From: an uncultured Alphaproteobacteria bacterium | GTDB taxonomy: Bacteria; Pseudomonadota; Alphaproteobacteria; Rhizobiales; Kaistiaceae | Direction of reading: 5' to 3' | Assembly (NCBI GenBank): GCA_963782395.1 | Contig: CAWAJQ010000003.1 | Span: 71,364 to 135,363 of the forward strand | DNA: 64,000 nucleotides | In this document: in pieces, positions 1-64,000 of the stretch | How positions within the stretch are numbered: position 1 is the stretch's first letter | How the letters are laid out: every line of letters begins with the position of its first letter | Program-made: the position numbers and the translations under genes | The notes under the pieces: model-generated | The model's database searches: none | Seen by the model: the letters and a program-made list of their open reading frames with translations, nothing else | Told to the model about the DNA's origin: nothing

Positions 1-82
1 CCGATCGCAAGGACCAGGCCAAACGCGCCTGAGGAGAGCCTTTCTATCTGTCAATCGATGCTGAGCATTTCGGTATTCCCCA

Positions 83-102
83 CCTCCCCCTTGTGGGGGA
101 GG
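83..102. repeat. REP-like hairpin CCTCCCCC-TTGT-GGGGGAGG between convergent gene ends
   Basis: 8-bp perfect stem with a 4-nt loop read in the sequence. It belongs to the same GGGGAG(A)GG motif family as the hairpins at 29963 and 40586. Confidence 0.6.
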
Positions 103-147
103 GGCAAAGGATGGGCATGTCACTGAACGTCGTTTGGGCCTTGCCTT

Positions 148-483
148 TCACACCGTGTCGAGAAAGGCGCGGCCGTGGCGATCCTCGACCGCGACCACCC
201 AGAGGTCGGAATCGAACCGCGCTTCGCGCTCGATGCGGGCGTTGACCTCGGCGATCGGCTCTCCTGCCGCCACCAGTTGGAACATGCGCTCGCTCGGCCG
301 CGATTCGGCGAAGCTCGCCTGCGGTGCCGGGGCGTAGAGGTCGGCGGTGCCGCTCAGCCTGTCGACGATGACGAAGATCGCGCCGGCCTCCTCGGCGCCG
401 TGCCGCGACACCGCGGCGAAAGCGCCTTCGGCGAAGCAGCGCCGCACATAGGCCCCGACCCATAGGGACGAGGTGACGCGCAT
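148..483 (-). CDS. DUF1491-family protein
   Basis: 111-aa ORF. The N-terminus MRVTSSLWVGAYVRRC and the overall pattern match what I recall of the DUF1491 proteins conserved in alphaproteobacteria. Confidence 0.7.
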   Translation of the reverse strand: MRVTSSLWVGAYVRRCFAEGAFAAVSRHGAEEAGAIFVIVDRLSGTADLYAPAPQASFAESRPSERMFQLVAAGEPIAEVNARIEREARFDSDLWVVAVEDRHGRAFLDTV

Positions 484-510
484 GGGCTGGCGGCCTTTCC
501 GGTTCCCGGC

Positions 511-1410
511 CTATTCCGCCTTCATGGCACCGATGCTGACCAGCCGCGCGACCACCTTTTCACTCAGCTCGCCGGTCACCGGCAGGCCGTTGTCGAGCTG
601 GAAGCGGCGCAAGGCGTCGCCGGTCGACTGGCTCACCTTGCCATCGACGGCCAATGGACCGTAGCCGATCATGTTGAGCGCCTCCTGCACCTTGCGCAGC
701 TGCTTGCCGAGCGTGATGGCAGCCTGCTCGCGCTCCAGTTCCTGAGCGCGGGCAACCGCGGCGGCGACCTGGTCGGCGCTGGCGGCCTCCTTGACCACCG
801 TGGGCACGGACGGCGCCGCCGGCGGGGCCGCTGTCACCGGCTTGCGCAGGGCGGCAAGAAGCTCGGGCGTCGCCTCGCCGGTGACCTTGATGCCGGCGGC
901 CGTCTGCCAGGTGGAGATCGCCGCTTTGGTGTGTGGTCCGGTGAAGCCGTCGATGGCATCGGTATAGATGCCGAGGCGGGCAAGCTCGCGCTGCACGGCG
1001 GCAACGAGTTCCCTGGCCGGATCGATCGGGGCTGGAACGGCCTGCGGGGCCGCGGCGACCTTCGGCGGCGGCGCGGGAATGGCGGCGGGCATCTCCTCGC
1101 GCGTGCGCGGCAGGGGCACGGCCGCAACGGACCGCGCCGGAGCCTGCGGGGCCGCGGCCGGACGGGTGGCGAAGAGCGGCTCCGGGTGGCGCCCGGCCTG
1201 CAGGAACAGGGCATTCGACATGATTGCCATGGCAGTGATGGCCATGACCATCAGGCCGCCGGACATCGCCGGATTCTCGAATGCCGTGTCGACGATGCGG
1301 GCAATCGCACTGTCGGCAGCGGCTTCGACTTCGGAGCGGCGGGGTCCGGCCGCGCGGCGACGGGCGGGTTTGCCGGGCACGTGTCTTCCTTTCGATGACT
1401 GGTCAGCCAC
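511..1410 (-). CDS. Peptidoglycan-binding domain protein (two PG_binding_1-like repeats, Pro/Ala-rich linker, N-terminal TM segment)
   Basis: 299-aa ORF. Motifs GIYTDAIDGFTGPHTKAAISTWQTAAGIKVTGEATPELLAAL and YGPLAVDGKVSQSTGDALRRFQLDNGLPVTGEL are typical PGRP-type binding repeats. Confidence 0.75.
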   Translation of the reverse strand: MADQSSKGRHVPGKPARRRAAGPRRSEVEAAADSAIARIVDTAFENPAMSGGLMVMAITAMAIMSNALFLQAGRHPEPLFATRPAAAPQAPARSVAAVPLPRTREEMPAAIPAPPPKVAAAPQAVPAPIDPARELVAAVQRELARLGIYTDAIDGFTGPHTKAAISTWQTAAGIKVTGEATPELLAALRKPVTAAPPAAPSVPTVVKEAASADQVAAAVARAQELEREQAAITLGKQLRKVQEALNMIGYGPLAVDGKVSQSTGDALRRFQLDNGLPVTGELSEKVVARLVSIGAMKAE

Positions 1411-1604
1411 AGGTCCAGAGACCAGTCTCGCAGGGCCGGCTTAAAGAACGCTAAACCATGATGCCGTCGCCAAGGCACCGGATTCCGGGCCGGATTCGCT
1501 AAAGTTTTAAGCGATTTGCCGTGGCCGATTGAACGCCACCTTCAACCGGGCGCGCTAGGGTGCAGCCTGAGGACGCCCGCAGACGACAAAGCGGATCGGA
1601 TGGC

Positions 1605-1952
1605 ATGATCAGGTTTCTTTTTCGCACGGCATTCTGGCTGGGAGTCGTTGTTCTGCTGCTCCCCGGCGACCCCAATTCGGGCACCGACGCACCGCGTGTT
1701 TCGGCGATGCAGGCGCTGGTGGCGACCCGCTCGGCCATCGCCGATTTCTCGACATTCTGCGATCGTAACCCCGACACCTGCGCCACCGGCAGCACCGCCG
1801 TTCAGGTATTCGCCTCCAAGGTGCGCTACGGCGCGGAGCTCCTCTCCGGCTATCTCAATCACAACCAGGACGCAGGCGACCACGGCACGCTGAAGGCCGA
1901 GGACCTTCGGCCGACCTGGCGCGGCCAGCCGGACAAGAGCGGCGCGGCCTAG
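1605..1952 (+). CDS. Small exported protein, DUF5330-like
   Basis: Internal ATG at 1605 gives MIRFLFRTAFWLGVVVLLLP, a signal/TM segment. The family name is from memory only. Confidence 0.5.
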   Translation: MIRFLFRTAFWLGVVVLLLPGDPNSGTDAPRVSAMQALVATRSAIADFSTFCDRNPDTCATGSTAVQVFASKVRYGAELLSGYLNHNQDAGDHGTLKAEDLRPTWRGQPDKSGAA

Positions 1953-2002
1953 CCCTTTCAACCACGGCACCCTCGACGGTGCCGAAGCCTCCTCCACCTG
2001 CC

Positions 2003-2046
2003 CCGCGAGTGGTTCACTTCCTCTGACCACTCGCGGTTTCCTTTTG
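2003..2046 (+). terminator. Rho-independent terminator
   Basis: 11-bp stem CCGCGAGTGGT / ACCACTCGCGG followed by TTTCCTTTT, immediately after the 1605-1952 gene. Confidence 0.7.
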
Positions 2047-2103
2047 TGGCGGGCGCGGCCCGGCGTTTGCCCTCGGCGCGCCCGGCGCCTATATCGCTCA
2101 CCC

Positions 2104-2535
2104 ATGACCATCGACCAGATCATCGACGACTTCGCGCTTCTCGACGATTGGGAAGATCGCTACCGCTACATCATCGAGCTCGGCAAGGCGCTCGACCCGC
2201 TGCCGGAGGCGGATCGCACCGAGGCCAACAGGGTGCGCGGCTGCGCCAGCCAGGTCTGGCTGGTCACCACCCGCGGCGAGGGCTCGGCGGCGAGCGGGGG
2301 CAAACCGGTGTTGCATTTCGCAGGCGACAGCGACGCGCTCATCGTGCGTGGGCTGGTTGCCATCGCCATCACCCTTTTCGACGGCAAGCCGCCGGCGGAG
2401 GTCGTTGCGACCGACGCCGACGGCCTGTTCGACAGGCTCGGCCTCAAGGCGCATCTGACCGCGCAGCGCTCGAACGGGCTGCGCGCCCTTATCGACCGCA
2501 TCAAGAAGGACGCACGGGCGCTGGCCCCGGCCTAG
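2104..2535 (+). CDS. sufE: SufE-family cysteine desulfuration (sulfur acceptor) protein
   Basis: Start at MTIDQIIDDFALLDDWEDRYRYIIELG, with the RVRGCASQVWL active-site Cys motif. Confidence 0.85.
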   Translation: MTIDQIIDDFALLDDWEDRYRYIIELGKALDPLPEADRTEANRVRGCASQVWLVTTRGEGSAASGGKPVLHFAGDSDALIVRGLVAIAITLFDGKPPAEVVATDADGLFDRLGLKAHLTAQRSNGLRALIDRIKKDARALAPA

Positions 2536-2541
2536 CCTCAT

Positions 2542-3366
2542 TCAATCGATCTCGGGCCGGTAGCCCTCGGCGCCCCAATGGCGCAGCGGCGCGGCGCCCG
2601 GTCCGCGTGCTCTTGTCGACAGTCCATAGTGGCGGGCAAGCGCGGCAAGGGTCAGTCGCACAACCACCTTGGCAGAGCGCGCCGGCCATTGACGCTCGGC
2701 CTCGACCTGCTCCAGTCCTTTCAGGAAGCAGCAGAAGTCCACGGCAAGGTTGGCCATTTCCGGCTCCAGCGACGCGAGTGCGGCTTCGACCCGCTTGCGT
2801 GCGGCGAGCGCCAATTCGGTGAGGTCGGCGATGCCGTTCTCGCCCGACCGGCGCTTGCTCGCGACGGCCGCCATCCAGTTCGCGGTGACGCGCGGCATCA
2901 GTTGCGCCCGCTCATAGTCGGAGCGCAGTCTTTCGCCGGCGGCGAACTCGCTGGCGTCGATCAACGGCCGACCGTTGGCGTCCTTGCGGCGGCGAAGCCA
3001 GGCAAGCGGACTTTCGTCGTGATTGACGGTGAGCCGTCGCCGGCCGAAGGCCGGGTCGTCGAGCATGATCGGCCCGCGGTCCTGGTGCTGTTCGGCATAG
3101 CCGTCGCTTCCTACCGCCAGACGGCGGCGCACCGCCGCTGTCCCGGCCGGGGAAATGCCCATCTCGCCGTCGTTGCCGACAATGATGAGGCCGCGCCCGA
3201 TCAGCACGGAGACCAGCCCGGCATCGACCGCCTCTTCGCGCACCGCCGATCCGTCCCGCCTGACGATGAGTGCGAAACGACGCTCTGCCTGGCGGACCAG
3301 CCAGCCGTCGCGCCTGGTCAGGCGGCCAAGCAGGCGCAAAGCCTTTTCATCGCTTTCGGCGGTCAT
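2542..3366 (-). CDS. Conserved hypothetical protein (DUF6456-like), translationally coupled to the upstream DnaA-C-like HTH gene
   Basis: 274-aa ORF with an ATGA start/stop overlap at 3363-3366. The family name is recalled, not verified. Confidence 0.5.
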   Translation of the reverse strand: MTAESDEKALRLLGRLTRRDGWLVRQAERRFALIVRRDGSAVREEAVDAGLVSVLIGRGLIIVGNDGEMGISPAGTAAVRRRLAVGSDGYAEQHQDRGPIMLDDPAFGRRRLTVNHDESPLAWLRRRKDANGRPLIDASEFAAGERLRSDYERAQLMPRVTANWMAAVASKRRSGENGIADLTELALAARKRVEAALASLEPEMANLAVDFCCFLKGLEQVEAERQWPARSAKVVVRLTLAALARHYGLSTRARGPGAAPLRHWGAEGYRPEID

Positions 3367-3764
3367 GCGCGGTCACCGCATGTGCAATCGGCCTGCCGCC
3401 GTACGTCGATCGCCCGTTCCAGGCAGTCGAGCAGCAAATCGAGCGAGGACTCCTCGCGGCGCTCCTCGATCACCCGGCAGGCGTGGGCGGCCGTCGTGCG
3501 GTCGCGGCCGAAGAAGCGGCCGGCGGCCGAGTAGCTGAGCCCCAACCTGACGCGGGACAGGTAAATCGCAACCTGGCGCGCAAAGGCGACTTGCGCCTCG
3601 CCGCGGCCCGGCGCGTGCAGAGCCGAGTGCGCCACGCCGAAGGCCGATTCGACCAACGCCTCGACGAATCCGGTCATCGATACGGCGTCCTGCCGCCCGA
3701 TCGCCGATTGGTTTTCGTTCCCGTCGGATCCCACCTGCAAAGTCATCGAATGCTCCACCTGCAA
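3363..3764 (-). CDS. Small helix-turn-helix protein resembling the DnaA C-terminal DNA-binding domain
   Basis: Motif ARQVAIYLSRVRLGLSYSAAGRFFGRDRTTAAHACRVIEE resembles DnaA domain IV. The true start may be the ATG at 3746 (MTLQ...). Confidence 0.6.
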   Translation of the reverse strand: MQVEHSMTLQVGSDGNENQSAIGRQDAVSMTGFVEALVESAFGVAHSALHAPGRGEAQVAFARQVAIYLSRVRLGLSYSAAGRFFGRDRTTAAHACRVIEERREESSLDLLLDCLERAIDVRRQADCTCGDRA

Positions 3765-3852
3765 CCTGTCATAGGAATAAATTCATAATAATGTCCTTGA
3801 CACCACAAGCCGCAACCCCTAGATTAAGGCCAAGAAACGAGGGGATTGCGCC

Positions 3853-4848
3853 ATGGCCGATGTTCTTTCAGCCCGCCACTTTCACGACGACATCGCCGCC
3901 TGTGAGTTCTTCGAGGAAATCCGTTGGGCGAACGGTCGCTCCTGCCCCCACTGCGGCACGATCGATCATTCCTACGTCACCGGCCGCCGCCAGCGTTGCG
4001 GCGCCATGGTCTATCGCTGCGGCTCACCTGAGTGCCGCAAGGATTTCACCGTCACGACTGAAAGCGTGATGGGGTCCAGCCATATCCCGCTGCACAAATG
4101 GGCGCAGGGCTTCTACCAGATGTGCGCTTCCAAGAAGGGCGTTAGCGCGCACCAGCTCCACCGCTCGCTCGGTATTGGCTACAAGGCCGCGTGGTTCATG
4201 GAGCATCGCATTCGCGAGGCGATGCGGGCCGGCGAGCTTGACCTTGCCACCCCGATGGGCGGCTCTGGCATGGTCGTGGAGGCCGATGAGACCTATTACG
4301 GTCAGATTGACCGGGACAAGCGCCGCACCACGCGCACGACCGGCGAGCCCTTCCTAAAGCCCGAGAGCAAGCGCAAGCGCCGTGGCGGCCCTGCCAACAA
4401 GCGCCCTATCGTCGCCCTGGTGGAGCGCGGCGGCTCGGTGCGGTCGTTCCATGTGCCGGTTGCCGACAAGGAGAATGTGACCAAGATCGTGGCCGACAAC
4501 ATCGCCCGCGAGGCGATCCTGTACACCGACAAGTCACGCCTCTATGGCGACACCGACCAGCTTTTCGCGGATCACGCCACGGTCAAGCATTCTGCTGGTG
4601 AGTACGTCCGCTATGAGCCGGGCCGCACCGTCCACACGAATACGGTGGAAAACGTGTTCTCAGTGTTCAAGCGCGGGATGCGCGGCGTCTACCAGCACTG
4701 CGGCGAGAAGCATCTGCATCGCTACCTCGCCGAGTTCGATTTCCGCTACAACCGCCGCACCGCTCTCGGCATTGGCGACATCGAGCGCACCCACGACGCG
4801 ATCAAAGGCGGCGCTGGCAAGCGCCTCACCTACCGGCAACCTGACTAA
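3853..4848 (+). CDS. IS1595-family transposase (N-terminal zinc ribbon plus ISXO2-like DDE domain)
   Basis: 331 aa. CPHCG...YRCGSPECRKDFTVTT zinc ribbon, then HKWAQGFYQMCASKKGVSAHQLHRSLGIGYKAAWFMEHRIREAM, typical of the family. GAGGGGA RBS. Confidence 0.85.
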   Translation: MADVLSARHFHDDIAACEFFEEIRWANGRSCPHCGTIDHSYVTGRRQRCGAMVYRCGSPECRKDFTVTTESVMGSSHIPLHKWAQGFYQMCASKKGVSAHQLHRSLGIGYKAAWFMEHRIREAMRAGELDLATPMGGSGMVVEADETYYGQIDRDKRRTTRTTGEPFLKPESKRKRRGGPANKRPIVALVERGGSVRSFHVPVADKENVTKIVADNIAREAILYTDKSRLYGDTDQLFADHATVKHSAGEYVRYEPGRTVHTNTVENVFSVFKRGMRGVYQHCGEKHLHRYLAEFDFRYNRRTALGIGDIERTHDAIKGGAGKRLTYRQPD

Positions 4849-4974
4849 GCCAACATTCAAATTCAAGGCCGCGCGGTTCGTCCGCTGGCGCAAGAAGCAC
4901 AAGAAGGGTCGGGCATGACGCCCGGCCCTTCCGCGTCTATCCTAGGTGGTGCCAACCAGTCCTAGGAGAAACCA

Positions 4975-5169
4975 ATGGCCGATCAACCGATGACAGCCGA
5001 CCACGCCTATATGATTGTCGCTTCAAATCTCGCGGCAGGCGTCGCCGCGAATGATCGGGAGCAGAGCTGGACTGCGCGGACGATCTACAACGAGTACGTC
5101 CGAATCTACATGCGGGTCACGCGCGAAGGTGTGAACCCGAATCCTGTAGAGGACGGTGACCCATTTTAG
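4975..5169 (+). CDS. Hypothetical 64-aa protein (passenger)
   Basis: Strong RBS AGGAGAAACCA-ATG. No recognisable motif. Confidence 0.4.
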   Translation: MADQPMTADHAYMIVASNLAAGVAANDREQSWTARTIYNEYVRIYMRVTREGVNPNPVEDGDPF

Positions 5170-5311
5170 AGAAATACGCGGCGTTATCCGCCTCGCGTCG
5201 TGCGGCCTTCCGATTTCCGCGCCAACGCTCATATGAAAGTTGGCCGACGATCAAGACGACTCCAGCCGCGAGAACGCCGAAGAAAACAACGAAAAAATCG
5301 CTCATGGTCAT
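5117..5311 (-). CDS. Small single-pass membrane protein (passenger)
   Basis: 64 aa with FFVVFFGVLAAGVVLIVGQL as the TM segment. ATGA overlap with the upstream 5308-5502 ORF. Its 3' end overlaps the 4975-5169 ORF convergently, so the two may not both be real. Confidence 0.4.
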   Translation of the reverse strand: MTMSDFFVVFFGVLAAGVVLIVGQLSYERWRGNRKAARREADNAAYFSKMGHRPLQDSGSHLRA

Positions 5312-5502
5312 GGCTTCCGATCAAGATCGATCGCTATGCGGCAACCGTCGGATGCGCAAAAGCGGACCTGTCCTGTGAGGCGATCCACGACGTATACGAA
5401 GCCACCTGCCGTTACCGTCGTGTACCTGCCAGCAACTACGAGAGCTGCGATTAGCAGAAACAGACCGGCGAACAAGATCGCAATGGGCGTGAATCGCTTC
5501 AT
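5308..5502 (-). CDS. Small single-pass membrane protein (passenger)
   Basis: 64 aa with IAILFAGLFLLIAALVVAG as the TM segment, then a Cys pair (CASDGC). Confidence 0.45.
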   Translation of the reverse strand: MKRFTPIAILFAGLFLLIAALVVAGRYTTVTAGGFVYVVDRLTGQVRFCASDGCRIAIDLDRKP

Positions 5503-5697
5503 CTCTTCACGTCGAAGCTATCGACGGTCATTGCCCTTCTCTTGTTGTTTTTTCGATTGTGACGGCAAACCCTTCCGCATAGCCTTTGCTGGCTTGTGAG
5601 GGGCTTTGAAGGCGCCCTTCAGGGCTTTGTGGAAGCGCTCTTGCGCTTCGTTGTCGCCGTATTTTTCCGATTCGGACCGTTTCATCGGGGATCTCCT

Positions 5698-6495
5698 ATG
5701 GCAAGACCACAGCGATTTTGCATCTTCTGTGGCGGCTCAAGGCTTTCTCGCGAGCATATATGGCCTGATTGGCTGCGAAACTATGTACCGCGCGATATGA
5801 CGAGTCATACACAAGGCCACGCGGTTATCGGCAAGCTAGGCACGACAACTAAGGCCAAGACCCTTTCAGGCGACCCTCGCAGCAGAAGGCTTCGCGTCGT
5901 TTGCGAAAGTTGCAACAACGGCTGGATGAGCCAACTTCAGGAACGGATCAAACCGATTTTGGTTCCTCTCCTAAAGGGCGAGTCTGTCCGCTTGCGACGC
6001 AGCGCTCAAATCGCATTGGCAACGTGGTCCACAATGTTTGCGATGGTGGCCGAATACGTCTTCCCCGACTCGGTCGTTAGCCCGCCGCGTGAACTTCGAT
6101 TGTTCAAGGACAACCAACATCCGTTGGATAACTGGCAATTCTGGATCGGAAGATATGTCCGCGGAAGATGGGTACCCCATGCAGTACGAAATTTATTGGC
6201 TTTCATCCCCGCCAAACAGTTCACTCAGCGAGAACGAGAAGGACTTATACCGTTCAACACGCAAGAGCTGACCTTCACCGTCGGCCAACTCTACATCAGG
6301 GCCTTCAGTAGCAGCCTTCCACGAATCAAGAAGCCATGGGTAATCCCGAAGGAGTGCGGGGATGCCATGGTCCGCATTTGGCCCCTTGACGCCGACAAGG
6401 TTCGCTGGCCGCCGTCGCGGACGCTTGACGACCGGGAGGCCGAGATCGTCGCCAATTGGACGCTCAATCTTTCGCGCCACATTACTGGCCTTTGA
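5698..6495 (+). CDS. HNH/zinc-ribbon-like protein with an uncharacterised C-terminal domain (passenger)
   Basis: Starts MARPQRFCIFCGGSRLSREHIWPDWL and continues to VVCESCNNGWMS, giving CxxC ... EH ... CxxCN as in beta-beta-alpha-Me/HNH nucleases. About 170 aa of C-terminus are unassigned. GC is lower than the flanks. Confidence 0.55.
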   Translation: MARPQRFCIFCGGSRLSREHIWPDWLRNYVPRDMTSHTQGHAVIGKLGTTTKAKTLSGDPRSRRLRVVCESCNNGWMSQLQERIKPILVPLLKGESVRLRRSAQIALATWSTMFAMVAEYVFPDSVVSPPRELRLFKDNQHPLDNWQFWIGRYVRGRWVPHAVRNLLAFIPAKQFTQREREGLIPFNTQELTFTVGQLYIRAFSSSLPRIKKPWVIPKECGDAMVRIWPLDADKVRWPPSRTLDDREAEIVANWTLNLSRHITGL

Positions 6496-6712
6496 GATCG
6501 TATCCATAGGTCCAACGAACGTGCGCACAACCGATCTGTCAAATCACGCCTAAAACGGACGAGATTTCAATATGTTGTATCATGTGGTGCGAAAGACATA
6601 ATTAGGAATAAATTCCTGGCACAGTCTATGCGCGTTTGCGTCGGCGGGGATAGAGGTGGGTCCGCTTTTTGAGACAGCTTGGCGGCTTGGCTAAGGTGGA
6701 TTCTGGGTGTGA

Positions 6713-7549
6713 CTACGCCGCCAGTTTCTCCTGCTTGCTGTCGATAGCATAGACCTCGTCGGGGGTCCTGCCGCCGAACGAAGAGTGTGGGCGCGAGGTG
6801 TTGTAATAGCCGATCCAGCGACCGATCCCGCTCGTGGCCTCGCTGCCGGTCTCGAAGGCATTGAGGAAGACGCACTCGTATTTGAGGGATCGCCACAGCC
6901 GCTCGATGAAGACGTTGTCCATCCAGCGCCCGCGCCCGTCCATGGAGATGCGGATACCAGCGTCCTTGAGCGTGTTGGTGAAGGCGAAGCTGGTGAACTG
7001 CGAGCCCTGATCGCTGTTGAAGATGTCAGGTCTGCCGTAGCGGGCAATCGCTTCCTCGAGCGCTGCGACGCAGAAGTCAGCCTCCATCGTGTTCGACAGC
7101 CGCCAGGCCAGGACCTTGCGGCTCGCCCAGTCCATGATGGCAACGAGGTAGAGAAAGCCGCGCTGCATCGGGATGTAAGTCACGTCGGCGCACCAGACCT
7201 GATCAGGCCGCTCGATCGTCATGTGCCGCAGCAGGTACGGGTAGATCTTGTGCCGCGGGTGCGGCGCGCTGGTCTTCGGTGCCTGATAGATCGGCGAGAG
7301 CCCGATCTTGCGCATCAGACGCCGTACCCGCTTGCGGCCGACGCACCAGCCGAGCCGCCGCAGGTGGCGGGCCATCTGGCGGGCGCCGTAGAACGGGCAC
7401 TCCAGGAACGCCTCGTCGATGAGCCGCATGAGTTCGAGGTTCTCCGGGCTCTCGCCGGCCGGCTGACGATAGAACGAGGCCCGCGAGATCGACACCAGTT
7501 CGCACTGGCGGACAATGGAGAGCCGTGGGTGATCGGGGTCGATCATCAT
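6713..7549 (-). CDS. IS3-family transposase OrfB (rve integrase core, DDE)
   Basis: 278 aa. WCADVTYI...SDQGSQFTS...NVFIERLWRSLKYE are classic IS3 DDE motifs. Confidence 0.9.
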   Translation of the reverse strand: MMIDPDHPRLSIVRQCELVSISRASFYRQPAGESPENLELMRLIDEAFLECPFYGARQMARHLRRLGWCVGRKRVRRLMRKIGLSPIYQAPKTSAPHPRHKIYPYLLRHMTIERPDQVWCADVTYIPMQRGFLYLVAIMDWASRKVLAWRLSNTMEADFCVAALEEAIARYGRPDIFNSDQGSQFTSFAFTNTLKDAGIRISMDGRGRWMDNVFIERLWRSLKYECVFLNAFETGSEATSGIGRWIGYYNTSRPHSSFGGRTPDEVYAIDSKQEKLAA

Positions 7550-7566
7550 CTTCCTCCGATCCAGGC

Positions 7567-7848
7567 TCAGCGATCGAAGGCTTTGGCCAAAAAATCGCGC
7601 TCCACAACAAGCTGGCCGATCTTGGCATGGAGCTTTGTCATCTCGGCGTCGCGGTGCGCCTGAACCTCAAAGCCCTTGTCGTCGAAGACCTTTGCCAGCT
7701 TCTCGATGGCCTGTCGCTTCCACTGCGTAATCAGGTTCGGGTGAAGCTCGTGCCGTGTTGCCAGCTCGGCGATCGTCCGCTGGCCCTGGATCGCCTCAAG
7801 CGCGACCTTCGCCTTGAACTCGGCCGTGAACCGTCTGCGTGTCTTCAT
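7567..7848 (-). CDS. IS3-family transposase OrfA (HTH)
   Basis: 93 aa. MKTRRRFTAEFKAKVALEAIQGQRTIAELATRHELHPNLITQWKRQ. Confidence 0.9.
   Translation of the reverse strand: MKTRRRFTAEFKAKVALEAIQGQRTIAELATRHELHPNLITQWKRQAIEKLAKVFDDKGFEVQAHRDAEMTKLHAKIGQLVVERDFLAKAFDR
7588..7594 (-). promoter_or_regulatory. Candidate -1 programmed ribosomal frameshift heptamer T TTT TTG
   Basis: The heptamer lies in the orfA zero frame (gaT TTT TTG). After a -1 slip the reading continues ...FFGQSLRSLSLDRRKMMIDP, which joins the orfB frame. Confidence 0.6.
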
Positions 7849-8018
7849 GGTGGATCGTCCTTCTCGTCATCGAATCCTCCTTAACCACCTGTCTCACAAA
7901 CCGGGACCAGCTCTGATAACTTTCGCTGCCTTTTCGGGGGCGGGGATTGGCGGCCGACTTATCCCCGCTTCCGCCGGCAGGGAGACACTTGCCTCAACGC
8001 AAAAGCGGAGGCACGTCG

Positions 8019-8381
8019 ATGAAGGCAAGCGAACGGGAAGAGCTGGCGGGACTGCTGCCCCGCGCGGCGGCCTCAATCGAGGCGGTGACCGCGGCCGGCG
8101 TCGAGGCCTATGTGCGTCAGCGCCATCTGCCGCGCGTCTTGCCGGTCGGCGCGGACGAGGTCGCTGACGAGAGCAGCGCCGGGCGACGGGGAATCGTTGC
8201 CCGCCTGGCGCGAGCGCTGCGTGCCGAGCGCAGCCGCGGCCGCGCTGGCCACTGGACCTATGATCTCAACCGGCACATTGCATTGCGCCAGGCCTATCTG
8301 GCGGAACGTCGATGGCTCGACGACCGTGTGCCTCGTCTCATCAAACGCAAAGCCGCCGGGAGTGGCGCTCCCGACGGCTGA
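8019..8381 (+). CDS. Conserved hypothetical cytoplasmic protein
   Basis: ATG at 8019 (MKASEREELAG...). The HWTYDLNRHIALRQAYL motif seems familiar from Rhizobiales hypothetical proteins, but I cannot assign a family. Confidence 0.45.
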   Translation: MKASEREELAGLLPRAAASIEAVTAAGVEAYVRQRHLPRVLPVGADEVADESSAGRRGIVARLARALRAERSRGRAGHWTYDLNRHIALRQAYLAERRWLDDRVPRLIKRKAAGSGAPDG

Positions 8382-8402
8382 TCTCACCCAACCGGATTGC
8401 GG

Positions 8403-8819
8403 TCAGGATTTGCGACGGCGCTGCTGTCCCAGGCCCATCTTCTTGGCGAGCGCCGAGCGGGCCGCGGCGTAGTTCGGGGCAACCATCGGATAGTCGGCGG
8501 CCAGGCCCCACTTCTCGCGGTACTCCTCCGGCGACAGGTCGTAATGAGTGCGCAGGTGGCGCTTCAACGACTTGAACTTCTTGCCGTCCTCAAGACAGAC
8601 GATGTAGTCCGGGAACACCGACTTCTTGGGGTTCACCGCCGGCTTGAGGGGCTCGGGCTCGGGCTGCTGCACCCCCATCTGGGTATTGTTCAGCGCGCGG
8701 TGGACATCCGCAATCAGCGCCGGAAGGTCGGCGGTAGGCACCGTGTTGTTGCTCACATAAGCAGAGACGATGTCGGCGGCGAGGTCGATGAGGTCGGCAT
8801 TACCATTCTGGTCGTTCAT
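8403..8819 (-). CDS. mucR: MucR/Ros-family zinc-finger transcriptional regulator
   Basis: Start [25 protein letters not shown]. Zinc-finger region [46 protein letters not shown]. Confidence 0.9.
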
Positions 8820-9150
8820 TTGCTTCACCTGATTCCTTGTTTTCTTGTGCCCCAAGTGCGCAACTCGTTCTGCATTTGACAGGACGTTGCCCTCACGTTG
8901 CGCTACGCCGGCAATCGATTGCCCTATACTTGCGGCCCTCTATAGGCGCGCTTTTGAGCGAAGACAAGAGGTTTACGCCGCTTATTGGCAGGTATTAAGA
9001 ACAACTGGTCGCGTCAAACAGCCACGATAGTTCGAAAAAACTCTATGCCTGCACTCGGCCTAACCTGTTCAAGTAAAAGGGGCAAATTGTCGCAAGCCTG
9101 ATTCTCACCGCCATAGGCGATTGTGGCAAACAATACACGTATGGGATGTA

Positions 9151-10827
9151 TCAAAGTACATAGTAGAGAAAGAGATATGCGCCGAGCAGCAGGGTGGCCC
9201 AAAACGCCATGCTGCCCGTTGGCCAGGCCCGGGCCAGCACGCCGGCCGGCCCGTGGTGGCGATAGACGGTGGCCAGAAAGCGCGAGACGGCGCGTTCGGC
9301 CCGCCCCATGAACCGCCGCCGCGCCTCCCCTCCCACGCGATAGCAGGCATCGGCCAGCCGCGGGCCGAGGCGACGCCAGAACCAGTCCCAGTCGAGGGTG
9401 ATGACCGGCTTGCGCTTGAGCAGCGGCAGAACCACGACGAAGGCCAGTCCGCCGAACATCAGCAGTTGGAGCATCGTCGTGATGTGGCCGACGGTGTAGG
9501 GCCGGTAATCGACCGGGAACGGCAGCAGGCTGTAGAGCGTGCCCGGGAATATGCCGATGCCGAGGCAGAGCGCCGCGAACAGCACCATCGCCGCCCGCAT
9601 GGGCAGCGGCGGATCCTTCGGGCGCAATCCCGAATCCTTGTCGAAGAAGATGTACCAGGGCCATTTGAGGCCGATGTCGATGAACACGCCGACTGCAGCG
9701 GCCGTCACCAGCAGCCAGACGACCGGCATATGCGCTTCGGCGGCGCCTTCGGCGATCATCGCCTTCGATATGAACCCCGAGGTGAGCGGTACAGCGGAGA
9801 TCGACAATCCGCCGATGATGCCGGTGATCATGGTGAGGGGCATGTATCGGTAGAGACCGCCGAGCTCGGAGCTTTTCGTCCTGCCGGTCATGGTCATCAC
9901 CGAGCCGGCCGCCATGAGCAGCAGCGCCTTGTAGATGATATGGGTAAAGGCGTGGGCGGCGGCGCCGTTCAATGCCATGGGCGTGCCGACGCCGATGGCG
10001 GTCACCATGAAGCCGACCTGGTTGACCAGCGAATAGGACAGGATGCGGCGGATGTCGTTTTCCAGGATGCCGTAGATGATGCCGTAGAACACCATCCACA
10101 GCCCGACGAAGATCAGGACCTCGGCGCCGGGGAAGCCGCGCAGCAGCACGTAGACCGCGGTCTTGGTGGTGAAGGCGGAGAGGAAGACGGTGCCGCTGTA
10201 GGAGCTCGCCGGATAGGACTCCGGCAGCCAGGCGGAGACCGGCGGGGCGGCGGCATTGACCAGGAACCCGGCGATGATGAGCCAATTGGCCAAGCTGTCG
10301 GTGTGCATGGCGGCGAAGACCGTCGAGCCGGTCTCGGCAATATGGCCGGCAATGCCGGCCATCAGCAGCACGCCGCCGAGCAGATGCACCGCGGCGTAGC
10401 GGAGCCCTGCGGCCCGCGCGCCCTTGCCGCCCGACCAGACGACGATGGTCGAGCCGATCGCCATCATCTCCCAGAAAATGAAGACGGTGATCAGGTCGCC
10501 GGCAAAGGTCACGCCGATCGCCGAACCGGCATAACAGAAGGCCGCCACCAGCTCGGTGACGTTCTCCCGGTTGAGGGCATAGAGCGCGCCGCCGAAGGCC
10601 ATGATCGAGAAGACGATGCCGAAGAGGCGGCTCAGGCGGCCGCCCTCGACGAGGATCAGGTCATGGCCGAGAAACGGCAGGGTCAGGCCCTGCCCGTCCG
10701 GCACGAACCAGACCAGGACCAGCACGAGCGCCGGCGCGGCAAGCATGACGGCCTTGCGGGCGGTGAGCGGCAGCACCGGCAACAACATGCCGGCGATGAT
10801 GAGGACGACGCCAGGGGGCAGCATCAT
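9151..10827 (-). CDS. Mrp/NuoL-M-N-type antiporter subunit (MrpD-like, third copy)
   Basis: 558 aa, polytopic, with motifs such as WLPESYPASSYSGTVFLSAFTTKTAVY. Last gene of the operon. Confidence 0.8.
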   Translation of the reverse strand: MMLPPGVVLIIAGMLLPVLPLTARKAVMLAAPALVLVLVWFVPDGQGLTLPFLGHDLILVEGGRLSRLFGIVFSIMAFGGALYALNRENVTELVAAFCYAGSAIGVTFAGDLITVFIFWEMMAIGSTIVVWSGGKGARAAGLRYAAVHLLGGVLLMAGIAGHIAETGSTVFAAMHTDSLANWLIIAGFLVNAAAPPVSAWLPESYPASSYSGTVFLSAFTTKTAVYVLLRGFPGAEVLIFVGLWMVFYGIIYGILENDIRRILSYSLVNQVGFMVTAIGVGTPMALNGAAAHAFTHIIYKALLLMAAGSVMTMTGRTKSSELGGLYRYMPLTMITGIIGGLSISAVPLTSGFISKAMIAEGAAEAHMPVVWLLVTAAAVGVFIDIGLKWPWYIFFDKDSGLRPKDPPLPMRAAMVLFAALCLGIGIFPGTLYSLLPFPVDYRPYTVGHITTMLQLLMFGGLAFVVVLPLLKRKPVITLDWDWFWRRLGPRLADACYRVGGEARRRFMGRAERAVSRFLATVYRHHGPAGVLARAWPTGSMAFWATLLLGAYLFLYYVL

Positions 10828-11108
10828 TCGTCCGCCTCCGGCTTGTCGCCGCCGTAATAGGTGTCGGGCCGGCTCAGCGGCACGCCAAGCCCCTTGGCGA
10901 TGCCGATGATGATGAAGCCGCTCACCAATCCGATGACGGCATAGGCGCCGACGATGCCGTCGATGCCGAAATGGCTGACATGCCCATGCACCGCGTCGAT
11001 AACGAGAGCGAGCGCCATCACGGCGAGCGCGGCAGCGGCGAGCGCACGCACCACCCCTGGCCGCACCAGCGGCCCGCTCTTCTTCCTGGGATCAGCCTTC
11101 CTTGCCAT
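10824..11108 (-). CDS. Small membrane protein within the Mrp-like operon
   Basis: 94 aa with two predicted TM segments. It abuts the upstream gene's stop and overlaps the next gene's start by 4 nt. Confidence 0.55.
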   Translation of the reverse strand: MARKADPRKKSGPLVRPGVVRALAAAALAVMALALVIDAVHGHVSHFGIDGIVGAYAVIGLVSGFIIIGIAKGLGVPLSRPDTYYGGDKPEADE

Positions 11109-12566
11109 CTAGCCGCCAAGCGTCATCTGGGCGAGCCGCCACGGCACGCCGGGAAACAGAAACAGGAGGATCGTCAGCGCTGCCGTCACCGTGAGCGCGA
11201 CGACCATCGGCCACGGCGCCTCCTTGACCGCCCCCTTGCCTTTGCCGTCGCGGCGCCGGAACGCACGATAGACCACCGGCAGGAAATAGCCGGCATTCAA
11301 CAACGTCGAGACCACGATGACGCCCACCGCGAACCACTGGGCGTTGCCGGCGGCGCCGATCAGCATGAACCATTTGCCGAGGAAGCCGGCGGTCAGCGGC
11401 ATGCCGATCATCGATAGCGCTCCGACCGCGAAGGCCCCCATCGTCCACGGCATACGGTAGCCGATGCCGTCCATCTCACTGACATGATCGATATGGGCGG
11501 CGGTGTGCAGCGAGCCCGCCGCAAAGAACAGGGTGATCTTGGAGACGGCGTGGGTGGCGATGTGGAGGATGGCGCCGACGAGCGCCAGCGGATTGAGGAG
11601 CGAAGCGCCGAGGATGACGTAGGAGAGCTGACTGATGGTCGAATAGGCAAGCCTTCGCTTGAGATGGTCCTGGCGCAGCGCGATCAGCGAAGCGACGATC
11701 ACCGTAAAGCCGGCGACATAGGTGAGCCAGGCCCCTGCCCCGCTCTGTCTCAGCGTGTTGACGCCAAAGACGAAGACGACGACCTTCACGATCAGAAACA
11801 CGCCGGCCTTGACCACCGCCACGGCATGGAGAAGCGCGGAGACCGGCGTCGGCGCAACCATGGCGGCGGGCAGCCAGAAATGCACCGGCATGACGGCGGC
11901 CTTGGCGATGCCGAAGATGAAGAGCGCGAGCAGCAGCCCCATGGCGGCCGGCGCCATCTTGCCGGCGAGGATGCCGCCGACGTGGAAATCGAGCGTGCCA
12001 GCGGCAATGCCGGTCCAGGCGATCGCCGGCAGCAGCAACAGGGTCGAGGTGCCAAGCAGCATCAGCAGATAGAGGCGTCCGGCGGCCTTGGCCTCCTCGT
12101 CGCCGCGATGGGTGACCAGCGGATAGGTGACCAGCGTCAGCATTTCGTAGAAGAGGAAGGCGGTAAACAGGTTGGCGGAAAGCGCCAGGCCCGTGGTGGC
12201 GGCGATGGCGAGCGCGAAACAGATGTAGAAGATCGTCTGCCGCGGTTCGCCGTTCGCCCGCATATAGCCGATCGAGTACAGCGAATTGACGATCCACAGG
12301 CCCGAGGCAACGGTCGCGAAGAGCGCACCCAGCGGCTCGACATCGAAGGCGATCGTGAGGCCGGGCAACACCTCGATCAGGTGCAGCGCCGGTTGCGCGC
12401 CGGAAAGCACCTGGGTGGTGAGCGCCAGCACGGCCGCGAACAGGATCAGGGCGCCCAGCATCGTGGCGCCTTCGCGCGCGTTCGGACGCTTGTAGAACAG
12501 GGCGATCAGGACCGCGGTCGCCACCGGCACGATCAACGCCAGGGCAATCAGCTCGGCGCCGCTCAT
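11109..12566 (-). CDS. MrpD-like antiporter subunit (second copy)
   Basis: True start MSGAELIALALIV at 12566, in an ATGA overlap with the upstream gene. Contains HFWLPAAMVAPTPVSALLHAVAVVKAG. The 940-aa track ORF is a read-through artefact. Confidence 0.8.
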   Translation of the reverse strand: MSGAELIALALIVPVATAVLIALFYKRPNAREGATMLGALILFAAVLALTTQVLSGAQPALHLIEVLPGLTIAFDVEPLGALFATVASGLWIVNSLYSIGYMRANGEPRQTIFYICFALAIAATTGLALSANLFTAFLFYEMLTLVTYPLVTHRGDEEAKAAGRLYLLMLLGTSTLLLLPAIAWTGIAAGTLDFHVGGILAGKMAPAAMGLLLALFIFGIAKAAVMPVHFWLPAAMVAPTPVSALLHAVAVVKAGVFLIVKVVVFVFGVNTLRQSGAGAWLTYVAGFTVIVASLIALRQDHLKRRLAYSTISQLSYVILGASLLNPLALVGAILHIATHAVSKITLFFAAGSLHTAAHIDHVSEMDGIGYRMPWTMGAFAVGALSMIGMPLTAGFLGKWFMLIGAAGNAQWFAVGVIVVSTLLNAGYFLPVVYRAFRRRDGKGKGAVKEAPWPMVVALTVTAALTILLFLFPGVPWRLAQMTLGG

Positions 12567-14044
12567 GACGCGCCCCCGAGAAGCAGCGCCGCGGCCTTGC
12601 CGGCAATGCCGGCGGTCAGGCTGGTGTCGAGGCCGAAATAGATGGCGGCACCGGCGAGCAGCCAGATCGGCACCAGCATGGTGAGCGGCGCTTCGCTCGC
12701 CCCGGCCGCGGCCTCCGACGGCGCGCGGAACCAGGCCGCCTCGATCACCCGGCCGACATAGACGACAGTCAGAAGCGAGCTGGCGACGACGAGGAAGCTC
12801 AGCCACCACCAGCCCTGCTCGAAAGCGGCGACGACCAGATACCATTTGGAGACGAAGCCGACCGTGCCCGGCACGCCGATCAGGCTCAGGCCGGCGATGA
12901 CGAGCGCGGCGAGCGTCAGCGGCATCTTGCGGCCGATGCCGGCGAGATCGTCGATGGCGCAGCTCTTGGTGCGCAGTACCACGGCGCCGAGCGTCATGAA
13001 CAGCCCGCCCTTGATGAGCCCGTGATTGACGATGTGCACGATGCCGCCGGTGAGGCCCAGCTGAGTGGCGATGGCGATGCCGAGCGTGATGTAGCCGATC
13101 TGCGCAACGGAAGAATAGGCGAACATACGCTTCACGTCGGACTGGAAGACGGCCACCGTTCCGGCGCCGAAGATGGCTGCGATCGACAGCACCATGAGGA
13201 TCGGGGTGAGCGGCATTTCGGCGAAGACGAAATGGGCGCCGAAGACGGAGAACAGGTAGCGGATGAAGAGGTAGATCGCGACCTTGGTGGCGGTCGCGGC
13301 GAGAAAGACCGTCGCCGTCGACGGCGCGTAGGCATAGGCGTTGGGCAGCCAGACGTGGAGCGGGAAGAGCGCCAGCTTCAGGCTGATGCCAACGGTGATG
13401 AAGGCGAGCGCGGTGAGCACCACGCGGGAGGATTCGACATCGACGATGCGCTCGGCCATGAGGCCGAGGTTGAGCGTGCCGGTGGCGAGATAGAGGAAGC
13501 CGACGCCGATGATGTAGAAGGTGGCGCCGATGGTGCCGAGGATCAGGTACTGGTAGGCCGCGACCAGCGCCCGGCGGTCGCGCCCGAGCGCGATCAGCGT
13601 GTAGCTCGACAGCGACGAGATCTCGAGGAAGACGAAGGCGTTGAAGGCGTCGCCGGTGATGGTGATGCCGAGCAGGCCGGTCAGCGACAACAGATACATG
13701 GTGTAGAACCAGGCGACCCGGCCCGGTTCGATCTCCGAGGCGACGCTGCGCCAGGCGAACGGCGCGATCACCGCCGCGATGCCGGCCACCAGCACCAGGA
13801 TCAGCGCATTGAAGATGTCGATGCGGTATTCGATGCCGAGCGACGGGTCCCAGCCGCCCATGTGGTAGGAGATCACCCCGGTGGTCAGCACCTGATGCAG
13901 GAGCGCAATCGAGATGGCGAAGGCGGTCCACGACGCCACCGCGGCGATCACCCAGGCCGGCGTCGGCCTGCGGGAGAGCGCGGCAATCAGCGCCGCCAGC
14001 AGCGGCACCAAGACCTGCAACGCTGGCAGATTGTCGTGGATCAA
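12563..14044 (-). CDS. MrpD-like antiporter subunit (first copy)
   Basis: 493 aa. HVWLPNAYAYAPSTATVFLAATATKVAIY. Confidence 0.8.
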   Translation of the reverse strand: MIHDNLPALQVLVPLLAALIAALSRRPTPAWVIAAVASWTAFAISIALLHQVLTTGVISYHMGGWDPSLGIEYRIDIFNALILVLVAGIAAVIAPFAWRSVASEIEPGRVAWFYTMYLLSLTGLLGITITGDAFNAFVFLEISSLSSYTLIALGRDRRALVAAYQYLILGTIGATFYIIGVGFLYLATGTLNLGLMAERIVDVESSRVVLTALAFITVGISLKLALFPLHVWLPNAYAYAPSTATVFLAATATKVAIYLFIRYLFSVFGAHFVFAEMPLTPILMVLSIAAIFGAGTVAVFQSDVKRMFAYSSVAQIGYITLGIAIATQLGLTGGIVHIVNHGLIKGGLFMTLGAVVLRTKSCAIDDLAGIGRKMPLTLAALVIAGLSLIGVPGTVGFVSKWYLVVAAFEQGWWWLSFLVVASSLLTVVYVGRVIEAAWFRAPSEAAAGASEAPLTMLVPIWLLAGAAIYFGLDTSLTAGIAGKAAALLLGGAS

Positions 14045-14409
14045 CGCTTCTGATCCCGCTCGAAGATCTCGTCTTCTTCGATGGTGCCGTAGGCCTCGTT
14101 GATGCGCACGACCAGCGCCAGTCCCAGCGCCAGCGTGGCGACGCCGACGATGATGGCGGTGAGGATGAGCACGTGGGGAAGCGGATTCGAATAGACGGCG
14201 AAATGCTTGTCGATGATCGGAGCGGTGCCGCCGATGATCTTACCGGGCGAGATGTAGAGCAGGTACACCGAGGTCTGGAACAACGACAGGCCGACCAGCT
14301 TCTTCACCATGTTGCCGCGGGCAATCACGATGTAGAGGCCGGCCACCATGAGGAAGACGGTGATCCACTGGTTGTAGTGGGCGCCGATCTGGGAGAGGAG
14401 CGCGTTCAT
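14041..14409 (-). CDS. Na+/H+ antiporter subunit C (MrpC/MnhC, NuoK-like)
   Basis: Start MNALLSQIGAHYNQWITVFLMVAGLYIV at 14409, in an ATGA overlap with the upstream gene. Confidence 0.8.
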   Translation of the reverse strand: MNALLSQIGAHYNQWITVFLMVAGLYIVIARGNMVKKLVGLSLFQTSVYLLYISPGKIIGGTAPIIDKHFAVYSNPLPHVLILTAIIVGVATLALGLALVVRINEAYGTIEEDEIFERDQKR

Positions 14410-14825
14410 CCGCGCCCCCTGCCGGCGAAGGCATAGAAGATGGCAAGCATGGTCGAAGAGACCGTGATGAAGACCCCCACCTCGACCAGGAACACGCCCC
14501 ATTCCTGTCCGTGGGTGTGTTCGTGGGCGAGGTGGTTGTAGTCGAGGAAGTTGCCGCCGTTCAGCATCGAATAGACACCGACGCCGGCATAGATGAGGAC
14601 GCCGAGCGGGATCAGCGTCTCGACGATGGCGACCGGCACCAGCCGCATCGCCGCACCGAGCCCGTAGATCAGCGCATAGAGGATGATGCTGGCGGCGGCG
14701 ATGACGCCCGCCTGGAAGCCGCCGCCCGGACCGTAGTCGCCGTGAAACTGCACATAGGCCGCGAAAAGCAGCATGAACGGCAGGATGACCTTGGTGGTGA
14801 CGCGGAGGATGACGTCGAGGCGCAT
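14406..14825 (-). CDS. Na+/H+ antiporter subunit B (MrpB/MnhB)
   Basis: 139 aa. KVILPFMLLFAAYVQFHGDYGPGGGFQAGVIAA is the MnhB signature. Confidence 0.8.
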   Translation of the reverse strand: MRLDVILRVTTKVILPFMLLFAAYVQFHGDYGPGGGFQAGVIAAASIILYALIYGLGAAMRLVPVAIVETLIPLGVLIYAGVGVYSMLNGGNFLDYNHLAHEHTHGQEWGVFLVEVGVFITVSSTMLAIFYAFAGRGRG

Positions 14826-14836
14826 GACCCGTCGCC

Positions 14837-15382
14837 CTACTTCTTGTCGCCGCTTGCGAGGCGGCTGGCGGTTCGCTTGAGGAGCAGGAACACGGCGATG
14901 CCGGCGGTGAAGATCACCGTGGTCTCGCCGAGCGTGTCATAGCCGCGGTAGCTGGCGAGCACCGAGGTGACGACATTGGGGATGCCGGTCTCGCTCAGCG
15001 AACGGGCCAGGTAGTCCGGTCCCGCCACCTGGATGGTCGAGTCGGCAACGCCGAAGGACGGCAGCGCGGTCACGCCCCAGATCAGCGCGGCGGCGGTCAC
15101 CGCCGCCACGAACAGGGGCAACACCACCGAATGCAGCGGCCGCGCCTCCTCCGTCTTGGTGAGATAGAGAGTGCTCAGCATCAGCACGGTGGAGATGCCG
15201 GCGCCGACCGAAGCTTCGGTCATGGCGACGTCGACAGCGTCGAGCTCGATCAGGACGCTGGCCATCAGGAAGCTGTAGATGCCGGAGAGCACCGCGACGG
15301 CGAACAGGTTGCGCAGGCGCACGATGCCGATGCTTGTGACGGCTAGCAGGGTCAGCAGGACCGCGGGGATCAGGGTTTCGAT
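14837..15382 (-). CDS. DUF4040 / MnhB-N-terminal-like membrane subunit; start codon uncertain
   Basis: The conserved sequence begins IETLIPAVLLTLLAVTSIGIVRLRNLFAVAVLSGIYSFLMA. There is no in-frame ATG, GTG or TTG near the expected start. The only candidates are ATC (15382), CTG (15373) and ATC (15370). Confidence 0.6.
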   Translation of the reverse strand: METLIPAVLLTLLAVTSIGIVRLRNLFAVAVLSGIYSFLMASVLIELDAVDVAMTEASVGAGISTVLMLSTLYLTKTEEARPLHSVVLPLFVAAVTAAALIWGVTALPSFGVADSTIQVAGPDYLARSLSETGIPNVVTSVLASYRGYDTLGETTVIFTAGIAVFLLLKRTASRLASGDKK

Positions 15383-15729
15383 GGCGCGGCGTCCTTCGGC
15401 TTGGCCTCCGGCTCGGCATCGTCGGCCAGAAACGGCTTGACACCGGCGTGCAGGGCGGCGCGGGCGATGGCGTGGGTCGAGACCGGGCTCATCAACCCGA
15501 AGAAGAGAATGAGAAAGGCCAGCTTGACGGCAATCAGCGAGAAGCCGGCAATGACGATCAGGCCGATCAGGATCAGCCCGCCGCCGAGCGTATCGGAGAC
15601 CGAGGAGCCGTGCATCCGGGTGAACACGTCCGGCAGGCGGATGAGGCCGACGGCTCCGACGATCATGAAGAGGCTGCCGACGAGCACGAGGCCGCCGCCC
15701 AGCCATTGGCGGAGAAGCTCAAGCGTCAT
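15370..15729 (-). CDS. Monovalent cation/H+ antiporter subunit G (MrpG/MnhG)
   Basis: 119 aa. LIRLPDVFTRMHGSSVSDTLG is the MnhG motif. Confidence 0.8.
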   Translation of the reverse strand: MTLELLRQWLGGGLVLVGSLFMIVGAVGLIRLPDVFTRMHGSSVSDTLGGGLILIGLIVIAGFSLIAVKLAFLILFFGLMSPVSTHAIARAALHAGVKPFLADDAEPEAKPKDAAPSKP

Positions 15730-16001
15730 GACTCTTCCTCGCCGGCATCGCCGAGCGCGCCGAAGCGCAGGAACTTCAGCACGGCGAAGGTGCCGATGAT
15801 GTTGAGCATCGCATAGGTGAGGCCGATATCGAGGAACTCCGCCCGCTCGGTGAGAAAGCCGTAGATCGCCAGAATGAGAATGGCGGCGTTGCCGATCGAA
15901 TTGGCGGCGACCAGCCGGTCGAACACGGTCGGGCCCATGAGCGCGCGCACCACCATCAGGGCCGCCGCGACAAGCACCGCAATCATGGCTGCCGCCAGCA
16001 T
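15726..16001 (-). CDS. Cation:proton antiporter subunit F (MrpF/MnhF)
   Basis: 91 aa. GPTVFDRLVAANSIGNAAILILA. Confidence 0.75.
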   Translation of the reverse strand: MLAAAMIAVLVAAALMVVRALMGPTVFDRLVAANSIGNAAILILAIYGFLTERAEFLDIGLTYAMLNIIGTFAVLKFLRFGALGDAGEEES

Positions 16002-16483
16002 CAGCGCCTGCCCTCCATGACCGTGACGCGGCGATCCATCTCGCCCTCGGCGAGGCCGTCGGCGCCCGCCTTGGTCAGCGCGTGGACCAGCAGTTCGTTG
16101 TCGTGGCGGTTCACCTCGACGGTGATCGTGCCCGGCGTCAGCGTGATCGAGTTGGCATAGATGGTCGTACCGACCGCCGTCTTTTGTGAGGTCTTCACCC
16201 GGATCAGCCGCGGTGAGATCGGCAGGGCCGGATTGACCACGATGATGGCCACATCGAACGCGGCCTTCGCCGCCTCCTTGACCAGCCAGGGCCAGTAGAG
16301 AAGGCCGCGCGGCACCAGTTCGATGGGGATGCCCTCCTCATCGGCATAGCCGAGCACCACGCCGAGCCAGGCGATCAGCAACGCGCAGACGGCACCGGAA
16401 ATGACCAGGAAGGGCGTGAAATGGCCGGAAAGCAGCAGCCAGAACACAAAGAGCACCGCTGCAAGGCTGAAAACGCGGATCAC
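16001..16483 (-). CDS. Na+/H+ antiporter subunit E (MrpE/MnhE)
   Basis: 160 aa. ...IYANSITLTPGTITVEV... is the MnhE signature. First gene of the operon. Confidence 0.8.
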   Translation of the reverse strand: MIRVFSLAAVLFVFWLLLSGHFTPFLVISGAVCALLIAWLGVVLGYADEEGIPIELVPRGLLYWPWLVKEAAKAAFDVAIIVVNPALPISPRLIRVKTSQKTAVGTTIYANSITLTPGTITVEVNRHDNELLVHALTKAGADGLAEGEMDRRVTVMEGRR

Positions 16484-16837
16484 GACCCTTTGTCACCCCT
16501 CAGGCGCGGATTCGCCGGGCGCCCCATTGTCCCGATCCCACGCCGCCGATCAATCCCGCCAGGCGGCCATTCCTGCCTGTCGCCTGCCCCGGCTGCGAAT
16601 TGCCATTGAGATAGGCCGCCGAATGCCCCATTTTTAGGGTCACACGGGCGGCAAAATCGCCGACCGGCCCTTCAATTGCCCCAGCTTTTCGCGGAACGCA
16701 GCGCGGAAGATCCGCCGTGCGGACACGTCAAGATTGGCGGCCCCCCGCCCTTAGCAGGGGTGGGCGCGCACTGAACATGGACTACGATGACGCATCCCGG
16801 ACCTGACAGCGAGGCGACCGGCGCCGGTGTCGGCCGC

Positions 16838-18922
16838 ATGAAGAGCCTGAGGCCGCCGGTGGCGGAAAAGCGGCCGTCTACGTACACGCACCACGGTATT
16901 GTACGTACGGACGACTATGCCTGGCTACGCGCCGACAACTGGCGCGAGGTGATGCACGACCCGTCGGTGCTGGCGGCGGACATCCGCGCCTATCTGGAAG
17001 CCGAAAACGACTACGCCGCGGCCGCGACGGCCGATGTCGAGGACCTGCGGCAGACGCTCTTCGGCGAGATGCGCGGGCGGATCAAGGAGGACGACTCCTC
17101 CGTACCGATGCCGGACGGCGACTATGCTTATGCCACCCGTTTCGAGGAAGGCGGCGAGCATCCGCTGGTGGTGCGCACGCGGCGCGACGGCAGCGACGAG
17201 AAAGTGCTGCTCGACGCCCATGCCATGTCCGAGGGCCTCGCCTATTTCCGTCTCGGCCACTTCGCCCACAGCAACGACCACCGGCGGCTGGCTTATTCGG
17301 TGGACGACAAGGGCGCGGAGTATTTCACCATCCACGTCCGCGATACGGAGACAGGCGCGGACCTCGCCGACCGCATCGAGGGCACCACCGGCGATGCGGT
17401 GTGGGCGAGCGACGGCAATACCTTCTTCTATGTCTGGGTGGACGAGAACCACCGGCCGGCGCGGGTCTTCCGCCACGCCGTCGGCACCGAGCAGTCGGCC
17501 GATGTCGTCGTCTATGAGGACCGGCATCCGGGCTATTTCATCGGCATCGGCGAGACCCAGTCGCGCCGCTTCGTCACCATCGCGACCCACGACCACGAAA
17601 CCTCGGAACTGCGCGTGCTCGACGCCGGCCGGCCGGACGATACGCCGCGCCTCATCGCCCGGCGCAGAAAAGCCGAGGAGTATCACCTCGACCATGGAGA
17701 CGACCGCTTCTTCCTGCTCACCAATGCCGACGGGGCGGAGGACTTCAAGATCGTCACCGCGCCGCTCACCAAACCCGGCCGCCGCGCCTGGCGCGACCTG
17801 ATCCCGCATGTTCCGGGCCGGCTGATCCTCAATTTCACGGTCTACAAGGATTTTCTCGTGCGGCTGGAGCGCGAGGGCAGCCTGCCGCGCGTCGTCATCC
17901 GCCACCTCGCCACCGGCGAGGAGCACGCCATCGCCTTCGACGAGGAAGCCTATTCGCTCGGCGTGCTGGACGGCTTCGAATTCGACACGACGGTGCTGCG
18001 CTTCACCTATTCGTCGATGACCACGCCGACCCGCGTCTACGACTACGACATGGCGACGCGCGAGCGCGTGCTGCGCAAGGAGGACGAGATCCCCTCCGGC
18101 CATAACCCGGCCGACTATGTGACGCGGCGCGTCTTCGCGCCGACGCAAGACGGCGAGACGGTGCCGGTCTCCCTGCTCTACCGCAAGGGCACCAGGCTCG
18201 ACGGCAGCGCGCCCGCCCTGCTCTACGGCTACGGCTCCTACGGCATGACCATCCCGGCCGCGTTCAGCGTCAGCCGCCTGTCGCTGGTCGACCGCGGCTT
18301 CGTCTATGCCATCGCCCATATCCGCGGCGGCAAGGCCAGGGGCTACCGCTGGTACGCGGACGGGCGCCGCGAGAAGAAGGTCAACACCTTCAATGATTTC
18401 ATCGCGGCGGCTGGCTATCTGATTCAGGAGAAGTTCACCGCCGAAGAGCGCATCGTCGGCTGGGGCGGCTCGGCCGGCGGCCTGCTGATCGGCGCCGTCA
18501 CCAACATGGCGCCCGAGCTTTTCGGCGGCATGATCGCCGAGGTGCCTTTCGTCGATACGCTCAACACCATGCTCGACGACACGCTGCCGCTGACGCCACC
18601 GGAATGGCCGGAATGGGGCAACCCGATCGAGAGCGAAGAAGACTATCGCGTCATCGCCGCCTATTCGCCCTATGACAACGTCACGGCGCGCGCCTATCCG
18701 GCGATCCTGGCGCTGGGCGGCATCTCCGATCCGCGGGTGACCTATTGGGAGCCGGCCAAGTGGATCGCGAAGCTGAGGGCGCTCCGAACCAACGACAAGC
18801 TGACGATCCTCCGCACCAACATGGATGCCGGCCATGGCGGCGCCTCGGGCCGCTTCGACCGGCTGCACGAAACTGCCTTCGCCATGGCCTTCGCGCTCAA
18901 GGTGGTCGGGCTGATGGCATAA
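16838..18922 (+). CDS. ptrB: Oligopeptidase B (protease II), S9 family serine peptidase
   Basis: N-terminus PPVAEKRPSTYTHHGIVRTDDYAWLR. GGSAGGLL nucleophile elbow. C-terminal NMDAGHGGASGRFD. An alternative upstream ATG lies at 16787. Confidence 0.9.
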   Translation: MKSLRPPVAEKRPSTYTHHGIVRTDDYAWLRADNWREVMHDPSVLAADIRAYLEAENDYAAAATADVEDLRQTLFGEMRGRIKEDDSSVPMPDGDYAYATRFEEGGEHPLVVRTRRDGSDEKVLLDAHAMSEGLAYFRLGHFAHSNDHRRLAYSVDDKGAEYFTIHVRDTETGADLADRIEGTTGDAVWASDGNTFFYVWVDENHRPARVFRHAVGTEQSADVVVYEDRHPGYFIGIGETQSRRFVTIATHDHETSELRVLDAGRPDDTPRLIARRRKAEEYHLDHGDDRFFLLTNADGAEDFKIVTAPLTKPGRRAWRDLIPHVPGRLILNFTVYKDFLVRLEREGSLPRVVIRHLATGEEHAIAFDEEAYSLGVLDGFEFDTTVLRFTYSSMTTPTRVYDYDMATRERVLRKEDEIPSGHNPADYVTRRVFAPTQDGETVPVSLLYRKGTRLDGSAPALLYGYGSYGMTIPAAFSVSRLSLVDRGFVYAIAHIRGGKARGYRWYADGRREKKVNTFNDFIAAAGYLIQEKFTAEERIVGWGGSAGGLLIGAVTNMAPELFGGMIAEVPFVDTLNTMLDDTLPLTPPEWPEWGNPIESEEDYRVIAAYSPYDNVTARAYPAILALGGISDPRVTYWEPAKWIAKLRALRTNDKLTILRTNMDAGHGGASGRFDRLHETAFAMAFALKVVGLMA

Positions 18923-19063
18923 GGCGCGCCCATGAACAACGATCATTGACGACCGCTTTTGGAACACTTGCGGACGTACCTAACCTTCAACGACCTAATT
19001 TTAAGCATGCCGTTTGCAACCGAAATAGGTTAGCCTCTGGCGGACACTTGGAGGCGTCTGCGC

Positions 19064-20197
19064 ATGGAGCTGGACGTATCTTTGCTTCCGCTGATTGGCG
19101 AGATCTACGATGCTGCCATAAATCCTGATTTCTGGAGCGCCGTTCTGCCCAAGATCGGGGCTTTTGTTGGCGGATCGGCGGGCGGCATCTTCGCGCATGA
19201 TTCTTCGCGAAGGAGCATGAGCATAGCCTATTCGTTCAACACCGATCCCGATTACCGTCGGCTCTATGTTGGCAAATATCTGACGCTCGACCCTATAGCC
19301 GGCACCTATTTCGTGCTCGACGTCGGCGAAGTCTTCAGCACGTCGACGGTCATGGCGCATGCCGAGTTTCTGCAATCGCGCTTCTATAAGGAGCTAATCC
19401 GACCCCGCGGCTGGATCGACAACATCTGCGTCTATCTCGACAAAGTGCCGGAAGGTCACACAGGGTTCGCTTTGTTTCGCAATGAACGTGAAGGTCTCGC
19501 CGACGAGCCGGCGCGCGACCGGCTGCGGCTCCTGGTTCCGCACCTTCGCCGTGCCGTGCTGATCGGCAAGCTCATCGAGTTCAAAACGGCGCAAGCCGCC
19601 ACGCTTGCCGACGCCCTCGACGGGCTGAGCGCAGCCACGTTGTTCGTTGATTCGAGCGGTCGCATCACCCACGCCAACGCCGTGGCGCGTGCCATGATTG
19701 CCGACGGCGATATCTTGCGTGCGTCGCTCGGCCGGCTCGTCGCGAGCGATCCGGAAGTCGACCGCGCATTGCGGGACATCTTTCTGGCTGCCGCCACCGG
19801 CGACGCGGCGGTTGGCGCCAGGGGCGTTGCCGTGCCGCTGGTCGGGCGTGACGGCGAACGCCATGTCGCTCATGTCCTGCCGCTCTCGTCGGGCGCACGC
19901 CGCGGCGCCGGCGTGAGTTATGCGGCAGCGGCTGCCCTGTTCGTGCAGAAGGCCGCTTTGACCACGCATTCCCCGCCCGAGGTGATCGCCAAGACATACC
20001 GGCTGACGCCGATGGAGCTGCGCGTCCTGCTGGCCATCGTGGAGGTCGGCGGGGCGCCCCAGGTCGCCGAGACGCTGGGCATCGGCGAGGGCACGGTCAA
20101 AACCCATCTGAAGCGTCTTTATGAGAAGACCGGCGCACGCCGGCAGGCGGACCTGGTCAAGCTCTTTGCCGGCTACACCAGCCCGCTGCTGGGCTGA
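19064..20197 (+). CDS. LuxR-family transcriptional regulator (N-terminal sensor-like domain plus C-terminal HTH)
   Basis: 377 aa. C-terminal LTPMELRVLLAIVEVGGAPQVAETLGIGEGTVKTHLKRLYEKTGARRQADLV. Confidence 0.8.
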   Translation: MELDVSLLPLIGEIYDAAINPDFWSAVLPKIGAFVGGSAGGIFAHDSSRRSMSIAYSFNTDPDYRRLYVGKYLTLDPIAGTYFVLDVGEVFSTSTVMAHAEFLQSRFYKELIRPRGWIDNICVYLDKVPEGHTGFALFRNEREGLADEPARDRLRLLVPHLRRAVLIGKLIEFKTAQAATLADALDGLSAATLFVDSSGRITHANAVARAMIADGDILRASLGRLVASDPEVDRALRDIFLAAATGDAAVGARGVAVPLVGRDGERHVAHVLPLSSGARRGAGVSYAAAAALFVQKAALTTHSPPEVIAKTYRLTPMELRVLLAIVEVGGAPQVAETLGIGEGTVKTHLKRLYEKTGARRQADLVKLFAGYTSPLLG

Positions 20198-20245
20198 TTC
20201 CTGCGAACCGGCGAGCGCCGGAATGCATTCCCGTCATACGGAATT

Positions 20246-20296
20246 GGGGGGCTCCCGATCGGGAGACGCGGCGCGCGCAGTCGTGGCGGTAAGCTT
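20246..20296 (+). repeat. Conserved element A1: palindrome GGCTCCCGATCGGGAGAC, a spacer, then GCGGTAAGCTT
   Basis: Shares TCCCGATCGGGAGACGCGGC (20 nt) and GCGGTAAGCTT (11 nt), with similar spacing, with A2 at 21875-21923. Confidence 0.7.
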
Positions 20297-20383
20297 AAGG
20301 GACTTCGCCATTTCCCACCGAAATCTGAGCCGGAAACGGGACACGCTCCCCGGACAACAACCAACGGTGTCGTTTGATAGGTA

Positions 20384-20668
20384 ATGTCGCCGGGAGCCAA
20401 ACGCTGCATCGGTCGCGGCACTGCAGAGTTCAACAACGGCGTTCAGAATCCGCACATCGTCATCTGCCTCGCCAATGGCACGCGCGCGTGCTGCCAGAAA
20501 CAGTCAGACGGCGGCTACTCCTGCGGCTATTTCACCGACATCGGCCTCAACCCGGCCACCGGCCCCGGCGGCCAGGCTGGCGTCGGCGGCGCGCTTAGTC
20601 CGGGCCAGAGCTACACTCCGCCGGCTTCTTCGCTCTTTCATCTGAACCCTGGCCAAAAGGGTCAGTAG
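20384..20668 (+). CDS. Small Cys-rich protein (94 aa) with no signal peptide; the C-terminal tail is encoded by repeat B1
   Basis: High GC3 in the first ~58 codons (CIGRG...ICLANGTRACCQKQSDGGYSCGYF). The tail lies in the 150-bp repeat and has lower GC3. Weak RBS. Confidence 0.35.
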   Translation: MSPGAKRCIGRGTAEFNNGVQNPHIVICLANGTRACCQKQSDGGYSCGYFTDIGLNPATGPGGQAGVGGALSPGQSYTPPASSLFHLNPGQKGQ

Positions 20669-20710
20669 CCGCCGCTTGTTGATTCCCGTTCGTGGTTTTT
20701 GTCGCGGCTG
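20561..20710 (+). repeat. 150-bp direct repeat, copy B1
   Basis: Manual alignment to 21725-21874 gives 6 mismatches in 150 nt. Confidence 0.85.
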
Positions 20711-20780
20711 AAGCCGGCCGCGTGGCCGTGCTTCGCCGCGGCCCGACCAAGCCACGCGGCAGGTGCCAGGAAAATCCGTT

Positions 20781-21119
20781 TCATCGCGCATTCATCAGAA
20801 GGCGCCGATAGTACCAGGCGGTGCACGATGCCGACGGCTGGGTGCCCAATTGCAGGGAGGCGCCTGGCGGAAGCAGGGGACCGCCGAACGTCTTGCCGTA
20901 GTGTTTCCCGTCTCCGCTGCGAATGGCGTCGTAGCCCATCTGCGTGCCGGCGGCGATCGCTCCGGCGGTCGAATTGGTAATGACGACAATCTTTGCGTTG
21001 GCGATGTGACAGCTCAGGGCAACCTTGAGGGGCGAGGCGCTCGCCACTGGCGCAGCCGTCGCGTCGACCGTCCATGTCGTAACGGCGACGGCGGCCAGGA
21101 ACAACGCGCTTGCTTTCAT
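20781..21119 (-). CDS. Small secreted protein (112 aa, 2 Cys)
   Basis: Signal peptide MKASALFLAAVAVTTWTVDATAAP. No recognisable family. Confidence 0.55.
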   Translation of the reverse strand: MKASALFLAAVAVTTWTVDATAAPVASASPLKVALSCHIANAKIVVITNSTAGAIAAGTQMGYDAIRSGDGKHYGKTFGGPLLPPGASLQLGTQPSASCTAWYYRRLLMNAR

Positions 21120-21185
21120 TTCTGCACAATCCCGCTACACGAAGGGCCGCCACCGCAATTGACGCCGCTCATTCTCCGAATTGCG

Positions 21186-21497
21186 TCAATGGCCAGGCGA
21201 AACCTTCAGCCCGCTTGTGGGAACACGACTGATGCCACTGGAACTGGCCGCTTTCGCCAGGCACTGGTCCTCCAGCGTGTTGCAGACAGCGTAGCCATCA
21301 GCTTCGCAATACGACCCCCTTTCAGGGTGCGCCTTACAGGTGTCGTCTGTCGCATACTGGCAGTCGATCAACTGATTGGCGCAATACTGCTTGCGCTGGT
21401 CCGACCCGCGAGAGCCCGAGCCGTCGTTCGGTGCTGCGACGGCGATCTGCCCGACCACGATGAAGAGGCTCCATGCAAGTACCAGGCTTCGGATCAT
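21186..21497 (-). CDS. Small secreted Cys-rich protein (about 103 aa, 6 Cys)
   Basis: Start MIRSLVLAWSLFIVVGQIAVAAP (signal peptide) with an AAGGGAA RBS. The mature part is YCANQLIDCQYATDDTCKAHPERGSYCEADGYAVCNTLEDQC. Confidence 0.55.
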   Translation of the reverse strand: MIRSLVLAWSLFIVVGQIAVAAPNDGSGSRGSDQRKQYCANQLIDCQYATDDTCKAHPERGSYCEADGYAVCNTLEDQCLAKAASSSGISRVPTSGLKVSPGH

Positions 21498-21724
21498 GGG
21501 AGCGTTCCCTTGCAGTTGCCGGATCGCGCGCAAGACGCGAACCGCCTCCAGCCAAGATATACCGTGTCCATTCGTAGAAGCAGCCCGAAGCCTAGCGCGG
21601 CGCTGCGCCCAAGAAATAGCTGCTTTTCTTCGCGACCACTATCAGAAAGTCCGAGCCAGGATCTCGCGTGGAACTTCACGACCCGCAAATGTACGGCCGT
21701 TCAGCGAAGATCAAAATTGCCAGT

Positions 21725-21874
21725 GGCCCCGGCGGCCCGGCCGGCGTCGGCGGCGCGCTCAGTCCGGGCCAGAGCTACGCTCCGCCGGCTTCTTCGCTCT
21801 TTCATCTGAACCCTGGCCAAAAGGGTCAGTAGCCGCCGCTTAATGATTCCCGTTCGTGGTTTTTGTCGCGGCTG
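21725..21874 (+). repeat. 150-bp direct repeat, copy B2
   Basis: 96% identical to B1. In this copy the frame equivalent to the orf94 tail has no long ORF upstream. Confidence 0.85.
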
Positions 21875-21923
21875 GGGGTCTCCCGATCGGGAGACGCGGC
21901 CCACCTCGCCGCGCGGTAAGCTT
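21875..21923 (+). repeat. Conserved element A2: perfect 18-bp palindrome GTCTCCCGATCGGGAGAC, a spacer, then GCGGTAAGCTT
   Basis: Follows B2 directly and lies about 100 bp upstream of the 21989 gene. Confidence 0.7.
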
Positions 21924-21988
21924 GGCGGATGCCAACCGTGCAGCGCGAGGCTCGCGTCGGTTTGGCAACGGCCCCAGGAGGCCTCTCC

Positions 21989-22351
21989 ATGCAAGGGCTA
22001 AGGACGTCTGTCTTCGCCATTTTCATTCTTGCCGTTGCAGTCTCGGCGCTGCCAGCGCGAGGTGCCGACAACTCGGGCGGCGCGAGTCCACCTGAACAAT
22101 CGAAAGTTTGCCTTGCTCTTTATGACTCTTGCACGGCTGCGTGCACTGCTGCGGCGTTGCGTTCGATGGAAGGCGCTGTCAACGAGGATGACTGTGACCG
22201 AAAGTGCCAAAACGCGAACCACACATGCATGAATACCGGTGCTGCATTACCGGCAGGGTCAACGTCGGATAAAAAGCAGCTTGCGGCGCCTAATACACCG
22301 CCAAACAGGTTGCCCGGACAGGTGGCGAACCCTCCATCGAGCATAAGGTGA
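21989..22351 (+). CDS. Small secreted Cys-rich protein (about 120 aa)
   Basis: CAGGAGG RBS. Signal peptide MQGLRTSVFAIFILAVAVSALPARGA. Mature part CLALYDSCTAACTAAALRSMEGAVNEDDCDRKCQNANHTC. Confidence 0.6.
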   Translation: MQGLRTSVFAIFILAVAVSALPARGADNSGGASPPEQSKVCLALYDSCTAACTAAALRSMEGAVNEDDCDRKCQNANHTCMNTGAALPAGSTSDKKQLAAPNTPPNRLPGQVANPPSSIR

Positions 22352-22357
22352 GACATC

Positions 22358-22627
22358 ATGTTCCGCATGCACCTTCTCGTTGCGGCCATCGCCGCCATGG
22401 CAATTGTCACGGCCACGGGAGCCCAAGCAGGCTTCTGCAGGATCTTTCCCAAATGCTCTACTGAATATCTTTCCCATCATCACGGTTATTGCCCCCCGTT
22501 ATGTCCCCCCGCCTCGAAGTCTCCACAACGTGGTCACCCGGTTCCCGGGCACGTGACGAATCCTCCAACGAGCACCGGCGCCTCGCAAACATCGCAGCCG
22601 CAGTTGGGAACCAACAAAACCAAATAG
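22358..22627 (+). CDS. Small secreted Cys/Pro/His-rich protein (89 aa)
   Basis: AAGGTGAG RBS 6 nt after the previous stop. Signal peptide MFRMHLLVAAIAAMAIVTATGAQA. Mature part GFCRIFPKCSTEYLSHHHGYCPPLCPP. Confidence 0.55.
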   Translation: MFRMHLLVAAIAAMAIVTATGAQAGFCRIFPKCSTEYLSHHHGYCPPLCPPASKSPQRGHPVPGHVTNPPTSTGASQTSQPQLGTNKTK

Positions 22628-22636
22628 CGCCGAACA

Positions 22637-22685
22637 CCGGCCAAGTGGATCGCGAACGAGCGCGCAGTCTTTTCCATCTGAACAC
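22637..22685 (+). other. Short ptrB-derived fragment
   Basis: CCGGCCAAGTGGATCGCGAA (22637-22656) is identical to ptrB 18752-18771. It is followed by a TTCCATCTGAAC motif that resembles TTTCATCTGAAC in repeats B1 and B2. Confidence 0.6.
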
Positions 22686-22783
22686 CGAATTAACAACCGG
22701 CTCGGAATGCGTTCAGGATGGCTGCTTCAGTTTGACTACGGTCGATCGAATGGCGGTCGACATGAACAGGTGGAGGAGACTTC

Positions 22784-23323
22784 ATGCACAAGTTGATGGG
22801 CTGGGTGGTGGTACTGGTGGGGTTGGTCGGCATATCGAGCGGCGCCAGTGCAGCGACGCTGGCGCAACAGGGTTACGTCAACCTCGGCGGCGTCAATCTC
22901 ACTGCCTGGTGCCAGCACCAGTACGGCGCCGACTTCAAGGCGGTGGCTCATGGTAGTGGCGCCGGCGACTGGTCGTGCCAGCGCAACGACAACGACCGCC
23001 GGGAAATTTCCGTCACCAACGCGTGCAAGCTTCAGTACCGTGACAACAACGCCAAGGCGGAAGCGCTGGGCGGGGTGGGCTCGTGGCAGTGCTGGAAGCC
23101 GGGTCCGGTCCAGAAGGGCGTCAACCTCGACGCATGGTGCAAGCATCAGTACGGCGGCACCTTCAAGGCAGTCGTGCGCGGCAATACGGCCCTCAGCTGG
23201 GTCTGTGAAGACAGCCGCCCGGTATCGGTGAAGGATGCCTGCATCCTGCAGTACGGCAACTCGGTCACCGGGGCCAAGGCCCTGAACCCGAGAGATCCGG
23301 GCTCGTGGGTCTGCACGTTCTGA
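22784..23323 (+). CDS. Secreted protein (179 aa) made of two tandem ~70-aa four-Cys repeats
   Basis: GGTGGAGGAG RBS and a signal peptide ending SGASA. Repeat 1 is GVNLTAWCQHQYGADFKAV...DWSCQ...NACKLQY...SWQCW. Repeat 2 is GVNLDAWCKHQYGGTFKAV...SWVCE...DACILQY...SWVCTF. Confidence 0.7.
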   Translation: MHKLMGWVVVLVGLVGISSGASAATLAQQGYVNLGGVNLTAWCQHQYGADFKAVAHGSGAGDWSCQRNDNDRREISVTNACKLQYRDNNAKAEALGGVGSWQCWKPGPVQKGVNLDAWCKHQYGGTFKAVVRGNTALSWVCEDSRPVSVKDACILQYGNSVTGAKALNPRDPGSWVCTF

Positions 23324-23438
23324 AGCTGACGCGTCGGTGCCGTTCGCGGGTGACCGCGAATGGCCTGCCGCTCTTCGGCGAACGTCCCGGGACGGGCCAG
23401 GAGGCCGAGCAGCGGCATGCCGGACCGCCAGCAAAGTC

Positions 23439-23631
23439 GACTATCGCGTCAAGCCGCCTATTCGCCCTACGACAATGTGACGGCGCGCGCCTATCCGGCG
23501 ATCCTGGCGTGACGATCCTCCGCACCAACATGGATGCCGGCCATGGCGGCGCCTCGGGCCGCTTCGACCGGCTGCACGAGACCGCCTTCGCCATGGCCTT
23601 CGCGCTGAAGGTGGTGGGGCTGAGCCACTAA
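23439..23631 (+). pseudogene. Decayed duplicate of the ptrB 3' end
   Basis: Aligns to ptrB 18641-18712 and 18801-18922 at roughly 90-95% identity, with an 88-bp internal deletion (ptrB 18713-18800). It ends with its own TAA (…VVGLSH*). Confidence 0.9.
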
Positions 23632-23656
23632 GCTGTATACTCGCCGACGACGGTCG

Positions 23657-24640
23657 GTGACGCGGAGGCCCCCTTTGAAAGCGATCGATGCCCTCGAGAT
23701 CAGCATCCTGGTGGACAACCTCACCGACAGCCTGTCGTCCAACCCGTCCTTCGTGGAGACGGAGTGGGCCAGCCTGGGGCACCGGGGGGCGAAGCTGCTT
23801 TCCGGAAAGTGCCTGTGCTGCGCCGCGCATGGCCTCTCCTACCTGATCACGGCCCGCACCGGGTCCGGTGGCCGCGCGCTTCTCTTCGATACCGGGCCGG
23901 ACGAATGGGTGTTCGAGCGCAACGCGCTCAGGCTCGGCGTCGATCTCGGCACGGTCGAGGCCATGGTGCTGTCGCATGGCCACTGGGACCACAGCGGCGC
24001 CATGCCGCGCGCGCTGCAGATGATCACCCTGGCCAATGGCGGCCGCGCTGTTCCGACCTACATGCATCCCGACATGTTCGCGCTACGCGCCACCCGGTCC
24101 CGCAGCGGCAAGCTTCACCCGATGGAGCCGGTGCCGAGCATCGACGTGCTTGGCGCCAACGGCGGCGAGGTTGTCGTCACGCGCGACGAGCAATCGGTGG
24201 CCGACGACCTCTTCTACGTCAGCGGCGAGATTCCCCGCGTCAGCGCTTTCGAGATCGGATTTCGCGGCCAGGTCCGGCAGACACCGTCGGGCGACTGGGA
24301 GCCGGACGAGATCCTGCAGGACGAGCGCTTCGTGGCCGTGAACGTCGCCGGCAAGGGGCAGGTCGTCTTCACGGCCTGCTCGCACGCCGGCCTGATCAAC
24401 GTGCTCACCCAGGCGCGGTCGCGTTTTCCCGACATCCCGCTCTACGGCGTGTTCGGCGGCTTCCATCTCTCCGGTGCAACTAAATCGATCATCCCGCAAA
24501 CGGTCGACGCCCTGGCGCAATTCGGCCTCACGCTGATCGCGCCGGGACACTGCACCGGCTGGCGGGCGCTGAACGCGCTCGCCGAAGCATACGGCGACGC
24601 CGTGGTTCCCACCGCGGTCGGAAAGACGTTCAGACTTTAG
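23657..24640 (+). CDS. MBL-fold metallo-hydrolase
   Basis: 327 aa with the SHGHWDHSGA (HxHxDH) motif. The start codon (GTG at 23657) is uncertain. Confidence 0.75.
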   Translation: MTRRPPLKAIDALEISILVDNLTDSLSSNPSFVETEWASLGHRGAKLLSGKCLCCAAHGLSYLITARTGSGGRALLFDTGPDEWVFERNALRLGVDLGTVEAMVLSHGHWDHSGAMPRALQMITLANGGRAVPTYMHPDMFALRATRSRSGKLHPMEPVPSIDVLGANGGEVVVTRDEQSVADDLFYVSGEIPRVSAFEIGFRGQVRQTPSGDWEPDEILQDERFVAVNVAGKGQVVFTACSHAGLINVLTQARSRFPDIPLYGVFGGFHLSGATKSIIPQTVDALAQFGLTLIAPGHCTGWRALNALAEAYGDAVVPTAVGKTFRL

Positions 24641-24720
24641 CGCCTGGCCGTATTCCTGCGCCGCATTGGTTCGCTGCCGGCTCGTGCTAGGCTGACGCCG
24701 AGTGCCAAGCGGAGGAGCCC

Positions 24721-26193
24721 TTGCAGGAGCACATCGCCGACCTCACCGGCATCGCCTTCATCACGACGGTCGCCGTTTTGCTCGGCTTCTTGCTCGTCCG
24801 TCTGCGCCAGCCGCCGATCGTCGGCTACATCCTCACCGGCGTCGTGTTGGGGCCGACCGGCTTCGGCCTCGTCAGCCATACCGACACGATCACGCTGCTC
24901 GCCGAACTCGGCGTGATCATGCTCCTGTTCCTGGTCGGCATGGAGCTGTCGGTGCGCGCCTTCGCGCGCGTGGCCGGACTGGCGGCAACGATCACCGTCG
25001 GTCAGGTGGTCGTGGCGCTGGCGTTCACCGGCGCCTTCGGCTGGCTCTCCGGCTGGCCGGTGAGCCAGATCGTCGTCCTCGGCTTCATCGTGGCGATCTC
25101 CTCGACCGCGGTCGCGGTTCAGATGCTGGAGGAGGTCGGCGAGCTGCGCACGCCCACCGGGCAGATCACCGTCGGCGTGCTGATCGCCCAGGACATCGCC
25201 GTGGTGCCGATGCTGATCATCATCGGCTCGCTCAGCACCACCGGTGGCAACGGCGCCTGGCTGGCGGCAAAGCTCGGCCTCGCGGTGGTGCTGCTGATTG
25301 CGCTGCTCGGTTATCTCGGCACGCGCCCCGGCAAGTACCGCCTGCCGTTCACCGAGGCGATGCGCGGCCGCGTGGACATGGTGGCGCTGGCCTCCATCGC
25401 CTTCTGCTTCGGCGCCGCGTCGCTGACCGGCATCCTCGGCCTGTCGGCGGCCTTTGGCGCCTTCCTGGCGGGGCTGGTCATCGCCGGCTCGACGCTGCGC
25501 ACCGAGGCGATCGCCGCCACCCATCCGATCCAGAGCATTCTGGTGGTCGTCTTCTTCCTGTCGATCGGCCTCCTCATCGACCTCCACTTCATCATCGCCA
25601 ATCTCGGCACGGTGATCTTCTTCGTCGTCGCCGTGCTGGCGGTGAAGACGGCGATCAACGTGCTGCTGATGCGCCTGGTGCGGCAGCCGTGGGAGATGGC
25701 CTTTCCGGCGGGACTGATGATCGCGCAGATCGGCGAGTTCTCCTTCGTGCTGGCGGCCACGGGGCTGGCCAACGGCTCGTTCAGCGGCGACGCCTATCGC
25801 CTCGCCATCGCGGTCATTGCGGTCTCGCTGCTGGTCAGCCCCCTGTGGATGGTCTCGGTACGCCGCTTCCACCTGGTGGCGCGCAACGGCATCTCGGATT
25901 TCCGCGCCGCCATTGCCGAGGTCTATGCCGGCGAGATCGAGGAATTCGAGCGCGGCCGGATGGCACTCGGCCGCCTCGTCCGTTTCATCGGCCGGCGGTC
26001 GAAGGCTGCCTGGATTGTGATGCGGCGGAGCGCCGCTGTCCGGCAAAAGGCCGCCGCTGAACAGGCCAGCGAACCCGCCACGGAAGAGACGCGGCCCGCC
26101 GATCTTCCGGATGCTTCCGAATTCTTCCCGCTAGGCCCTGCCCGCGCTACAATATTGGCTGAGGGCCGGGCAACCTCTGTTCGAGGAGACTAA
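24721..26193 (+). CDS. Cation:proton antiporter (CPA2/Kef-type membrane domain)
   Basis: 490 aa. LRQPPIVGYILTGVVLGPTGFGLV and LGVIMLLFLVGMEL motifs. TTG start. Confidence 0.8.
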   Translation: MQEHIADLTGIAFITTVAVLLGFLLVRLRQPPIVGYILTGVVLGPTGFGLVSHTDTITLLAELGVIMLLFLVGMELSVRAFARVAGLAATITVGQVVVALAFTGAFGWLSGWPVSQIVVLGFIVAISSTAVAVQMLEEVGELRTPTGQITVGVLIAQDIAVVPMLIIIGSLSTTGGNGAWLAAKLGLAVVLLIALLGYLGTRPGKYRLPFTEAMRGRVDMVALASIAFCFGAASLTGILGLSAAFGAFLAGLVIAGSTLRTEAIAATHPIQSILVVVFFLSIGLLIDLHFIIANLGTVIFFVVAVLAVKTAINVLLMRLVRQPWEMAFPAGLMIAQIGEFSFVLAATGLANGSFSGDAYRLAIAVIAVSLLVSPLWMVSVRRFHLVARNGISDFRAAIAEVYAGEIEEFERGRMALGRLVRFIGRRSKAAWIVMRRSAAVRQKAAAEQASEPATEETRPADLPDASEFFPLGPARATILAEGRATSVRGD

Positions 26194-26195
26194 CG

Positions 26196-26507
26196 ATGCG
26201 GATATTGGCCGGACTTTTCGGGTTGGCAGCACTGCTGATGCTGGCTGCGCCGCATGCGGCAAGCGCGGCGCCGCCGCGCGTATCGGCCTATAGCTGCGGC
26301 TATCTGGCCTCGACCATCGGGCCGAGCCATGTCTGGCGGACCTGGTTCCGCGGTTCGCGCAGGCAGCTTTTCGGGCGGCCCGACTGGTACGTGGCGTCGC
26401 CCTGCTTCAAGACGCAGGCCGCGTGCAAGGCTTGGCTCTATTGGGCGCAGACCGACTGGCCAATGAGAAGCACCTTCACGCCGTGCCGCAGGGGCATCGG
26501 CTACTGA
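26196..26507 (+). CDS. Secreted hypothetical protein (103 aa, 4 Cys)
   Basis: GAGGAG RBS. Signal peptide MRILAGLFGLAALLMLAAPHAASA. Confidence 0.55.
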   Translation: MRILAGLFGLAALLMLAAPHAASAAPPRVSAYSCGYLASTIGPSHVWRTWFRGSRRQLFGRPDWYVASPCFKTQAACKAWLYWAQTDWPMRSTFTPCRRGIGY

Positions 26508-26522
26508 CGGCCGGCCGCGGTC

Positions 26523-26560
26523 AAAAAAGGCGCGGCATCCGAAGCTGCCGCGCCCTTCTT
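26523..26560. terminator. Bidirectional rho-independent terminator
   Basis: AAAAAA, then GGCGCGGCA-(8 nt)-TGCCGCGCC, then CTTCTT, between convergent genes. Confidence 0.7.
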
Positions 26561-26579
26561 CAAGTCGTGAAGGCCGCCG

Positions 26580-27188
26580 TCAGGCGTGCGCCATCGCGCG
26601 CTCATACATCTCGAGGACGTAGTCCCAGTTGATCAGGTGATCGACGAAGGCCTCGAGGTATTTCGGCCGCGCATTGCGATAGTCGATGTAATAGGAGTGC
26701 TCCCATACATCGACGCCGAGGATCGGCGTGCCACCGTGAACCAGCGGATTCTCGCCGTTCGGCGTCTTCATGATGGTGAGCTTGCCGTTCTGGACCGCGA
26801 GCCAGGCCCAGCCCGATCCGAACTGGGTGGCGCCGGCTGCCGTGAAGTCGGCCTTGAACTTGTCGTAGCCGCCGAGGTCGGCGTCGACCGCCTTGGCCAG
26901 GGCACCGGGCAGCTTGGTGCCGCCGCCGTCCTTCTTCATCCATTTCCAGAAATGAATGTGGTTGTAGTGCTGGCCGGCATTGTTGAAGAGGCCGGCGTTC
27001 TTCGAATAGCTGCCCTTGACCACGTCCTCGAGGCTCTTGTCCTCAAGGCCAGAGCCCTCCAGCAGCTTGTTGCCGTTGGTGACATAGGCCTGATGGTGCT
27101 TGTCGTGGTGATATTCGAGCGTTTCCTTCGACATGTAGGGCTGCAACGCCTCATAGTCGTAAGGCAGGGCGGGAAGTTCGAAAGCCAT
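26580..27188 (-). CDS. sodB: Fe/Mn superoxide dismutase
   Basis: MAFELPALPYDYEALQPYMSKETLEYHHDKHHQAYV ... DVWEHSYYIDYRN. Confidence 0.9.
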   Translation of the reverse strand: MAFELPALPYDYEALQPYMSKETLEYHHDKHHQAYVTNGNKLLEGSGLEDKSLEDVVKGSYSKNAGLFNNAGQHYNHIHFWKWMKKDGGGTKLPGALAKAVDADLGGYDKFKADFTAAGATQFGSGWAWLAVQNGKLTIMKTPNGENPLVHGGTPILGVDVWEHSYYIDYRNARPKYLEAFVDHLINWDYVLEMYERAMAHA

Positions 27189-27334
27189 GGGGACACTCCT
27201 CTGAAGCGTTGAACAGACGATGGCGCCGGGCGCCGGGCGGCGCGCGGCAAAGGCTACGGGGCAGAAGGATTCGCCGGGGAAGATAGGTCGCCGCGAGCGG
27301 TCCGGCAACCGGAGACGGATTGGTCTGGCTCCTC

Positions 27335-28936
27335 TCAGCTGCGCAGGATGCTGCCCAGCACGCCGCGCACGATGGCCCGCCCGATGGAACCGCCCATCGA
27401 ACCGGCGACCTGCTTGCCGATGTCGGCCGCCAGGCCGCCGACGACACGGGTGGTGACGGTGCGCGTCACCGAGCGGGCGACCCGCTGCGTCGTGTTCAGC
27501 CTGGTGCCGCGCGAACGGTTGGTGCCGAACACGCCGCCCAGCATGCCGCCGATGCCGCCAAGGATGTCGCCGCCTCCCCCGCCGGACTGGGGGGGCTGGG
27601 CCTCGCCCTCGCTCTGCGGAGCAGTCGAGGTCGTCACCTTGGTCTCGACCCGGACGGAGAGGATCTCGAAGGCCAACTCGCGGTCGATCGCCTTGTCGTA
27701 GATGCCACCGACCGGGCTGGCGGCGATCACCGCCTTGCGCTCCTCGTCGCTGATCGCACCGATGCGCGAGGACGGCGGGCGCACCAGCGTGCGCTCGACG
27801 ATCGATGGCACGCCCTTGTCCATCAGCGTGGAAACCAGAGCCTCGCCGACGCCGAGCTGGCTGATGACCTCTGCCGCAGAGAAGTCCGGATTGGGCCGGA
27901 ATGTCTCGGCCGCGGCCTTGACGGCCTTCTGGTCGCGCGGAGTGAAGGCGCGCAACGCATGCTGCACGCGGTTGCCCATCTGGCCGAGCACGATGTCCGG
28001 AACGTCGAGCGGGTTCTGGGTGACGAAATAGATGCCCACGCCCTTGGAGCGGATCAGACGCACGACCTGCTCGATCTTCTCCAGCAGCGCCTTCGGCGCA
28101 TCGTTGAAGAGCAGGTGGGCCTCGTCGAAGAAGAACACAATGCGCGGCTTTTCCGGGTCGCCCACCTCGGGCAGTTCCTCGAACAGCTCCGACATCAGCC
28201 AGAGCAGGAAGGTGGCGTAGAGCCTGGGCGAGGCCATCAGCTTGTCGGCGGCGAGAATGTTGATGACGCCGCGCCCGGTCGTGGGCTCGGTGCGGATCAT
28301 CTGCTTGATGTCGAGCGCCGGCTCGCCGAAGAATGTGGCGCCGCCCTGCTGTTCGAGCACCAGCAGCTTGCGCTGGACGGTGCCGATCGTCGCCTTGGAG
28401 ACGTTGCCGTAGCGCGTGGTCAGCTCCGAGGCTTCTTCGGCGAGGTGGGTGAGCATCGCCTGCAGGTCCTTGAGGTCGAGAAGCAGCAGGCCCTCGTCGT
28501 CGGCGACGCGGAAGGCGATATTGATCACGCCCTCCTGGGTGTCGTTGAGGTCGAGAAGACGGGCGAGCAACAGAGGCCCGATCTCGGAGACGGTGCTGCG
28601 GATCGGGTGGCCCTCTTCGCCGAACAGGTCCCAGAAGACGACCGGAAACGCCTCCAACTTGTATTCGTCGGTGAAGCCGATCTGCTCCGCCCGCTTGGCA
28701 AGAAAATCCTTCGGCGTGCCGGCCTCGGCCAGCCCCGCCACGTCGCCCTTCACATCGGCGCAGAAGACCGGCACGCCGGCGGCCGAGAAGCCCTCCGAGA
28801 GCACCTGGAGGCTGACCGTCTTGCCCGTCCCGGTGGCGCCGGTGATGAGGCCGTGCCGGTTGCCGTAGCGTAGTTCGATGTATTCCGGCTTCGTGCTCGT
28901 GCCGATAAAAACCTTGCCCTGCTCAAGAAGCGCCAT
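27335..28936 (-). CDS. HerA-like helicase/ATPase, DUF853 (YjgR) family
   Basis: Start MALLEQGKVFIG. Walker A GATGTGKT. Gly-rich C-terminal tail. Confidence 0.8.
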   Translation of the reverse strand: MALLEQGKVFIGTSTKPEYIELRYGNRHGLITGATGTGKTVSLQVLSEGFSAAGVPVFCADVKGDVAGLAEAGTPKDFLAKRAEQIGFTDEYKLEAFPVVFWDLFGEEGHPIRSTVSEIGPLLLARLLDLNDTQEGVINIAFRVADDEGLLLLDLKDLQAMLTHLAEEASELTTRYGNVSKATIGTVQRKLLVLEQQGGATFFGEPALDIKQMIRTEPTTGRGVINILAADKLMASPRLYATFLLWLMSELFEELPEVGDPEKPRIVFFFDEAHLLFNDAPKALLEKIEQVVRLIRSKGVGIYFVTQNPLDVPDIVLGQMGNRVQHALRAFTPRDQKAVKAAAETFRPNPDFSAAEVISQLGVGEALVSTLMDKGVPSIVERTLVRPPSSRIGAISDEERKAVIAASPVGGIYDKAIDRELAFEILSVRVETKVTTSTAPQSEGEAQPPQSGGGGGDILGGIGGMLGGVFGTNRSRGTRLNTTQRVARSVTRTVTTRVVGGLAADIGKQVAGSMGGSIGRAIVRGVLGSILRS

Positions 28937-29059
28937 GGTCAATCCCAAATTCCCGCGTTGCGACCCAGACTGGAGCCTATCCCAAAATCCCTGGCATGAG
29001 GCAATTTGCAGCATATGTATCTGCAGAGCGGCGTATGGAAAGAGCCGACAGGAGAAGAC

Positions 29060-29362
29060 ATGACGCTTCAAGACCAGCCGGGCTACATCATCAAGATGCG
29101 CGCCAGGCCCGGAGCCGGTGACAAGCTGTTCGAACTGGCCACCATCGGTATGGAGAAGTCCGGCGCCTCTGACCGGTTCATCATCCTGCGCGAGGATGAA
29201 GACCCCGATGTGCTGTGGAACATCGAGGTGTTCAGGTCTGATGCGGCGAAGGACGGTTACGAAAAGAGCCCGCTGGCCGACGAGCTCCGGGACGAGATCC
29301 TGGACCTCCTTGCCGAACCGCCGATGCGAATCCCGGTTCACCCCTACTCTGCCGCCCCTTGA
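29060..29362 (+). CDS. ABM-domain (antibiotic biosynthesis monooxygenase-like) protein
   Basis: About 100 aa with a GGAGAAG RBS. The pattern YIIKMRARPG...DVLWNIEVFRSDAAKDGY resembles putative quinol monooxygenases. Confidence 0.5.
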   Translation: MTLQDQPGYIIKMRARPGAGDKLFELATIGMEKSGASDRFIILREDEDPDVLWNIEVFRSDAAKDGYEKSPLADELRDEILDLLAEPPMRIPVHPYSAAP

Positions 29363-29486
29363 GGGAATTTCGTGCCGGGTCGCCGATAACGCCGCCATGA
29401 AAGATGCGTGATGCGGCAATTCAAGCTGTTGCCTGAGGTGTTCACTCACGCAACCATGCGGGAATTGCGTTCAACAGGAGACAAGC

Positions 29487-29930
29487 ATGCGCGTGAGAAT
29501 GGCACTGGTGGCCCTGGCCTTCGGCGTGGGTCTTGCGGGGATGGCGTTTGCCGCGGACGACCCTATCCAGGCGCGTCGGGACATCATGAAGAACAATGCC
29601 GAGGCGGCGAAGACCGTCTTTACCATGATCCAGGGCAAGGCGCCCTATGACGCGGCACAAGCAGCCGCGGCAATGAAGACGCTGCAGGACGACATGGTCG
29701 TCTTCCCCACCCTGTTCCCGGAAGGCAGCGACAAGGGCAAGACGCAAGCCTCTCCGGCGATCTGGCAGAACATGGAGGATTTCAAGGCGCACGCCGCGAA
29801 ACTCGCCGCCGACGCCAAGATCGCGGAGGCCGCGGCGCCTGACGGCCTCGACGCCTTCAGCGCAGCGGCGGGTGCGGTCGGCCAGGATTGCGGAAGCTGC
29901 CACGAGCTCTACCGGCTGAGGCGCAACTAG
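29487..29930 (+). CDS. Cytochrome c' / class II c-type cytochrome
   Basis: Signal peptide. Four-helix-type sequence with a C-terminal CGSCH haem-binding motif. Confidence 0.8.
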   Translation: MRVRMALVALAFGVGLAGMAFAADDPIQARRDIMKNNAEAAKTVFTMIQGKAPYDAAQAAAAMKTLQDDMVVFPTLFPEGSDKGKTQASPAIWQNMEDFKAHAAKLAADAKIAEAAAPDGLDAFSAAAGAVGQDCGSCHELYRLRRN

Positions 29931-29962
29931 TTTCAATCGACTTTCAGCGGCGGTGCCAAACC

Positions 29963-29994
29963 ATCCCCCCTCTCCCTGCAGGGAGAGGGGGGAT
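29963..29994. repeat. REP-like perfect hairpin ATCCCCCCTCTCCC-TGCA-GGGAGAGGGGGGAT (probable bidirectional terminator)
   Basis: 14-bp perfect stem between convergent genes. Confidence 0.7.
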
Positions 29995-30018
29995 CCCATG
30001 GCCCGGCGCGGCCGATTT

Positions 30019-31392
30019 TCACTCGGCCAGCGCCGCCAGCACCCGCGCCCATGAGCGGATGCCGCCGCGGAAGCTGGCCAGATCGTATTTCTCGTTGGGC
30101 GAATGAATGCAGTCGTCTTCGAGGCTGAAGCCAATCATCAGCGAATTCATGCCGAGGATCGACTGGAAGTCGCCGATGACCGGGATCGAGCCGCCGCTGC
30201 CGACCAAGGCGGGATCCTTGCCCCATTCTTGCGCCAGGGCTTGACGCGCCCGCGGCAGCCACGGCCCGTCGAAGGGCAGGCGCAGGCCGGGGCTGCGGCC
30301 GTGGGCGGCGAATTCCACCGAGCAGTCGGCCGGGATGCGGGCGCGGACATAGGCGCGGAACGATTCGGCGATCTTTGCCGGATCCTGATCGCCGACCAGG
30401 CGGAACGACACCTTGGCCACGGCTTTCGACGGAATCACGGTCTTGAAGCCGGCGCCGGCATAGCCGCCGGCGATGCCGTTCACCTCGCAGGTTGGCCGCG
30501 ACCAGATCTGCTCCAGCACCGAGCGGCCGGCCTCGCCGGCGGGAATCGACAGCCCGACCTCGCCCAGAAATTCATCGGCGTCGAAATCGAGCCCGTCCCA
30601 CTGGCGCTTGATGTCGGCCGGCAATTCGGCGACGCCGTCATAGAATCCCGGCAGCGTGACGCGACCATCGGCGTCGTGCAGACCGGCCAGCACCTCGGCC
30701 AAAACATGCAAGGGATTGCGCGCAGCGCCGCCATACATGCCGGAATGCAGGTCGCGGCTGGCGCAGGTGACGGTGATTTCCTCACCGACCAGACCGCGCA
30801 GCGAAATGGTGATTGCTGGATGGCCGCGGCGCCACATGTCGGTATCGCAGACTAGCGCCAGATCGGCCGTCATTTCGGCCGCGTTGGCCTTGAGGAAGGG
30901 CGCCAGATTGGTACTGCCCGATTCCTCCTCGCCTTCGAGCAGCATGGAAACGCGCGCCGGCAGCTTGCCGGTGACCGCCTTCCAGGCGCGTACCGCCTCG
31001 ACGAAGGTCATCAGCTGGCCCTTGTCGTCGGCGGCGCCGCGCGCCGCAATCACCTCGATGCCGCCGGCACGCTTGACGATGCGCGGTTCGAAGGGCGGCG
31101 CGTCCCAGAGATCGATAGGATCGACCGGTTGCACGTCGTAATGGCCGTAAAACAGGAGATGCGGCCCGTCGCCGGGGTGGTGGCCGACGACGATCGGATG
31201 GCCCGGCGTTGTTCGGGGGCTGGCCTCGAAGCCAAGACCGATCAGGTTGGCGGCGAGCCAGTCGGCCGCCTTGCGACACGATTCGGCATAGGCCGGGTCG
31301 GTGGAAATGCTTTCGATGCGCAGCAGGTCGAACAGCCGGTCGCGGCTTGCAGGCAGGTTGTTGTCGATCCAGTCGAGGACGTCGGAGAGCAT
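30019..31392 (-). CDS. M20/M25/M40-family metallopeptidase (dipeptidase-like)
   Basis: 457 aa. LLFYGHYDVQP, GAADDKGQ and LLEGEEESGS motifs. Confidence 0.85.
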   Translation of the reverse strand: MLSDVLDWIDNNLPASRDRLFDLLRIESISTDPAYAESCRKAADWLAANLIGLGFEASPRTTPGHPIVVGHHPGDGPHLLFYGHYDVQPVDPIDLWDAPPFEPRIVKRAGGIEVIAARGAADDKGQLMTFVEAVRAWKAVTGKLPARVSMLLEGEEESGSTNLAPFLKANAAEMTADLALVCDTDMWRRGHPAITISLRGLVGEEITVTCASRDLHSGMYGGAARNPLHVLAEVLAGLHDADGRVTLPGFYDGVAELPADIKRQWDGLDFDADEFLGEVGLSIPAGEAGRSVLEQIWSRPTCEVNGIAGGYAGAGFKTVIPSKAVAKVSFRLVGDQDPAKIAESFRAYVRARIPADCSVEFAAHGRSPGLRLPFDGPWLPRARQALAQEWGKDPALVGSGGSIPVIGDFQSILGMNSLMIGFSLEDDCIHSPNEKYDLASFRGGIRSWARVLAALAE

Positions 31393-31505
31393 GGGCTTTC
31401 AACTTTCGGGGTGCCGGCATCAAATGATAGCGGGCCGACGGCAACGCGCAAAGGTGGCCCGTGGTTTCTAGCGCCGACGACGCAGCTGCGGAGAGCGGCG
31501 ATCCG

Positions 31506-32213
31506 TCACATCGAAATCTGGCCGTAGCGCAGGGCTTCGACGACCGTATGCGTCTTGTTGAGGGCGCGCAGCTTCTCGCTGGCGTTCTGCAGGTGCGCGT
31601 GGACGGTGCGTTGCGAGATGGTGAGGATCGCCGCGATCTCGCCAGCCGTCTTGCCGGTTGCCGACAGCTCGACGACCATGCGTTCCCGCCCGGAAAGCTC
31701 GCCGGGCCGCTCGGGTCGCAGATGGTGCAGCGCGAACAGCCGGCGGAAGGCGGCAACACAAAAAAGGTCAACGGCCAGAACTGCCGCGGTATCGAGGTCG
31801 AAATTCGAACCGCCGCCCACCACAACGCCCTGGTATGGCAGGAAAGCGCAGATCGGTACCAGGATCAGCGTGCGCCGGCCGGCATCGCCGAGATGGGCGA
31901 GAAGTGCCGATTCGTTGTCCAGCGGGTGGTCGTTGCGCTCGTCCCACAGAAAGGCCCGGCGAGCGCGGAAGGCAAGCTGCAGGACAGGATCGCTGGCGGT
32001 GATCGCCGCGCGGCGGTCATCGTGGAGATCGTTCCAGTCGAGGCGCAGGAGGAGCGGGTCGATCGGTCGGCCGGGAAGCGGCATGCCCGATACAAGGAGG
32101 CGGTCCGCGCCGAATGCCCTGAACGTGGCTTGCAGCGCGTCCAAAACCTGCACACCCGTCGCCACAGCCGCAAAGCGCTCGCTTTGCGCGATCAGGTCAC
32201 TTTCGCTTGTCAT
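31506..32213 (-). CDS. LuxR-family regulator (solo; possible autoinducer-binding N-domain)
   Basis: Start MTSESDLIAQ at 32213. C-terminal LSGRERMVVELSATGKTAGEIAAILTISQRTVHAHLQNASEKL. Confidence 0.75.
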   Translation of the reverse strand: MTSESDLIAQSERFAAVATGVQVLDALQATFRAFGADRLLVSGMPLPGRPIDPLLLRLDWNDLHDDRRAAITASDPVLQLAFRARRAFLWDERNDHPLDNESALLAHLGDAGRRTLILVPICAFLPYQGVVVGGGSNFDLDTAAVLAVDLFCVAAFRRLFALHHLRPERPGELSGRERMVVELSATGKTAGEIAAILTISQRTVHAHLQNASEKLRALNKTHTVVEALRYGQISM

Positions 32214-32490
32214 TTTGCCCCATCCCTGCCCCGCTTCAGCTAGCGGCAGGTGCACACGGCGTTCAATTGTGGAAAGTGACAGCGTCCCCACGCAGCCAGC
32301 TTCCGCCACCCCGTGGGCATCATACGATCGGCGATTGACGTGGTACAAGCGCAAATGCTCGCAACGCACTGGCAAGCGCCATAGATTTCCGGTCGCTTGC
32401 CGCGGTTTGCCGGCAGCCACGGCAAGCGCGTATAAGGCAGCGGGTTTCTACGTTCTTCAACGGAGGCGGCGTGGTTCTCCGATTGCGCTC

Positions 32491-33855
32491 ATGACGGCAC
32501 CCGTGCCCCTCGCTGGCGGATTTGCCGCCGTCACCGAGGCCGACTGGCGCACGGCCGTTGCCCGCTCCAACAAAGGTTCCGATGCCGATCTCGCCGGCTT
32601 GAGCGACGACGGGATTGCCATCGGCCCGATCTACCAGCGCGCCATTGGAGCCGGGCCGGTCGCCGGGCGATCGCCGGGTCAGAGGTGGCGGATTCTCCAG
32701 CGCGTCAGCGCGGCAACGGCAGCGGCAGCCCTTTCGACCTGCCGCGAAGAATTGGCCGGCGGGGCGGACGGTGTGATGCTCGTCTTCGCCGACAGCATTC
32801 ATCCGCTGTCCGGCAACCTGCCGGCGGACGCGGCGCATGCGCTTGCGGCCGGGCTCGTCGACATGGCGGCGGACGGTGCTGTCCTCGCGGTGGATGCGGG
32901 GCCGCGCACGCCCGAGGTCGCGACGGCATTCGTGCGCGGCGGCGGCATCTGCAATCTCGCCTTCGATCCCGTTGCCGCGGTGGCGACCGGGCGTCTGGCG
33001 GACGCGAAAGCATCGGCCGCAAAGCTGGCCGACCTTGCGGCAGGCTTCGAGGGCACGCTGGCGCTGGCCGACGGCCGCATCTGGCACGCGGCCGGTGCAT
33101 CCGAGGCGCAGGAGCTGGCCGTGGTGCTGGCGACGGTGATCGAACATCTGCGCCTGTTCGAGGCGCAAGGCATCGCACCCGGCGACGCGGCGGTGCGAAT
33201 CGGTGCGGCGCTGGCCGCAGACACCGACCAGTTCCTCACCATCGCCAAGCTGCGCGCCCTGCGCCTGTTGATCGCCCGCGCGCTGGAAGCGGCGGACATC
33301 ACCGCCAGGATCCCCATTCATGCCGAGACCGCGTGGCGCATGATGAGCCGGCGCGAGCAGCGCACGAACGTTCTGCGCACCACCGGGGCGGCCTTCGCCG
33401 CCGCCGTCGGCGGTGCCGATTCGATCACGGTGCTGCCCTTCGATGCGCTCGAGGGGCGCCCAAGCGCGGCGGCACGGCGGCTGGCACGGAACACGCAGAT
33501 GGTCATCGCCGAGGAATCGCAGCTCCCCCGTTTCGGCGACCCCGCCGCCGGCTCGGGCGCCGTCGAGGCGCTGACCGACGCGCTGGCGGAGCGGGCGTGG
33601 GGGCGGTTCCGCCATATCGAAGCCGGCGGCGGAATCCTCGCGGCGCTCGCAGCCGGTACGCTGCAGAGCGAGATCGCGGCGGCCCGCGAGGCGCGGCTGG
33701 CGCGCGTTGCCGATGGCGCCATCGAGATGATCGGCGTCAACGCCTTCGCCGCCGAGGCCGACCCGCCGCTGCCTGACGGCAGCGATCCGCCGGCGACCGC
33801 CGACGGGGCGCTGGTCTTCGCCCGGCTGGCGCAAGCGATCGAGGCCGCGTGGTGA
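32491..33855 (+). CDS. Methylmalonyl-CoA mutase small (beta) subunit-like protein
   Basis: ATG at 32491. It overlaps the start of the large subunit. Ala-rich, with the general MCM-family pattern ([15 protein letters not shown]...). Confidence 0.7.
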
Positions 33856-36017
33856 CCCGGCTGCCCGACTACACCGAGCTCACCTGGCGGCGGCCAAAGA
33901 TGACCGCGCCCTCGCCCGCGGCCGACTGGCAGACGCCGGAAGGCATCGCCATCCCGCCGCTGGCACAGGAAGCGCATCTCGCCGATCTCGACTTCCTCGA
34001 CACCTGGCCGGGCCTGCCGCCCTATCTGCGCGGCCCCTACCCGACCATGTATGTCGAGCGGCCCTGGACCATCCGCCAATATGCCGGCTTCTCGACGGCG
34101 GAGGATTCCAACGCCTTCTACCGGCGCAACCTCGCCGGCGGGCAGAAGGGCCTATCGGTCGCCTTCGACCTGCCGACCCACCGCGGCTACGATTCCGACA
34201 ACCCGCGCATTGCCGGCGACGTCGGCATGGCGGGGGTGGCGATCGATTCCATCTACGACATGCGCACGCTGTTCGACGGCATCCCGCTCGGCGAGATCAG
34301 CGTGTCGATGACCATGAACGGCGCCGTCCTGCCGGTGCTGGCGCTCTACGTGGTGGCGGCGGAGGAACAGGGCGTTGCCCAGACGGCGCTGTCGGGGACC
34401 ATCCAGAACGACGTCCTCAAGGAGTTCATGGTCCGCAACACCTACATCTACCCGCCGACCGCCTCGATGCGGATCGTCTCCGACATCATCGCGCATACCT
34501 CGGCGAACATGCCCAAATTCAACCCGATCTCGGTCAGCGGCTATCACATCCAGGAGGCCGGGGCGACGGCCGACCTGGAGCTCGGCTACACGCTCGCCGA
34601 CGGGCTGGAATATGTGCGCGCCGCGTGCGACGCGGGCCTGTCGGTGGATGCCTTCGCGCCGCGCATCTCGTTCTTCTTCGACATCGGCATGAACTTCTTC
34701 ATGGAGGTGGCGAAGCTGCGCGCCGCGCGCCTCTTGTGGGCGAAGCTGATGAAGGAACGCTTCGCGCCCAAGGACGACCGATCATTGATGCTGCGCACCC
34801 ATTGCCAGACGTCGGGCTGGTCGCTGGCGGCGCAGGACCCGTTCAACAACATCGTGCGCACGCTCGTCGAGGCGATGGCGGCCACCCAAGGCCATACCCA
34901 GTCGCTGCACACCAACGCGCTCGACGAGGCGCTGGCGCTGCCCACCGACTTCTCGGCGCGCATCGCCCGCAACACCCAGCTCTACCTGCAGAAGGAATCC
35001 GGCACGACGCGGATCATCGACCCGTGGGGCGGCTCCTATCACGTCGAGCGGCTGACCGCCGAGCTGGCGCGGAAGGCCCTTGAGCACATCGCGGAGACCG
35101 ATGCGCTGGGCGGCATGGCCAAGGCGATCGAGGCCGGCGTGCCGCAGACGCGCATCGAGGAGGCAGCGGCGCGGACGCAGGCGCGGCTCGACAGCGGCCA
35201 TCAGACGGTGGTCGGCGTCAACCGCTACCGCCCGGACGAGGAAGAGCCGATCGATGTGCGCAAGGTCGACAATTCGTCGGTGCTGGCGGCGCAGGTCGCC
35301 AAGCTGAGCGCGTTGCGCGCCGAGCGCGACGGCGCCGTGACGCAAGAGGCGCTGGCCGCGTTGACCGACGCAGCGCGCACAGGCGGCGCCAACCTGCTCA
35401 AGCTCTCCATCGATGCGGCGCGCGCCAAGGCGACGGTAGGCGAGATCAGCCTGGCGCTGGAGCGCGCCTTCGGCCGCTACGAGACGGAGGCACACGCGAT
35501 CAGCGGCACCTATGCGCGCGACATCGACGAGGAAACGATGACGCGGGTTGGCGCGCTGATCCGCACCTTCCATGAGAATGACGGACGGCCGCCGCGCATC
35601 CTGGTCGCCAAGGTCGGCCAGGACGGCCACGACCGCGGGCAGAAGGTGATCGCCTCGGCCTTCGCCGATCTCGGCTTCGACGTGCGCATCGGCCCCCTCT
35701 TCCAGACGCCGGACGAGGCGGCGGCGCGCGCAATCGAATGCGACGTGCATATCGTCGGCGTGTCGTCGCTGGCCGCCGGCCATCTCACGCTGGTGCCGGC
35801 GCTGAAGCGCGCGCTGGAGGCGCAGGGCCGGCCGGACATCATGGTCGTGGTCGGCGGCATCGTGCCCGAGCAGGACTATGGCGCCCTCTACGATGCCGGA
35901 GTCAGCGCCATCTTCGTGCCCGGCACGGTGATCTCGGATGCGGCCGAGCGGCTGATCCGCGACCTCAACCGCCGCCTCGGCTACGAGCAGCCCGATCGCG
36001 CCAACCTGGCGGTGTGA
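33849..36017 (+). CDS. scpA: Methylmalonyl-CoA mutase large (alpha) subunit, B12-dependent
   Basis: 722 aa. [46 protein letters not shown], and C-terminal B12 domain [15 protein letters not shown]. Confidence 0.9.
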
Positions 36018-36064
36018 CCACGGCTTGCGTCCGCGGGGCGTCGGTCATCCAGTGCTACTTTTTC

Positions 36065-36081
36065 TTTAGAATACATATAAA
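36065..36081. promoter_or_regulatory. Candidate Irr-type iron control element (ICE-like) TTTAGAA-TAC-ATATAAA
   Basis: Matches 12 of 14 positions of the TTTAGAA-N3-TTCTAAA consensus as I recall it. It lies inside a ~75-bp AT-rich island about 250 bp upstream of efeU. Confidence 0.4.
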
Positions 36082-36323
36082 CTATTGATAACTATTTGCT
36101 TTTTGGAGTACGTCCAATTATACGAGGCGCCCTGTCCGCGGGCACGCGACGTGTCGGCCTTGAACCGGCATCAGTTGTGAGAGCTTCGGACAGCGCCTGT
36201 GAAGAAGTCCGTCTTCGCGTCAGCATATTTCGCGGGCTGCCTTAACGACTACCTCGTGCGCCACGCCGCCGCCGTCATCGGTGCCGGCCTGTCCGCGCCG
36301 TCGCCGAGAAGGAAACCGAAACG

Positions 36324-37184
36324 GTGTTTGCCGCCTTTCTGATCATGCTGCGCGAGGGGCTGGAAGCGGCCCTGATCACCGGAATCGTCGCGACCTATCT
36401 GAGCCAGACCGGCCGCTCGGCCTGGCTGCCGGCAGTCTGGGTGGGCGTGTTCCTCGCCCTCGCTCTGTCACTGTTCGTCGGCGCCGGCCTGCAGCTCGCC
36501 AGCGCCTCCTTCCCGCAGAAGGCCCAGGAGCTGTTCGAGGCCGCGGTCAGGGCCGTCGCCGTCGGCGTCCTGGTGTGGATGGTGTTCTGGATGCGCCGCG
36601 CCGCACGGTCCATCAAGGCGGAGCTGCACAGCTCGATCGACGCCGCCCTCTCTTCCTCCTCCAGTCAGGGCTGGGCGCTGATTGGCATGGTCTTTTTCGC
36701 AGTGGCGCGCGAGGGACTGGAATCGGTGTTCTTCCTGCTGGCGATCTTCCAGCAGACCTCCGGCCCCGGCGCACCGGCGGCAGCACTTGCCGGCATCCTG
36801 GTCGCGGCCGCCGCCGGCTACGCCATCTATGTCGGCGGGGCGCGACTGAACTTGCGCCTCTTCTTCCGCTGGACGGGCGTGTTCATCCTTTTTGTCGCCG
36901 CCGGTCTGGCGGCCGGCGTTCTCGGCAACCTGCACGAGGCCGGCCTGTGGAACGTCTTGCAGGAGCACGCCTACGATTTCAGCGCCGTCCTGCCGGAGTC
37001 GAGCCTTATCGGCGTGATCCTCGGCGGCATCTTCAACTATCAGGAGGCGCCGACCGTCGGCCAGGCGATCGTCTATGTCGCCTTCCTGGCCGTCACCTTC
37101 TTCTTCTTCCTGCGTCCCGCGCCCGCTCCCCGGCCTCACCTGCAGGCCGCCGACCTTCGCGGAGACGCCAATGCCGGCTCCTGA
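36324..37184 (+). CDS. efeU: Ferrous iron permease EfeU (FTR1 family)
   Basis: GTG start. Two REGLE motifs (MLREGLEAAL and AREGLESVFF). Confidence 0.85.
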   Translation: MFAAFLIMLREGLEAALITGIVATYLSQTGRSAWLPAVWVGVFLALALSLFVGAGLQLASASFPQKAQELFEAAVRAVAVGVLVWMVFWMRRAARSIKAELHSSIDAALSSSSSQGWALIGMVFFAVAREGLESVFFLLAIFQQTSGPGAPAAALAGILVAAAAGYAIYVGGARLNLRLFFRWTGVFILFVAAGLAAGVLGNLHEAGLWNVLQEHAYDFSAVLPESSLIGVILGGIFNYQEAPTVGQAIVYVAFLAVTFFFFLRPAPAPRPHLQAADLRGDANAGS

Positions 37185-38352
37185 CGCGGCGACGGGCGGC
37201 GCGCCCCGCGCCCTGCGCTTCGCAGTCCCTCTGACGGCCGCGCTGGCGGTCGCCGGCGGCGTCGCCTTCTACGCCGCCAGCCAGATGCGCGGCCCGGCGA
37301 CGGTTGCCGGCGCCCACCAGATCGTGGTGACGGCCAATGCGTGCCAGCCGAACGAACTGACCGTGCCGGCCGGGCGGCGGACGTTCGAGATCGTCAACCG
37401 CTCCAACCGGGCACTCGAATGGGAAATCCTCGACGGCGTGCTGGTGTTGGCCGAGCGCGAGAACATCACGCCGGGCCTGAAGTCGACCGTCGAAGTGCGC
37501 CTGCGGCCGGGCGACTACGCCATCACCTGCGGCCTGCTCTCCAATCCGCGAGGGCGCCTGCATGTGACGGCGGCCGGCGCCACGGACGAGACCGGCAAGA
37601 CGCCCGACACCCGCGCCTTCATCGGCGCGCTATCGGAATACAAGGTCTATCTGATCCTCGAAAGCAGCGCGATGGTGAGCGCTGCCCAGGGACTCGCCGC
37701 GGCGATCCAAGAAGGCGACCTCGCCCAGGCGCGGAACCTCTACGAGGCGGCGCGCCTGCCCTACAAGCGCATCGAGCCCACCGCCTATCGCTTTGCCGAC
37801 CTCGCCAACGCCATCAATCCGGTCGCCGACTATCTGGCTGAGCGCGAAGCGGACCCCGCCTTCATCGGCTATCACCGCGTCGAATATGCGCTCTTCGGCG
37901 GCGGCGACGTCAAGGATCTGCCCGCGGCGGCGGACAGGCTGGTGACCGACCTCGGAATCCTGAAGACGCGCCTCGGCGGCTTGAAGCTGACGCCGCCCGA
38001 CCTCGCCGACAGCGCGGCGCGGATGGCCGAGCAGCTCGCCGACGGGCGAGTCACCCATGGCGAGGATCGCTATGCCGGCACCGATCTCGCCGATATCGCG
38101 GCCAACCTGGAGGGCATCGCCAAGCTTGTCGGGCTTCTCGATCCGATCGTGAAGGTCGCCGCGCCCGATGCCATGGCGACGGTCGATGCCGGGCTCGCCG
38201 CCACGACCAGGACACTGGCGGCGCTGAAGCGGGGCGACGCCTGGCCGGCCTACGACACGGTTTCGGCGAGTCAACGCAAGGCGTTGGCCTATTCCTTCAA
38301 GGCGCTGGCTGAAGCCCTCGACGCCGTCAACGGCGCCATCGGCCTCTCCTGA
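37171..38352 (+). CDS. efeO: Iron uptake component EfeO (cupredoxin-like N-domain plus M75/imelysin-like domain)
   Basis: Start MPAPDAATGG. ...PGDYAITCGLL... is cupredoxin-like. GYHRVEYALFG is the HxxE motif. Confidence 0.8.
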   Translation: MPAPDAATGGAPRALRFAVPLTAALAVAGGVAFYAASQMRGPATVAGAHQIVVTANACQPNELTVPAGRRTFEIVNRSNRALEWEILDGVLVLAERENITPGLKSTVEVRLRPGDYAITCGLLSNPRGRLHVTAAGATDETGKTPDTRAFIGALSEYKVYLILESSAMVSAAQGLAAAIQEGDLAQARNLYEAARLPYKRIEPTAYRFADLANAINPVADYLAEREADPAFIGYHRVEYALFGGGDVKDLPAAADRLVTDLGILKTRLGGLKLTPPDLADSAARMAEQLADGRVTHGEDRYAGTDLADIAANLEGIAKLVGLLDPIVKVAAPDAMATVDAGLAATTRTLAALKRGDAWPAYDTVSASQRKALAYSFKALAEALDAVNGAIGLS

Positions 38353-38375
38353 TCCCAACGATCGTCGACCCTGGG

Positions 38376-39689
38376 ATGACAACCATGTCCGAATCCACCA
38401 CCAACCGCCGCAAGCTGCTTCTCGGCATGGGCGCCGCCGCCGGCGGGGCGCTGGCCGGTGGCCTGTCGCCGGCCCATGCGGAAGCCCACGCCACCGACGG
38501 CGCGCGCGCCGCCGATGCGCCGCCGCGCTTCGTTGCGGCGAGCGAGCGCCAAACCGTCTACGGCGTGCATCAGGCCGGCATCGTCACGCCGCGGCCGGCG
38601 AACGGTATGGTGGCGTCGTTCGACGCGGTGGTGCGCGAGCCCGCCGACCTCGAAGCGCTGCTTCGCCGTCTGACCGAACGTATCGTGTTCCTGACCCAGG
38701 GCGGCCAGCCGCCGGTGCTCGACCCCAAGCTGCCGCCCGCCGATTCCGGCATTCTCGGGCCGGTGGTGGCGCCGGACGACCTCACCATCACCGTGTCGCT
38801 CGGCGCCTCGCTGTTCGAGGGGCGGCCGTGGCTTGCCGCCCACGCGCCGCGGCAGCTCAGGCCCATGACGCAGTTTCCCAACGACGCGCTCGACCCGGCG
38901 CTCTGCCACGGCGACATCGCGCTGCAGCTCTGCGCCAACACGCAGGACACCACCATCTACGCGCTGCGCGACATTGTGAAGAACCTGTCCGAGTTCCTGG
39001 TGCTGCGCTGGCGGCAGGAGGGCAGCGTGCCGGCGGTGCCGGCCAACCCCAACGGCACGCGGCAGAGCGCGCGCAACTTCCTCGGCTTCCGCGACGGCAC
39101 CGCCAATCCCGATTCAACGGACGCGGCGGTGATGGACGATATCGTCTGGGTGAGCGTCGGCAGCGGCGAGCCGGACTGGGCGGTCGGCGGCAGCTATCAG
39201 GCGGTGCGCATCATCCGCAATTTCGTTGAGCGCTGGGACCGCACGCCGCTGGAGGAGCAGCAACACATCTTCGGGCGCAAGAAGGTGAGTGGCGCGCCGC
39301 TCGACGGCCGCCAAGAGCACGACGTGCCGAACTATGCCGCCGATCCGCACGGCAAGGTGACGCCGCTCACCGCCCACATCCGCCGCGCCAATCCGCGCAT
39401 TCCGTCGACGCAGGAGAACCTGATCCTGCGGCGGCCGTTCAACTATTCGAACGGCGTCGCCGCCTCCGGCCAGATCGATCAGGGGCTGCTCTTCATCGTC
39501 TATCAGGCCGACCTCGAGAAGGGCTTCATCACGGTGCAGAGCCGGCTCAACGGCGAGCCGCTCGAGGAATACATCAAGCCGGTCGGTGGCGGCTATTTCT
39601 TCGTTCTTCCCGGCGTTCGCGAGGCCGGCGGCTATCTCGGCCAGGACCTCGTCGCGGCCGTCACCGCTTCCGACGCAACCCACCCCTAG
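38376..39689 (+). CDS. efeB: Dyp-type peroxidase / deferrochelatase EfeB, Tat-exported
   Basis: Tat signal NRRKLLLGMGAAAGGAL. GFRDGTANP Dyp motif. Confidence 0.85.
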   Translation: MTTMSESTTNRRKLLLGMGAAAGGALAGGLSPAHAEAHATDGARAADAPPRFVAASERQTVYGVHQAGIVTPRPANGMVASFDAVVREPADLEALLRRLTERIVFLTQGGQPPVLDPKLPPADSGILGPVVAPDDLTITVSLGASLFEGRPWLAAHAPRQLRPMTQFPNDALDPALCHGDIALQLCANTQDTTIYALRDIVKNLSEFLVLRWRQEGSVPAVPANPNGTRQSARNFLGFRDGTANPDSTDAAVMDDIVWVSVGSGEPDWAVGGSYQAVRIIRNFVERWDRTPLEEQQHIFGRKKVSGAPLDGRQEHDVPNYAADPHGKVTPLTAHIRRANPRIPSTQENLILRRPFNYSNGVAASGQIDQGLLFIVYQADLEKGFITVQSRLNGEPLEEYIKPVGGGYFFVLPGVREAGGYLGQDLVAAVTASDATHP

Positions 39690-39711
39690 GCACAACAGGA
39701 GACTTCCTGAG

Positions 39712-40533
39712 ATGAAGCTTGCACCTCTGCTCGCGGCAGCAACGCTCGCGGTGCTCATCGCACCGGTGGCCGCCTCCGCGTCCACCGATGCAACGCTCGA
39801 TCTGGTCGAGCCGATCGCCAACTACAAGCTCTACGTGGCCGAACACACGGCGAAACTCGTCCAGGACACCGGCAAATTCGTCGACGCGATCCATGCCGGC
39901 GATCTCGACAGGGCGAAGGCGCTCTACGCGCCGACGCGCATGAGCTACGAGACGATCGAGCCGATCGCGGAACTCTTCAGCGACCTCGATGTGTCGATCG
40001 ACGCGCGCGCCGATGACTACGAGAAGGGCGAGAAGGATCCGACCTTCACCGGCTTCCACCGCCTCGAATACGGCCTGTGGGAGACGGGCAGCACCGACGG
40101 GCTCGGCGACTATGCCGACAAGCTGCTCGCCGACGTGAAGGATCTCAACCAGCGCATCGCCGATCTCACCTTTCCACCAGAGACGGTAGTGGGCGGCGCC
40201 GCGGCGCTGATGGAAGAGGTCGCGGCCACCAAGATTTCGGGCGAGGAGGACCGCTACAGCCACACCGACCTCTGGGACTTCAAGGCCAATTTCGACGGCT
40301 CACAGAAGATCTTCGAGCTGGTCAAGCCGCTGCTCTCCAAGGACGGCGATTTCGTCGCCAAGGTCTCGGACAACTTCCAGACGGTCGATGAGACGCTCGC
40401 CAAGTACAGGCAAGGCGCCGGCTACGAGACCTACGACAAGCTGACCGACGCCGACCGAACCGTGCTGGCAGCCTCCGTCAATACGCTGGCCGAGGACCTC
40501 TCGACGCTGCGCGGCAAGCTCGGGCTGGACTGA
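39712..40533 (+). CDS. EfeM/EfeO-family imelysin-like periplasmic protein (second copy, no cupredoxin domain)
   Basis: Signal peptide. GFHRLEYGLWE is the HxxE motif. Confidence 0.75.
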   Translation: MKLAPLLAAATLAVLIAPVAASASTDATLDLVEPIANYKLYVAEHTAKLVQDTGKFVDAIHAGDLDRAKALYAPTRMSYETIEPIAELFSDLDVSIDARADDYEKGEKDPTFTGFHRLEYGLWETGSTDGLGDYADKLLADVKDLNQRIADLTFPPETVVGGAAALMEEVAATKISGEEDRYSHTDLWDFKANFDGSQKIFELVKPLLSKDGDFVAKVSDNFQTVDETLAKYRQGAGYETYDKLTDADRTVLAASVNTLAEDLSTLRGKLGLD

Positions 40534-40585
40534 CTGGAACCTATCCGGACAAATTGGCTCCCCCCTCCTCCGGCACTGCGCGCCG

Positions 40586-40608
40586 ACCTCTCCCCGATGG
40601 GGAGAGGT
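40586..40608. repeat. REP-like hairpin ACCTCTCCCC-GAT-GGGGAGAGGT
   Basis: 10-bp perfect stem about 50 bp after the 39712-40533 gene. Confidence 0.65.
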
Positions 40609-40689
40609 GACCCGTCCCATTCCGGCACGGTTTTGCCGGCACGGGTCTTGAACCGACTCCCGAACGATTTCGGATTCGGGAGTTTCGGC

Positions 40690-42045
40690 ATGAATCGACG
40701 CAGTTTCCTCGCCGGTGCCCTGGGCGCAGCCGTCGCGACACCAGCGGCCGCGGCCACCAACCCCACCGGCCCCGTGCTTCGCGGGACGCTCGCCGCAACG
40801 GAACTCGGCCTCGACACCGCCAAGGCCGAAGACCAGAGCCGCATCCTGCAGAGGCTGCTCGAATCGGCGTCGGACCAGGACCGCGAGGTCTTCCTGCCCG
40901 CCGGCACCTACATGATCTCGAATCTCAGGCTGCCGGCGCGCGTGCGCCTGTCCGGCGTCGTCGGCGCGACCAAGCTGGTGTTCGCCGGCGGCGACAGCAT
41001 GATCACAGCGTCGCGCTCGGAACTGGTGGCGCTCTCCGGTCTCACCATCGACGGTGCCGGCCAGCCCTTCGCCGACTATGTGGCGGGGCTCGTGCATCTC
41101 GCCGAGTGCAACGGCGTCGCCATCGAGGACTGCGTCATCACCGGCAGCTCCGGCAACGGGCTGGCGCTCGACCGCTCGGCCGGGCGCGTCACGCGCACGA
41201 CGGTCACCAACGCGGCCAAGGCCGGCATCCGGGCGATCGAATCGACCGGTCTCGCGATCACCGACAACACCGTCAGCGATTGCGGCAATGGCGGCATCCT
41301 CGTCTGGCGCTGGTCGGCGGGCGAAGACGGCACGCTGGTCACCGGCAACCGGGTCGAGCGGATCGCCGCCAAGGATGGCGGCACCGGCGAGAACGGCAAC
41401 GGCATCAACGTCTTTCGCGCCCACGGCGTCATCGTCGCCAGCAACCGGGTCGCCGACTGCGCCTTCACGTCGGTTCGCGCGAACTCCGCCGACAACGTCC
41501 AGATCACCGGCAACAGCTGCCTGCGCTCCGGCGAGGTCGCCATCTATTCGGAATTCGGCTTCTCGGGCGCGCTCATCGCCAACAACGTCATCGACGGAGC
41601 GGCGAGCGGCATCAGCGTGACCAACTTCGACAGCGGCGGCCATCTTGCCGCGGTGTCGGGCAATATCCTGCGCAATATCACCGGCAAGGGCCCCTACCCT
41701 TCCGGCGGCCCGAGCTTCGGCGTCGGCATCGCGGTGGAAGCGGACGTGGCGGCGACCGGCAACGTCATCGACGGTGCGGCCCGCTACGGCATGCAGCTCG
41801 GCTGGGGTCCGTATCTCCGCGACGTGGCGGCGACCGGCAACGTCGTCCGCGGCGTGCCGATCGGCATCGCGGTCAGCGTCGTCGAGGGCGCCGGGTCAGC
41901 CGTCATCAGTGACAACCTGATCTCCGGCGCCGACGAGGGCGCGGTGGTCGGCATGCGCTGGGACAAGACGGCGACCGGCGACCTCGCCCAGAACGGCGCG
42001 AAGGATTACCCGCACCTGCTGGTGGAACGGAATCGCATCAGCTAG
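40690..42045 (+). CDS. Tat-exported parallel beta-helix repeat protein (TIGR03808-like)
   Basis: Start MNRRSFLAGALGAAVATPAAA (twin-arginine). Repeated ...I.DN.I... / GI.V... beta-helix repeat units. Confidence 0.7.
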   Translation: MNRRSFLAGALGAAVATPAAAATNPTGPVLRGTLAATELGLDTAKAEDQSRILQRLLESASDQDREVFLPAGTYMISNLRLPARVRLSGVVGATKLVFAGGDSMITASRSELVALSGLTIDGAGQPFADYVAGLVHLAECNGVAIEDCVITGSSGNGLALDRSAGRVTRTTVTNAAKAGIRAIESTGLAITDNTVSDCGNGGILVWRWSAGEDGTLVTGNRVERIAAKDGGTGENGNGINVFRAHGVIVASNRVADCAFTSVRANSADNVQITGNSCLRSGEVAIYSEFGFSGALIANNVIDGAASGISVTNFDSGGHLAAVSGNILRNITGKGPYPSGGPSFGVGIAVEADVAATGNVIDGAARYGMQLGWGPYLRDVAATGNVVRGVPIGIAVSVVEGAGSAVISDNLISGADEGAVVGMRWDKTATGDLAQNGAKDYPHLLVERNRIS

Positions 42046-43075
42046 TTAGCGGCTTCCCCTTGCGAAGCGATTCAACCAGCCCGGCGACCGGCCGGACGGC
42101 ACCGACCATCGCGCCGCGGCGGGAGAGGATGGGCGGCGACAGGCGCGGCGCCATCCGCCCGCGTTCCTCGGCACTCATGGGGACAAGAGCGTCGATCACC
42201 GCGGCCATCACGGTCTCCGCGGCGCGCGTTCCCCCGTCGTCGCACTTCAGCGCGACGCCCAATCCCAGTTCCGGCAAGGCGGCGCAGAAGACGCCCTCGG
42301 CGCCGGTCTTGACGAAAACGCGGCCGGGCAAGGCCATCATGACATCGGTGCAGAACCGGTCGGTGCCAGCGACCATGAAGGGCTCGGCCATGCACGCGGC
42401 GCTGAGACGGCGGGCAGCGGCTGCGCGCTCGGGCGACAGGCCCTCGCCGGTGATGAAGCGGGCAAAGGCGAGCGCCAGCGCCGCGATGGGGATCGCGTAG
42501 GTCGGGATCGAGCAGCCGTCGACGCCGCGCACCTCCGCACCGAGGCTGACGCCGGTCATCGCCGCCAATGTCGCCGTGATCTCGCGCATCGCCGGATGGT
42601 CGGGTGTCACATAACCCTTGGGATCGAGGCCGCGATGGCAGGCGAGGCAGATGAAGCCGGCATGCTTGCCGGAGCAATTGTTGTGCAGCTGGTTGGGCTC
42701 GAGGCCGGCGCGGACGAGGGCCTGTGCGGCGGCTTGAGACGACGGTATCTGGCAACCGCATTCGAGATCGGCCTCGCCCCTGCCCGCCTTGGCCAGCATC
42801 GCGGCCGCCGTCTCCACGTGGCGCGGCTCGGCGTTGTGGGAGGAACAGGCCAATGCCAGTTCGGCATTGCCGAAGCCGTAGCGGTCCGCCGCGCCGCTTT
42901 CGACCAGCGGCAGGGCCTGCAACGCCTTCACCGCCGAGCGCGGGAAGACGCACTGCCCGGTGTCGCCGATCGCCGCCCGTGTCCTGCCGTTGGCATCGAC
43001 AATGGCGACGGCGCCGCGATGCACGCTCTCGACCAGCGCGCCGCGGGTGACCTCGACCAGAACGGGATTGCTCAT
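42038..43075 (-). CDS. Asparaginase-II-family protein (PF06089-like)
   Basis: Start MSNPVLVEVTRGALVESVHRGAVAIVD. VFPRSAVKALQALPLVESGA and NNCSGKHAGF motifs. Confidence 0.7.
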   Translation of the reverse strand: MSNPVLVEVTRGALVESVHRGAVAIVDANGRTRAAIGDTGQCVFPRSAVKALQALPLVESGAADRYGFGNAELALACSSHNAEPRHVETAAAMLAKAGRGEADLECGCQIPSSQAAAQALVRAGLEPNQLHNNCSGKHAGFICLACHRGLDPKGYVTPDHPAMREITATLAAMTGVSLGAEVRGVDGCSIPTYAIPIAALALAFARFITGEGLSPERAAAARRLSAACMAEPFMVAGTDRFCTDVMMALPGRVFVKTGAEGVFCAALPELGLGVALKCDDGGTRAAETVMAAVIDALVPMSAEERGRMAPRLSPPILSRRGAMVGAVRPVAGLVESLRKGKPLTS

Positions 43076-44248
43076 GCGCCGCTTGTACGCCCGCCCAGCC
43101 ACGCGGCAAGACGCGCCAACGCCGCATCCAGAACCTCGTCGCGCTTGGAGAAACAGAAGCGGACGAAATGGCGCGGGCCATCGGCATCGTAGAAGGCGGA
43201 CATGGGCACGGCGGCAACGCCTGCTTCCAGCGTCATGCGCTTGCACAGTTCGGCGTCGGCCTCGTTGAGGCGCAGCGGCGAGACATCGGCGGTGATGAAA
43301 TAGGTGCCGGCGCAGGGGGCGACATCAAAGCCCAGCGCGGCGATGCCGTCGGCGAAGCGATCGCGCTTCTTCTCCAGGTCGCCGGAGAGGCCGGCATAGT
43401 AGTCGTCGCCCTTGGCCAGCCCGAAGGCGACCGCCTTCTGCAGGTTGGGCGGCGTGGTGAAGGTGGTGAACTGGTGCGCCTTGGTGATCGGGTCGAGCAG
43501 ATGCGGCGGCGCCGTGACGTAGCCGACCTTCCAGCCGGTGAGCGAAAAGGTCTTGCCCGCCGAGCCGATGCGTACCGAGCGCTCGCCCATGCCGGGAAGC
43601 GTCATCAGTGGAAACGTGGCGGCGGCCGTCGAACAGGATGTGCTCGTAGACCTCGTCGCAGATGGCGACGGCGTCGTGGGCGATGCAGAGTTCGGCGATC
43701 AGCAACAGCTCGTCGCGGCTGAAGACCTTGGCCGCCGGGTTCATCGGATTGTTGATGAGGATCGCCTTGGTTTTGGGGCCGAAGGCTGCGGCGAGCGCGG
43801 CTCGGTCGAGCGTCCAGTCGGGCGGGGTGAGGCGCACCAGCCGCGGAACGCCCCCGGCGCGCCGGACCAGCGGCAGATAGCAGTCGTAGAGCGGCTCGAT
43901 CAGCACCACCTCGTCGCCGGGGACGATCAGGCCGGCCATGCAGTCGGACAGCGCCTCGGTGGCGCCGGAGGTGACCAGCACTTGCGTCTGCCAGTCCACG
44001 TCGAGGCCGTAGAAGCGCTGGTTGGCATCCGCCACCGCCTGGCGCAGCTCGACGAGGCCCATCATCGGCGGATACTGGTTGAGGCCGGAGACAAGCTCCT
44101 CCGCCGCGAGCCTCTTCACATCGGCGGGGCCGTCGACGTCCGGGAAGCCCTGGCCGAGATTGATAGCGCCCTCGGCGATGGCAAGCCGCGACATGACCTC
44201 GAAGATGGTCATGGGCAGGCCGGAATAGACCGGATTGGTGGACTTCAA
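43072..44248 (-). pseudogene. PLP-dependent aminotransferase (YbdL/KAT-like, class I/II) interrupted by a 1-nt frameshift
   Basis: The N-terminal part (…AINLGQGFPD…EHILFDGRRHV) and the C-terminal part (MTLPGMGERSVRIGSAGKTFSLTGWKVGY…) are in different frames. Removing one T from the coding-strand TTT (plus-strand AAA at 43612-43614) restores …RRHVPLMTLPGM…. The likely start is TTG at 44248, after a GGGAGGGG RBS. Confidence 0.8.
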
Positions 44249-44426
44249 ACGCCCCTCCCGACGATTGCGGCGGAGCTTAGGCAGGTGCCCAGGCGGGTGC
44301 AATGCTCACGGAGCCGTGATCTCGCCGCCTGACGCCGGTGAAACTTCTCGCCCGTGCGGCCCGTAGCTGTCGATGTCCCCGGCATTCGGGAGACGCCGAT
44401 ACACCCCGTTCGAGGAGAATGCTCCC

Positions 44427-44999
44427 ATGACATCGATCATTCGTACCGTTGCCGTCGTTGCCCTGCTGGGCGTCGCCGGCTCCTATGCCGTTCCTGCCTT
44501 TGCGACCGAAATGACCGTCGAGGTCGGCGGCGCGGCCATGTATCCGTCCAAGAACATCGTCGAGAACGCCGTCAACTCGAAGGATCACACGACCCTGGTC
44601 GCTGCAGTGAAGGCCGCTGGCTTGGTGAAGACACTGGAGGGGCCCGGCCCCTTCACGGTCTTTGCTCCGACCAACGAAGCTTTCGCCAAGCTTCCCAAGG
44701 GCACGGTCGAGTCCTTGTTGAAGCCGGAGAACAAGGCCAAGCTGACGAAGATCCTCACCTACCACGTGCTGCCCGGCGCGTTCTCGACGGCAAAGATCGA
44801 AGCCGACATCAAGAAGATGGACGGCAAGGCCTCCTACAAGACAGTCGAGGGCGAGACGCTCACCTTCGCCATGAAAGGCGGCAAACTGTGGGTGATGGAT
44901 GATTCCGGCGACACCGCACAGGTGACCATTCCTGACGTCAATCAGTCGAACGGCGTGATCCAGGTGATCGACACGGTGCTGCTGCCCAAGATGGGCTGA
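44427..44999 (+). CDS. Fasciclin (FAS1) domain protein, secreted
   Basis: Signal peptide. [35 protein letters not shown] and [13 protein letters not shown]. Confidence 0.85.
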
Positions 45000-45043
45000 G
45001 CCCGGGGGCTGCTCCCGTGGATCACGGTCTGCACAACGCGAAA

Positions 45044-45068
45044 CGACCCGCCACGGCGGGTCGTTTTA
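45044..45068 (+). terminator. Rho-independent terminator
   Basis: GACCCGCC..GGCGGGTC stem followed by GTTTTAT. Confidence 0.7.
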
Positions 45069-45080
45069 TGTCGCCCCTAG

Positions 45081-45696
45081 TTACCGCGCGGGGAGCAGCG
45101 TTCCCTTAAACACTAGGGGGCCCTGGGGGGCGCCCGTCGGCGAGCCGCCCTTCTGCTCCAGCGTGATGGCAAGTGTTTCGTCAGTCGCAGGCGCCGTGTT
45201 GATGACGCGACGAAAGTTCGCCTTCTCGATCACGCCCAGGGAATGCGGGGGCCGAACGTGTCGCCAATTCATCGCGGCTCCAACCGTGACAATAGGCAAG
45301 CAGCACCAAGCTTCGGCGCTCATCGTCGAGCCCCTGAAGGCAGGTGGCCAATTGGGAAGCGGCCAGCAGGCGATCGCCGCTCGTCATAGGGTCGGCCAAT
45401 CGTTCGTTCAATTCCGCGTCGAGCGTCGTCGAGGCCGCTGAGACCCGCTGCGCCCCCCGCCGGGCCGCATCGATCGCCGCATGACGCGCGATCGTTGCCA
45501 TCCACGCGATCGGCGAAGCGATGGCGGCGTCAAAATCTCCAGAGCGCGACCAGATGCGCAAATAAGCCTCCTGCACCGCATCCTCTGCGGCCTTCTCGTC
45601 ACTCAAGATACGGCGCGCGGTCGCTAGCAGTTTCGCGGACGTGGACGTGTACAGAAGATGGAAGGCCCGTCGGTCGCCGGCTGCCACACGCCCCAT
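45081..45696 (-). pseudogene. ECF (SigK-like) sigma factor with a disrupted 3' end, joined to a remnant of an RskA-type anti-sigma C-terminus
   Basis: Regions 2-4.1 are intact (DAVQEAYLRIWSRSGDF...IAWMATIARHAAIDAARR...RRSLVLLAYCHGWSRDELA). The frame then decays into Arg-rich sequence. The -1-shifted frame reads ...LGVIEKANFRRVINTAPATDETLAITLEQKGGSPTGAPQGPLVFKG, whose end matches the RskA C-terminal signature (E..GGSPTG.P.GP) as I recall it. A C5 run (plus-strand G5 at 45247-45251) sits at the junction. Confidence 0.5.
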
Positions 45697-46483
45697 CAGG
45701 TTAGCGAGATTGTCTGCGCCCAAACTGCAACCCTGTTTCGCGACGGACTGTCGCTTCCAGTTTAACCTGGCCTCTTGTGCCACAGACCCTAGGGAGATTG
45801 CCAATGTGCCGCTGCAGACGGCATCCATGTCGAGGCGACCAGAGCGCACGGCACCTCCGATCAGAGCAATTCCATTCTGCAACCAAGACGAGCAATATTG
45901 ACCTGCATCAAGGCCATCGCGAATTTCTCTGGCAGTGATGCCGGCCGCCAAGACATAGGAGGGAACCGATCGCCCGCCGATGTTGTCGCCGTCGCTCGGT
46001 CATTGATCGTCTTCGCGTCGGTCCTCGCCTGGAGCGCTGACCTCGCCCATTAGCACGGGCGCGGTTGGCTCATAGGGTGACCAAGCTTCGTTTTGCCGAC
46101 GCTATCGCGCGCGTTCCTGCGAGTGCGCGGGATCTACCGCGGTAAGTGCCGGTTGCGTTCCGTCTTCGTGTCATACAACGAGGCCAAAATGGCCATGCAT
46201 GGTTATGCGCCAGCGGCGAAGACGTCCGCCGGCTTCGATCGCGGCGACCACGGACTGCCGCGAGCGCACGGGCGATATCACGTAAGATATATCTTGACGC
46301 CATCCAGCGGCGCGTTTATGTGTATCGCACGATATATTCGGAGGCTCTTGGTGATCGATCCCCAGGCGCCGGCGACGGTCCCCTACCCCCTTACAATCGG
46401 CGACGCGGTTGTTATATGGGCTGGGCCGTTGCGGCAACGCGGCGGCAGAGAGCTTTTCCCTCGGCATTAGGTGGGTGACGCTG

Positions 46484-47602
46484 ATGGCCACAGGACTGCT
46501 CAAGCCGAGCCGTATCGTTGCGGTCGGCGTTGTCATCGCGGCCGTTCTCTGGATCGGATCCGGAGTCTTCACCAACGATTCGCGCGCCGGCGAAGGCGGC
46601 AACAAAGAGCCGCCGACCGTTCCGGTGCAGAAGGTGGCGGTCACACCGGCCGCCCCGGAACTGCACAGGCGCTCGGTGACGCTCTCCTGCGTGACCCAGG
46701 CCGACCACAAGGCATCGGCAACCGCGCGCGGCGGCGGCGTGTTGCTCGGCCTCGTGGTCAGTCGCGGCGACGTGGTCAAGGCGGGCACCGTCATCGGCCG
46801 GATTTCCGACGAAGGACGTCAGGCGGCGGTCGATCAGGCGCAGGCGCTGCTCCAGCAGCGCCAGGCCGAGTACGACGCCAACAAGAAGCTCATCGACCAG
46901 GGCAACCAGCCGCGCAACAACCTGGCGGCGCTGGAAGCGGCGGTTGCGGCAGCCAAGGCGGGTCTGTCCGCTGCTCAGGCCGAACTGGACAAGGTCGCGA
47001 TCCGCGCACCGATCGACGGCAAGGTCGATCGCGTGCCGGTGCAGGTCGGCCAGGCCGTGCAGGTCGGCACCGAGATCGCCGAGATCGTCGATCCCAACCC
47101 GATGCTCGCCGTCGGCGCCGTCAGTGAATCCCGGCGCAGCAGCATGAAGGCCGGCCAGGAAGCAACCGTCCGCTTCATCGACAACACGACGGTCAGGGGC
47201 AAGGTCAGCTTCGTCAGCCTCAGCGCCGATGCGGCCACGCGCACCTATCGCGTCGAGACGCGCATGGACAATGCCGACGCGGCGATCCCCGACGGTGTGA
47301 CCTGCGAAATGGCCGTCGAATTCGGCGCCGTCAGCGCGGTCGCTGTGCCGCGCTCGGCGATCGTCTTCTCCGACGACGGACGCTTGGGCGTGCGCATTGC
47401 CGATGCCGAGAGCCGGGCAAAATTCGTTCCCGTCGAGGTCGTCGACGACGGCACCGACCTCATCTGGCTGACCGGCATCGAAAAGGCATCGCGGGTGATC
47501 GTGGTGGGGCAGGATTTCGTCAAGGACGGCGACCTGGTTCAGGCGGTTGCGGCTGCGAAGGCGGACGTGAAGGCTGACGCCAAGACGGAACCGCCTGCAT
47601 GA
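46484..47602 (+). CDS. RND efflux periplasmic adaptor (MFP/HlyD family)
   Basis: Start MATGLLKPSRIVAVGVVIAAVLWIG. Coiled-coil and barrel regions (IRAPIDGKVDRVPVQVGQAV). Confidence 0.85.
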   Translation: MATGLLKPSRIVAVGVVIAAVLWIGSGVFTNDSRAGEGGNKEPPTVPVQKVAVTPAAPELHRRSVTLSCVTQADHKASATARGGGVLLGLVVSRGDVVKAGTVIGRISDEGRQAAVDQAQALLQQRQAEYDANKKLIDQGNQPRNNLAALEAAVAAAKAGLSAAQAELDKVAIRAPIDGKVDRVPVQVGQAVQVGTEIAEIVDPNPMLAVGAVSESRRSSMKAGQEATVRFIDNTTVRGKVSFVSLSADAATRTYRVETRMDNADAAIPDGVTCEMAVEFGAVSAVAVPRSAIVFSDDGRLGVRIADAESRAKFVPVEVVDDGTDLIWLTGIEKASRVIVVGQDFVKDGDLVQAVAAAKADVKADAKTEPPA

Positions 47603-50600
47603 GGCGTATCGTAGGACTGGCCATCGATCACGCCCGGCTGACGCTGGCGATCCTTGCCTTCCTGCTCATCGCCGGGGCGCTCGCCTATCAGGCGATCCCG
47701 AAGGAAGCGAATCCGGACGTCACGATTCCGTACGTCTACGTCCAGCTCTCGCAGCGCGGCATCTCACCGGAAGATTCGGAACGGCTGCTGGTCAAGCCGA
47801 TCGAGACCGCGCTCAAGGCGGTCACCAACGTCAAGGAGATGCGTGCCGCGGCCTTCGAGGGTGGCGGCTACGTGCTGCTCGAATTCGAGGCGGGCTTCAA
47901 CGAGGATACAGCGCTTCAGGACGTGCGCGCCAAGGTCGACGACGCCAAGCACGACCTGCCGGCCGATGCCGACGAGCCAAGCGTCCATCAGGTCAGCCTC
48001 AGCCTGTTCCCGGTGGTCGTTGTCACCCTTTCGGGCGATCTTTCCGAGCGCACGCTGACCACCATCGCCCAGCAGGCGCAGGACACCATCGAACAGGTAC
48101 CGGGCGTGCTTTCCGCCACGCTTCAGGGTACGCGTGACGAGGTCGTCGAGATCATCGCCGAGCCGATGCTGTTGAAGAGCTACGGCGTGTCGCTCGACCA
48201 GTTCGTCGGCGCCGCGGCGGCCGGCAACAGCCTGGTGGCGGCCGGCGCGCTCGAGGGGCCGCAGGGGCGCTTCGCGGTCAAGGTCCCGGCCCTGATCGAG
48301 AAACCGGAAGACGTGCTCAACATTCCGGTTGCCGCCTCCAATGCCGCAACGGTGACGCTCGGCGACGTCGCCACGATCAAGCCGACCTTCCGCGACGCCA
48401 CATCGGTGACCCGCGTCAACGGGCATCCGGCAATCGCCATCGAAGTGGCCAAGCGCGCCGGCGCCAATCTTATCGACACGGTCGCCGGGGTGAAGAAGGC
48501 GCTCGCCGCGGCGCAGAAGCAATGGCCGGATACGCTCAAGGTCGAGTTCCTGCAGGATCAGTCGACATTCATCAAGGACATGCTCGACGAACTGCAGAAC
48601 AGTGTCATCACCGCCGTCCTCCTGGTGGCGGTCATCATTCTCTTCTTCCTCGGCGGTCGCGCCTCGATCTTCATCGGCATCGCGGTGCCCTTCTCCTTCC
48701 TGGTCGGCATTCTCGGCCTCAGCCTGGCCGGGCTGACGGTCAATATCGTCGTCCTGTTCAGCCTGATCCTCGCCGTCGGCATGCTGGTGGACGATTCCAT
48801 CATCGTGTCGGAGTTCGCCGAGCGAAGGATGAGCGAGGGCATGCCGCCGCGCGAGGCCTATGCCTTTGCGGCGCAGCGCATGTCCGGCCCGGTGATCGCG
48901 GCGACGCTGACGCGCATCGCGGCGTTCTCCCCCCTGCTCTTGTGGCCGGGCATCGTCGGCCAGTTCATGGGCTATCTGCCGCTGACCCTGATCGCGACGC
49001 TGTCGTGTTCGCTGGTGGCGGCGCTGATCTTCACGCCAACGCTGGGCGCGTTGATCGGCAAGAGGCAGATCGAGCACCACGACGCGGCCAGGGGCGAAGG
49101 CCCCTACATCAAGACCGTGCGTCTGGCCGTGCGCCATCCGGGCATCACGATCCTGTTCGCCTTCGCCATGCTGATCGGCGTGCCGATCCTCTACGGCATG
49201 CTCGGCAAGGGTGTCGAATTTTTCCCCAATGTCGAGCCCGACCAGGGCGTGGTGCTGATCCATGCGCGCGGCAACCTGTCGCTGGCCGAGAAGGACCGGC
49301 TGGTGCGCGAGGTCGAGGCGCGCATCCTGCCGATGAAGGAGCTGTCGAGCGTCTATGCGCGCTCCGGCGACATGGGACAGGGTTCGCAGGACATTACCGA
49401 GGACGTGATCGGCCAGATCCAGTTCGAGTTCATAGACTGGCAGGAGCGGCGGCCGGCTTCGGTCATCATGAACGACATCCGCAAGAGGACGGCCGATATT
49501 GCCGGGATCAAGGTCGAAGTGACGGCACCCCAGGGTGGTCCGCCGACCGGCAAGCCAATCCAGGTGCAGTTGTCGAGTGACTATCCGGATGCATTGCGTG
49601 CGGCCGCACTGCAGGTTTCCGGCGAGCTTGCCAAGAGTCCGGAGGTTCGCGACCTCGACAACGGGCTGCCGATCCCCGGCATCGACTGGCGCCTGGAAGT
49701 CAACAAGGCGGAGGCAGCCAAATACGGGATCGGGGTCGGTTCGATCGGCAATGTCGTCCAGCTCGTCACCAACGGCCTCAAGATCACCAGCTACCGGCCG
49801 CAGACCAGCGACAAGCCGGTCGACATCATCCTGCGCGTGCCGGACGACCGCCGCACGCTGACCCAGCTCGACGAGCTGCGCGTGCAGACGGCGGCGGGCT
49901 CCGTGCCGATCGGCAACTTCATCAAGCGCGTGCCGGCGCTGTCGACGGGAATCATCCACCGCGTCGACGGCAAGCGCGTCATCACGGTCACCGCCAACGT
50001 CGCCGACGAGACGCAGACCGCGGCCGTGCAGGAGGCGATCAAGAAGGAGCTCTCCGCGGCCGATTTCAAGGGCCTGGTGACCTGGAAGCTGAAAGGTTCC
50101 GACGAGGAGCGGCAGAATGCCAGCGCCTTCCTCGGCAAGGCCTTCGGCGCCGCGATCTTCCTGATCTTTGCCGTGCTGCTGGCGCAGTTCAACAAGCTGA
50201 CCAGCGTGGCGCTGGTGCTGTTCTCCATCATCCTGTCAACGATCGGCGTGTTCGTCGGCGTGATGGTGATGGGCCAGGCCTTTGGCGTGGTGATGACCGG
50301 CATCGGCATCATCGCGCTCGCCGGCATCGTGACCAACAACAATATCGTTCTGATCGACACCTATGACCGGCTGCGCTTCGAAGGAATCCCGGTCGAGGAA
50401 GCGATCCTGAGGACCTGTCGCGAGCGCGCCCGCCCGGTGCTGCTGACGGCAGGTGCGGCGGTGCTCGGCGTGCTGCCGATCGCATTTGGCATCAATGTCA
50501 ACTTCGTGCACCGCGCGATCACCGTCGGCGCGCCCTCGACCCAGTGGTGGGTGCAGCTTTCCACGGCCATCGTCTTCGGTCTCAGCTTTGCGACCATCCT

Positions 50601-50769
50601 GACGCTGGTGGTGACGCCGGCGCAGTTGGCGCTGGTCGCCAAGATGGCGACGTGGCGCCAGCGCCTCGTCCGGCGGTGGCGCGCGCGGGCCCGCAAGGCG
50701 TCGCGCAGCGGCGGCGGTCTGGTGGCGTCCGCCCGCCGTGCCGGCAACGGAAACGGCAAGCAGGGCTAG
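47599..50769 (+). CDS. RND efflux transporter permease (AcrB/HAE family)
   Basis: 1056 aa with a 12-TM AcrB-like organisation. 4-nt overlap with the adaptor gene. Confidence 0.9.
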   Translation: MRRIVGLAIDHARLTLAILAFLLIAGALAYQAIPKEANPDVTIPYVYVQLSQRGISPEDSERLLVKPIETALKAVTNVKEMRAAAFEGGGYVLLEFEAGFNEDTALQDVRAKVDDAKHDLPADADEPSVHQVSLSLFPVVVVTLSGDLSERTLTTIAQQAQDTIEQVPGVLSATLQGTRDEVVEIIAEPMLLKSYGVSLDQFVGAAAAGNSLVAAGALEGPQGRFAVKVPALIEKPEDVLNIPVAASNAATVTLGDVATIKPTFRDATSVTRVNGHPAIAIEVAKRAGANLIDTVAGVKKALAAAQKQWPDTLKVEFLQDQSTFIKDMLDELQNSVITAVLLVAVIILFFLGGRASIFIGIAVPFSFLVGILGLSLAGLTVNIVVLFSLILAVGMLVDDSIIVSEFAERRMSEGMPPREAYAFAAQRMSGPVIAATLTRIAAFSPLLLWPGIVGQFMGYLPLTLIATLSCSLVAALIFTPTLGALIGKRQIEHHDAARGEGPYIKTVRLAVRHPGITILFAFAMLIGVPILYGMLGKGVEFFPNVEPDQGVVLIHARGNLSLAEKDRLVREVEARILPMKELSSVYARSGDMGQGSQDITEDVIGQIQFEFIDWQERRPASVIMNDIRKRTADIAGIKVEVTAPQGGPPTGKPIQVQLSSDYPDALRAAALQVSGELAKSPEVRDLDNGLPIPGIDWRLEVNKAEAAKYGIGVGSIGNVVQLVTNGLKITSYRPQTSDKPVDIILRVPDDRRTLTQLDELRVQTAAGSVPIGNFIKRVPALSTGIIHRVDGKRVITVTANVADETQTAAVQEAIKKELSAADFKGLVTWKLKGSDEERQNASAFLGKAFGAAIFLIFAVLLAQFNKLTSVALVLFSIILSTIGVFVGVMVMGQAFGVVMTGIGIIALAGIVTNNNIVLIDTYDRLRFEGIPVEEAILRTCRERARPVLLTAGAAVLGVLPIAFGINVNFVHRAITVGAPSTQWWVQLSTAIVFGLSFATILTLVVTPAQLALVAKMATWRQRLVRRWRARARKASRSGGGLVASARRAGNGNGKQG

Positions 50770-50969
50770 GCTGAAAGGCGCGGCGCCCGGCACATGTGCA
50801 TGGTGCCGGTGCGTTTCGTGGTGGGCGGCGCTGTGCGTTTGCGGGTGCCGTACTTTCGGCGGCGGGTTGAAGCAACGATACGCTGTGTAGTCTTCTTGTT
50901 GAGGGAGCATAATTGCTTGCCGCTTTGGCAAGGTCGGTTGAGCGATGAGAACATAGGGGGAATGTTCCG

Positions 50970-53001
50970 ATGCTGGTCCGCCGTCTTCAGTATATTGTCG
51001 TAACCCTGTCCCTTGCTGCGACAGTCTTCGCTTTAGGCATGCGCGCCTCTCACGCCGATGTCGTTGCGGAGTGGCTTTATTGGGATTCCATCGGGAACTC
51101 GGTCAACAAGGGAGTGTCGAGTTTCAACGAATATCAGGCAGAACGCCAATCGTGGCTCGACCATATCAAGGCGGCCAAGGCCGAACTCGCGCGCTGCGGC
51201 GGGTGCGCGGCCGCGCAGGCCGACTTGAATAAGTGGCAGGGTATCGAGGATCAGTTCCAGGCCGTGGCGGGGAGCCTGGCAAACTACGTCAAAATGCCTC
51301 CGATCGTGGCCAGATGGCTCGGTATCGACATGCCGATGGCCTCCGGCGACCCGGAAACGGAAAAGTATACGAAGTGCGCTATCCAGCGCCCGCCGTGGGT
51401 CGATGACCTCCCCCAATACTGCCAGGCGGCGGTCGACGACCATCTCAGCTGCCTCAGAGCCTATCAGCAGGCGCACAACGGTTCGTGCCTGAGCGACTAC
51501 GAGATGTTTCCCGGCGGGACGTGCTGGGACAGTTTCAAGCTCGATAATCTCTGCGCCGCTCGCGACTTCGAGGGCTACAAGCAGGAAATGGCCGTGCGCG
51601 CGCGGCGCAAGGGCGGCGAGATCATCCCCGAATATTCGAATAAGGCCCGTACCTCTTTCATCGACTACAAGCATGTGCCCGATGATTTCATGCCGAAACT
51701 GCCCCCACAGGACGTCGTCGAAAAGGCCCATGACGACTCCCAGGTCATCACCCTCCAGATGCAAAAAGACGGCAGTGACGCACTTACGGAGGTCGATCTG
51801 GACTGGCTTAGACCAGGGATGGTCATGGCGAATTGGGAACGCTGCCCGCAACAGGAAGCCGATCTCGATCCAAAAGAGAAAAGAATTTGCGAGACGATCG
51901 TTCACAGGGGCCTGATCATCGGGCCACAAGATCGAGATGATGTCATCGTGTGCCGCTACGGGGGCGACGGATACCAGGAGCCCGAACCCTATGTGTTCTG
52001 GTACAGTCCGCGTCCGCGAGGCGCCGATCCGAAATCCCTTTTGCGGCAGGCCGACTGGCATCCGTATTTGCGTGTTGGCCCCCAGCGCAGCGATTGCCCG
52101 GCGAAACGGCAGGAGGCGCAGGCGATCCTGGACAAGGACTGGGCACAGAAACGCGAGCTCGCGCTGCACGTGGACCGAATCCCGTATGACCAGCCGGTGC
52201 CGCGCCCGCAATGGTATCTCGACAGACTCAAGAAGCAGGAGGAGAGGGACCGCGATAAGGCCGCGTTGGCAAAGCGCCGGCAAGAGGCAATGTCCGGCTT
52301 TCAGTTGCCAGGCACCTACGATTTGAAGTTGGAGGGGTCCGCCTTCGTCCGCAACGCAACCTGCGAGGTTGGGCCGGACGAGGACACGGTTTGCAAGTAT
52401 GTTGACGGAACCTACGATTCTCCGCATTTCTCCCAAAGCTTTGCTTACGGACTGCCAGTCCTCTCAATGTTGTTCGGCAAATACGACACGCGTACCATCA
52501 ACTTCGATTTCGCCATCGACCTTGAGAGCAAGAAAAAGTCCGGTGAGTATCGCTTCTCAAGCAAACCAGATAAAGACAGCGGAGGAGTTCTCGGCAACGC
52601 TGTTAAAGACCGGCGACATGCCAGTGCTTACGGACGTACCGGAGGGTACCTATTCATTTTATCTCCAAGACAGAGACGACTCGACGCAGGCTTCCGGCAC
52701 CTGCCAGATCAATGAGATAACGGCCAAGAACGATTCCGAACGCAAATACAACCTGGGCTGTCAGTCAAAGGGCGGCGTCAAATTCGACGGGGACGGAACA
52801 ATTCGGGACGGTATTTTTGACGTGGATTTGACCGAGACCCGTAAGAATAATGAACGGTGGGCGCTTAATAGGTATTTCTTTCTTGACTCCAATTCGCGGT
52901 CCGGCGCGCCCGATATCCGACTGATCGGTGGGCGCGACCGCATGGGTAGCGGCCCCGGAATCGGAGGAGAGCTCATCCGGATAGGGAGGCTCGCCAAGTG
53001 A
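50970..53001 (+). CDS. Large orphan secreted protein (about 675 aa if repaired), lower GC, apparent +1/-1 frameshift near 52530-52575
   Basis: Signal peptide MLVRRLQYIVVTLSLAATVFALGMRASHA. The 50970-52715 ORF becomes Arg-rich and low-GC3 after ~52565. The overlapping frame (to 53001) turns protein-like there with higher GC3 (TAEEFSATLLKTGDMPVLTDVPEGTYSFYLQDRDD...). No recognisable domain. Confidence 0.6.
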
Positions 53002-53278
53002 CATCCTTGAGCCCTTCATAGCTAGATAGAACCAATTCGACGGAGCGATATACCGTCAGGATCAAGCCGGCCGGCGAAGGTCATACCAGGGATACGGCCG
53101 AGTCCGACGGCTCCGATAATCGCGCAAAGCGCGCCTTCCTTCGGGTCTCTCGACCGCCGGGCGCATGGGCGCCGATCCCGGCTCGCCGGATGCACCTTGG
53201 TCGTTCTTCGCCAGTCTCGAAGCCGAATCGCTGCGCCGGTCGTAAAGCGGAATTGACTCTATCTGGTCGAAAAGGGCT

Positions 53279-53707
53279 CTACTTGCCGGCGAGTTTCTTG
53301 CGGGTCTCTGGCGGCAAGGTCAGCAGCGAGTTGATGGTGGCGGCCTGGGCGCCGCCCAGCATCGCATCCAGCTCGACACGGATCGCGGCCAGCTTGGCGT
53401 CGATGGCGGCGCGATCCGGCTGGTCGGCGGCCAACAGCGACCCGAGATCGGTGCGCAAGGCATGCAGCCGCTCGATATGGCGCTGCGCATCGGGCCGGCC
53501 GGCGGCCACCGCCGCCTCGACCTTGGCCATGGCATCGGCCGGCAGGCGCGCGCCGAGCCAGCGCAACTCATAGCGCAGCACCCCGTGCCGGTGACGGTCC
53601 TTGTCCGCGTCGAAGCGGAGCATGTCGGTGGCGGCGGCGCCGATGAAAAAGGCGTTCAGCGCCAGCGACAAGAAAAGGCCGACGCCGAGCCAGCGTCTTC
53701 CGGTCAT
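53279..53707 (-). CDS. Periplasmic heavy-metal-sensor / CpxP-Spy-like protein (Metal_resist-like)
   Basis: 142 aa with an N-terminal TM/signal segment and helical repeats (LTLPPETRKKLA). ATGA overlap with the upstream gene. Confidence 0.6.
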   Translation of the reverse strand: MTGRRWLGVGLFLSLALNAFFIGAAATDMLRFDADKDRHRHGVLRYELRWLGARLPADAMAKVEAAVAAGRPDAQRHIERLHALRTDLGSLLAADQPDRAAIDAKLAAIRVELDAMLGGAQAATINSLLTLPPETRKKLAGK

Positions 53708-54024
53708 CTCTGATCCACCACTGCCGTGCCGAAGATCAGCGGGTCCATCACCACGACCTCCTGCCCCGGCGGCGTGCGCGGCCCGACCAGCACGAGATCG
53801 GTGAGGCTGCCGAGCCCGGCGGCGATGATCAGGGCCGCGGCAACGGCAAACCAGATGGCGCGACGCGCCCGGCGGCGCTCGGCGATACGCGCCACGACGC
53901 GATCGGCGATGCGTTCAACCGCGCCGGAAGCCGCGATCTCATGGTCGAGCGCCTGGGCGGCACGGGCGAGCCCGGCGTCGAGCGCACGGACCTCGTCAAG
54001 GATGATCGGGGTGTCACCGGTCAT
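53704..54024 (-). CDS. Putative membrane anti-sigma factor
   Basis: 106 aa with a single TM (IWFAVAAALIIAAGLGSL). ATGA-coupled to the ECF sigma gene. Confidence 0.55.
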   Translation of the reverse strand: MTGDTPIILDEVRALDAGLARAAQALDHEIAASGAVERIADRVVARIAERRRARRAIWFAVAAALIIAAGLGSLTDLVLVGPRTPPGQEVVVMDPLIFGTAVVDQR

Positions 54025-54605
54025 GGCTTTTCACCTCCGTCGGCGAAGCCGGCGCGCAAGCGGCGGCGCCCACGCGCCAGCAGGGATTCGTATGCCTCTT
54101 CGTTGAGCCCCATGACGGCAGCGGCTTCGGCCTGGCCGAGGCCCTGGAAATGGCAGAGCACGATCGCGGCCCGCTGACGCTCGGGCAGCGCCGCGATGGC
54201 CGCCTGCACGGCGCGGACATCCTCGAGGTGCATCAGGCGGGTGCCGGGCAGCGGTGCCGGGTCGGTCAGGTCGTCCTCGACGAGGTCGATGGCGATGGAC
54301 GGGCGCAGCCGGCGCAGCCGGTCGATGCACAGCCGGTAGGCGACGCGGTGCGCCCAGGTCGAGATGCGGCCATCGGGCTGCCAGTTCGCGGCCTGCTGCC
54401 AGATGCGGATGAGCACCTCCTGCACCACCTCCTCGGCCTCGGCGGGGCTGGCGGCAAGCGTTGCACGGGCAAAGCGCAACAGCGTCGGAGCGAGGCCGCG
54501 CACCAGCCGGGCGAAAGCGGCCTCGTCGCCCTCGGCGACGGCGGCCATGATCGCCTGGTCGGCGTGAATGCGTGCCCAATCCAGCGAATCGCGCGACCGA
54601 TCCAA
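54021..54605 (-). CDS. ECF-type RNA polymerase sigma factor
   Basis: EEVVQEVLIRIWQQAANW...STWAHRVAYRLCIDRLRR...LPERQRAAIVLCHFQGLGQAEAAAVMGLNEEAYESLLARGRRRL. The start is uncertain: TTG at 54605 or ATG at 54548. Confidence 0.8.
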   Translation of the reverse strand: MDRSRDSLDWARIHADQAIMAAVAEGDEAAFARLVRGLAPTLLRFARATLAASPAEAEEVVQEVLIRIWQQAANWQPDGRISTWAHRVAYRLCIDRLRRLRPSIAIDLVEDDLTDPAPLPGTRLMHLEDVRAVQAAIAALPERQRAAIVLCHFQGLGQAEAAAVMGLNEEAYESLLARGRRRLRAGFADGGEKP

Positions 54606-54761
54606 GCCGCACTCCCAAGCCGTGAGACTGCCCCGCCGGCGACGATAGCCGATGATCGCGGCCCTGGCACGGCGCGTGTAGGCGTGACGCAGCGGCCGTG
54701 GCGGCACGGCACCAGCCGGCGATGCTATGGGCAATGAGACGGCGGGCACGCTGCCCTCCCT

Positions 54762-57700
54762 CTACTCCGCCGCGGCCGAATAGGTGGTCACACGCCCCTG
54801 TTCTTCCGCAGTGGGTGTGAGACCGCCGCTGATCGCGTGGGCTTCCTCCAGCTCGCGTTCGAGCCGCTGCTCCTCGGCGACGCGCGGCTTGGCGAACCTG
54901 GCGAGCAGCATGTAGACCGTCGGCGTCAGGAACAACGTGGCCAGCGTGGCGATGCCGAGGCCGCCGACGATGACCCAGCCGAGCGCATGGCGGGCCTCGG
55001 AACCGGCACCGCCGCGCAACACCAGCGGCAGGCCGCCGAGCACGGTGGCGATCATGGTCATCACCACCGGGCGCAAGCGGATCAGCGCGGCGTTGCGCAC
55101 CGCGTCGTGGACCGACTGTCCAGCATCGCGGAGCTGGTTGGCGAACTCGACGATGAGAATGCCGTTTTTCGACATCAGCCCGACCAGCATGACCAAACCG
55201 ATCTCGCTGTAGATATTGATCGAGCCGTGGGTGATGAGAATGGCGAAGACCGCCGCGGCAAGGCCGAAGGGCACCGTGGCAATCAAGATGAAGGCGCTCG
55301 AGAAGCTCTCGAACTGGCCGGCGAGAACGAGCAGGACGATGAGCAGAGCAAAGATGAAGGTCTGCACGACGCCGCTGGTGGCGCTGTTCAGCTCCTTAGC
55401 CTCGCCGGTGAAGACCAGGCCGTTATTGGCCGGCAGGATCTTGGCGGCGAGCGACTGCAGCTCGTTCATCGCCTGGCGCAGGTCGACGCCGTCGGCCAGC
55501 GTGGAGCCGATGGGGATGGCGCGCATCTGGTTCTGGCGCGGCAGGCTAGGCGCCACCGCCGACTCCTTGAAGGTGACCAGCGAGGAGAGCGGCACCATCT
55601 TGCCGTCCTTGGTACGCAGCTGCATGTTGTCGAGCGCGCTGGTGTCCTGAACCATGCCGTCGGGCACCTTGGCGAGGATCTCGATCGGATTGTCGCCGAC
55701 GTAGTAGTTGCCGAGGTCCTTGCCGCTGAGGATCGTCTGCACGGCCGCCGAAATGGTGTCGACCGAGATGCCGACATCGGCAGCGCGCTGGCGGTTGATC
55801 TGGATCGCCATCTGCGGCTGGGTGGTGTTGTAGTTGAGCTGGACGCGGCCGTAGACGGGATCCTTCTCCATCGCCTGGACCAGCTTGTCGGCGACGCCGG
55901 CGAGCTGGTCGTAATCGGAGCCGGTGATGGCGAATTGCAGGCCCTGGCCGCCGCCGCGGATGCCGAGGCTGTTGGCCGTGCGGGCAAAGACCTCAACGCC
56001 CGGAATCTGTTGCAGCTCACGGTTCAGTTGCGAGGTGATCTCGGCCTGCGTGCGCGAGCGCTCTCCCCACGGCGCCAGTGTCATGAACATGAAGCCGCCA
56101 TTGCCGTTGTTGCGGGCGATCGAGAAGATGTTGGTGGCTTCGCCGCTCTTGAGCAGCGGCGTGGCGATCTGCTCGACCAGCTTCATCTGGGCTTCGGTGT
56201 AGTCGACGGTCGAGCCCTGCGGCACCGAGACCGAGATCGGAATGAAGCCGCGATCCTCGTTCGGCGTGAGCTCCGAGGGGAGCAGGTTGAAGGCAGCCAC
56301 GGCCGCGCCGGCAAACAGCAGAGCGATGACGATGACAACCATCGGCGCCTTCAAGGCGGCGTCGAGCAACCCCGTATAGACATGGATGATACGCTCGCCG
56401 AAGGCGGCGACGCGGCGGCCGATGGCATTGTGCTGGTGATGGGCCTGCTTGTCGCTGATCAGCCGCGAGGCCAGCATCGGCGACAGTGTGAGCGCGACAA
56501 AGCAGGACAGCGTCACCGCGAAGGCGAGCACGAAACCGAATTCGGAGAACAGCGAGCCGGTGAGCCCGGGGAAGAACGAAATCGGGATGAACACCGCGGC
56601 CAGCGTCGCGGTGGTGGCGAGAACGGCGAAGAACACCTGACGGGTACCGAGCACCGCCGCGGCGCGGGGCCCGAGGCCGAGGCTGCGCTGGCGCGAAATG
56701 TTCTCGATGACGACAATGGCGTCGTCGACCACAAGGCCGGTCGCCAGCACCAGGGCGAGTAGCGTCAGCACGTTGATCGAGAAGCCGACCACCCACATGG
56801 CGGCAAGCGTGCCGATCAGCGCGATCGGCACGGTGACCGCCGGAATGAACGTCACCCGCAGCGACTGCAGGAACAGGTAGATGACGGCGATGACGATGGT
56901 GGTGGCGATGATGAGGGTGATCAGCACCTCGCGGATGGCGCCGCTGATGAACTCGGCATCGTCCGAGGTGATGGTCAGGTTGACGCCGGGCGGCAGCGAG
57001 CTCTTCATCTCGGCGATCGCCTTGCGCACGCCAGCCGAGATATCGAGCGTATTGGCGCGGGCCTGACGCACGATGCCGAGGCCGACGCCGGTCTGGCCGT
57101 TGATGCGCAGCGAGGTGGTTTTGTCCGCCGGGCCGAAGACGACGTCGGCGACGTCCGAGACCTTGGTCTGCGGGTCGATCTGAATATTGGCGATCTCGTC
57201 GGCCGATTTGGCGCTGGCGTCGGCGCGCACGAGCAGCGTGCGGTTGGCGTCCGAGATCGTGCCGGCTGGCGCATCGAGGGTAACGTTGCCGAGCGCCGTA
57301 TTGAGGTCGGCGATGGTGAGGCCGTGGGCGGCGAGCTCGTCGGGATTGATGATGATCTGAACGATCGGGCTGCGGTCGCCGAAGACCTGCACATCGGCGA
57401 CGCCGTCGACGGCGGCCAGCCGCGTGACGATCACGTCGTTGACGACCTGGGTGAGGTCCTGGATCGACATCGTCGACGAGGTCGCCGCCAGGCGCATGAT
57501 GGCGTCGGCGTTGGCGTCCGCCTTGACGATGGTCGGCGGCTGGAAGTTGTCGTCGGTGGGCAGGCTGCGCAGATTGCCGATGGCGTCGCGCAGGTCGTTG
57601 GCGGCGACGTTGATGTCGGTCTTCTGGTCGAACTCGACGGTCACCTGGCTCTGGCCGGCGCTCGACGACGAGGAGATGGAGACAACGCCGGGGACGCGCG

Positions 57701-57953
57701 CCACGGCGCCCTCGATGACGCTGGTGACTTCCTTGTCGATCGTGTCGGGCGTGGCACCGGTGTAGTTGGTGCGCACGGTGATCACCGGACGGTCGATATT
57801 GGGCAGTTCGCGGACCTCGATGCTGCGCCAGGCCGCGAGACCGGCGATGACGATCAGCAGATTGAGGACGACGGCGAGAACCGGCCGGCGAACGAACAGC
57901 GCGGCAATCCCGCCGTCACGGGTAGCATGCGGATTGGCGTCGATCTTGGCCAT
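54762..57953 (-). CDS. RND efflux transporter permease (AcrB/HAE family)
   Basis: 1063 aa, AcrB-like throughout. Confidence 0.9.
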   Translation of the reverse strand: MAKIDANPHATRDGGIAALFVRRPVLAVVLNLLIVIAGLAAWRSIEVRELPNIDRPVITVRTNYTGATPDTIDKEVTSVIEGAVARVPGVVSISSSSSAGQSQVTVEFDQKTDINVAANDLRDAIGNLRSLPTDDNFQPPTIVKADANADAIMRLAATSSTMSIQDLTQVVNDVIVTRLAAVDGVADVQVFGDRSPIVQIIINPDELAAHGLTIADLNTALGNVTLDAPAGTISDANRTLLVRADASAKSADEIANIQIDPQTKVSDVADVVFGPADKTTSLRINGQTGVGLGIVRQARANTLDISAGVRKAIAEMKSSLPPGVNLTITSDDAEFISGAIREVLITLIIATTIVIAVIYLFLQSLRVTFIPAVTVPIALIGTLAAMWVVGFSINVLTLLALVLATGLVVDDAIVVIENISRQRSLGLGPRAAAVLGTRQVFFAVLATTATLAAVFIPISFFPGLTGSLFSEFGFVLAFAVTLSCFVALTLSPMLASRLISDKQAHHQHNAIGRRVAAFGERIIHVYTGLLDAALKAPMVVIVIALLFAGAAVAAFNLLPSELTPNEDRGFIPISVSVPQGSTVDYTEAQMKLVEQIATPLLKSGEATNIFSIARNNGNGGFMFMTLAPWGERSRTQAEITSQLNRELQQIPGVEVFARTANSLGIRGGGQGLQFAITGSDYDQLAGVADKLVQAMEKDPVYGRVQLNYNTTQPQMAIQINRQRAADVGISVDTISAAVQTILSGKDLGNYYVGDNPIEILAKVPDGMVQDTSALDNMQLRTKDGKMVPLSSLVTFKESAVAPSLPRQNQMRAIPIGSTLADGVDLRQAMNELQSLAAKILPANNGLVFTGEAKELNSATSGVVQTFIFALLIVLLVLAGQFESFSSAFILIATVPFGLAAAVFAILITHGSINIYSEIGLVMLVGLMSKNGILIVEFANQLRDAGQSVHDAVRNAALIRLRPVVMTMIATVLGGLPLVLRGGAGSEARHALGWVIVGGLGIATLATLFLTPTVYMLLARFAKPRVAEEQRLERELEEAHAISGGLTPTAEEQGRVTTYSAAAE

Positions 57954-57965
57954 CGCGTCGCTCGC

Positions 57966-59258
57966 TCAACCGCTGGTCGGGCGGCGCTGACCGGCACCGT
58001 TGCCGGTGCCATTGCCGCCGCCCTTGCCGCTACCACCCTGGCCACCCCCACCGGCCGCCGCCTCAGGCGCAGTGCTTTCGGGCTTTGCTGAACCATTGCC
58101 GGCGGCCGCGTCAGCCTCGGTCACCTTGCTGCCTTCACGGATGCGTTGCAGGCCCTCGACGACCACCAGATCGTTCTCCGCCACATCACCGCTGACCATG
58201 ACGGCACCGCTGCGCCGGCCGAGGATCTGCACGTCGACGCGATGGGCGCTGCCGTCGGTGATCTTCCACACATAGGACCCGGCGCGATCCCACTGCACGG
58301 CCAGCGACGGCACGGAAGGATGCGGCGTGCCGGGGAAGCTCATGGCGACGGTGAGCGCCATGCCCGGCTTGAGAACGTTGGCGTCGTTGGGCAGCGTCGC
58401 CTCGACCCTGAGCGTGCGGGCCACCGGGTCGACACGGTTGTCGACCGCAGAGATGGCGCCCTTGAAGTTCTGACCGGCAAGCGCCTCGGTGGAGGCGGTG
58501 ACCGGCTGGCCGACGCCAACCAGTCCGGATGCGCGCTCCGGCACATCGAAGGCGACCGTCACCTTCGACATGTCGTCGAGCGTGGCGATCGCCTTGGAGG
58601 AGCTGATGAGGTCGCCGATGGCGATATCGGTGAGGCCGATGATGCCGGCGAAGGGCGCCGTGATGGTACGCTTGGCGAGGTCGTTCTGCGCCGCCTTCAA
58701 TACGATTTGCGCGGTCTGCTGGGCCGTGCGGGCATCGGTCAACGCGACGGTGGTGATGTTGTTCGACTTGGCGAGCTGCTCGGCGCGGTCAAGGGCCGAC
58801 TGGGCGGTTTGCAACGCGATCTTCGCCTTTTCGAGCGCCACCTGCTGGTCGGAATCATCGAGCTGGATGAGCGTCTGGCCCTTGGCGACCTTGGTGCCCG
58901 GGGTGAAGGCGACGTCAGTGACGATGCCGCTGTCCTGCGGATAGAGGGTCACCTCCTGCTCCGCCGCGACCGTGCCGATGGCGCGCACGTCGATTCCTGT
59001 ATCGTCGGTGGCGACCGGCGCGGTGACCACGAGGACCGGCCCGCCGCGGCCAAAGCCCTGTCCGCCGCGCCCGCCGCCGCCACCACCGCCACCGGCTTCC
59101 CTGGCTCCAGGCGGTCCACCAGCGCCCTGCTGCGTGGAGAAATAGCCCTGGTCGTAGGCGTACCAGCCCGCCGCAGCGATCAGGATGACAATGAGGGAAA
59201 GGACGATCTGTCTGTTGGCGGACATGCGGACCGACGGTTTGGTTGCGGTGTAGCGCAT
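57966..59258 (-). CDS. RND efflux periplasmic adaptor (MFP) with Gly-rich low-complexity segments
   Basis: 430 aa with a typical MFP core (ITAPFAGIIGLTDIAIGDLIS), plus GGGGGGGRGGQGFGRGG near the N-terminus and a GGGGQGGSGKGGGNGTGNG tail. Confidence 0.85.
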   Translation of the reverse strand: MRYTATKPSVRMSANRQIVLSLIVILIAAAGWYAYDQGYFSTQQGAGGPPGAREAGGGGGGGGRGGQGFGRGGPVLVVTAPVATDDTGIDVRAIGTVAAEQEVTLYPQDSGIVTDVAFTPGTKVAKGQTLIQLDDSDQQVALEKAKIALQTAQSALDRAEQLAKSNNITTVALTDARTAQQTAQIVLKAAQNDLAKRTITAPFAGIIGLTDIAIGDLISSSKAIATLDDMSKVTVAFDVPERASGLVGVGQPVTASTEALAGQNFKGAISAVDNRVDPVARTLRVEATLPNDANVLKPGMALTVAMSFPGTPHPSVPSLAVQWDRAGSYVWKITDGSAHRVDVQILGRRSGAVMVSGDVAENDLVVVEGLQRIREGSKVTEADAAAGNGSAKPESTAPEAAAGGGGQGGSGKGGGNGTGNGAGQRRPTSG

Positions 59259-59454
59259 TGAACGCGTGCGACGGCGTTTTCCGTCGCGGGCGCAGCGATG
59301 CTACCAGATTGGAACAGGTCTGACTTTGCAAGACTTTGTTTTAACGTGAGTTTCGCAAACGTCCCGGCGCCTTGGGCCGGCGGCTCGCGGCAGTCTTGCC
59401 CCCTGCCCTCAGCCTCGATATGACCGGACATCTCTGCGGGGGAGCCTAGGCCAC

Positions 59455-60900
59455 ATGGACGCCAACGTCGTCGGACGCCTTGCCGAAGCCCATCTTGTGG
59501 TGGTCGGCGACGTGATGCTCGACCGCTTCGTCGAAGGCCAGATGACGCGGGTGTCGCGCGAGGCGCCGGTGCCGGTGCTGAAATTCGGCGCATCGCACGC
59601 CTATCCCGGTGGCGCCGCCAATGTCGCGGCCAACGTCCTGGCCTATGGCAGCGCGGTGACGCTGGTGGGGCTCACCGGCGCCGATGCCGAGGCCGATGAA
59701 CTCAAGGCGCTGTGCCGGAGCTTCCCGCGCCTCAGCGAACGGCTGATTGCCGATACCGGGCGCCCGACGACCGTCAAGACGCGCTACCTCAGCGGCTGGC
59801 ACCAACTGCTTTGCATCGATGCGGAGGACACGCGGCCGGCCGAACCGGCGGTGCGCGACCGACTGGTCGCGGCAGGCCGCGACGCGCTCGACACCTGCGG
59901 CGCGCTGGTGATTTCCGATTATGGACGCGGGGCGCTCGACGAGACGTCGATCGCCGCGCTGATCGGCGCAGCACGCGCCGCCGGCAGGCAAGTGGTGGTC
60001 GACCCGCGCCGGGCCAACGCCTCGGCCTTTGCCGGCGCCACGGTGCTGACGCCCAATATCGAGGAGATGACCGCCTTCTCCGGCATCCGCGCCGACAGCG
60101 ACGAGAGTGCCGTGGCCGCCTGCCGCAAGGTGCTCGACACGGCGGCGATCGACGCGGTGCTGCTCACCCGCGGCTCGGCCGGCATGACGCTGGTCCGGCA
60201 CGGCGCAGAGCCGCTGCATGTGCGCGCCGAAACCCACCGCGTGTTCGACGTCACCGGCGCCGGCGACACGGTGGTGGCGACACTGGCGACGGCACTCGCG
60301 GTCGGCGCATCGCTCGATGATGCCGTGCGGCTGGCCAATGTCGCGGCGGGCATCGTGGTCGCCAAGCCAGGCACGGCGACGGTGCGGCCGCAGGAGCTGA
60401 GCCACGCGCTGGGGGCCGGGCTCGGCGACGGCGTGGTGGCTCGCGACGACGCGGCGGCACGCGTCGCGGAATGGCAGGCCAAGGGCCTGAAAATCGGCTT
60501 CACCAATGGCGTCTTCGACCTTCTTCATCGCGGCCACCTGCATTCGCTGGAACAGGCGGCGCGGCGGGTCGACCGGCTGGTGGTCGGCGTCAACTCCGAC
60601 GCATCGACGCGGCGCCTGAAAGGGCCGGAGCGGCCGGTGCAGGGCGAGGAGACGCGGGCGGCGGTGCTGGCCGCGCTGCGCTCGGTCGATCTGGTGACGA
60701 TCTTCGGCGAGGACACGCCGGAGGAACTGATCCAGGCGGTGAAGCCCGACTTGCTGTTCAAGGGCGCCGACTATGAAGGCCAGCAGATCCCCGGCCAGGC
60801 CTTCGTCGAGGCGCAAGGCGGCAGCGTGACGCTGCTGCCGCTGCTCGAAGGCTACAGCACGACCAGCACGGTCAAGAAGGTGCGCGAGGGGAAGGCGTAG
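59455..60900 (+). CDS. hldE: Bifunctional D-glycero-beta-D-manno-heptose-7-phosphate kinase / heptose-1-phosphate adenylyltransferase
   Basis: 481 aa. N-terminal ribokinase-like domain (VFDVTGAGDTVVATLA) and C-terminal cytidylyltransferase domain (GFTNGVFDLLHRGHLHSL). Confidence 0.9.
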   Translation: MDANVVGRLAEAHLVVVGDVMLDRFVEGQMTRVSREAPVPVLKFGASHAYPGGAANVAANVLAYGSAVTLVGLTGADAEADELKALCRSFPRLSERLIADTGRPTTVKTRYLSGWHQLLCIDAEDTRPAEPAVRDRLVAAGRDALDTCGALVISDYGRGALDETSIAALIGAARAAGRQVVVDPRRANASAFAGATVLTPNIEEMTAFSGIRADSDESAVAACRKVLDTAAIDAVLLTRGSAGMTLVRHGAEPLHVRAETHRVFDVTGAGDTVVATLATALAVGASLDDAVRLANVAAGIVVAKPGTATVRPQELSHALGAGLGDGVVARDDAAARVAEWQAKGLKIGFTNGVFDLLHRGHLHSLEQAARRVDRLVVGVNSDASTRRLKGPERPVQGEETRAAVLAALRSVDLVTIFGEDTPEELIQAVKPDLLFKGADYEGQQIPGQAFVEAQGGSVTLLPLLEGYSTTSTVKKVREGKA

Positions 60901-60913
60901 GGCAGCGCCGAGG

Positions 60914-61324
60914 TCAGCGTTCGGTGACGAACGGATTGAGGATTTGCACGCCGAACGACTCGAAATCGCGCACGTTGCGGGTGACAATCGTCAGGCCGTG
61001 CCTCAGTGCGGTCGCGGCGATCATGGCGTCTTCGCTCAAATCGTCGGAACGGTGGTGCATCAGCTTCGCCCAGACGCGAAACGTCCGGCCGTCGAGCGGC
61101 AGGACGGTCGATGTCTGCTCCACCTGGTCGACCCATGCCTCTATCGCGGCGGCTTTTTCAGGATCCTGATCGCGCGCCAGTTCGATTCCGGCCTGCATCT
61201 CCCCTAGGGTCACGGCGCTGAGATATATCGGCTCCGTCGGTATGCTTTCGAGCCACGCCAGCACCGCGCCGTGTGGTCGCGTGCGGCGCAGCTCCGACAC
61301 CACATTGGTGTCCAGCAGGTACAT
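60914..61324 (-). CDS. vapC: Type II toxin, PIN-domain (VapC/FitB-like)
   Basis: MYLLDTNVVSELRR ... IAATALRHGLTIVTRNVRDF. Confidence 0.85.
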   Translation of the reverse strand: MYLLDTNVVSELRRTRPHGAVLAWLESIPTEPIYLSAVTLGEMQAGIELARDQDPEKAAAIEAWVDQVEQTSTVLPLDGRTFRVWAKLMHHRSDDLSEDAMIAATALRHGLTIVTRNVRDFESFGVQILNPFVTER

Positions 61325-61327
61325 GCC

Positions 61328-61588
61328 TCAATCGCCGAGATCAGGGATCGGTCGCCGCCGCCATCGTCCGCGTTTCGGCAGATCGATGTCGAACCGGTTT
61401 TCATCGGAGAGAAGCAGATCCTTCAGCGTCGGCTTGTTTGCCTTCTCCATCCTCGCCCACGTTTCCGCGGGCACCACGACCGCCGCCGGCACACCGCGGC
61501 GCGTGACCATCTGCGGTCCTTCCTTGAGGCTCGCTTCAAGCAGTTCGCTGAAGCGCGCCTTCGCATCCTGTACTTGCCAAGCCCGCAT
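61328..61588 (-). CDS. Type II antitoxin (Phd/YefM-like)
   Basis: 86 aa. WQVQDAKARFSELLEASLKEGPQMVTRRGVPAAVVVP. It ends 3 nt before the toxin start. Confidence 0.8.
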   Translation of the reverse strand: MRAWQVQDAKARFSELLEASLKEGPQMVTRRGVPAAVVVPAETWARMEKANKPTLKDLLLSDENRFDIDLPKRGRWRRRPIPDLGD

Positions 61589-61599
61589 AGCCTACCTCT

Positions 61600-61629
61600 G
61601 TTCTGACCAGTCATATGACTAGTCAGAAC
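61600..61629. promoter_or_regulatory. Palindromic candidate operator of the vapBC-like operon
   Basis: GTTCTGACCAGTCAT/ATGACTAGTCAGAAC, with arms matching at 14 of 15 positions, located 12 bp upstream of the antitoxin start. Confidence 0.55.
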
Positions 61630-61646
61630 ACTCAGTCAAGCTCCCC

Positions 61647-63353
61647 TCAGCAGAAGTCGAAGTCGCAGCCCTCGTCCGCCTGGAGGACGTGGTCGTGATA
61701 AAGGCGGTCGTAGCCGCGGCGGACCAGCGGCGTCGGCCGGTTCGCCTCGAATTCGGCGCGGCGGCGGGCAAGTTCAGCCTCGGTCACCAGCAGGTCGAGA
61801 CGGCGCTCCCTGACGCTGAGCTCGATGCGGTCGCCGGTCCTGACCAGCGCCAGCGGCCCGCCGGTGGCCGCGTCCGGCGTCACATGCAGCACGACGGCGC
61901 CATAGGCGGTGCCCGACATGCGCGCGTCGGAAATGCGCACCATGTCCTTGACGCCGGCACGGGCGAGCTTCTTGGGGATCGGCAGGTAGCCGGCCTCCGG
62001 CATGGCGGCGGCGCTCTTCGGGCCGGCATTCTGAAGTACCAGGATATCGTCGGGTGCAACGTCGAGGTCGTCGGCGTCGATGCGGTTGGCGAGGTCCTCG
62101 AGCGAGGTGAACACCACCGCCTTCCCGGTGTGCTCGAGCAGCCTCTGGTCGGCGGCGGAGCGCTTGAGGATGGCGCCGCCCGGCGCCAGCGACCCGAACA
62201 ATGCGACCAGACCACCTAACGGCTCGATCGGCGCGTCGCGCGCCTTGACGATGGCGCGGTCGACCGGGTCGAGGGGCGGACGGGCGAGCCGCTCGCCCAG
62301 CGTCTCGCCGGTCACCGTCATGCAGGTGAGGTCGAGCAGCGGGGCCAATTCGCGCATCACCGCCTCGACGCCGCCGGCGGCGAACAGGTCCTCCATGTAG
62401 CCGGTGCCAACCGGCTTGAGATTGACCAGAACCGGAGTCTCTTCAGACAGTTCGTTGAAGCGCTTGAGATCGAGGGCGAAGCCGCGGCGGCGGGCGATGG
62501 CCGCAAGGTGGATGACGGCGTTGGTCGAGCCGCCGATGGCCAGCAGCACGCGGATGGCGTTCTCGATGGATGCCGGCGTGACGATGCGCGAGGGCGTCAG
62601 GTCGGAGCCGATCAGCGCCGCGGCACGAGCGCCGCTTTCCTCGGCGATGCGCAGACGGTCGGCATGCACGGCGGGTGCGGCGGCGGAGCCGGGCAGGCCC
62701 ATGCCGAGCGCCTCGGTGAGGCAGGCCATGGTGCTTGCCGTGCCCATGACGGCGCAGGTGCCGGCGGTGGTGGCAAGCCGCCCCTCGACCTGTTCGATCT
62801 CGTCGTCGCCGATGTCGCCGGCGCGGTAGCGGGCCCAGAAGCGGCGGCAGTCGGTGCAGGCGCCGAGACGTTCGCCCCGGTGGTAGGAGGTCGACATGGG
62901 ACCGCCGACCAGAGCCACGGCCGGCAGGTCGACGGAGGCCGCCGCCATCAGCTGCGCTGGCATGGTCTTGTCGCAGCCGCCCATCAGCACGACGGAATCC
63001 ATCGGCTGGGCGCGAATCATCTCCTCGGTGTCGAGCGCCATCAGGTTGCGGAACTTGAGGCTGGTGGGCGACAGGAAGACCTCGCCGAGCGAAATGGTCG
63101 GGAACGGGATCGGCAGTGCGCCCGCGGTGAGCACGCCGCGCTTGACCGCCTCGAGCAGCTCCGGGAAGTGGCGATGGCAGTTGTTGAAGCCCGAGGCCGT
63201 ATAGGCAATGCCGACCACCGGCCGGTCGAGCACCGCCTCGCTGTAACCCATCGAGCGGGCGAAGGACCGGCGCAAATAGCGGGCAAAGTCCTTGTCGCCA
63301 TAGTTGGTGAGACCGCGGTCGATGCCGCGAGGATCGTCAGACCGGTTGTTCAT
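61647..63353 (-). CDS. IlvD/Edd-family dehydratase (sugar-acid dehydratase-like)
   Basis: 568 aa. MGGCDKTMPAQLMAAA and TAGTCAVMGTASTM motifs. Confidence 0.85.
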   Translation of the reverse strand: MNNRSDDPRGIDRGLTNYGDKDFARYLRRSFARSMGYSEAVLDRPVVGIAYTASGFNNCHRHFPELLEAVKRGVLTAGALPIPFPTISLGEVFLSPTSLKFRNLMALDTEEMIRAQPMDSVVLMGGCDKTMPAQLMAAASVDLPAVALVGGPMSTSYHRGERLGACTDCRRFWARYRAGDIGDDEIEQVEGRLATTAGTCAVMGTASTMACLTEALGMGLPGSAAAPAVHADRLRIAEESGARAAALIGSDLTPSRIVTPASIENAIRVLLAIGGSTNAVIHLAAIARRRGFALDLKRFNELSEETPVLVNLKPVGTGYMEDLFAAGGVEAVMRELAPLLDLTCMTVTGETLGERLARPPLDPVDRAIVKARDAPIEPLGGLVALFGSLAPGGAILKRSAADQRLLEHTGKAVVFTSLEDLANRIDADDLDVAPDDILVLQNAGPKSAAAMPEAGYLPIPKKLARAGVKDMVRISDARMSGTAYGAVVLHVTPDAATGGPLALVRTGDRIELSVRERRLDLLVTEAELARRRAEFEANRPTPLVRRGYDRLYHDHVLQADEGCDFDFC

Positions 63354-63445
63354 GGCGGGCGTGCCCGAATTTTCTTGTCATGCCGCGCCAGTTAGGCGGC
63401 TTCGCCGGCCCGGCGCAAGGGGCCGGCCGGTCGCACGCCGGCGGG

Positions 63446-64000
63446 TCAATGACGATGGTCGGCGTTGCGGGTGCGCATGATCCGCATGATGGCCTCGTGA
63501 GCCGAGGACACGATCTCTTCCATCGTGTCGCGGGCGGCCTTCGGGTCGCCGCGGGCGATCGCGTCGTAGACTGCGGTGTGTTGTTCGACAGCTATCTTCA
63601 ATCGCCCGCGTTCTTCAGCCTGCAACTTGAAACTCATGCCGAGAACCGGGCCGATGATCGTGCCCAGCCGCTCGAACAGCGAGTTGCCGCTTGCGGTCAG
63701 CAATGCCGCATGAAACTCGGCGTCGGCCTGCAGGAACAACGACTCGTTGTCCATGTTCGACCGCATTCCGTCGAGGGCCACCTTGATCCTGGCAAGGCGT
63801 TCGACGTCGACGCGGCGCGCCGCCAGCGCCGCGGCCTCCGGTTCGATCGTCCGGCGCAGTTCGATCAGGTCTTCGAGGAACTCCTGGCGGATGTTCTCCG
63901 GCGAATGCCAGGCGATCACGTCCGGGTCGAGCAGATTCCACGACGAGCGCGGCAGCACCGAGGTGCCGGTGCGGCGACGCGAGGCAACCAGGCCCTTGGC
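63446..64000 (-). CDS. GntR/FadR-family transcriptional regulator (FCD domain), N-terminus beyond the window
   Basis: ELRRTIEPEAAALAA...FHAALLTASGN... are FCD-domain motifs. The reading frame stays open to the window edge. Confidence 0.75.
   Translation of the reverse strand, partial: AKGLVASRRRTGTSVLPRSSWNLLDPDVIAWHSPENIRQEFLEDLIELRRTIEPEAAALAARRVDVERLARIKVALDGMRSNMDNESLFLQADAEFHAALLTASGNSLFERLGTIIGPVLGMSFKLQAEERGRLKIAVEQHTAVYDAIARGDPKAARDTMEEIVSSAHEAIMRIMRTRNADHRH

Follow-up and report, generated by a model that had tools for sequence, protein, structure and literature searches.

The arrangement that we describe here most resembles the T6SS effector-immunity arrays of Vibrio cholerae and the Rhs loci, for which the mechanism that we favor has already been proposed (Kirchberger et al. 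2017, PMC5361080); C-terminal displacement at Rhs and CDI loci is credited there to Jackson et al. 2009 (as cited in PMC5361080). For those systems, the proposal is that homology-facilitated illegitimate recombination comes first and that the arrays are later reshuffled by ordinary homologous recombination (PMC5361080). As at our locus, a series of 3' pieces, all displaced and 5'-truncated, trails behind an upstream anchor that is conserved, the newest module adjoins the live gene, and no recombinase is associated. In T6SS and Rhs arrays, the displaced ends consist of polymorphic toxin domains, accompanied by immunity genes, and are retained through selection for immunity, whereas the anchor at our locus is a housekeeping serine peptidase with a conserved C-terminus (ptrB), and its displaced ends are non-functional fossils. 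Also unlike those arrays, the cargo is unrelated to the anchor: it includes a regulator, small secreted proteins, signalling enzymes, and transporters.

A gene's 3' end can also be the integration site of genomic islands, ICEs, and IMEs, which leave the gene restored, and tandem accretion and integrase-less CIMEs are known. The ptrB locus shares with such islands the direct repeat of a 3' end, the intact gene, the empty site in relatives, and the stacked units. But five arrays are without integrase or transfer genes, the repeat boundaries do not fall at one core, the repeats are diverged and 60-300 nt long where such islands have a short, identical core, and cargo units are also found elsewhere with none of these repeats beside them. 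Campbell-type integration, in which a single RecA-mediated crossover of circular DNA yields anchor-cargo-anchor, leaves repeats as long as the cloned homology and can be undone by precise loop-out. The product at ptrB is of this form, and so is the precise loss in one relative (L084) and possibly in another (L172). We identified no recombination intermediate, circular or otherwise, and no plasmid origin, vehicle, or donor genome for the ptrB cassettes. Finally, hot spots of horizontal gene transfer that are flanked by core genes are normally inferred from gene content only. The ptrB locus also has a variable segment between core genes, but unlike the usual hot spot, it seems to have kept a physical scar of every event, in the form of a truncated copy of the anchor.

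We analyzed a stretch of 64,000 nt (the window) together with loci from related genomes. In these uncultured soil bacteria, new genes appear to have been added repeatedly at the end of a housekeeping protease gene, with the old ends left behind as fossils. On balance, we lean toward the view that the region 3' of ptrB is an integrase-free hot spot of accretion, in which repeated homology-anchored insertion ("sequential displacement") brings in genes and recombination between the repeats removes them. If so, the locus is a clean natural example of both gene gain and gene loss.

The anchor gene, ptrB (16787-18922; features are on the + strand unless stated otherwise), is intact and encodes an oligopeptidase B of 711 aa (Pfam Peptidase_S9_N, 2.9e-99; Peptidase_S9, 3e-65). 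It is conserved, and in every ingroup locus, as well as in Kaistia, it lies 3' of the Mnh/Mrp antiporter operon. According to the junction listings, its stop codon is followed by about 56 nt that we call type A (18923-18978). Type A accompanies the end of the intact gene and also the younger fossils of relatives (r1 and r2 of L086 and rA of L170). The variable segment is bordered by core genes, with Mnh-ptrB on one side and sp103-SOD on the other, and its content varies among close relatives. All of the genomes are MAGs, and some gene calls are broken up (ptrB in L170).

As the original prediction stated, the 3' end of ptrB reappears downstream, where it lacks 88 bp and has a stop codon of its own; both a repeat search and an alignment confirm this. 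The segment of ptrB that has a duplicate runs from about -305 to the stop codon (18622-18925). Its copy, fossil r3, lies at 23420-23634 and is 5'-truncated at about -305. The two main blocks are 93-96% identical, which is far above chance expectation: 95% over 57 nt (18656-18712 vs. 23453-23509) and 96% over 114 nt (18801-18914 vs. 23510-23623). A weaker lead-in (18622-18653 vs. 23420-23451) is 78% identical. There is no counterpart of 18713-18800 in r3, and the spacing of the blocks is offset by exactly 88 bp. As this length is not divisible by 3, r3 is a frameshifted pseudogene fragment; its final 36 codons have a weak match to Pfam Peptidase_S9. Its own TAA (23629-23631) is 43 nt 5' of the TTG start of a gene for an MBL-fold hydrolase (23675-24640; Pfam Lactamase_B), whose 321-aa form is the form recorded in databases. 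The ortholog of r3 is full length in L006 (15006-15297), shortened in L086 (20146-20336), and interrupted in L001 by an unrelated IS5 element. We find it very hard to believe that these repeats are artefacts of assembly, that is, mis-joins or collapsed or expanded repeats in a metagenome-assembled contig. The contigs are indeed from MAGs, and the splitting of ptrB into three gene calls in L170 suggests indel errors, but at least five contigs, which are independent and stem from different samples, have orthologous fossils in matching positions, and the fossil of each contig has its own decay (the 88-bp deletion, frameshifts, or an IS insertion).

An empty site is also found, as expected for an insertion. 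In L172, ptrB has no duplicate and is separated from the MBL gene by 73 nt, and positions 23510-24640 of the window (r3, the post-stop sequence, and the MBL gene) align to L172 9797-10966 in one HSP. The post-stop sequence of L172 and of fossil r3 is of another kind (type B, GTATACTC...) and is unlike type A. Because r3 and the MBL gene are collinear with the ptrB-MBL junction of L172, r3 appears to be the original end of ptrB, and the MBL-fold gene appears to be its ancestral downstream neighbor. L172 itself could be ancestrally empty or could have undergone a secondary, precise deletion; the tree of the ingroup has a star-like shape, and its support values are 12-57%.

Across six relatives, whose upstream DNA is 84-89% identical, the number of truncated ptrB ends varies from zero to at least four, and there are 3-14 kb of differing cargo. 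L086 has three ptrB fossils, L170 has at least four, and the window and L001 have two each. The fossil that is common to all arrays is the one farthest from ptrB, and the lineage-specific fossil is the nearest. The cargo is wholly different among genomes (FabH-like, ABC transporter, GGDEF-EAL, YgaP-like, and small secreted proteins), also among those that have the repeats in common.

Could a purely local rearrangement account for this? Either the whole of ptrB or its 3' end might have been duplicated in tandem without any input of foreign DNA, and the extra copies might then have decayed; the genes in between might be native or unrelated insertions. ptrB can duplicate in tandem, as L018 (a Hyphomicrobiaceae MAG) has a full tandem paralogue, with 79% nucleotide identity, 1.1 kb away. 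Also, gene conversion and unequal crossing-over clearly operate at the locus, and the luxR gene of the window's islet shows good conservation, with paralogues elsewhere in related genomes. But in a tandem duplication, the DNA downstream would have been copied too, and what follows the live end (type A or type C and then cargo) bears no relation to what follows r3 (type B and then MBL). In L170, the intact gene adjoins lineage-specific FabH-like cargo and ends in a third terminus (type C), and its youngest displaced fossil, rA, keeps the clade-typical type A and is collinear into the luxR unit. Distinct termini for the live gene and the fossil are predicted if an end is imported with its cargo, but not if the duplication is local. 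With the cargo entirely different between genomes as well, we consider a local origin quite improbable. Nor did we see a native tandem duplication with no empty site, which was the outcome named beforehand as contrary to an insertion: L172 is empty and the cargo varies.

Homologous recombination acts on the ptrB repeats. In four quartets, 7, 7, 8, and 12 sites group the copies by genome, vs. 1, 0, 1, and 1 sites that group them by locus (p = 0.035 to 0.0017, values that are somewhat optimistic, as sites within one codon are not independent). For example, r1 of L086 is 99.4% identical to its own ptrB vs. 88.8% to the orthologous r1 of L170. Each fossil is nearer to the ptrB of its own genome than to the orthologous fossil of another, which points to gene conversion. 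The 93-96% identity of ptrB and r3 gives no date for the insertion, as gene conversion homogenises the copies. L084 looks like the loss of a cassette through the repeats: it is sister to L086 (97% bootstrap) yet lacks luxR-sp89, and its seamless ptrB-YgaP junction is collinear with the r1-YgaP junction of L086 (90.6% over 924 nt).

Alternatively, elements of the prophage, ICE, or IME type might integrate site-specifically where ptrB ends and bring a substitute 3' end with them. Their integrases would have been lost, or CIME-like cassettes would be mobilised in trans, and repeated use of att would give tandem accretion. A 3'-end direct repeat with a replacement terminus, an empty site, and tandem accretion are classic outcomes of such integration, and for ICEs, both accretion and CIMEs are well-established ideas. 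Several cargo genes have atypical GC3. Also, the cargo starts at a nearly constant distance past the stop codon (about +42 to +56 nt), which could mark a defined insertion site rather than the mere end of shared homology. On the other hand, the genes that such elements need are missing from the arrays. The original prediction that no integrase, recombinase, or transposase lies between the repeats held up in Pfam scans of the islet ORFs on both strands, and precomputed Pfam results show no recombinase among the called genes of L083/L086, L084, L170, and L172. The five arrays (3 to >14 kb) have no recombinase except for the unrelated IS5 copy in the L001 fossil, and across these five independent arrays, which total >35 kb, we found no integrase, excisionase, relaxase, or conjugation gene, or pseudogene thereof. 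These searches covered 20-kb loci and the 64-kb window, so an integrase could lie elsewhere in the genomes. The islet has no match in plasmid and phage collections, ptrB did not come up as a known site of integration when the literature was searched, and 160 other ptrB loci have no 3' duplicates, bar one full tandem paralogue. Furthermore, the fossils begin at differing places within ptrB (-305, -285, -172, -86, and -60, a spread of up to 245 nt), which argues against a single recombinase core, although later deletions could have trimmed these boundaries, in which case they would be compatible with a fixed att core. The luxR unit is present at three unrelated loci, with no ptrB-derived, att-like sequence alongside in the two that we checked, and identical footprints are found at two anchors within the islet that are not ptrB. 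Overall, we think that site-specific integration is unlikely. A single 4.5-kb element with the footprint of site-specific integration, as first suggested, does not fit a layered array with varying fossil starts, no recombinase, and a luxR unit that also occurs elsewhere. Of the three origins that were originally offered (an old integrase-less remnant, an element mobilised in trans, or a different mechanism that targets the ptrB terminus), the evidence favors the last, in the form of homology-anchored recombination.

Under sequential displacement, the incoming DNA would carry new genes behind a 3' end of ptrB and about 50 nt of the sequence downstream of that end. It would be anchored within ptrB through homologous pairing of the RecA type. 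The event would then be resolved either by an illegitimate join at the far end (homology-facilitated illegitimate recombination) or, if the molecule is circular, by one crossover of the Campbell type. ptrB would remain intact with the incoming end, and the resident end, truncated at the join, would be displaced downstream along with all that came after it. Repetition would give ptrB, the newest cargo, a fossil, older cargo, another fossil, and so on up to the MBL gene. Fossil r3 would record the first event, at the ancestral ptrB-MBL junction, and a 20-nt vestige within the islet would record a later one. The 3' flank of luxR with its palindrome and the 3' end of sp94 may be further anchors for the same process. 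Gene conversion would keep the fossils similar to the live ptrB, and the fossils, as direct repeats, would permit cassette loss and possibly loop-out and re-insertion. What we see in the genomes is the anatomy, the empty site, the several fossils with their differing boundaries, the lack of a recombinase, and the concerted evolution, and it is from these end products only that we infer the pathway of recombination. Gene gain and loss at ptrB are probably driven by ordinary homologous recombination.

The later event is represented in the window by a 20-nt exact match to ptrB (22637-22656, matching 18752-18771; blastn-short E = 1.9e-6), which we take to be what is left of a second, younger fossil, r1. 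It begins 10 nt after the stop codon of sp89 and is positionally orthologous to the full r1 fossils of L086 (12037-12262) and L170 (12942-13116). A second footprint, found by the repeat search, involves the final 114 nt of sp94 and 42 nt downstream (D1, 20555-20710). These are duplicated past sp112 and sp115 as D1' (21719-21874), a 5'-truncated copy of the sp94 3' end. D1 and D1' are 95% identical over 156 nt, and D1' is just 81% identical to the sp94 region of L006. The footprint is of the same kind as that at ptrB, one level down. A third involves an 18-bp palindrome (not assigned to a strand), whose first copy (GGCTCCCGATCGGGAGAC, 20250-20267) is 53 nt past the luxR stop codon and 117 nt before sp94 and whose second copy (GTCTCCCGATCGGGAGAC, 21878-21895) is just 5' of sp140. 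The anchor region that is duplicated around the second copy extends from 21873 to about 21928. These are 2 matches in the window vs. 0.05 expected. Seven luxR loci have exactly one palindrome per locus, with none elsewhere in 2.7 Mb, and the palindrome columns are invariant in the alignment of the luxR unit. L001 has a single palindrome and lacks the 1.6 kb that separates the window's two copies, and L170 has two copies, each of which precedes a cassette. The r1 vestige, the 156-nt internal repeat, and the duplicated palindrome were all missed in the first reading of the sequence.

The cargo of the islet is as originally described, a LuxR-family regulator and six small, mostly secreted proteins, according to the ORFs and Pfam. 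The luxR unit (18979-20334) comprises a conserved promoter region, the luxR coding sequence (19064-20197), and about 137 nt of conserved 3' flank. The protein has a C-terminal GerE HTH (PF00196, 29.9 bits vs. a cut-off of 23.5) and a weak PAS-like middle. At the nucleotide level, the unit is 90% identical to those of L087/L088 and 86% identical to that of L089, and their genomic contexts are unrelated. None of the six small ORFs has a Pfam match, and five have signal-peptide-like starts (N-termini were judged by eye rather than with a predictor). sp94 (20384-20668) encodes a 94-aa protein that contains Cys and whose tail is rich in Gly and Pro; it has 83% aa identity in L006 and is also a called protein in a public collection. 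Next, on the - strand, come sp112 (20781-21119), which is also a called protein in a public collection, and the Cys-rich sp115 (21186-21533). Both are small, with signal-peptide-like N-termini, and neither has a homologue in any fetched locus other than the window. sp140 (21929-22351, with a likely start Met at 21989) is secreted and Cys-rich, with a Pro-rich "GQVANPP" tail. It has 61% aa identity in L001, and Cys-rich relatives with "NPPT" tails come after luxR in L086, L089, and L170. sp89 (22358-22627) is small, secreted, and Cys/Pro-rich, with 91% aa identity in L001 and 78% in L086; in L170, the identity at the nucleotide level is 92.6%. Of all the cargo genes, sp179 (22784-23323) is the most conserved: it is 96% identical at the aa level in L006 and 89% in L001, and it encodes a secreted protein with two domains of about 70 aa, each with four invariant Cys. 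Its family has only 20 clusters, it has no Pfam domain, and its AF2 model (pLDDT 83.6) has no fold match in the PDB. The LuxR-type regulator probably controls the small secreted Cys-rich proteins through the conserved 18-bp palindrome, a regulatory link that we infer.

The islet was also said to be visibly lower in GC, and this is partly so. Its GC content is 62.3%, vs. about 65.9% in the flanks, which is the 10th percentile of 4.5-kb windows in the sequence. GC3 is 0.56-0.77 in luxR, sp94, sp112, sp115, sp140, and sp89, as compared to about 0.87 in core genes, but it is 0.84 in sp179.

The last ~300 nt of ptrB, the gene for oligopeptidase B, occur twice in the window. The intact gene (16787-18922 on the + strand, 711 amino acids; Pfam matches to Peptidase_S9_N at 2.9e-99 and to Peptidase_S9 at 3e-65) is followed 4.7 kb downstream by a copy of its 3' end. 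The alignment has two strong blocks, 18801-18914 against 23510-23623 (96% identity) and 18656-18712 against 23453-23509 (95%), and a weaker lead-in, 18622-18653 against 23420-23451 (78%). The downstream copy lacks 18713-18800, which accounts for the 88-bp difference between the two repeat spacings, and it has its own TAA at 23629-23631, 43 nt ahead of the TTG start of a gene for an MBL-fold hydrolase (MBL, 23675-24640; 321 amino acids, as in the databases). Between the two copies, in what we call the islet, lie a LuxR/GerE regulator (19064-20197) and six small ORFs without Pfam matches: sp94, sp112, sp115, sp140, sp89, and sp179, numbered by their lengths in amino acids, with sp112 and sp115 on the - strand. 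The repeat alignment and the scan of ORFs against Pfam thus bear out the original prediction of a duplicated ptrB 3' end with a LuxR gene and small-protein genes in between. It also held that no integrase, recombinase, or transposase lies between the repeats, and domain scans agree: none of the islet ORFs, on either strand, contains a Phage_integrase, Recombinase, Resolvase, or rve domain.

The islet is only mildly atypical in composition. Its GC content is 62.3%, versus ~65.9% in the flanks, which places it at the 10th percentile of 4.5-kb windows. GC at third codon positions is 0.56-0.77 for most of the cargo genes, 0.84 for sp179, and ~0.87 for core genes. There are no tRNA genes in the 64-kb window. 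Across 18.5-24 kb, Rfam gave one sub-threshold match, which we dismissed (sX7, 21.9 bits versus a gathering score of 55), and scans for promoters and terminators gave no signal beyond shuffled expectation.

A search with ptrB against one genome per species found only two close relatives, L001 and L006 (85-87% amino acid identity), which are soil MAGs labelled "uncultured Alphaproteobacteria"; next was Kaistia at ~70%. The loci L083/L086 (on the same contig), L084/L085, L170, and L172 were found via homologues of MBL and of the LuxR protein. All of these ingroup loci have the same Mnh-ptrB synteny upstream, and they are 84-89.5% identical to the window at the nucleotide level. The MAGs of this clade are from the ENA analyses ERZ25039477, ERZ25039495, ERZ25039534, and ERZ25039539 and from GCA_936418335.1. 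What follows ptrB varies. In L172, ptrB and MBL are separated by 73 nt and no genes. L084 has a YgaP-like membrane protein alone, with neither luxR nor a ptrB fragment. L006 has luxR, sp94, sp179, and a full-length but frameshifted ptrB fragment, and L001 has luxR, sp140, sp89, sp179, and a ptrB fragment that is interrupted by an IS5-family element. L086 has luxR, a 110-aa Cys-rich protein, sp89, a fragment (r1), a YgaP-like gene, two small genes, another fragment (r2), two PAS-GGDEF-EAL genes, and a third fragment (r3) beside MBL. In L170, ptrB is followed by two FabH-like genes, a fragment (rA), luxR, a PEP-CTERM-like protein, the 110-aa protein, sp89, r1, an ABC transporter, two more fragment pieces, and a GGDEF-EAL gene; this locus stops before MBL. 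In more distant relatives, the gene directly after ptrB is KefB-like (L092 and L093) or a homologue of sp103, which with SOD bounds the variable segment (Kaistia, L090, L091, and L153).

Among 160 other ptrB loci, we found no duplicated 3' end, except that a Hyphomicrobiaceae MAG (L018) has two complete tandem ptrB genes (9737-12076 and 13219-15303; 79% nucleotide identity) with a 1.1-kb spacer that contains two small ORFs. We also searched metagenomes with the ptrB C-terminus; among the matches listed, relatives were at most 80% identical, and these served as a negative control for 3'-end duplicates. MBL homologues that are 81-82% identical to the window's occur in other genomes from the same soils (L081 and L082, ~10001-10966; L173, 9790-10755), in a different conserved context: a gene for a UbiH-like FAD monooxygenase lies before MBL and Trm112 and Lon-substrate-binding genes lie after it. 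So either the MBL gene itself moved or paralogues exist. In L172, ~5 kb is inserted between MBL and the KefB-like gene.

If the islet was inserted, then some relatives might have an empty site, as the original prediction had proposed, and L172 has one, with just 73 nt between ptrB and MBL. A single HSP, which covers the ptrB end, the intergenic DNA, and MBL, pairs window 23510-24640 with L172 9797-10966. After its stop codon, the fossil copy (we use "fossils" for the 5'-truncated ptrB 3' ends) continues with the sequence we call type B (...GTATACTC...), which matches L172. In every array-bearing genome, the intact ptrB has a different, conserved tail of ~50 nt that is not type B: type A (GCGCGTGCCCATGAACAACG...) in most of them and a third, type C, in L170. 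The tails of the live gene and the fossil differ, so the live gene gained a new terminus along with the cargo, while the old terminus remained by MBL. In other words, the copy beside MBL is the original ptrB end. A simple local tandem duplication is ruled out by the same observation, since the live gene has the new terminus and the old one lies beside MBL. The junction of ptrB and YgaP in L084 is the empty-site counterpart for the layer that runs from luxR to sp89. No related donor for the type A terminus was found among the outgroup post-stop sequences that we compared, and sliding-window identity along ptrB gave no clear imported tract except for the last ~35 nt in L170.

The locus is a layered array in which the intact anchor gene comes first and 5'-truncated copies of its 3' end follow in tandem, with cargo between them. 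The window has two fossils, L086 has three, and L170 has at least four. The oldest is r3 (23420-23634 in the window), which lies beside MBL in the window, L001, L006, and L086. A younger fossil, r1 of L086 (12037-12262), corresponds to that genome's own ptrB from -172 to +53 relative to the stop codon. The DNA that follows r1, with the YgaP-like gene, aligns collinearly with the junction between ptrB and YgaP in L084 (90.6% identity over 924 nt), so ptrB next to YgaP is an arrangement that the luxR-sp89 layer either entered or later dropped out of. Directly after sp89, the window and L001 retain an exact 20-nt vestige of r1 (window 22637-22656, which equals 18752-18771). The youngest layer that we see is in L170, where FabH-like genes adjoin ptrB; rA and this cargo are found beside ptrB only there. 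In L170, the final 86 nt of ptrB were displaced together with the type A tail and the luxR unit, as one block: window 18837-20302 matches L170 9772-11241. Throughout the ingroup arrays, the newest module adjoins the live ptrB and older modules are distal.

With site-specific integration, attL and attR would share a core at one fixed position of the target; the 5' limits of the fossils vary (-305 for r3, -285, -172 for r1, -86 for rA, and -60, all relative to the stop codon), although secondary trimming is possible. The cargo always starts ~42-56 nt past a stop codon. The same footprint is found with two other anchors within the window's islet. The 3' end of sp94 plus 42 nt (20555-20710) recurs at 21719-21874, past sp112 and sp115, and the 3' flank of luxR, with an 18-bp palindrome, recurs ahead of sp140 (20245-~20300 and 21873-~21928). 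L001 has one copy of the palindrome and lacks the 1.6 kb that separates the window's two copies; L170 has two copies, with a cassette after each.

The fossils are orthologous and lie in orthologous flanks, yet each is closest to its own genome's ptrB. Over the 113 columns that are present in all copies, the window's r3 is 94.7% identical to its own ptrB and 86.7% identical to orthologous fossils. For r3 of L006 and L086, the values are 90.3% and 89.4% to their own ptrB and 81-87% to orthologous fossils. r1 of L086 is 100% identical to its own ptrB over these columns; over the full 175-nt overlap, it is 99.4% identical, versus 88.8% to the orthologous r1 of L170. In quartets, 7, 7, 8, and 12 sites group the sequences by genome and 1, 0, 1, and 1 group them by locus (p = 0.035, 0.008, 0.02, and 0.0017, which are somewhat optimistic as sites within one codon are not independent). 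These patterns are those of concerted evolution through gene conversion, which shows that homologous recombination acts on the repeats. The 93-96% identity of the repeats therefore carries no information about the age of the event; the r3 fossil predates the divergence of genomes that differ by ~14% in flanking DNA. This is a warning that the identity between such repeats should not be used to date an insertion. We also considered whether the fossils might be silent cassettes that diversify the live gene, as for pilS, and rejected this, as the fossil sequence is essentially the same as that of the live gene.

Layers may also be lost. When ptrB minus its last 330 nt is analysed by neighbour joining, L084 is the sister of L086 (97% bootstrap). 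L170, the window, and L001 also have the luxR-sp89-r1 layer of L086, so recombination between r1 and the end of ptrB most likely removed this layer from L084. L172 may be ancestrally empty or a precise revertant; support for its position in the tree is at most 57%.

The best-supported explanation for the array is sequential displacement by homology-anchored recombination. Incoming DNA that carries a ptrB end and foreign genes would pair with the resident ptrB. Two routes could then fix it: an illegitimate join at the far side (homology-facilitated illegitimate recombination, with a one-sided homologous anchor and dependence on RecA), or one crossover if the molecule is circular. The resident ptrB end would stay behind, cut short where the two DNAs join, and would afterwards be subject to gene conversion and to deletion through the repeats. 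The sequences themselves show the anatomy, the layer order, the distinct termini, the absence of recombinases, and recombination between copies; the pathway we infer from these end products.

Most bacterial gene gain is credited to elements with their own recombinases, and integrase-free hot spots are usually inferred from gene content alone. At ptrB, the scar of each gain is physically present as a truncated copy of the anchor, so the order of events, the part played by homologous recombination, repeat-mediated loss, and homogenisation by gene conversion can be read from sequence across related soil genomes. The locus is a clean natural record, in multiple genomes, of gain without an integrase, of loss, and of gene conversion; the processes behind it are known ones, and it is the mechanism that we infer. 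For Vibrio cholerae, this model was put forward to explain T6SS effector-immunity arrays, and it was also proposed for orphan Rhs C-termini that occur in strings (PMC5361080). Like the Rhs, CDI, and T6SS effector-immunity arrays, the ptrB locus has an intact anchor, tandem truncated 3' copies, and the newest module adjoining the live gene. However, the displaced ends in those arrays are polymorphic toxin domains with immunity genes, while here they are conserved Peptidase_S9 C-termini, and the cargo is a regulator, small secreted proteins, GGDEF-EAL proteins, an ABC transporter, and FabH-like genes. The ptrB locus fits best as a variant of the pattern of sequential displacement, or homology-facilitated recombination. 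It extends sequential displacement, so far described for polymorphic-toxin loci, to a housekeeping gene with unrelated cargo.

The original prediction had read the direct repeat as the footprint of site-specific integration. It is the footprint of insertion, and an empty site exists, but no single element accounts for it, and a site-specific integrase probably did not produce it. An empty target site is what an integrase-type element at a gene's 3' end would also have, but such elements come with recombinase, transfer, or phage genes, and this array does not. Precomputed Pfam results for every called gene of five arrays (L083/L086, L084, L170, and L172) include no integrase, resolvase, transposase, or transfer gene, and there are no phage structural, replication, or transfer domains in the window's islet or in the L083/L086 and L170 arrays. 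With blastn, the islet had no match among 72,556 plasmids or 50,697 phages. No integrase-bearing element was seen at ptrB across the seven ingroup loci, and a literature search did not find ptrB as an integration site. The main rival, and a possible one, is that an integrase acted in trans, as for CIMEs (cis-mobilizable elements), whose att sites would belong to an integrase-bearing element that uses the same target: we compared loci on a ~20-kb scale, the fossil boundaries could have been trimmed, and the offset of the cargo from the stop codon is nearly constant.

This near-constant offset also raised two other kinds of targeting, which we rejected. Tn7-like elements have tnsABC(D)/tniQ, terminal transposase-binding repeats, and a 5-bp target duplication; the arrays have no tns or other transposition genes, and the duplications are 60-300 nt. 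For Xer/dif-dependent (IMEX) targeting, we saw no convincing dif-like site by eye at the junctions. An integron, which would have an intI integrase, attI, and an attC following each cassette, does not fit: there is no integrase, and the 18-bp palindrome occurs once or twice per locus, ahead of cassettes and not after them. A more elaborate reading is that the last ~300 nt of ptrB and its ~50-nt tail are a dedicated landing pad for a recombination system that acts in trans, which would give an integron-like array anchored in a housekeeping gene; a further tier of capture would lie at the luxR palindrome, so that a regulator and a changing secreted repertoire are assembled on purpose and not by accident. 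We consider this quite improbable, and we favor sequential displacement.

The only transposase in the arrays is in the IS5 copy that interrupts the fossil in L001, and it is unrelated to the repeats. This element (14980-15750 on the - strand, in the MBL-side fossil) encodes DUF4096 and DDE_Tnp_1 domains in two ORFs with a frameshift. In the window, an IS1595-family transposase (3853-4848, +) and an IS3-family OrfB with an rve domain (6713-7549, -) lie 11-15 kb upstream, where GC content is lowest (~59% around 4.7-9.2 kb), and are likewise unrelated to the repeats. The stretches of L001 and L006 that we fetched lack a counterpart for most of 3784-7915. This region is a second variable spot of the window, unrelated to the ptrB repeats.

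The luxR unit (promoter, coding sequence, and conserved 3' flank; 18979-20334) is not confined to ptrB. It is 90% identical at the nucleotide level to a copy downstream of an ATP12-family gene (L087, 9916-11266; L088, 290-1640) and 86% identical to a copy in another context (L089, 9969-11239), and a further homologue (80% amino acid identity) lies in a fourth context (L171, 10001-11134). Thus, in related soil genomes, the unit is found in at least three other, unrelated chromosomal contexts. There is no ptrB sequence beside luxR in L087/L088 or L089, and no duplicated 3' end of the genes upstream of luxR at L087 or L089, so the footprint does not always accompany the unit. One of the non-syntenic copies is 93% identical to the window's protein, and the syntenic copies are 84-85% (L001, L006, and L086) or 91% (L170) identical to it. 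Two luxR homologues, P0188 and P0201, lie on the same 504,582-bp contig. The protein (377 amino acids) has a C-terminal GerE helix-turn-helix (PF00196, residues 314-366; 29.9 bits versus a cut-off of 23.5), so it belongs to the LuxR/FixJ-type (GerE) family. It is not classified as a quorum-sensing LuxR (an acyl-homoserine-lactone receptor), as Pfam reports no N-terminal autoinducer-binding domain, just a sub-threshold match to PAS_4. It had no match among PDB sequences.

At every luxR locus, in any context, the perfect 18-bp palindrome GTCTCCCGATCGGGAGAC lies ~55 nt past the luxR stop codon. The window has it at 20250-20267 and 21878-21895 (2 observed versus 0.05 expected), and in relatives it is at 13454 (L001), 13450 (L006), 11189 (L086), 11182 (L087), 1556 (L088), and 11189 (L089). 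We found none away from luxR loci in 2.7 Mb of fetched loci. L086 has a variant in which pairing is kept via a G-U wobble. By distances read by hand from listings, the palindrome is ~100-125 nt upstream of the next gene at 5 of 7 luxR loci (the window's first copy, L086, L087, L088, and L089); it is ~30-90 nt from sp140 in L001 and for the window's second copy, and ~370 nt from sp94 in L006. The genes that follow encode small proteins with signal-peptide-like N-termini, many of them Cys-rich with a Pro-rich "G.V.NPPT" tail. In L087-L089, other small secreted proteins follow luxR (with His-rich repeats, Cys-rich, or "NPPT"-tailed), and in L171, two small unannotated genes do. The palindrome is a putative operator of the regulator or, alternatively, a conserved RNA hairpin, and luxR would control secreted proteins that vary from locus to locus. 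Together, these features make up a recurrent module in uncultured soil Alphaproteobacteria: a luxR-type regulator, an 18-bp palindrome, and variable small, secreted, Cys-rich proteins.

The most conserved of the cargo genes is sp179 (22784-23323), whose product is 96% identical to its homologue in L006 and is more conserved than ptrB itself. It is secreted and has two repeated domains of ~70 amino acids, with four invariant cysteines in each. No Pfam domain covers the family, which has just 20 sequence clusters. AlphaFold gives a confident model (pLDDT 83.6), and a search of the model's fold against PDB gave no match (best E = 0.67). Finally, the first cassette after luxR in L170 (11247-11924) encodes a protein that ends in a PEP-CTERM-like sorting motif (...PLPAALPLFATGLGVSLLARRRKRK), and this gene is split by a frameshift in the assembly.
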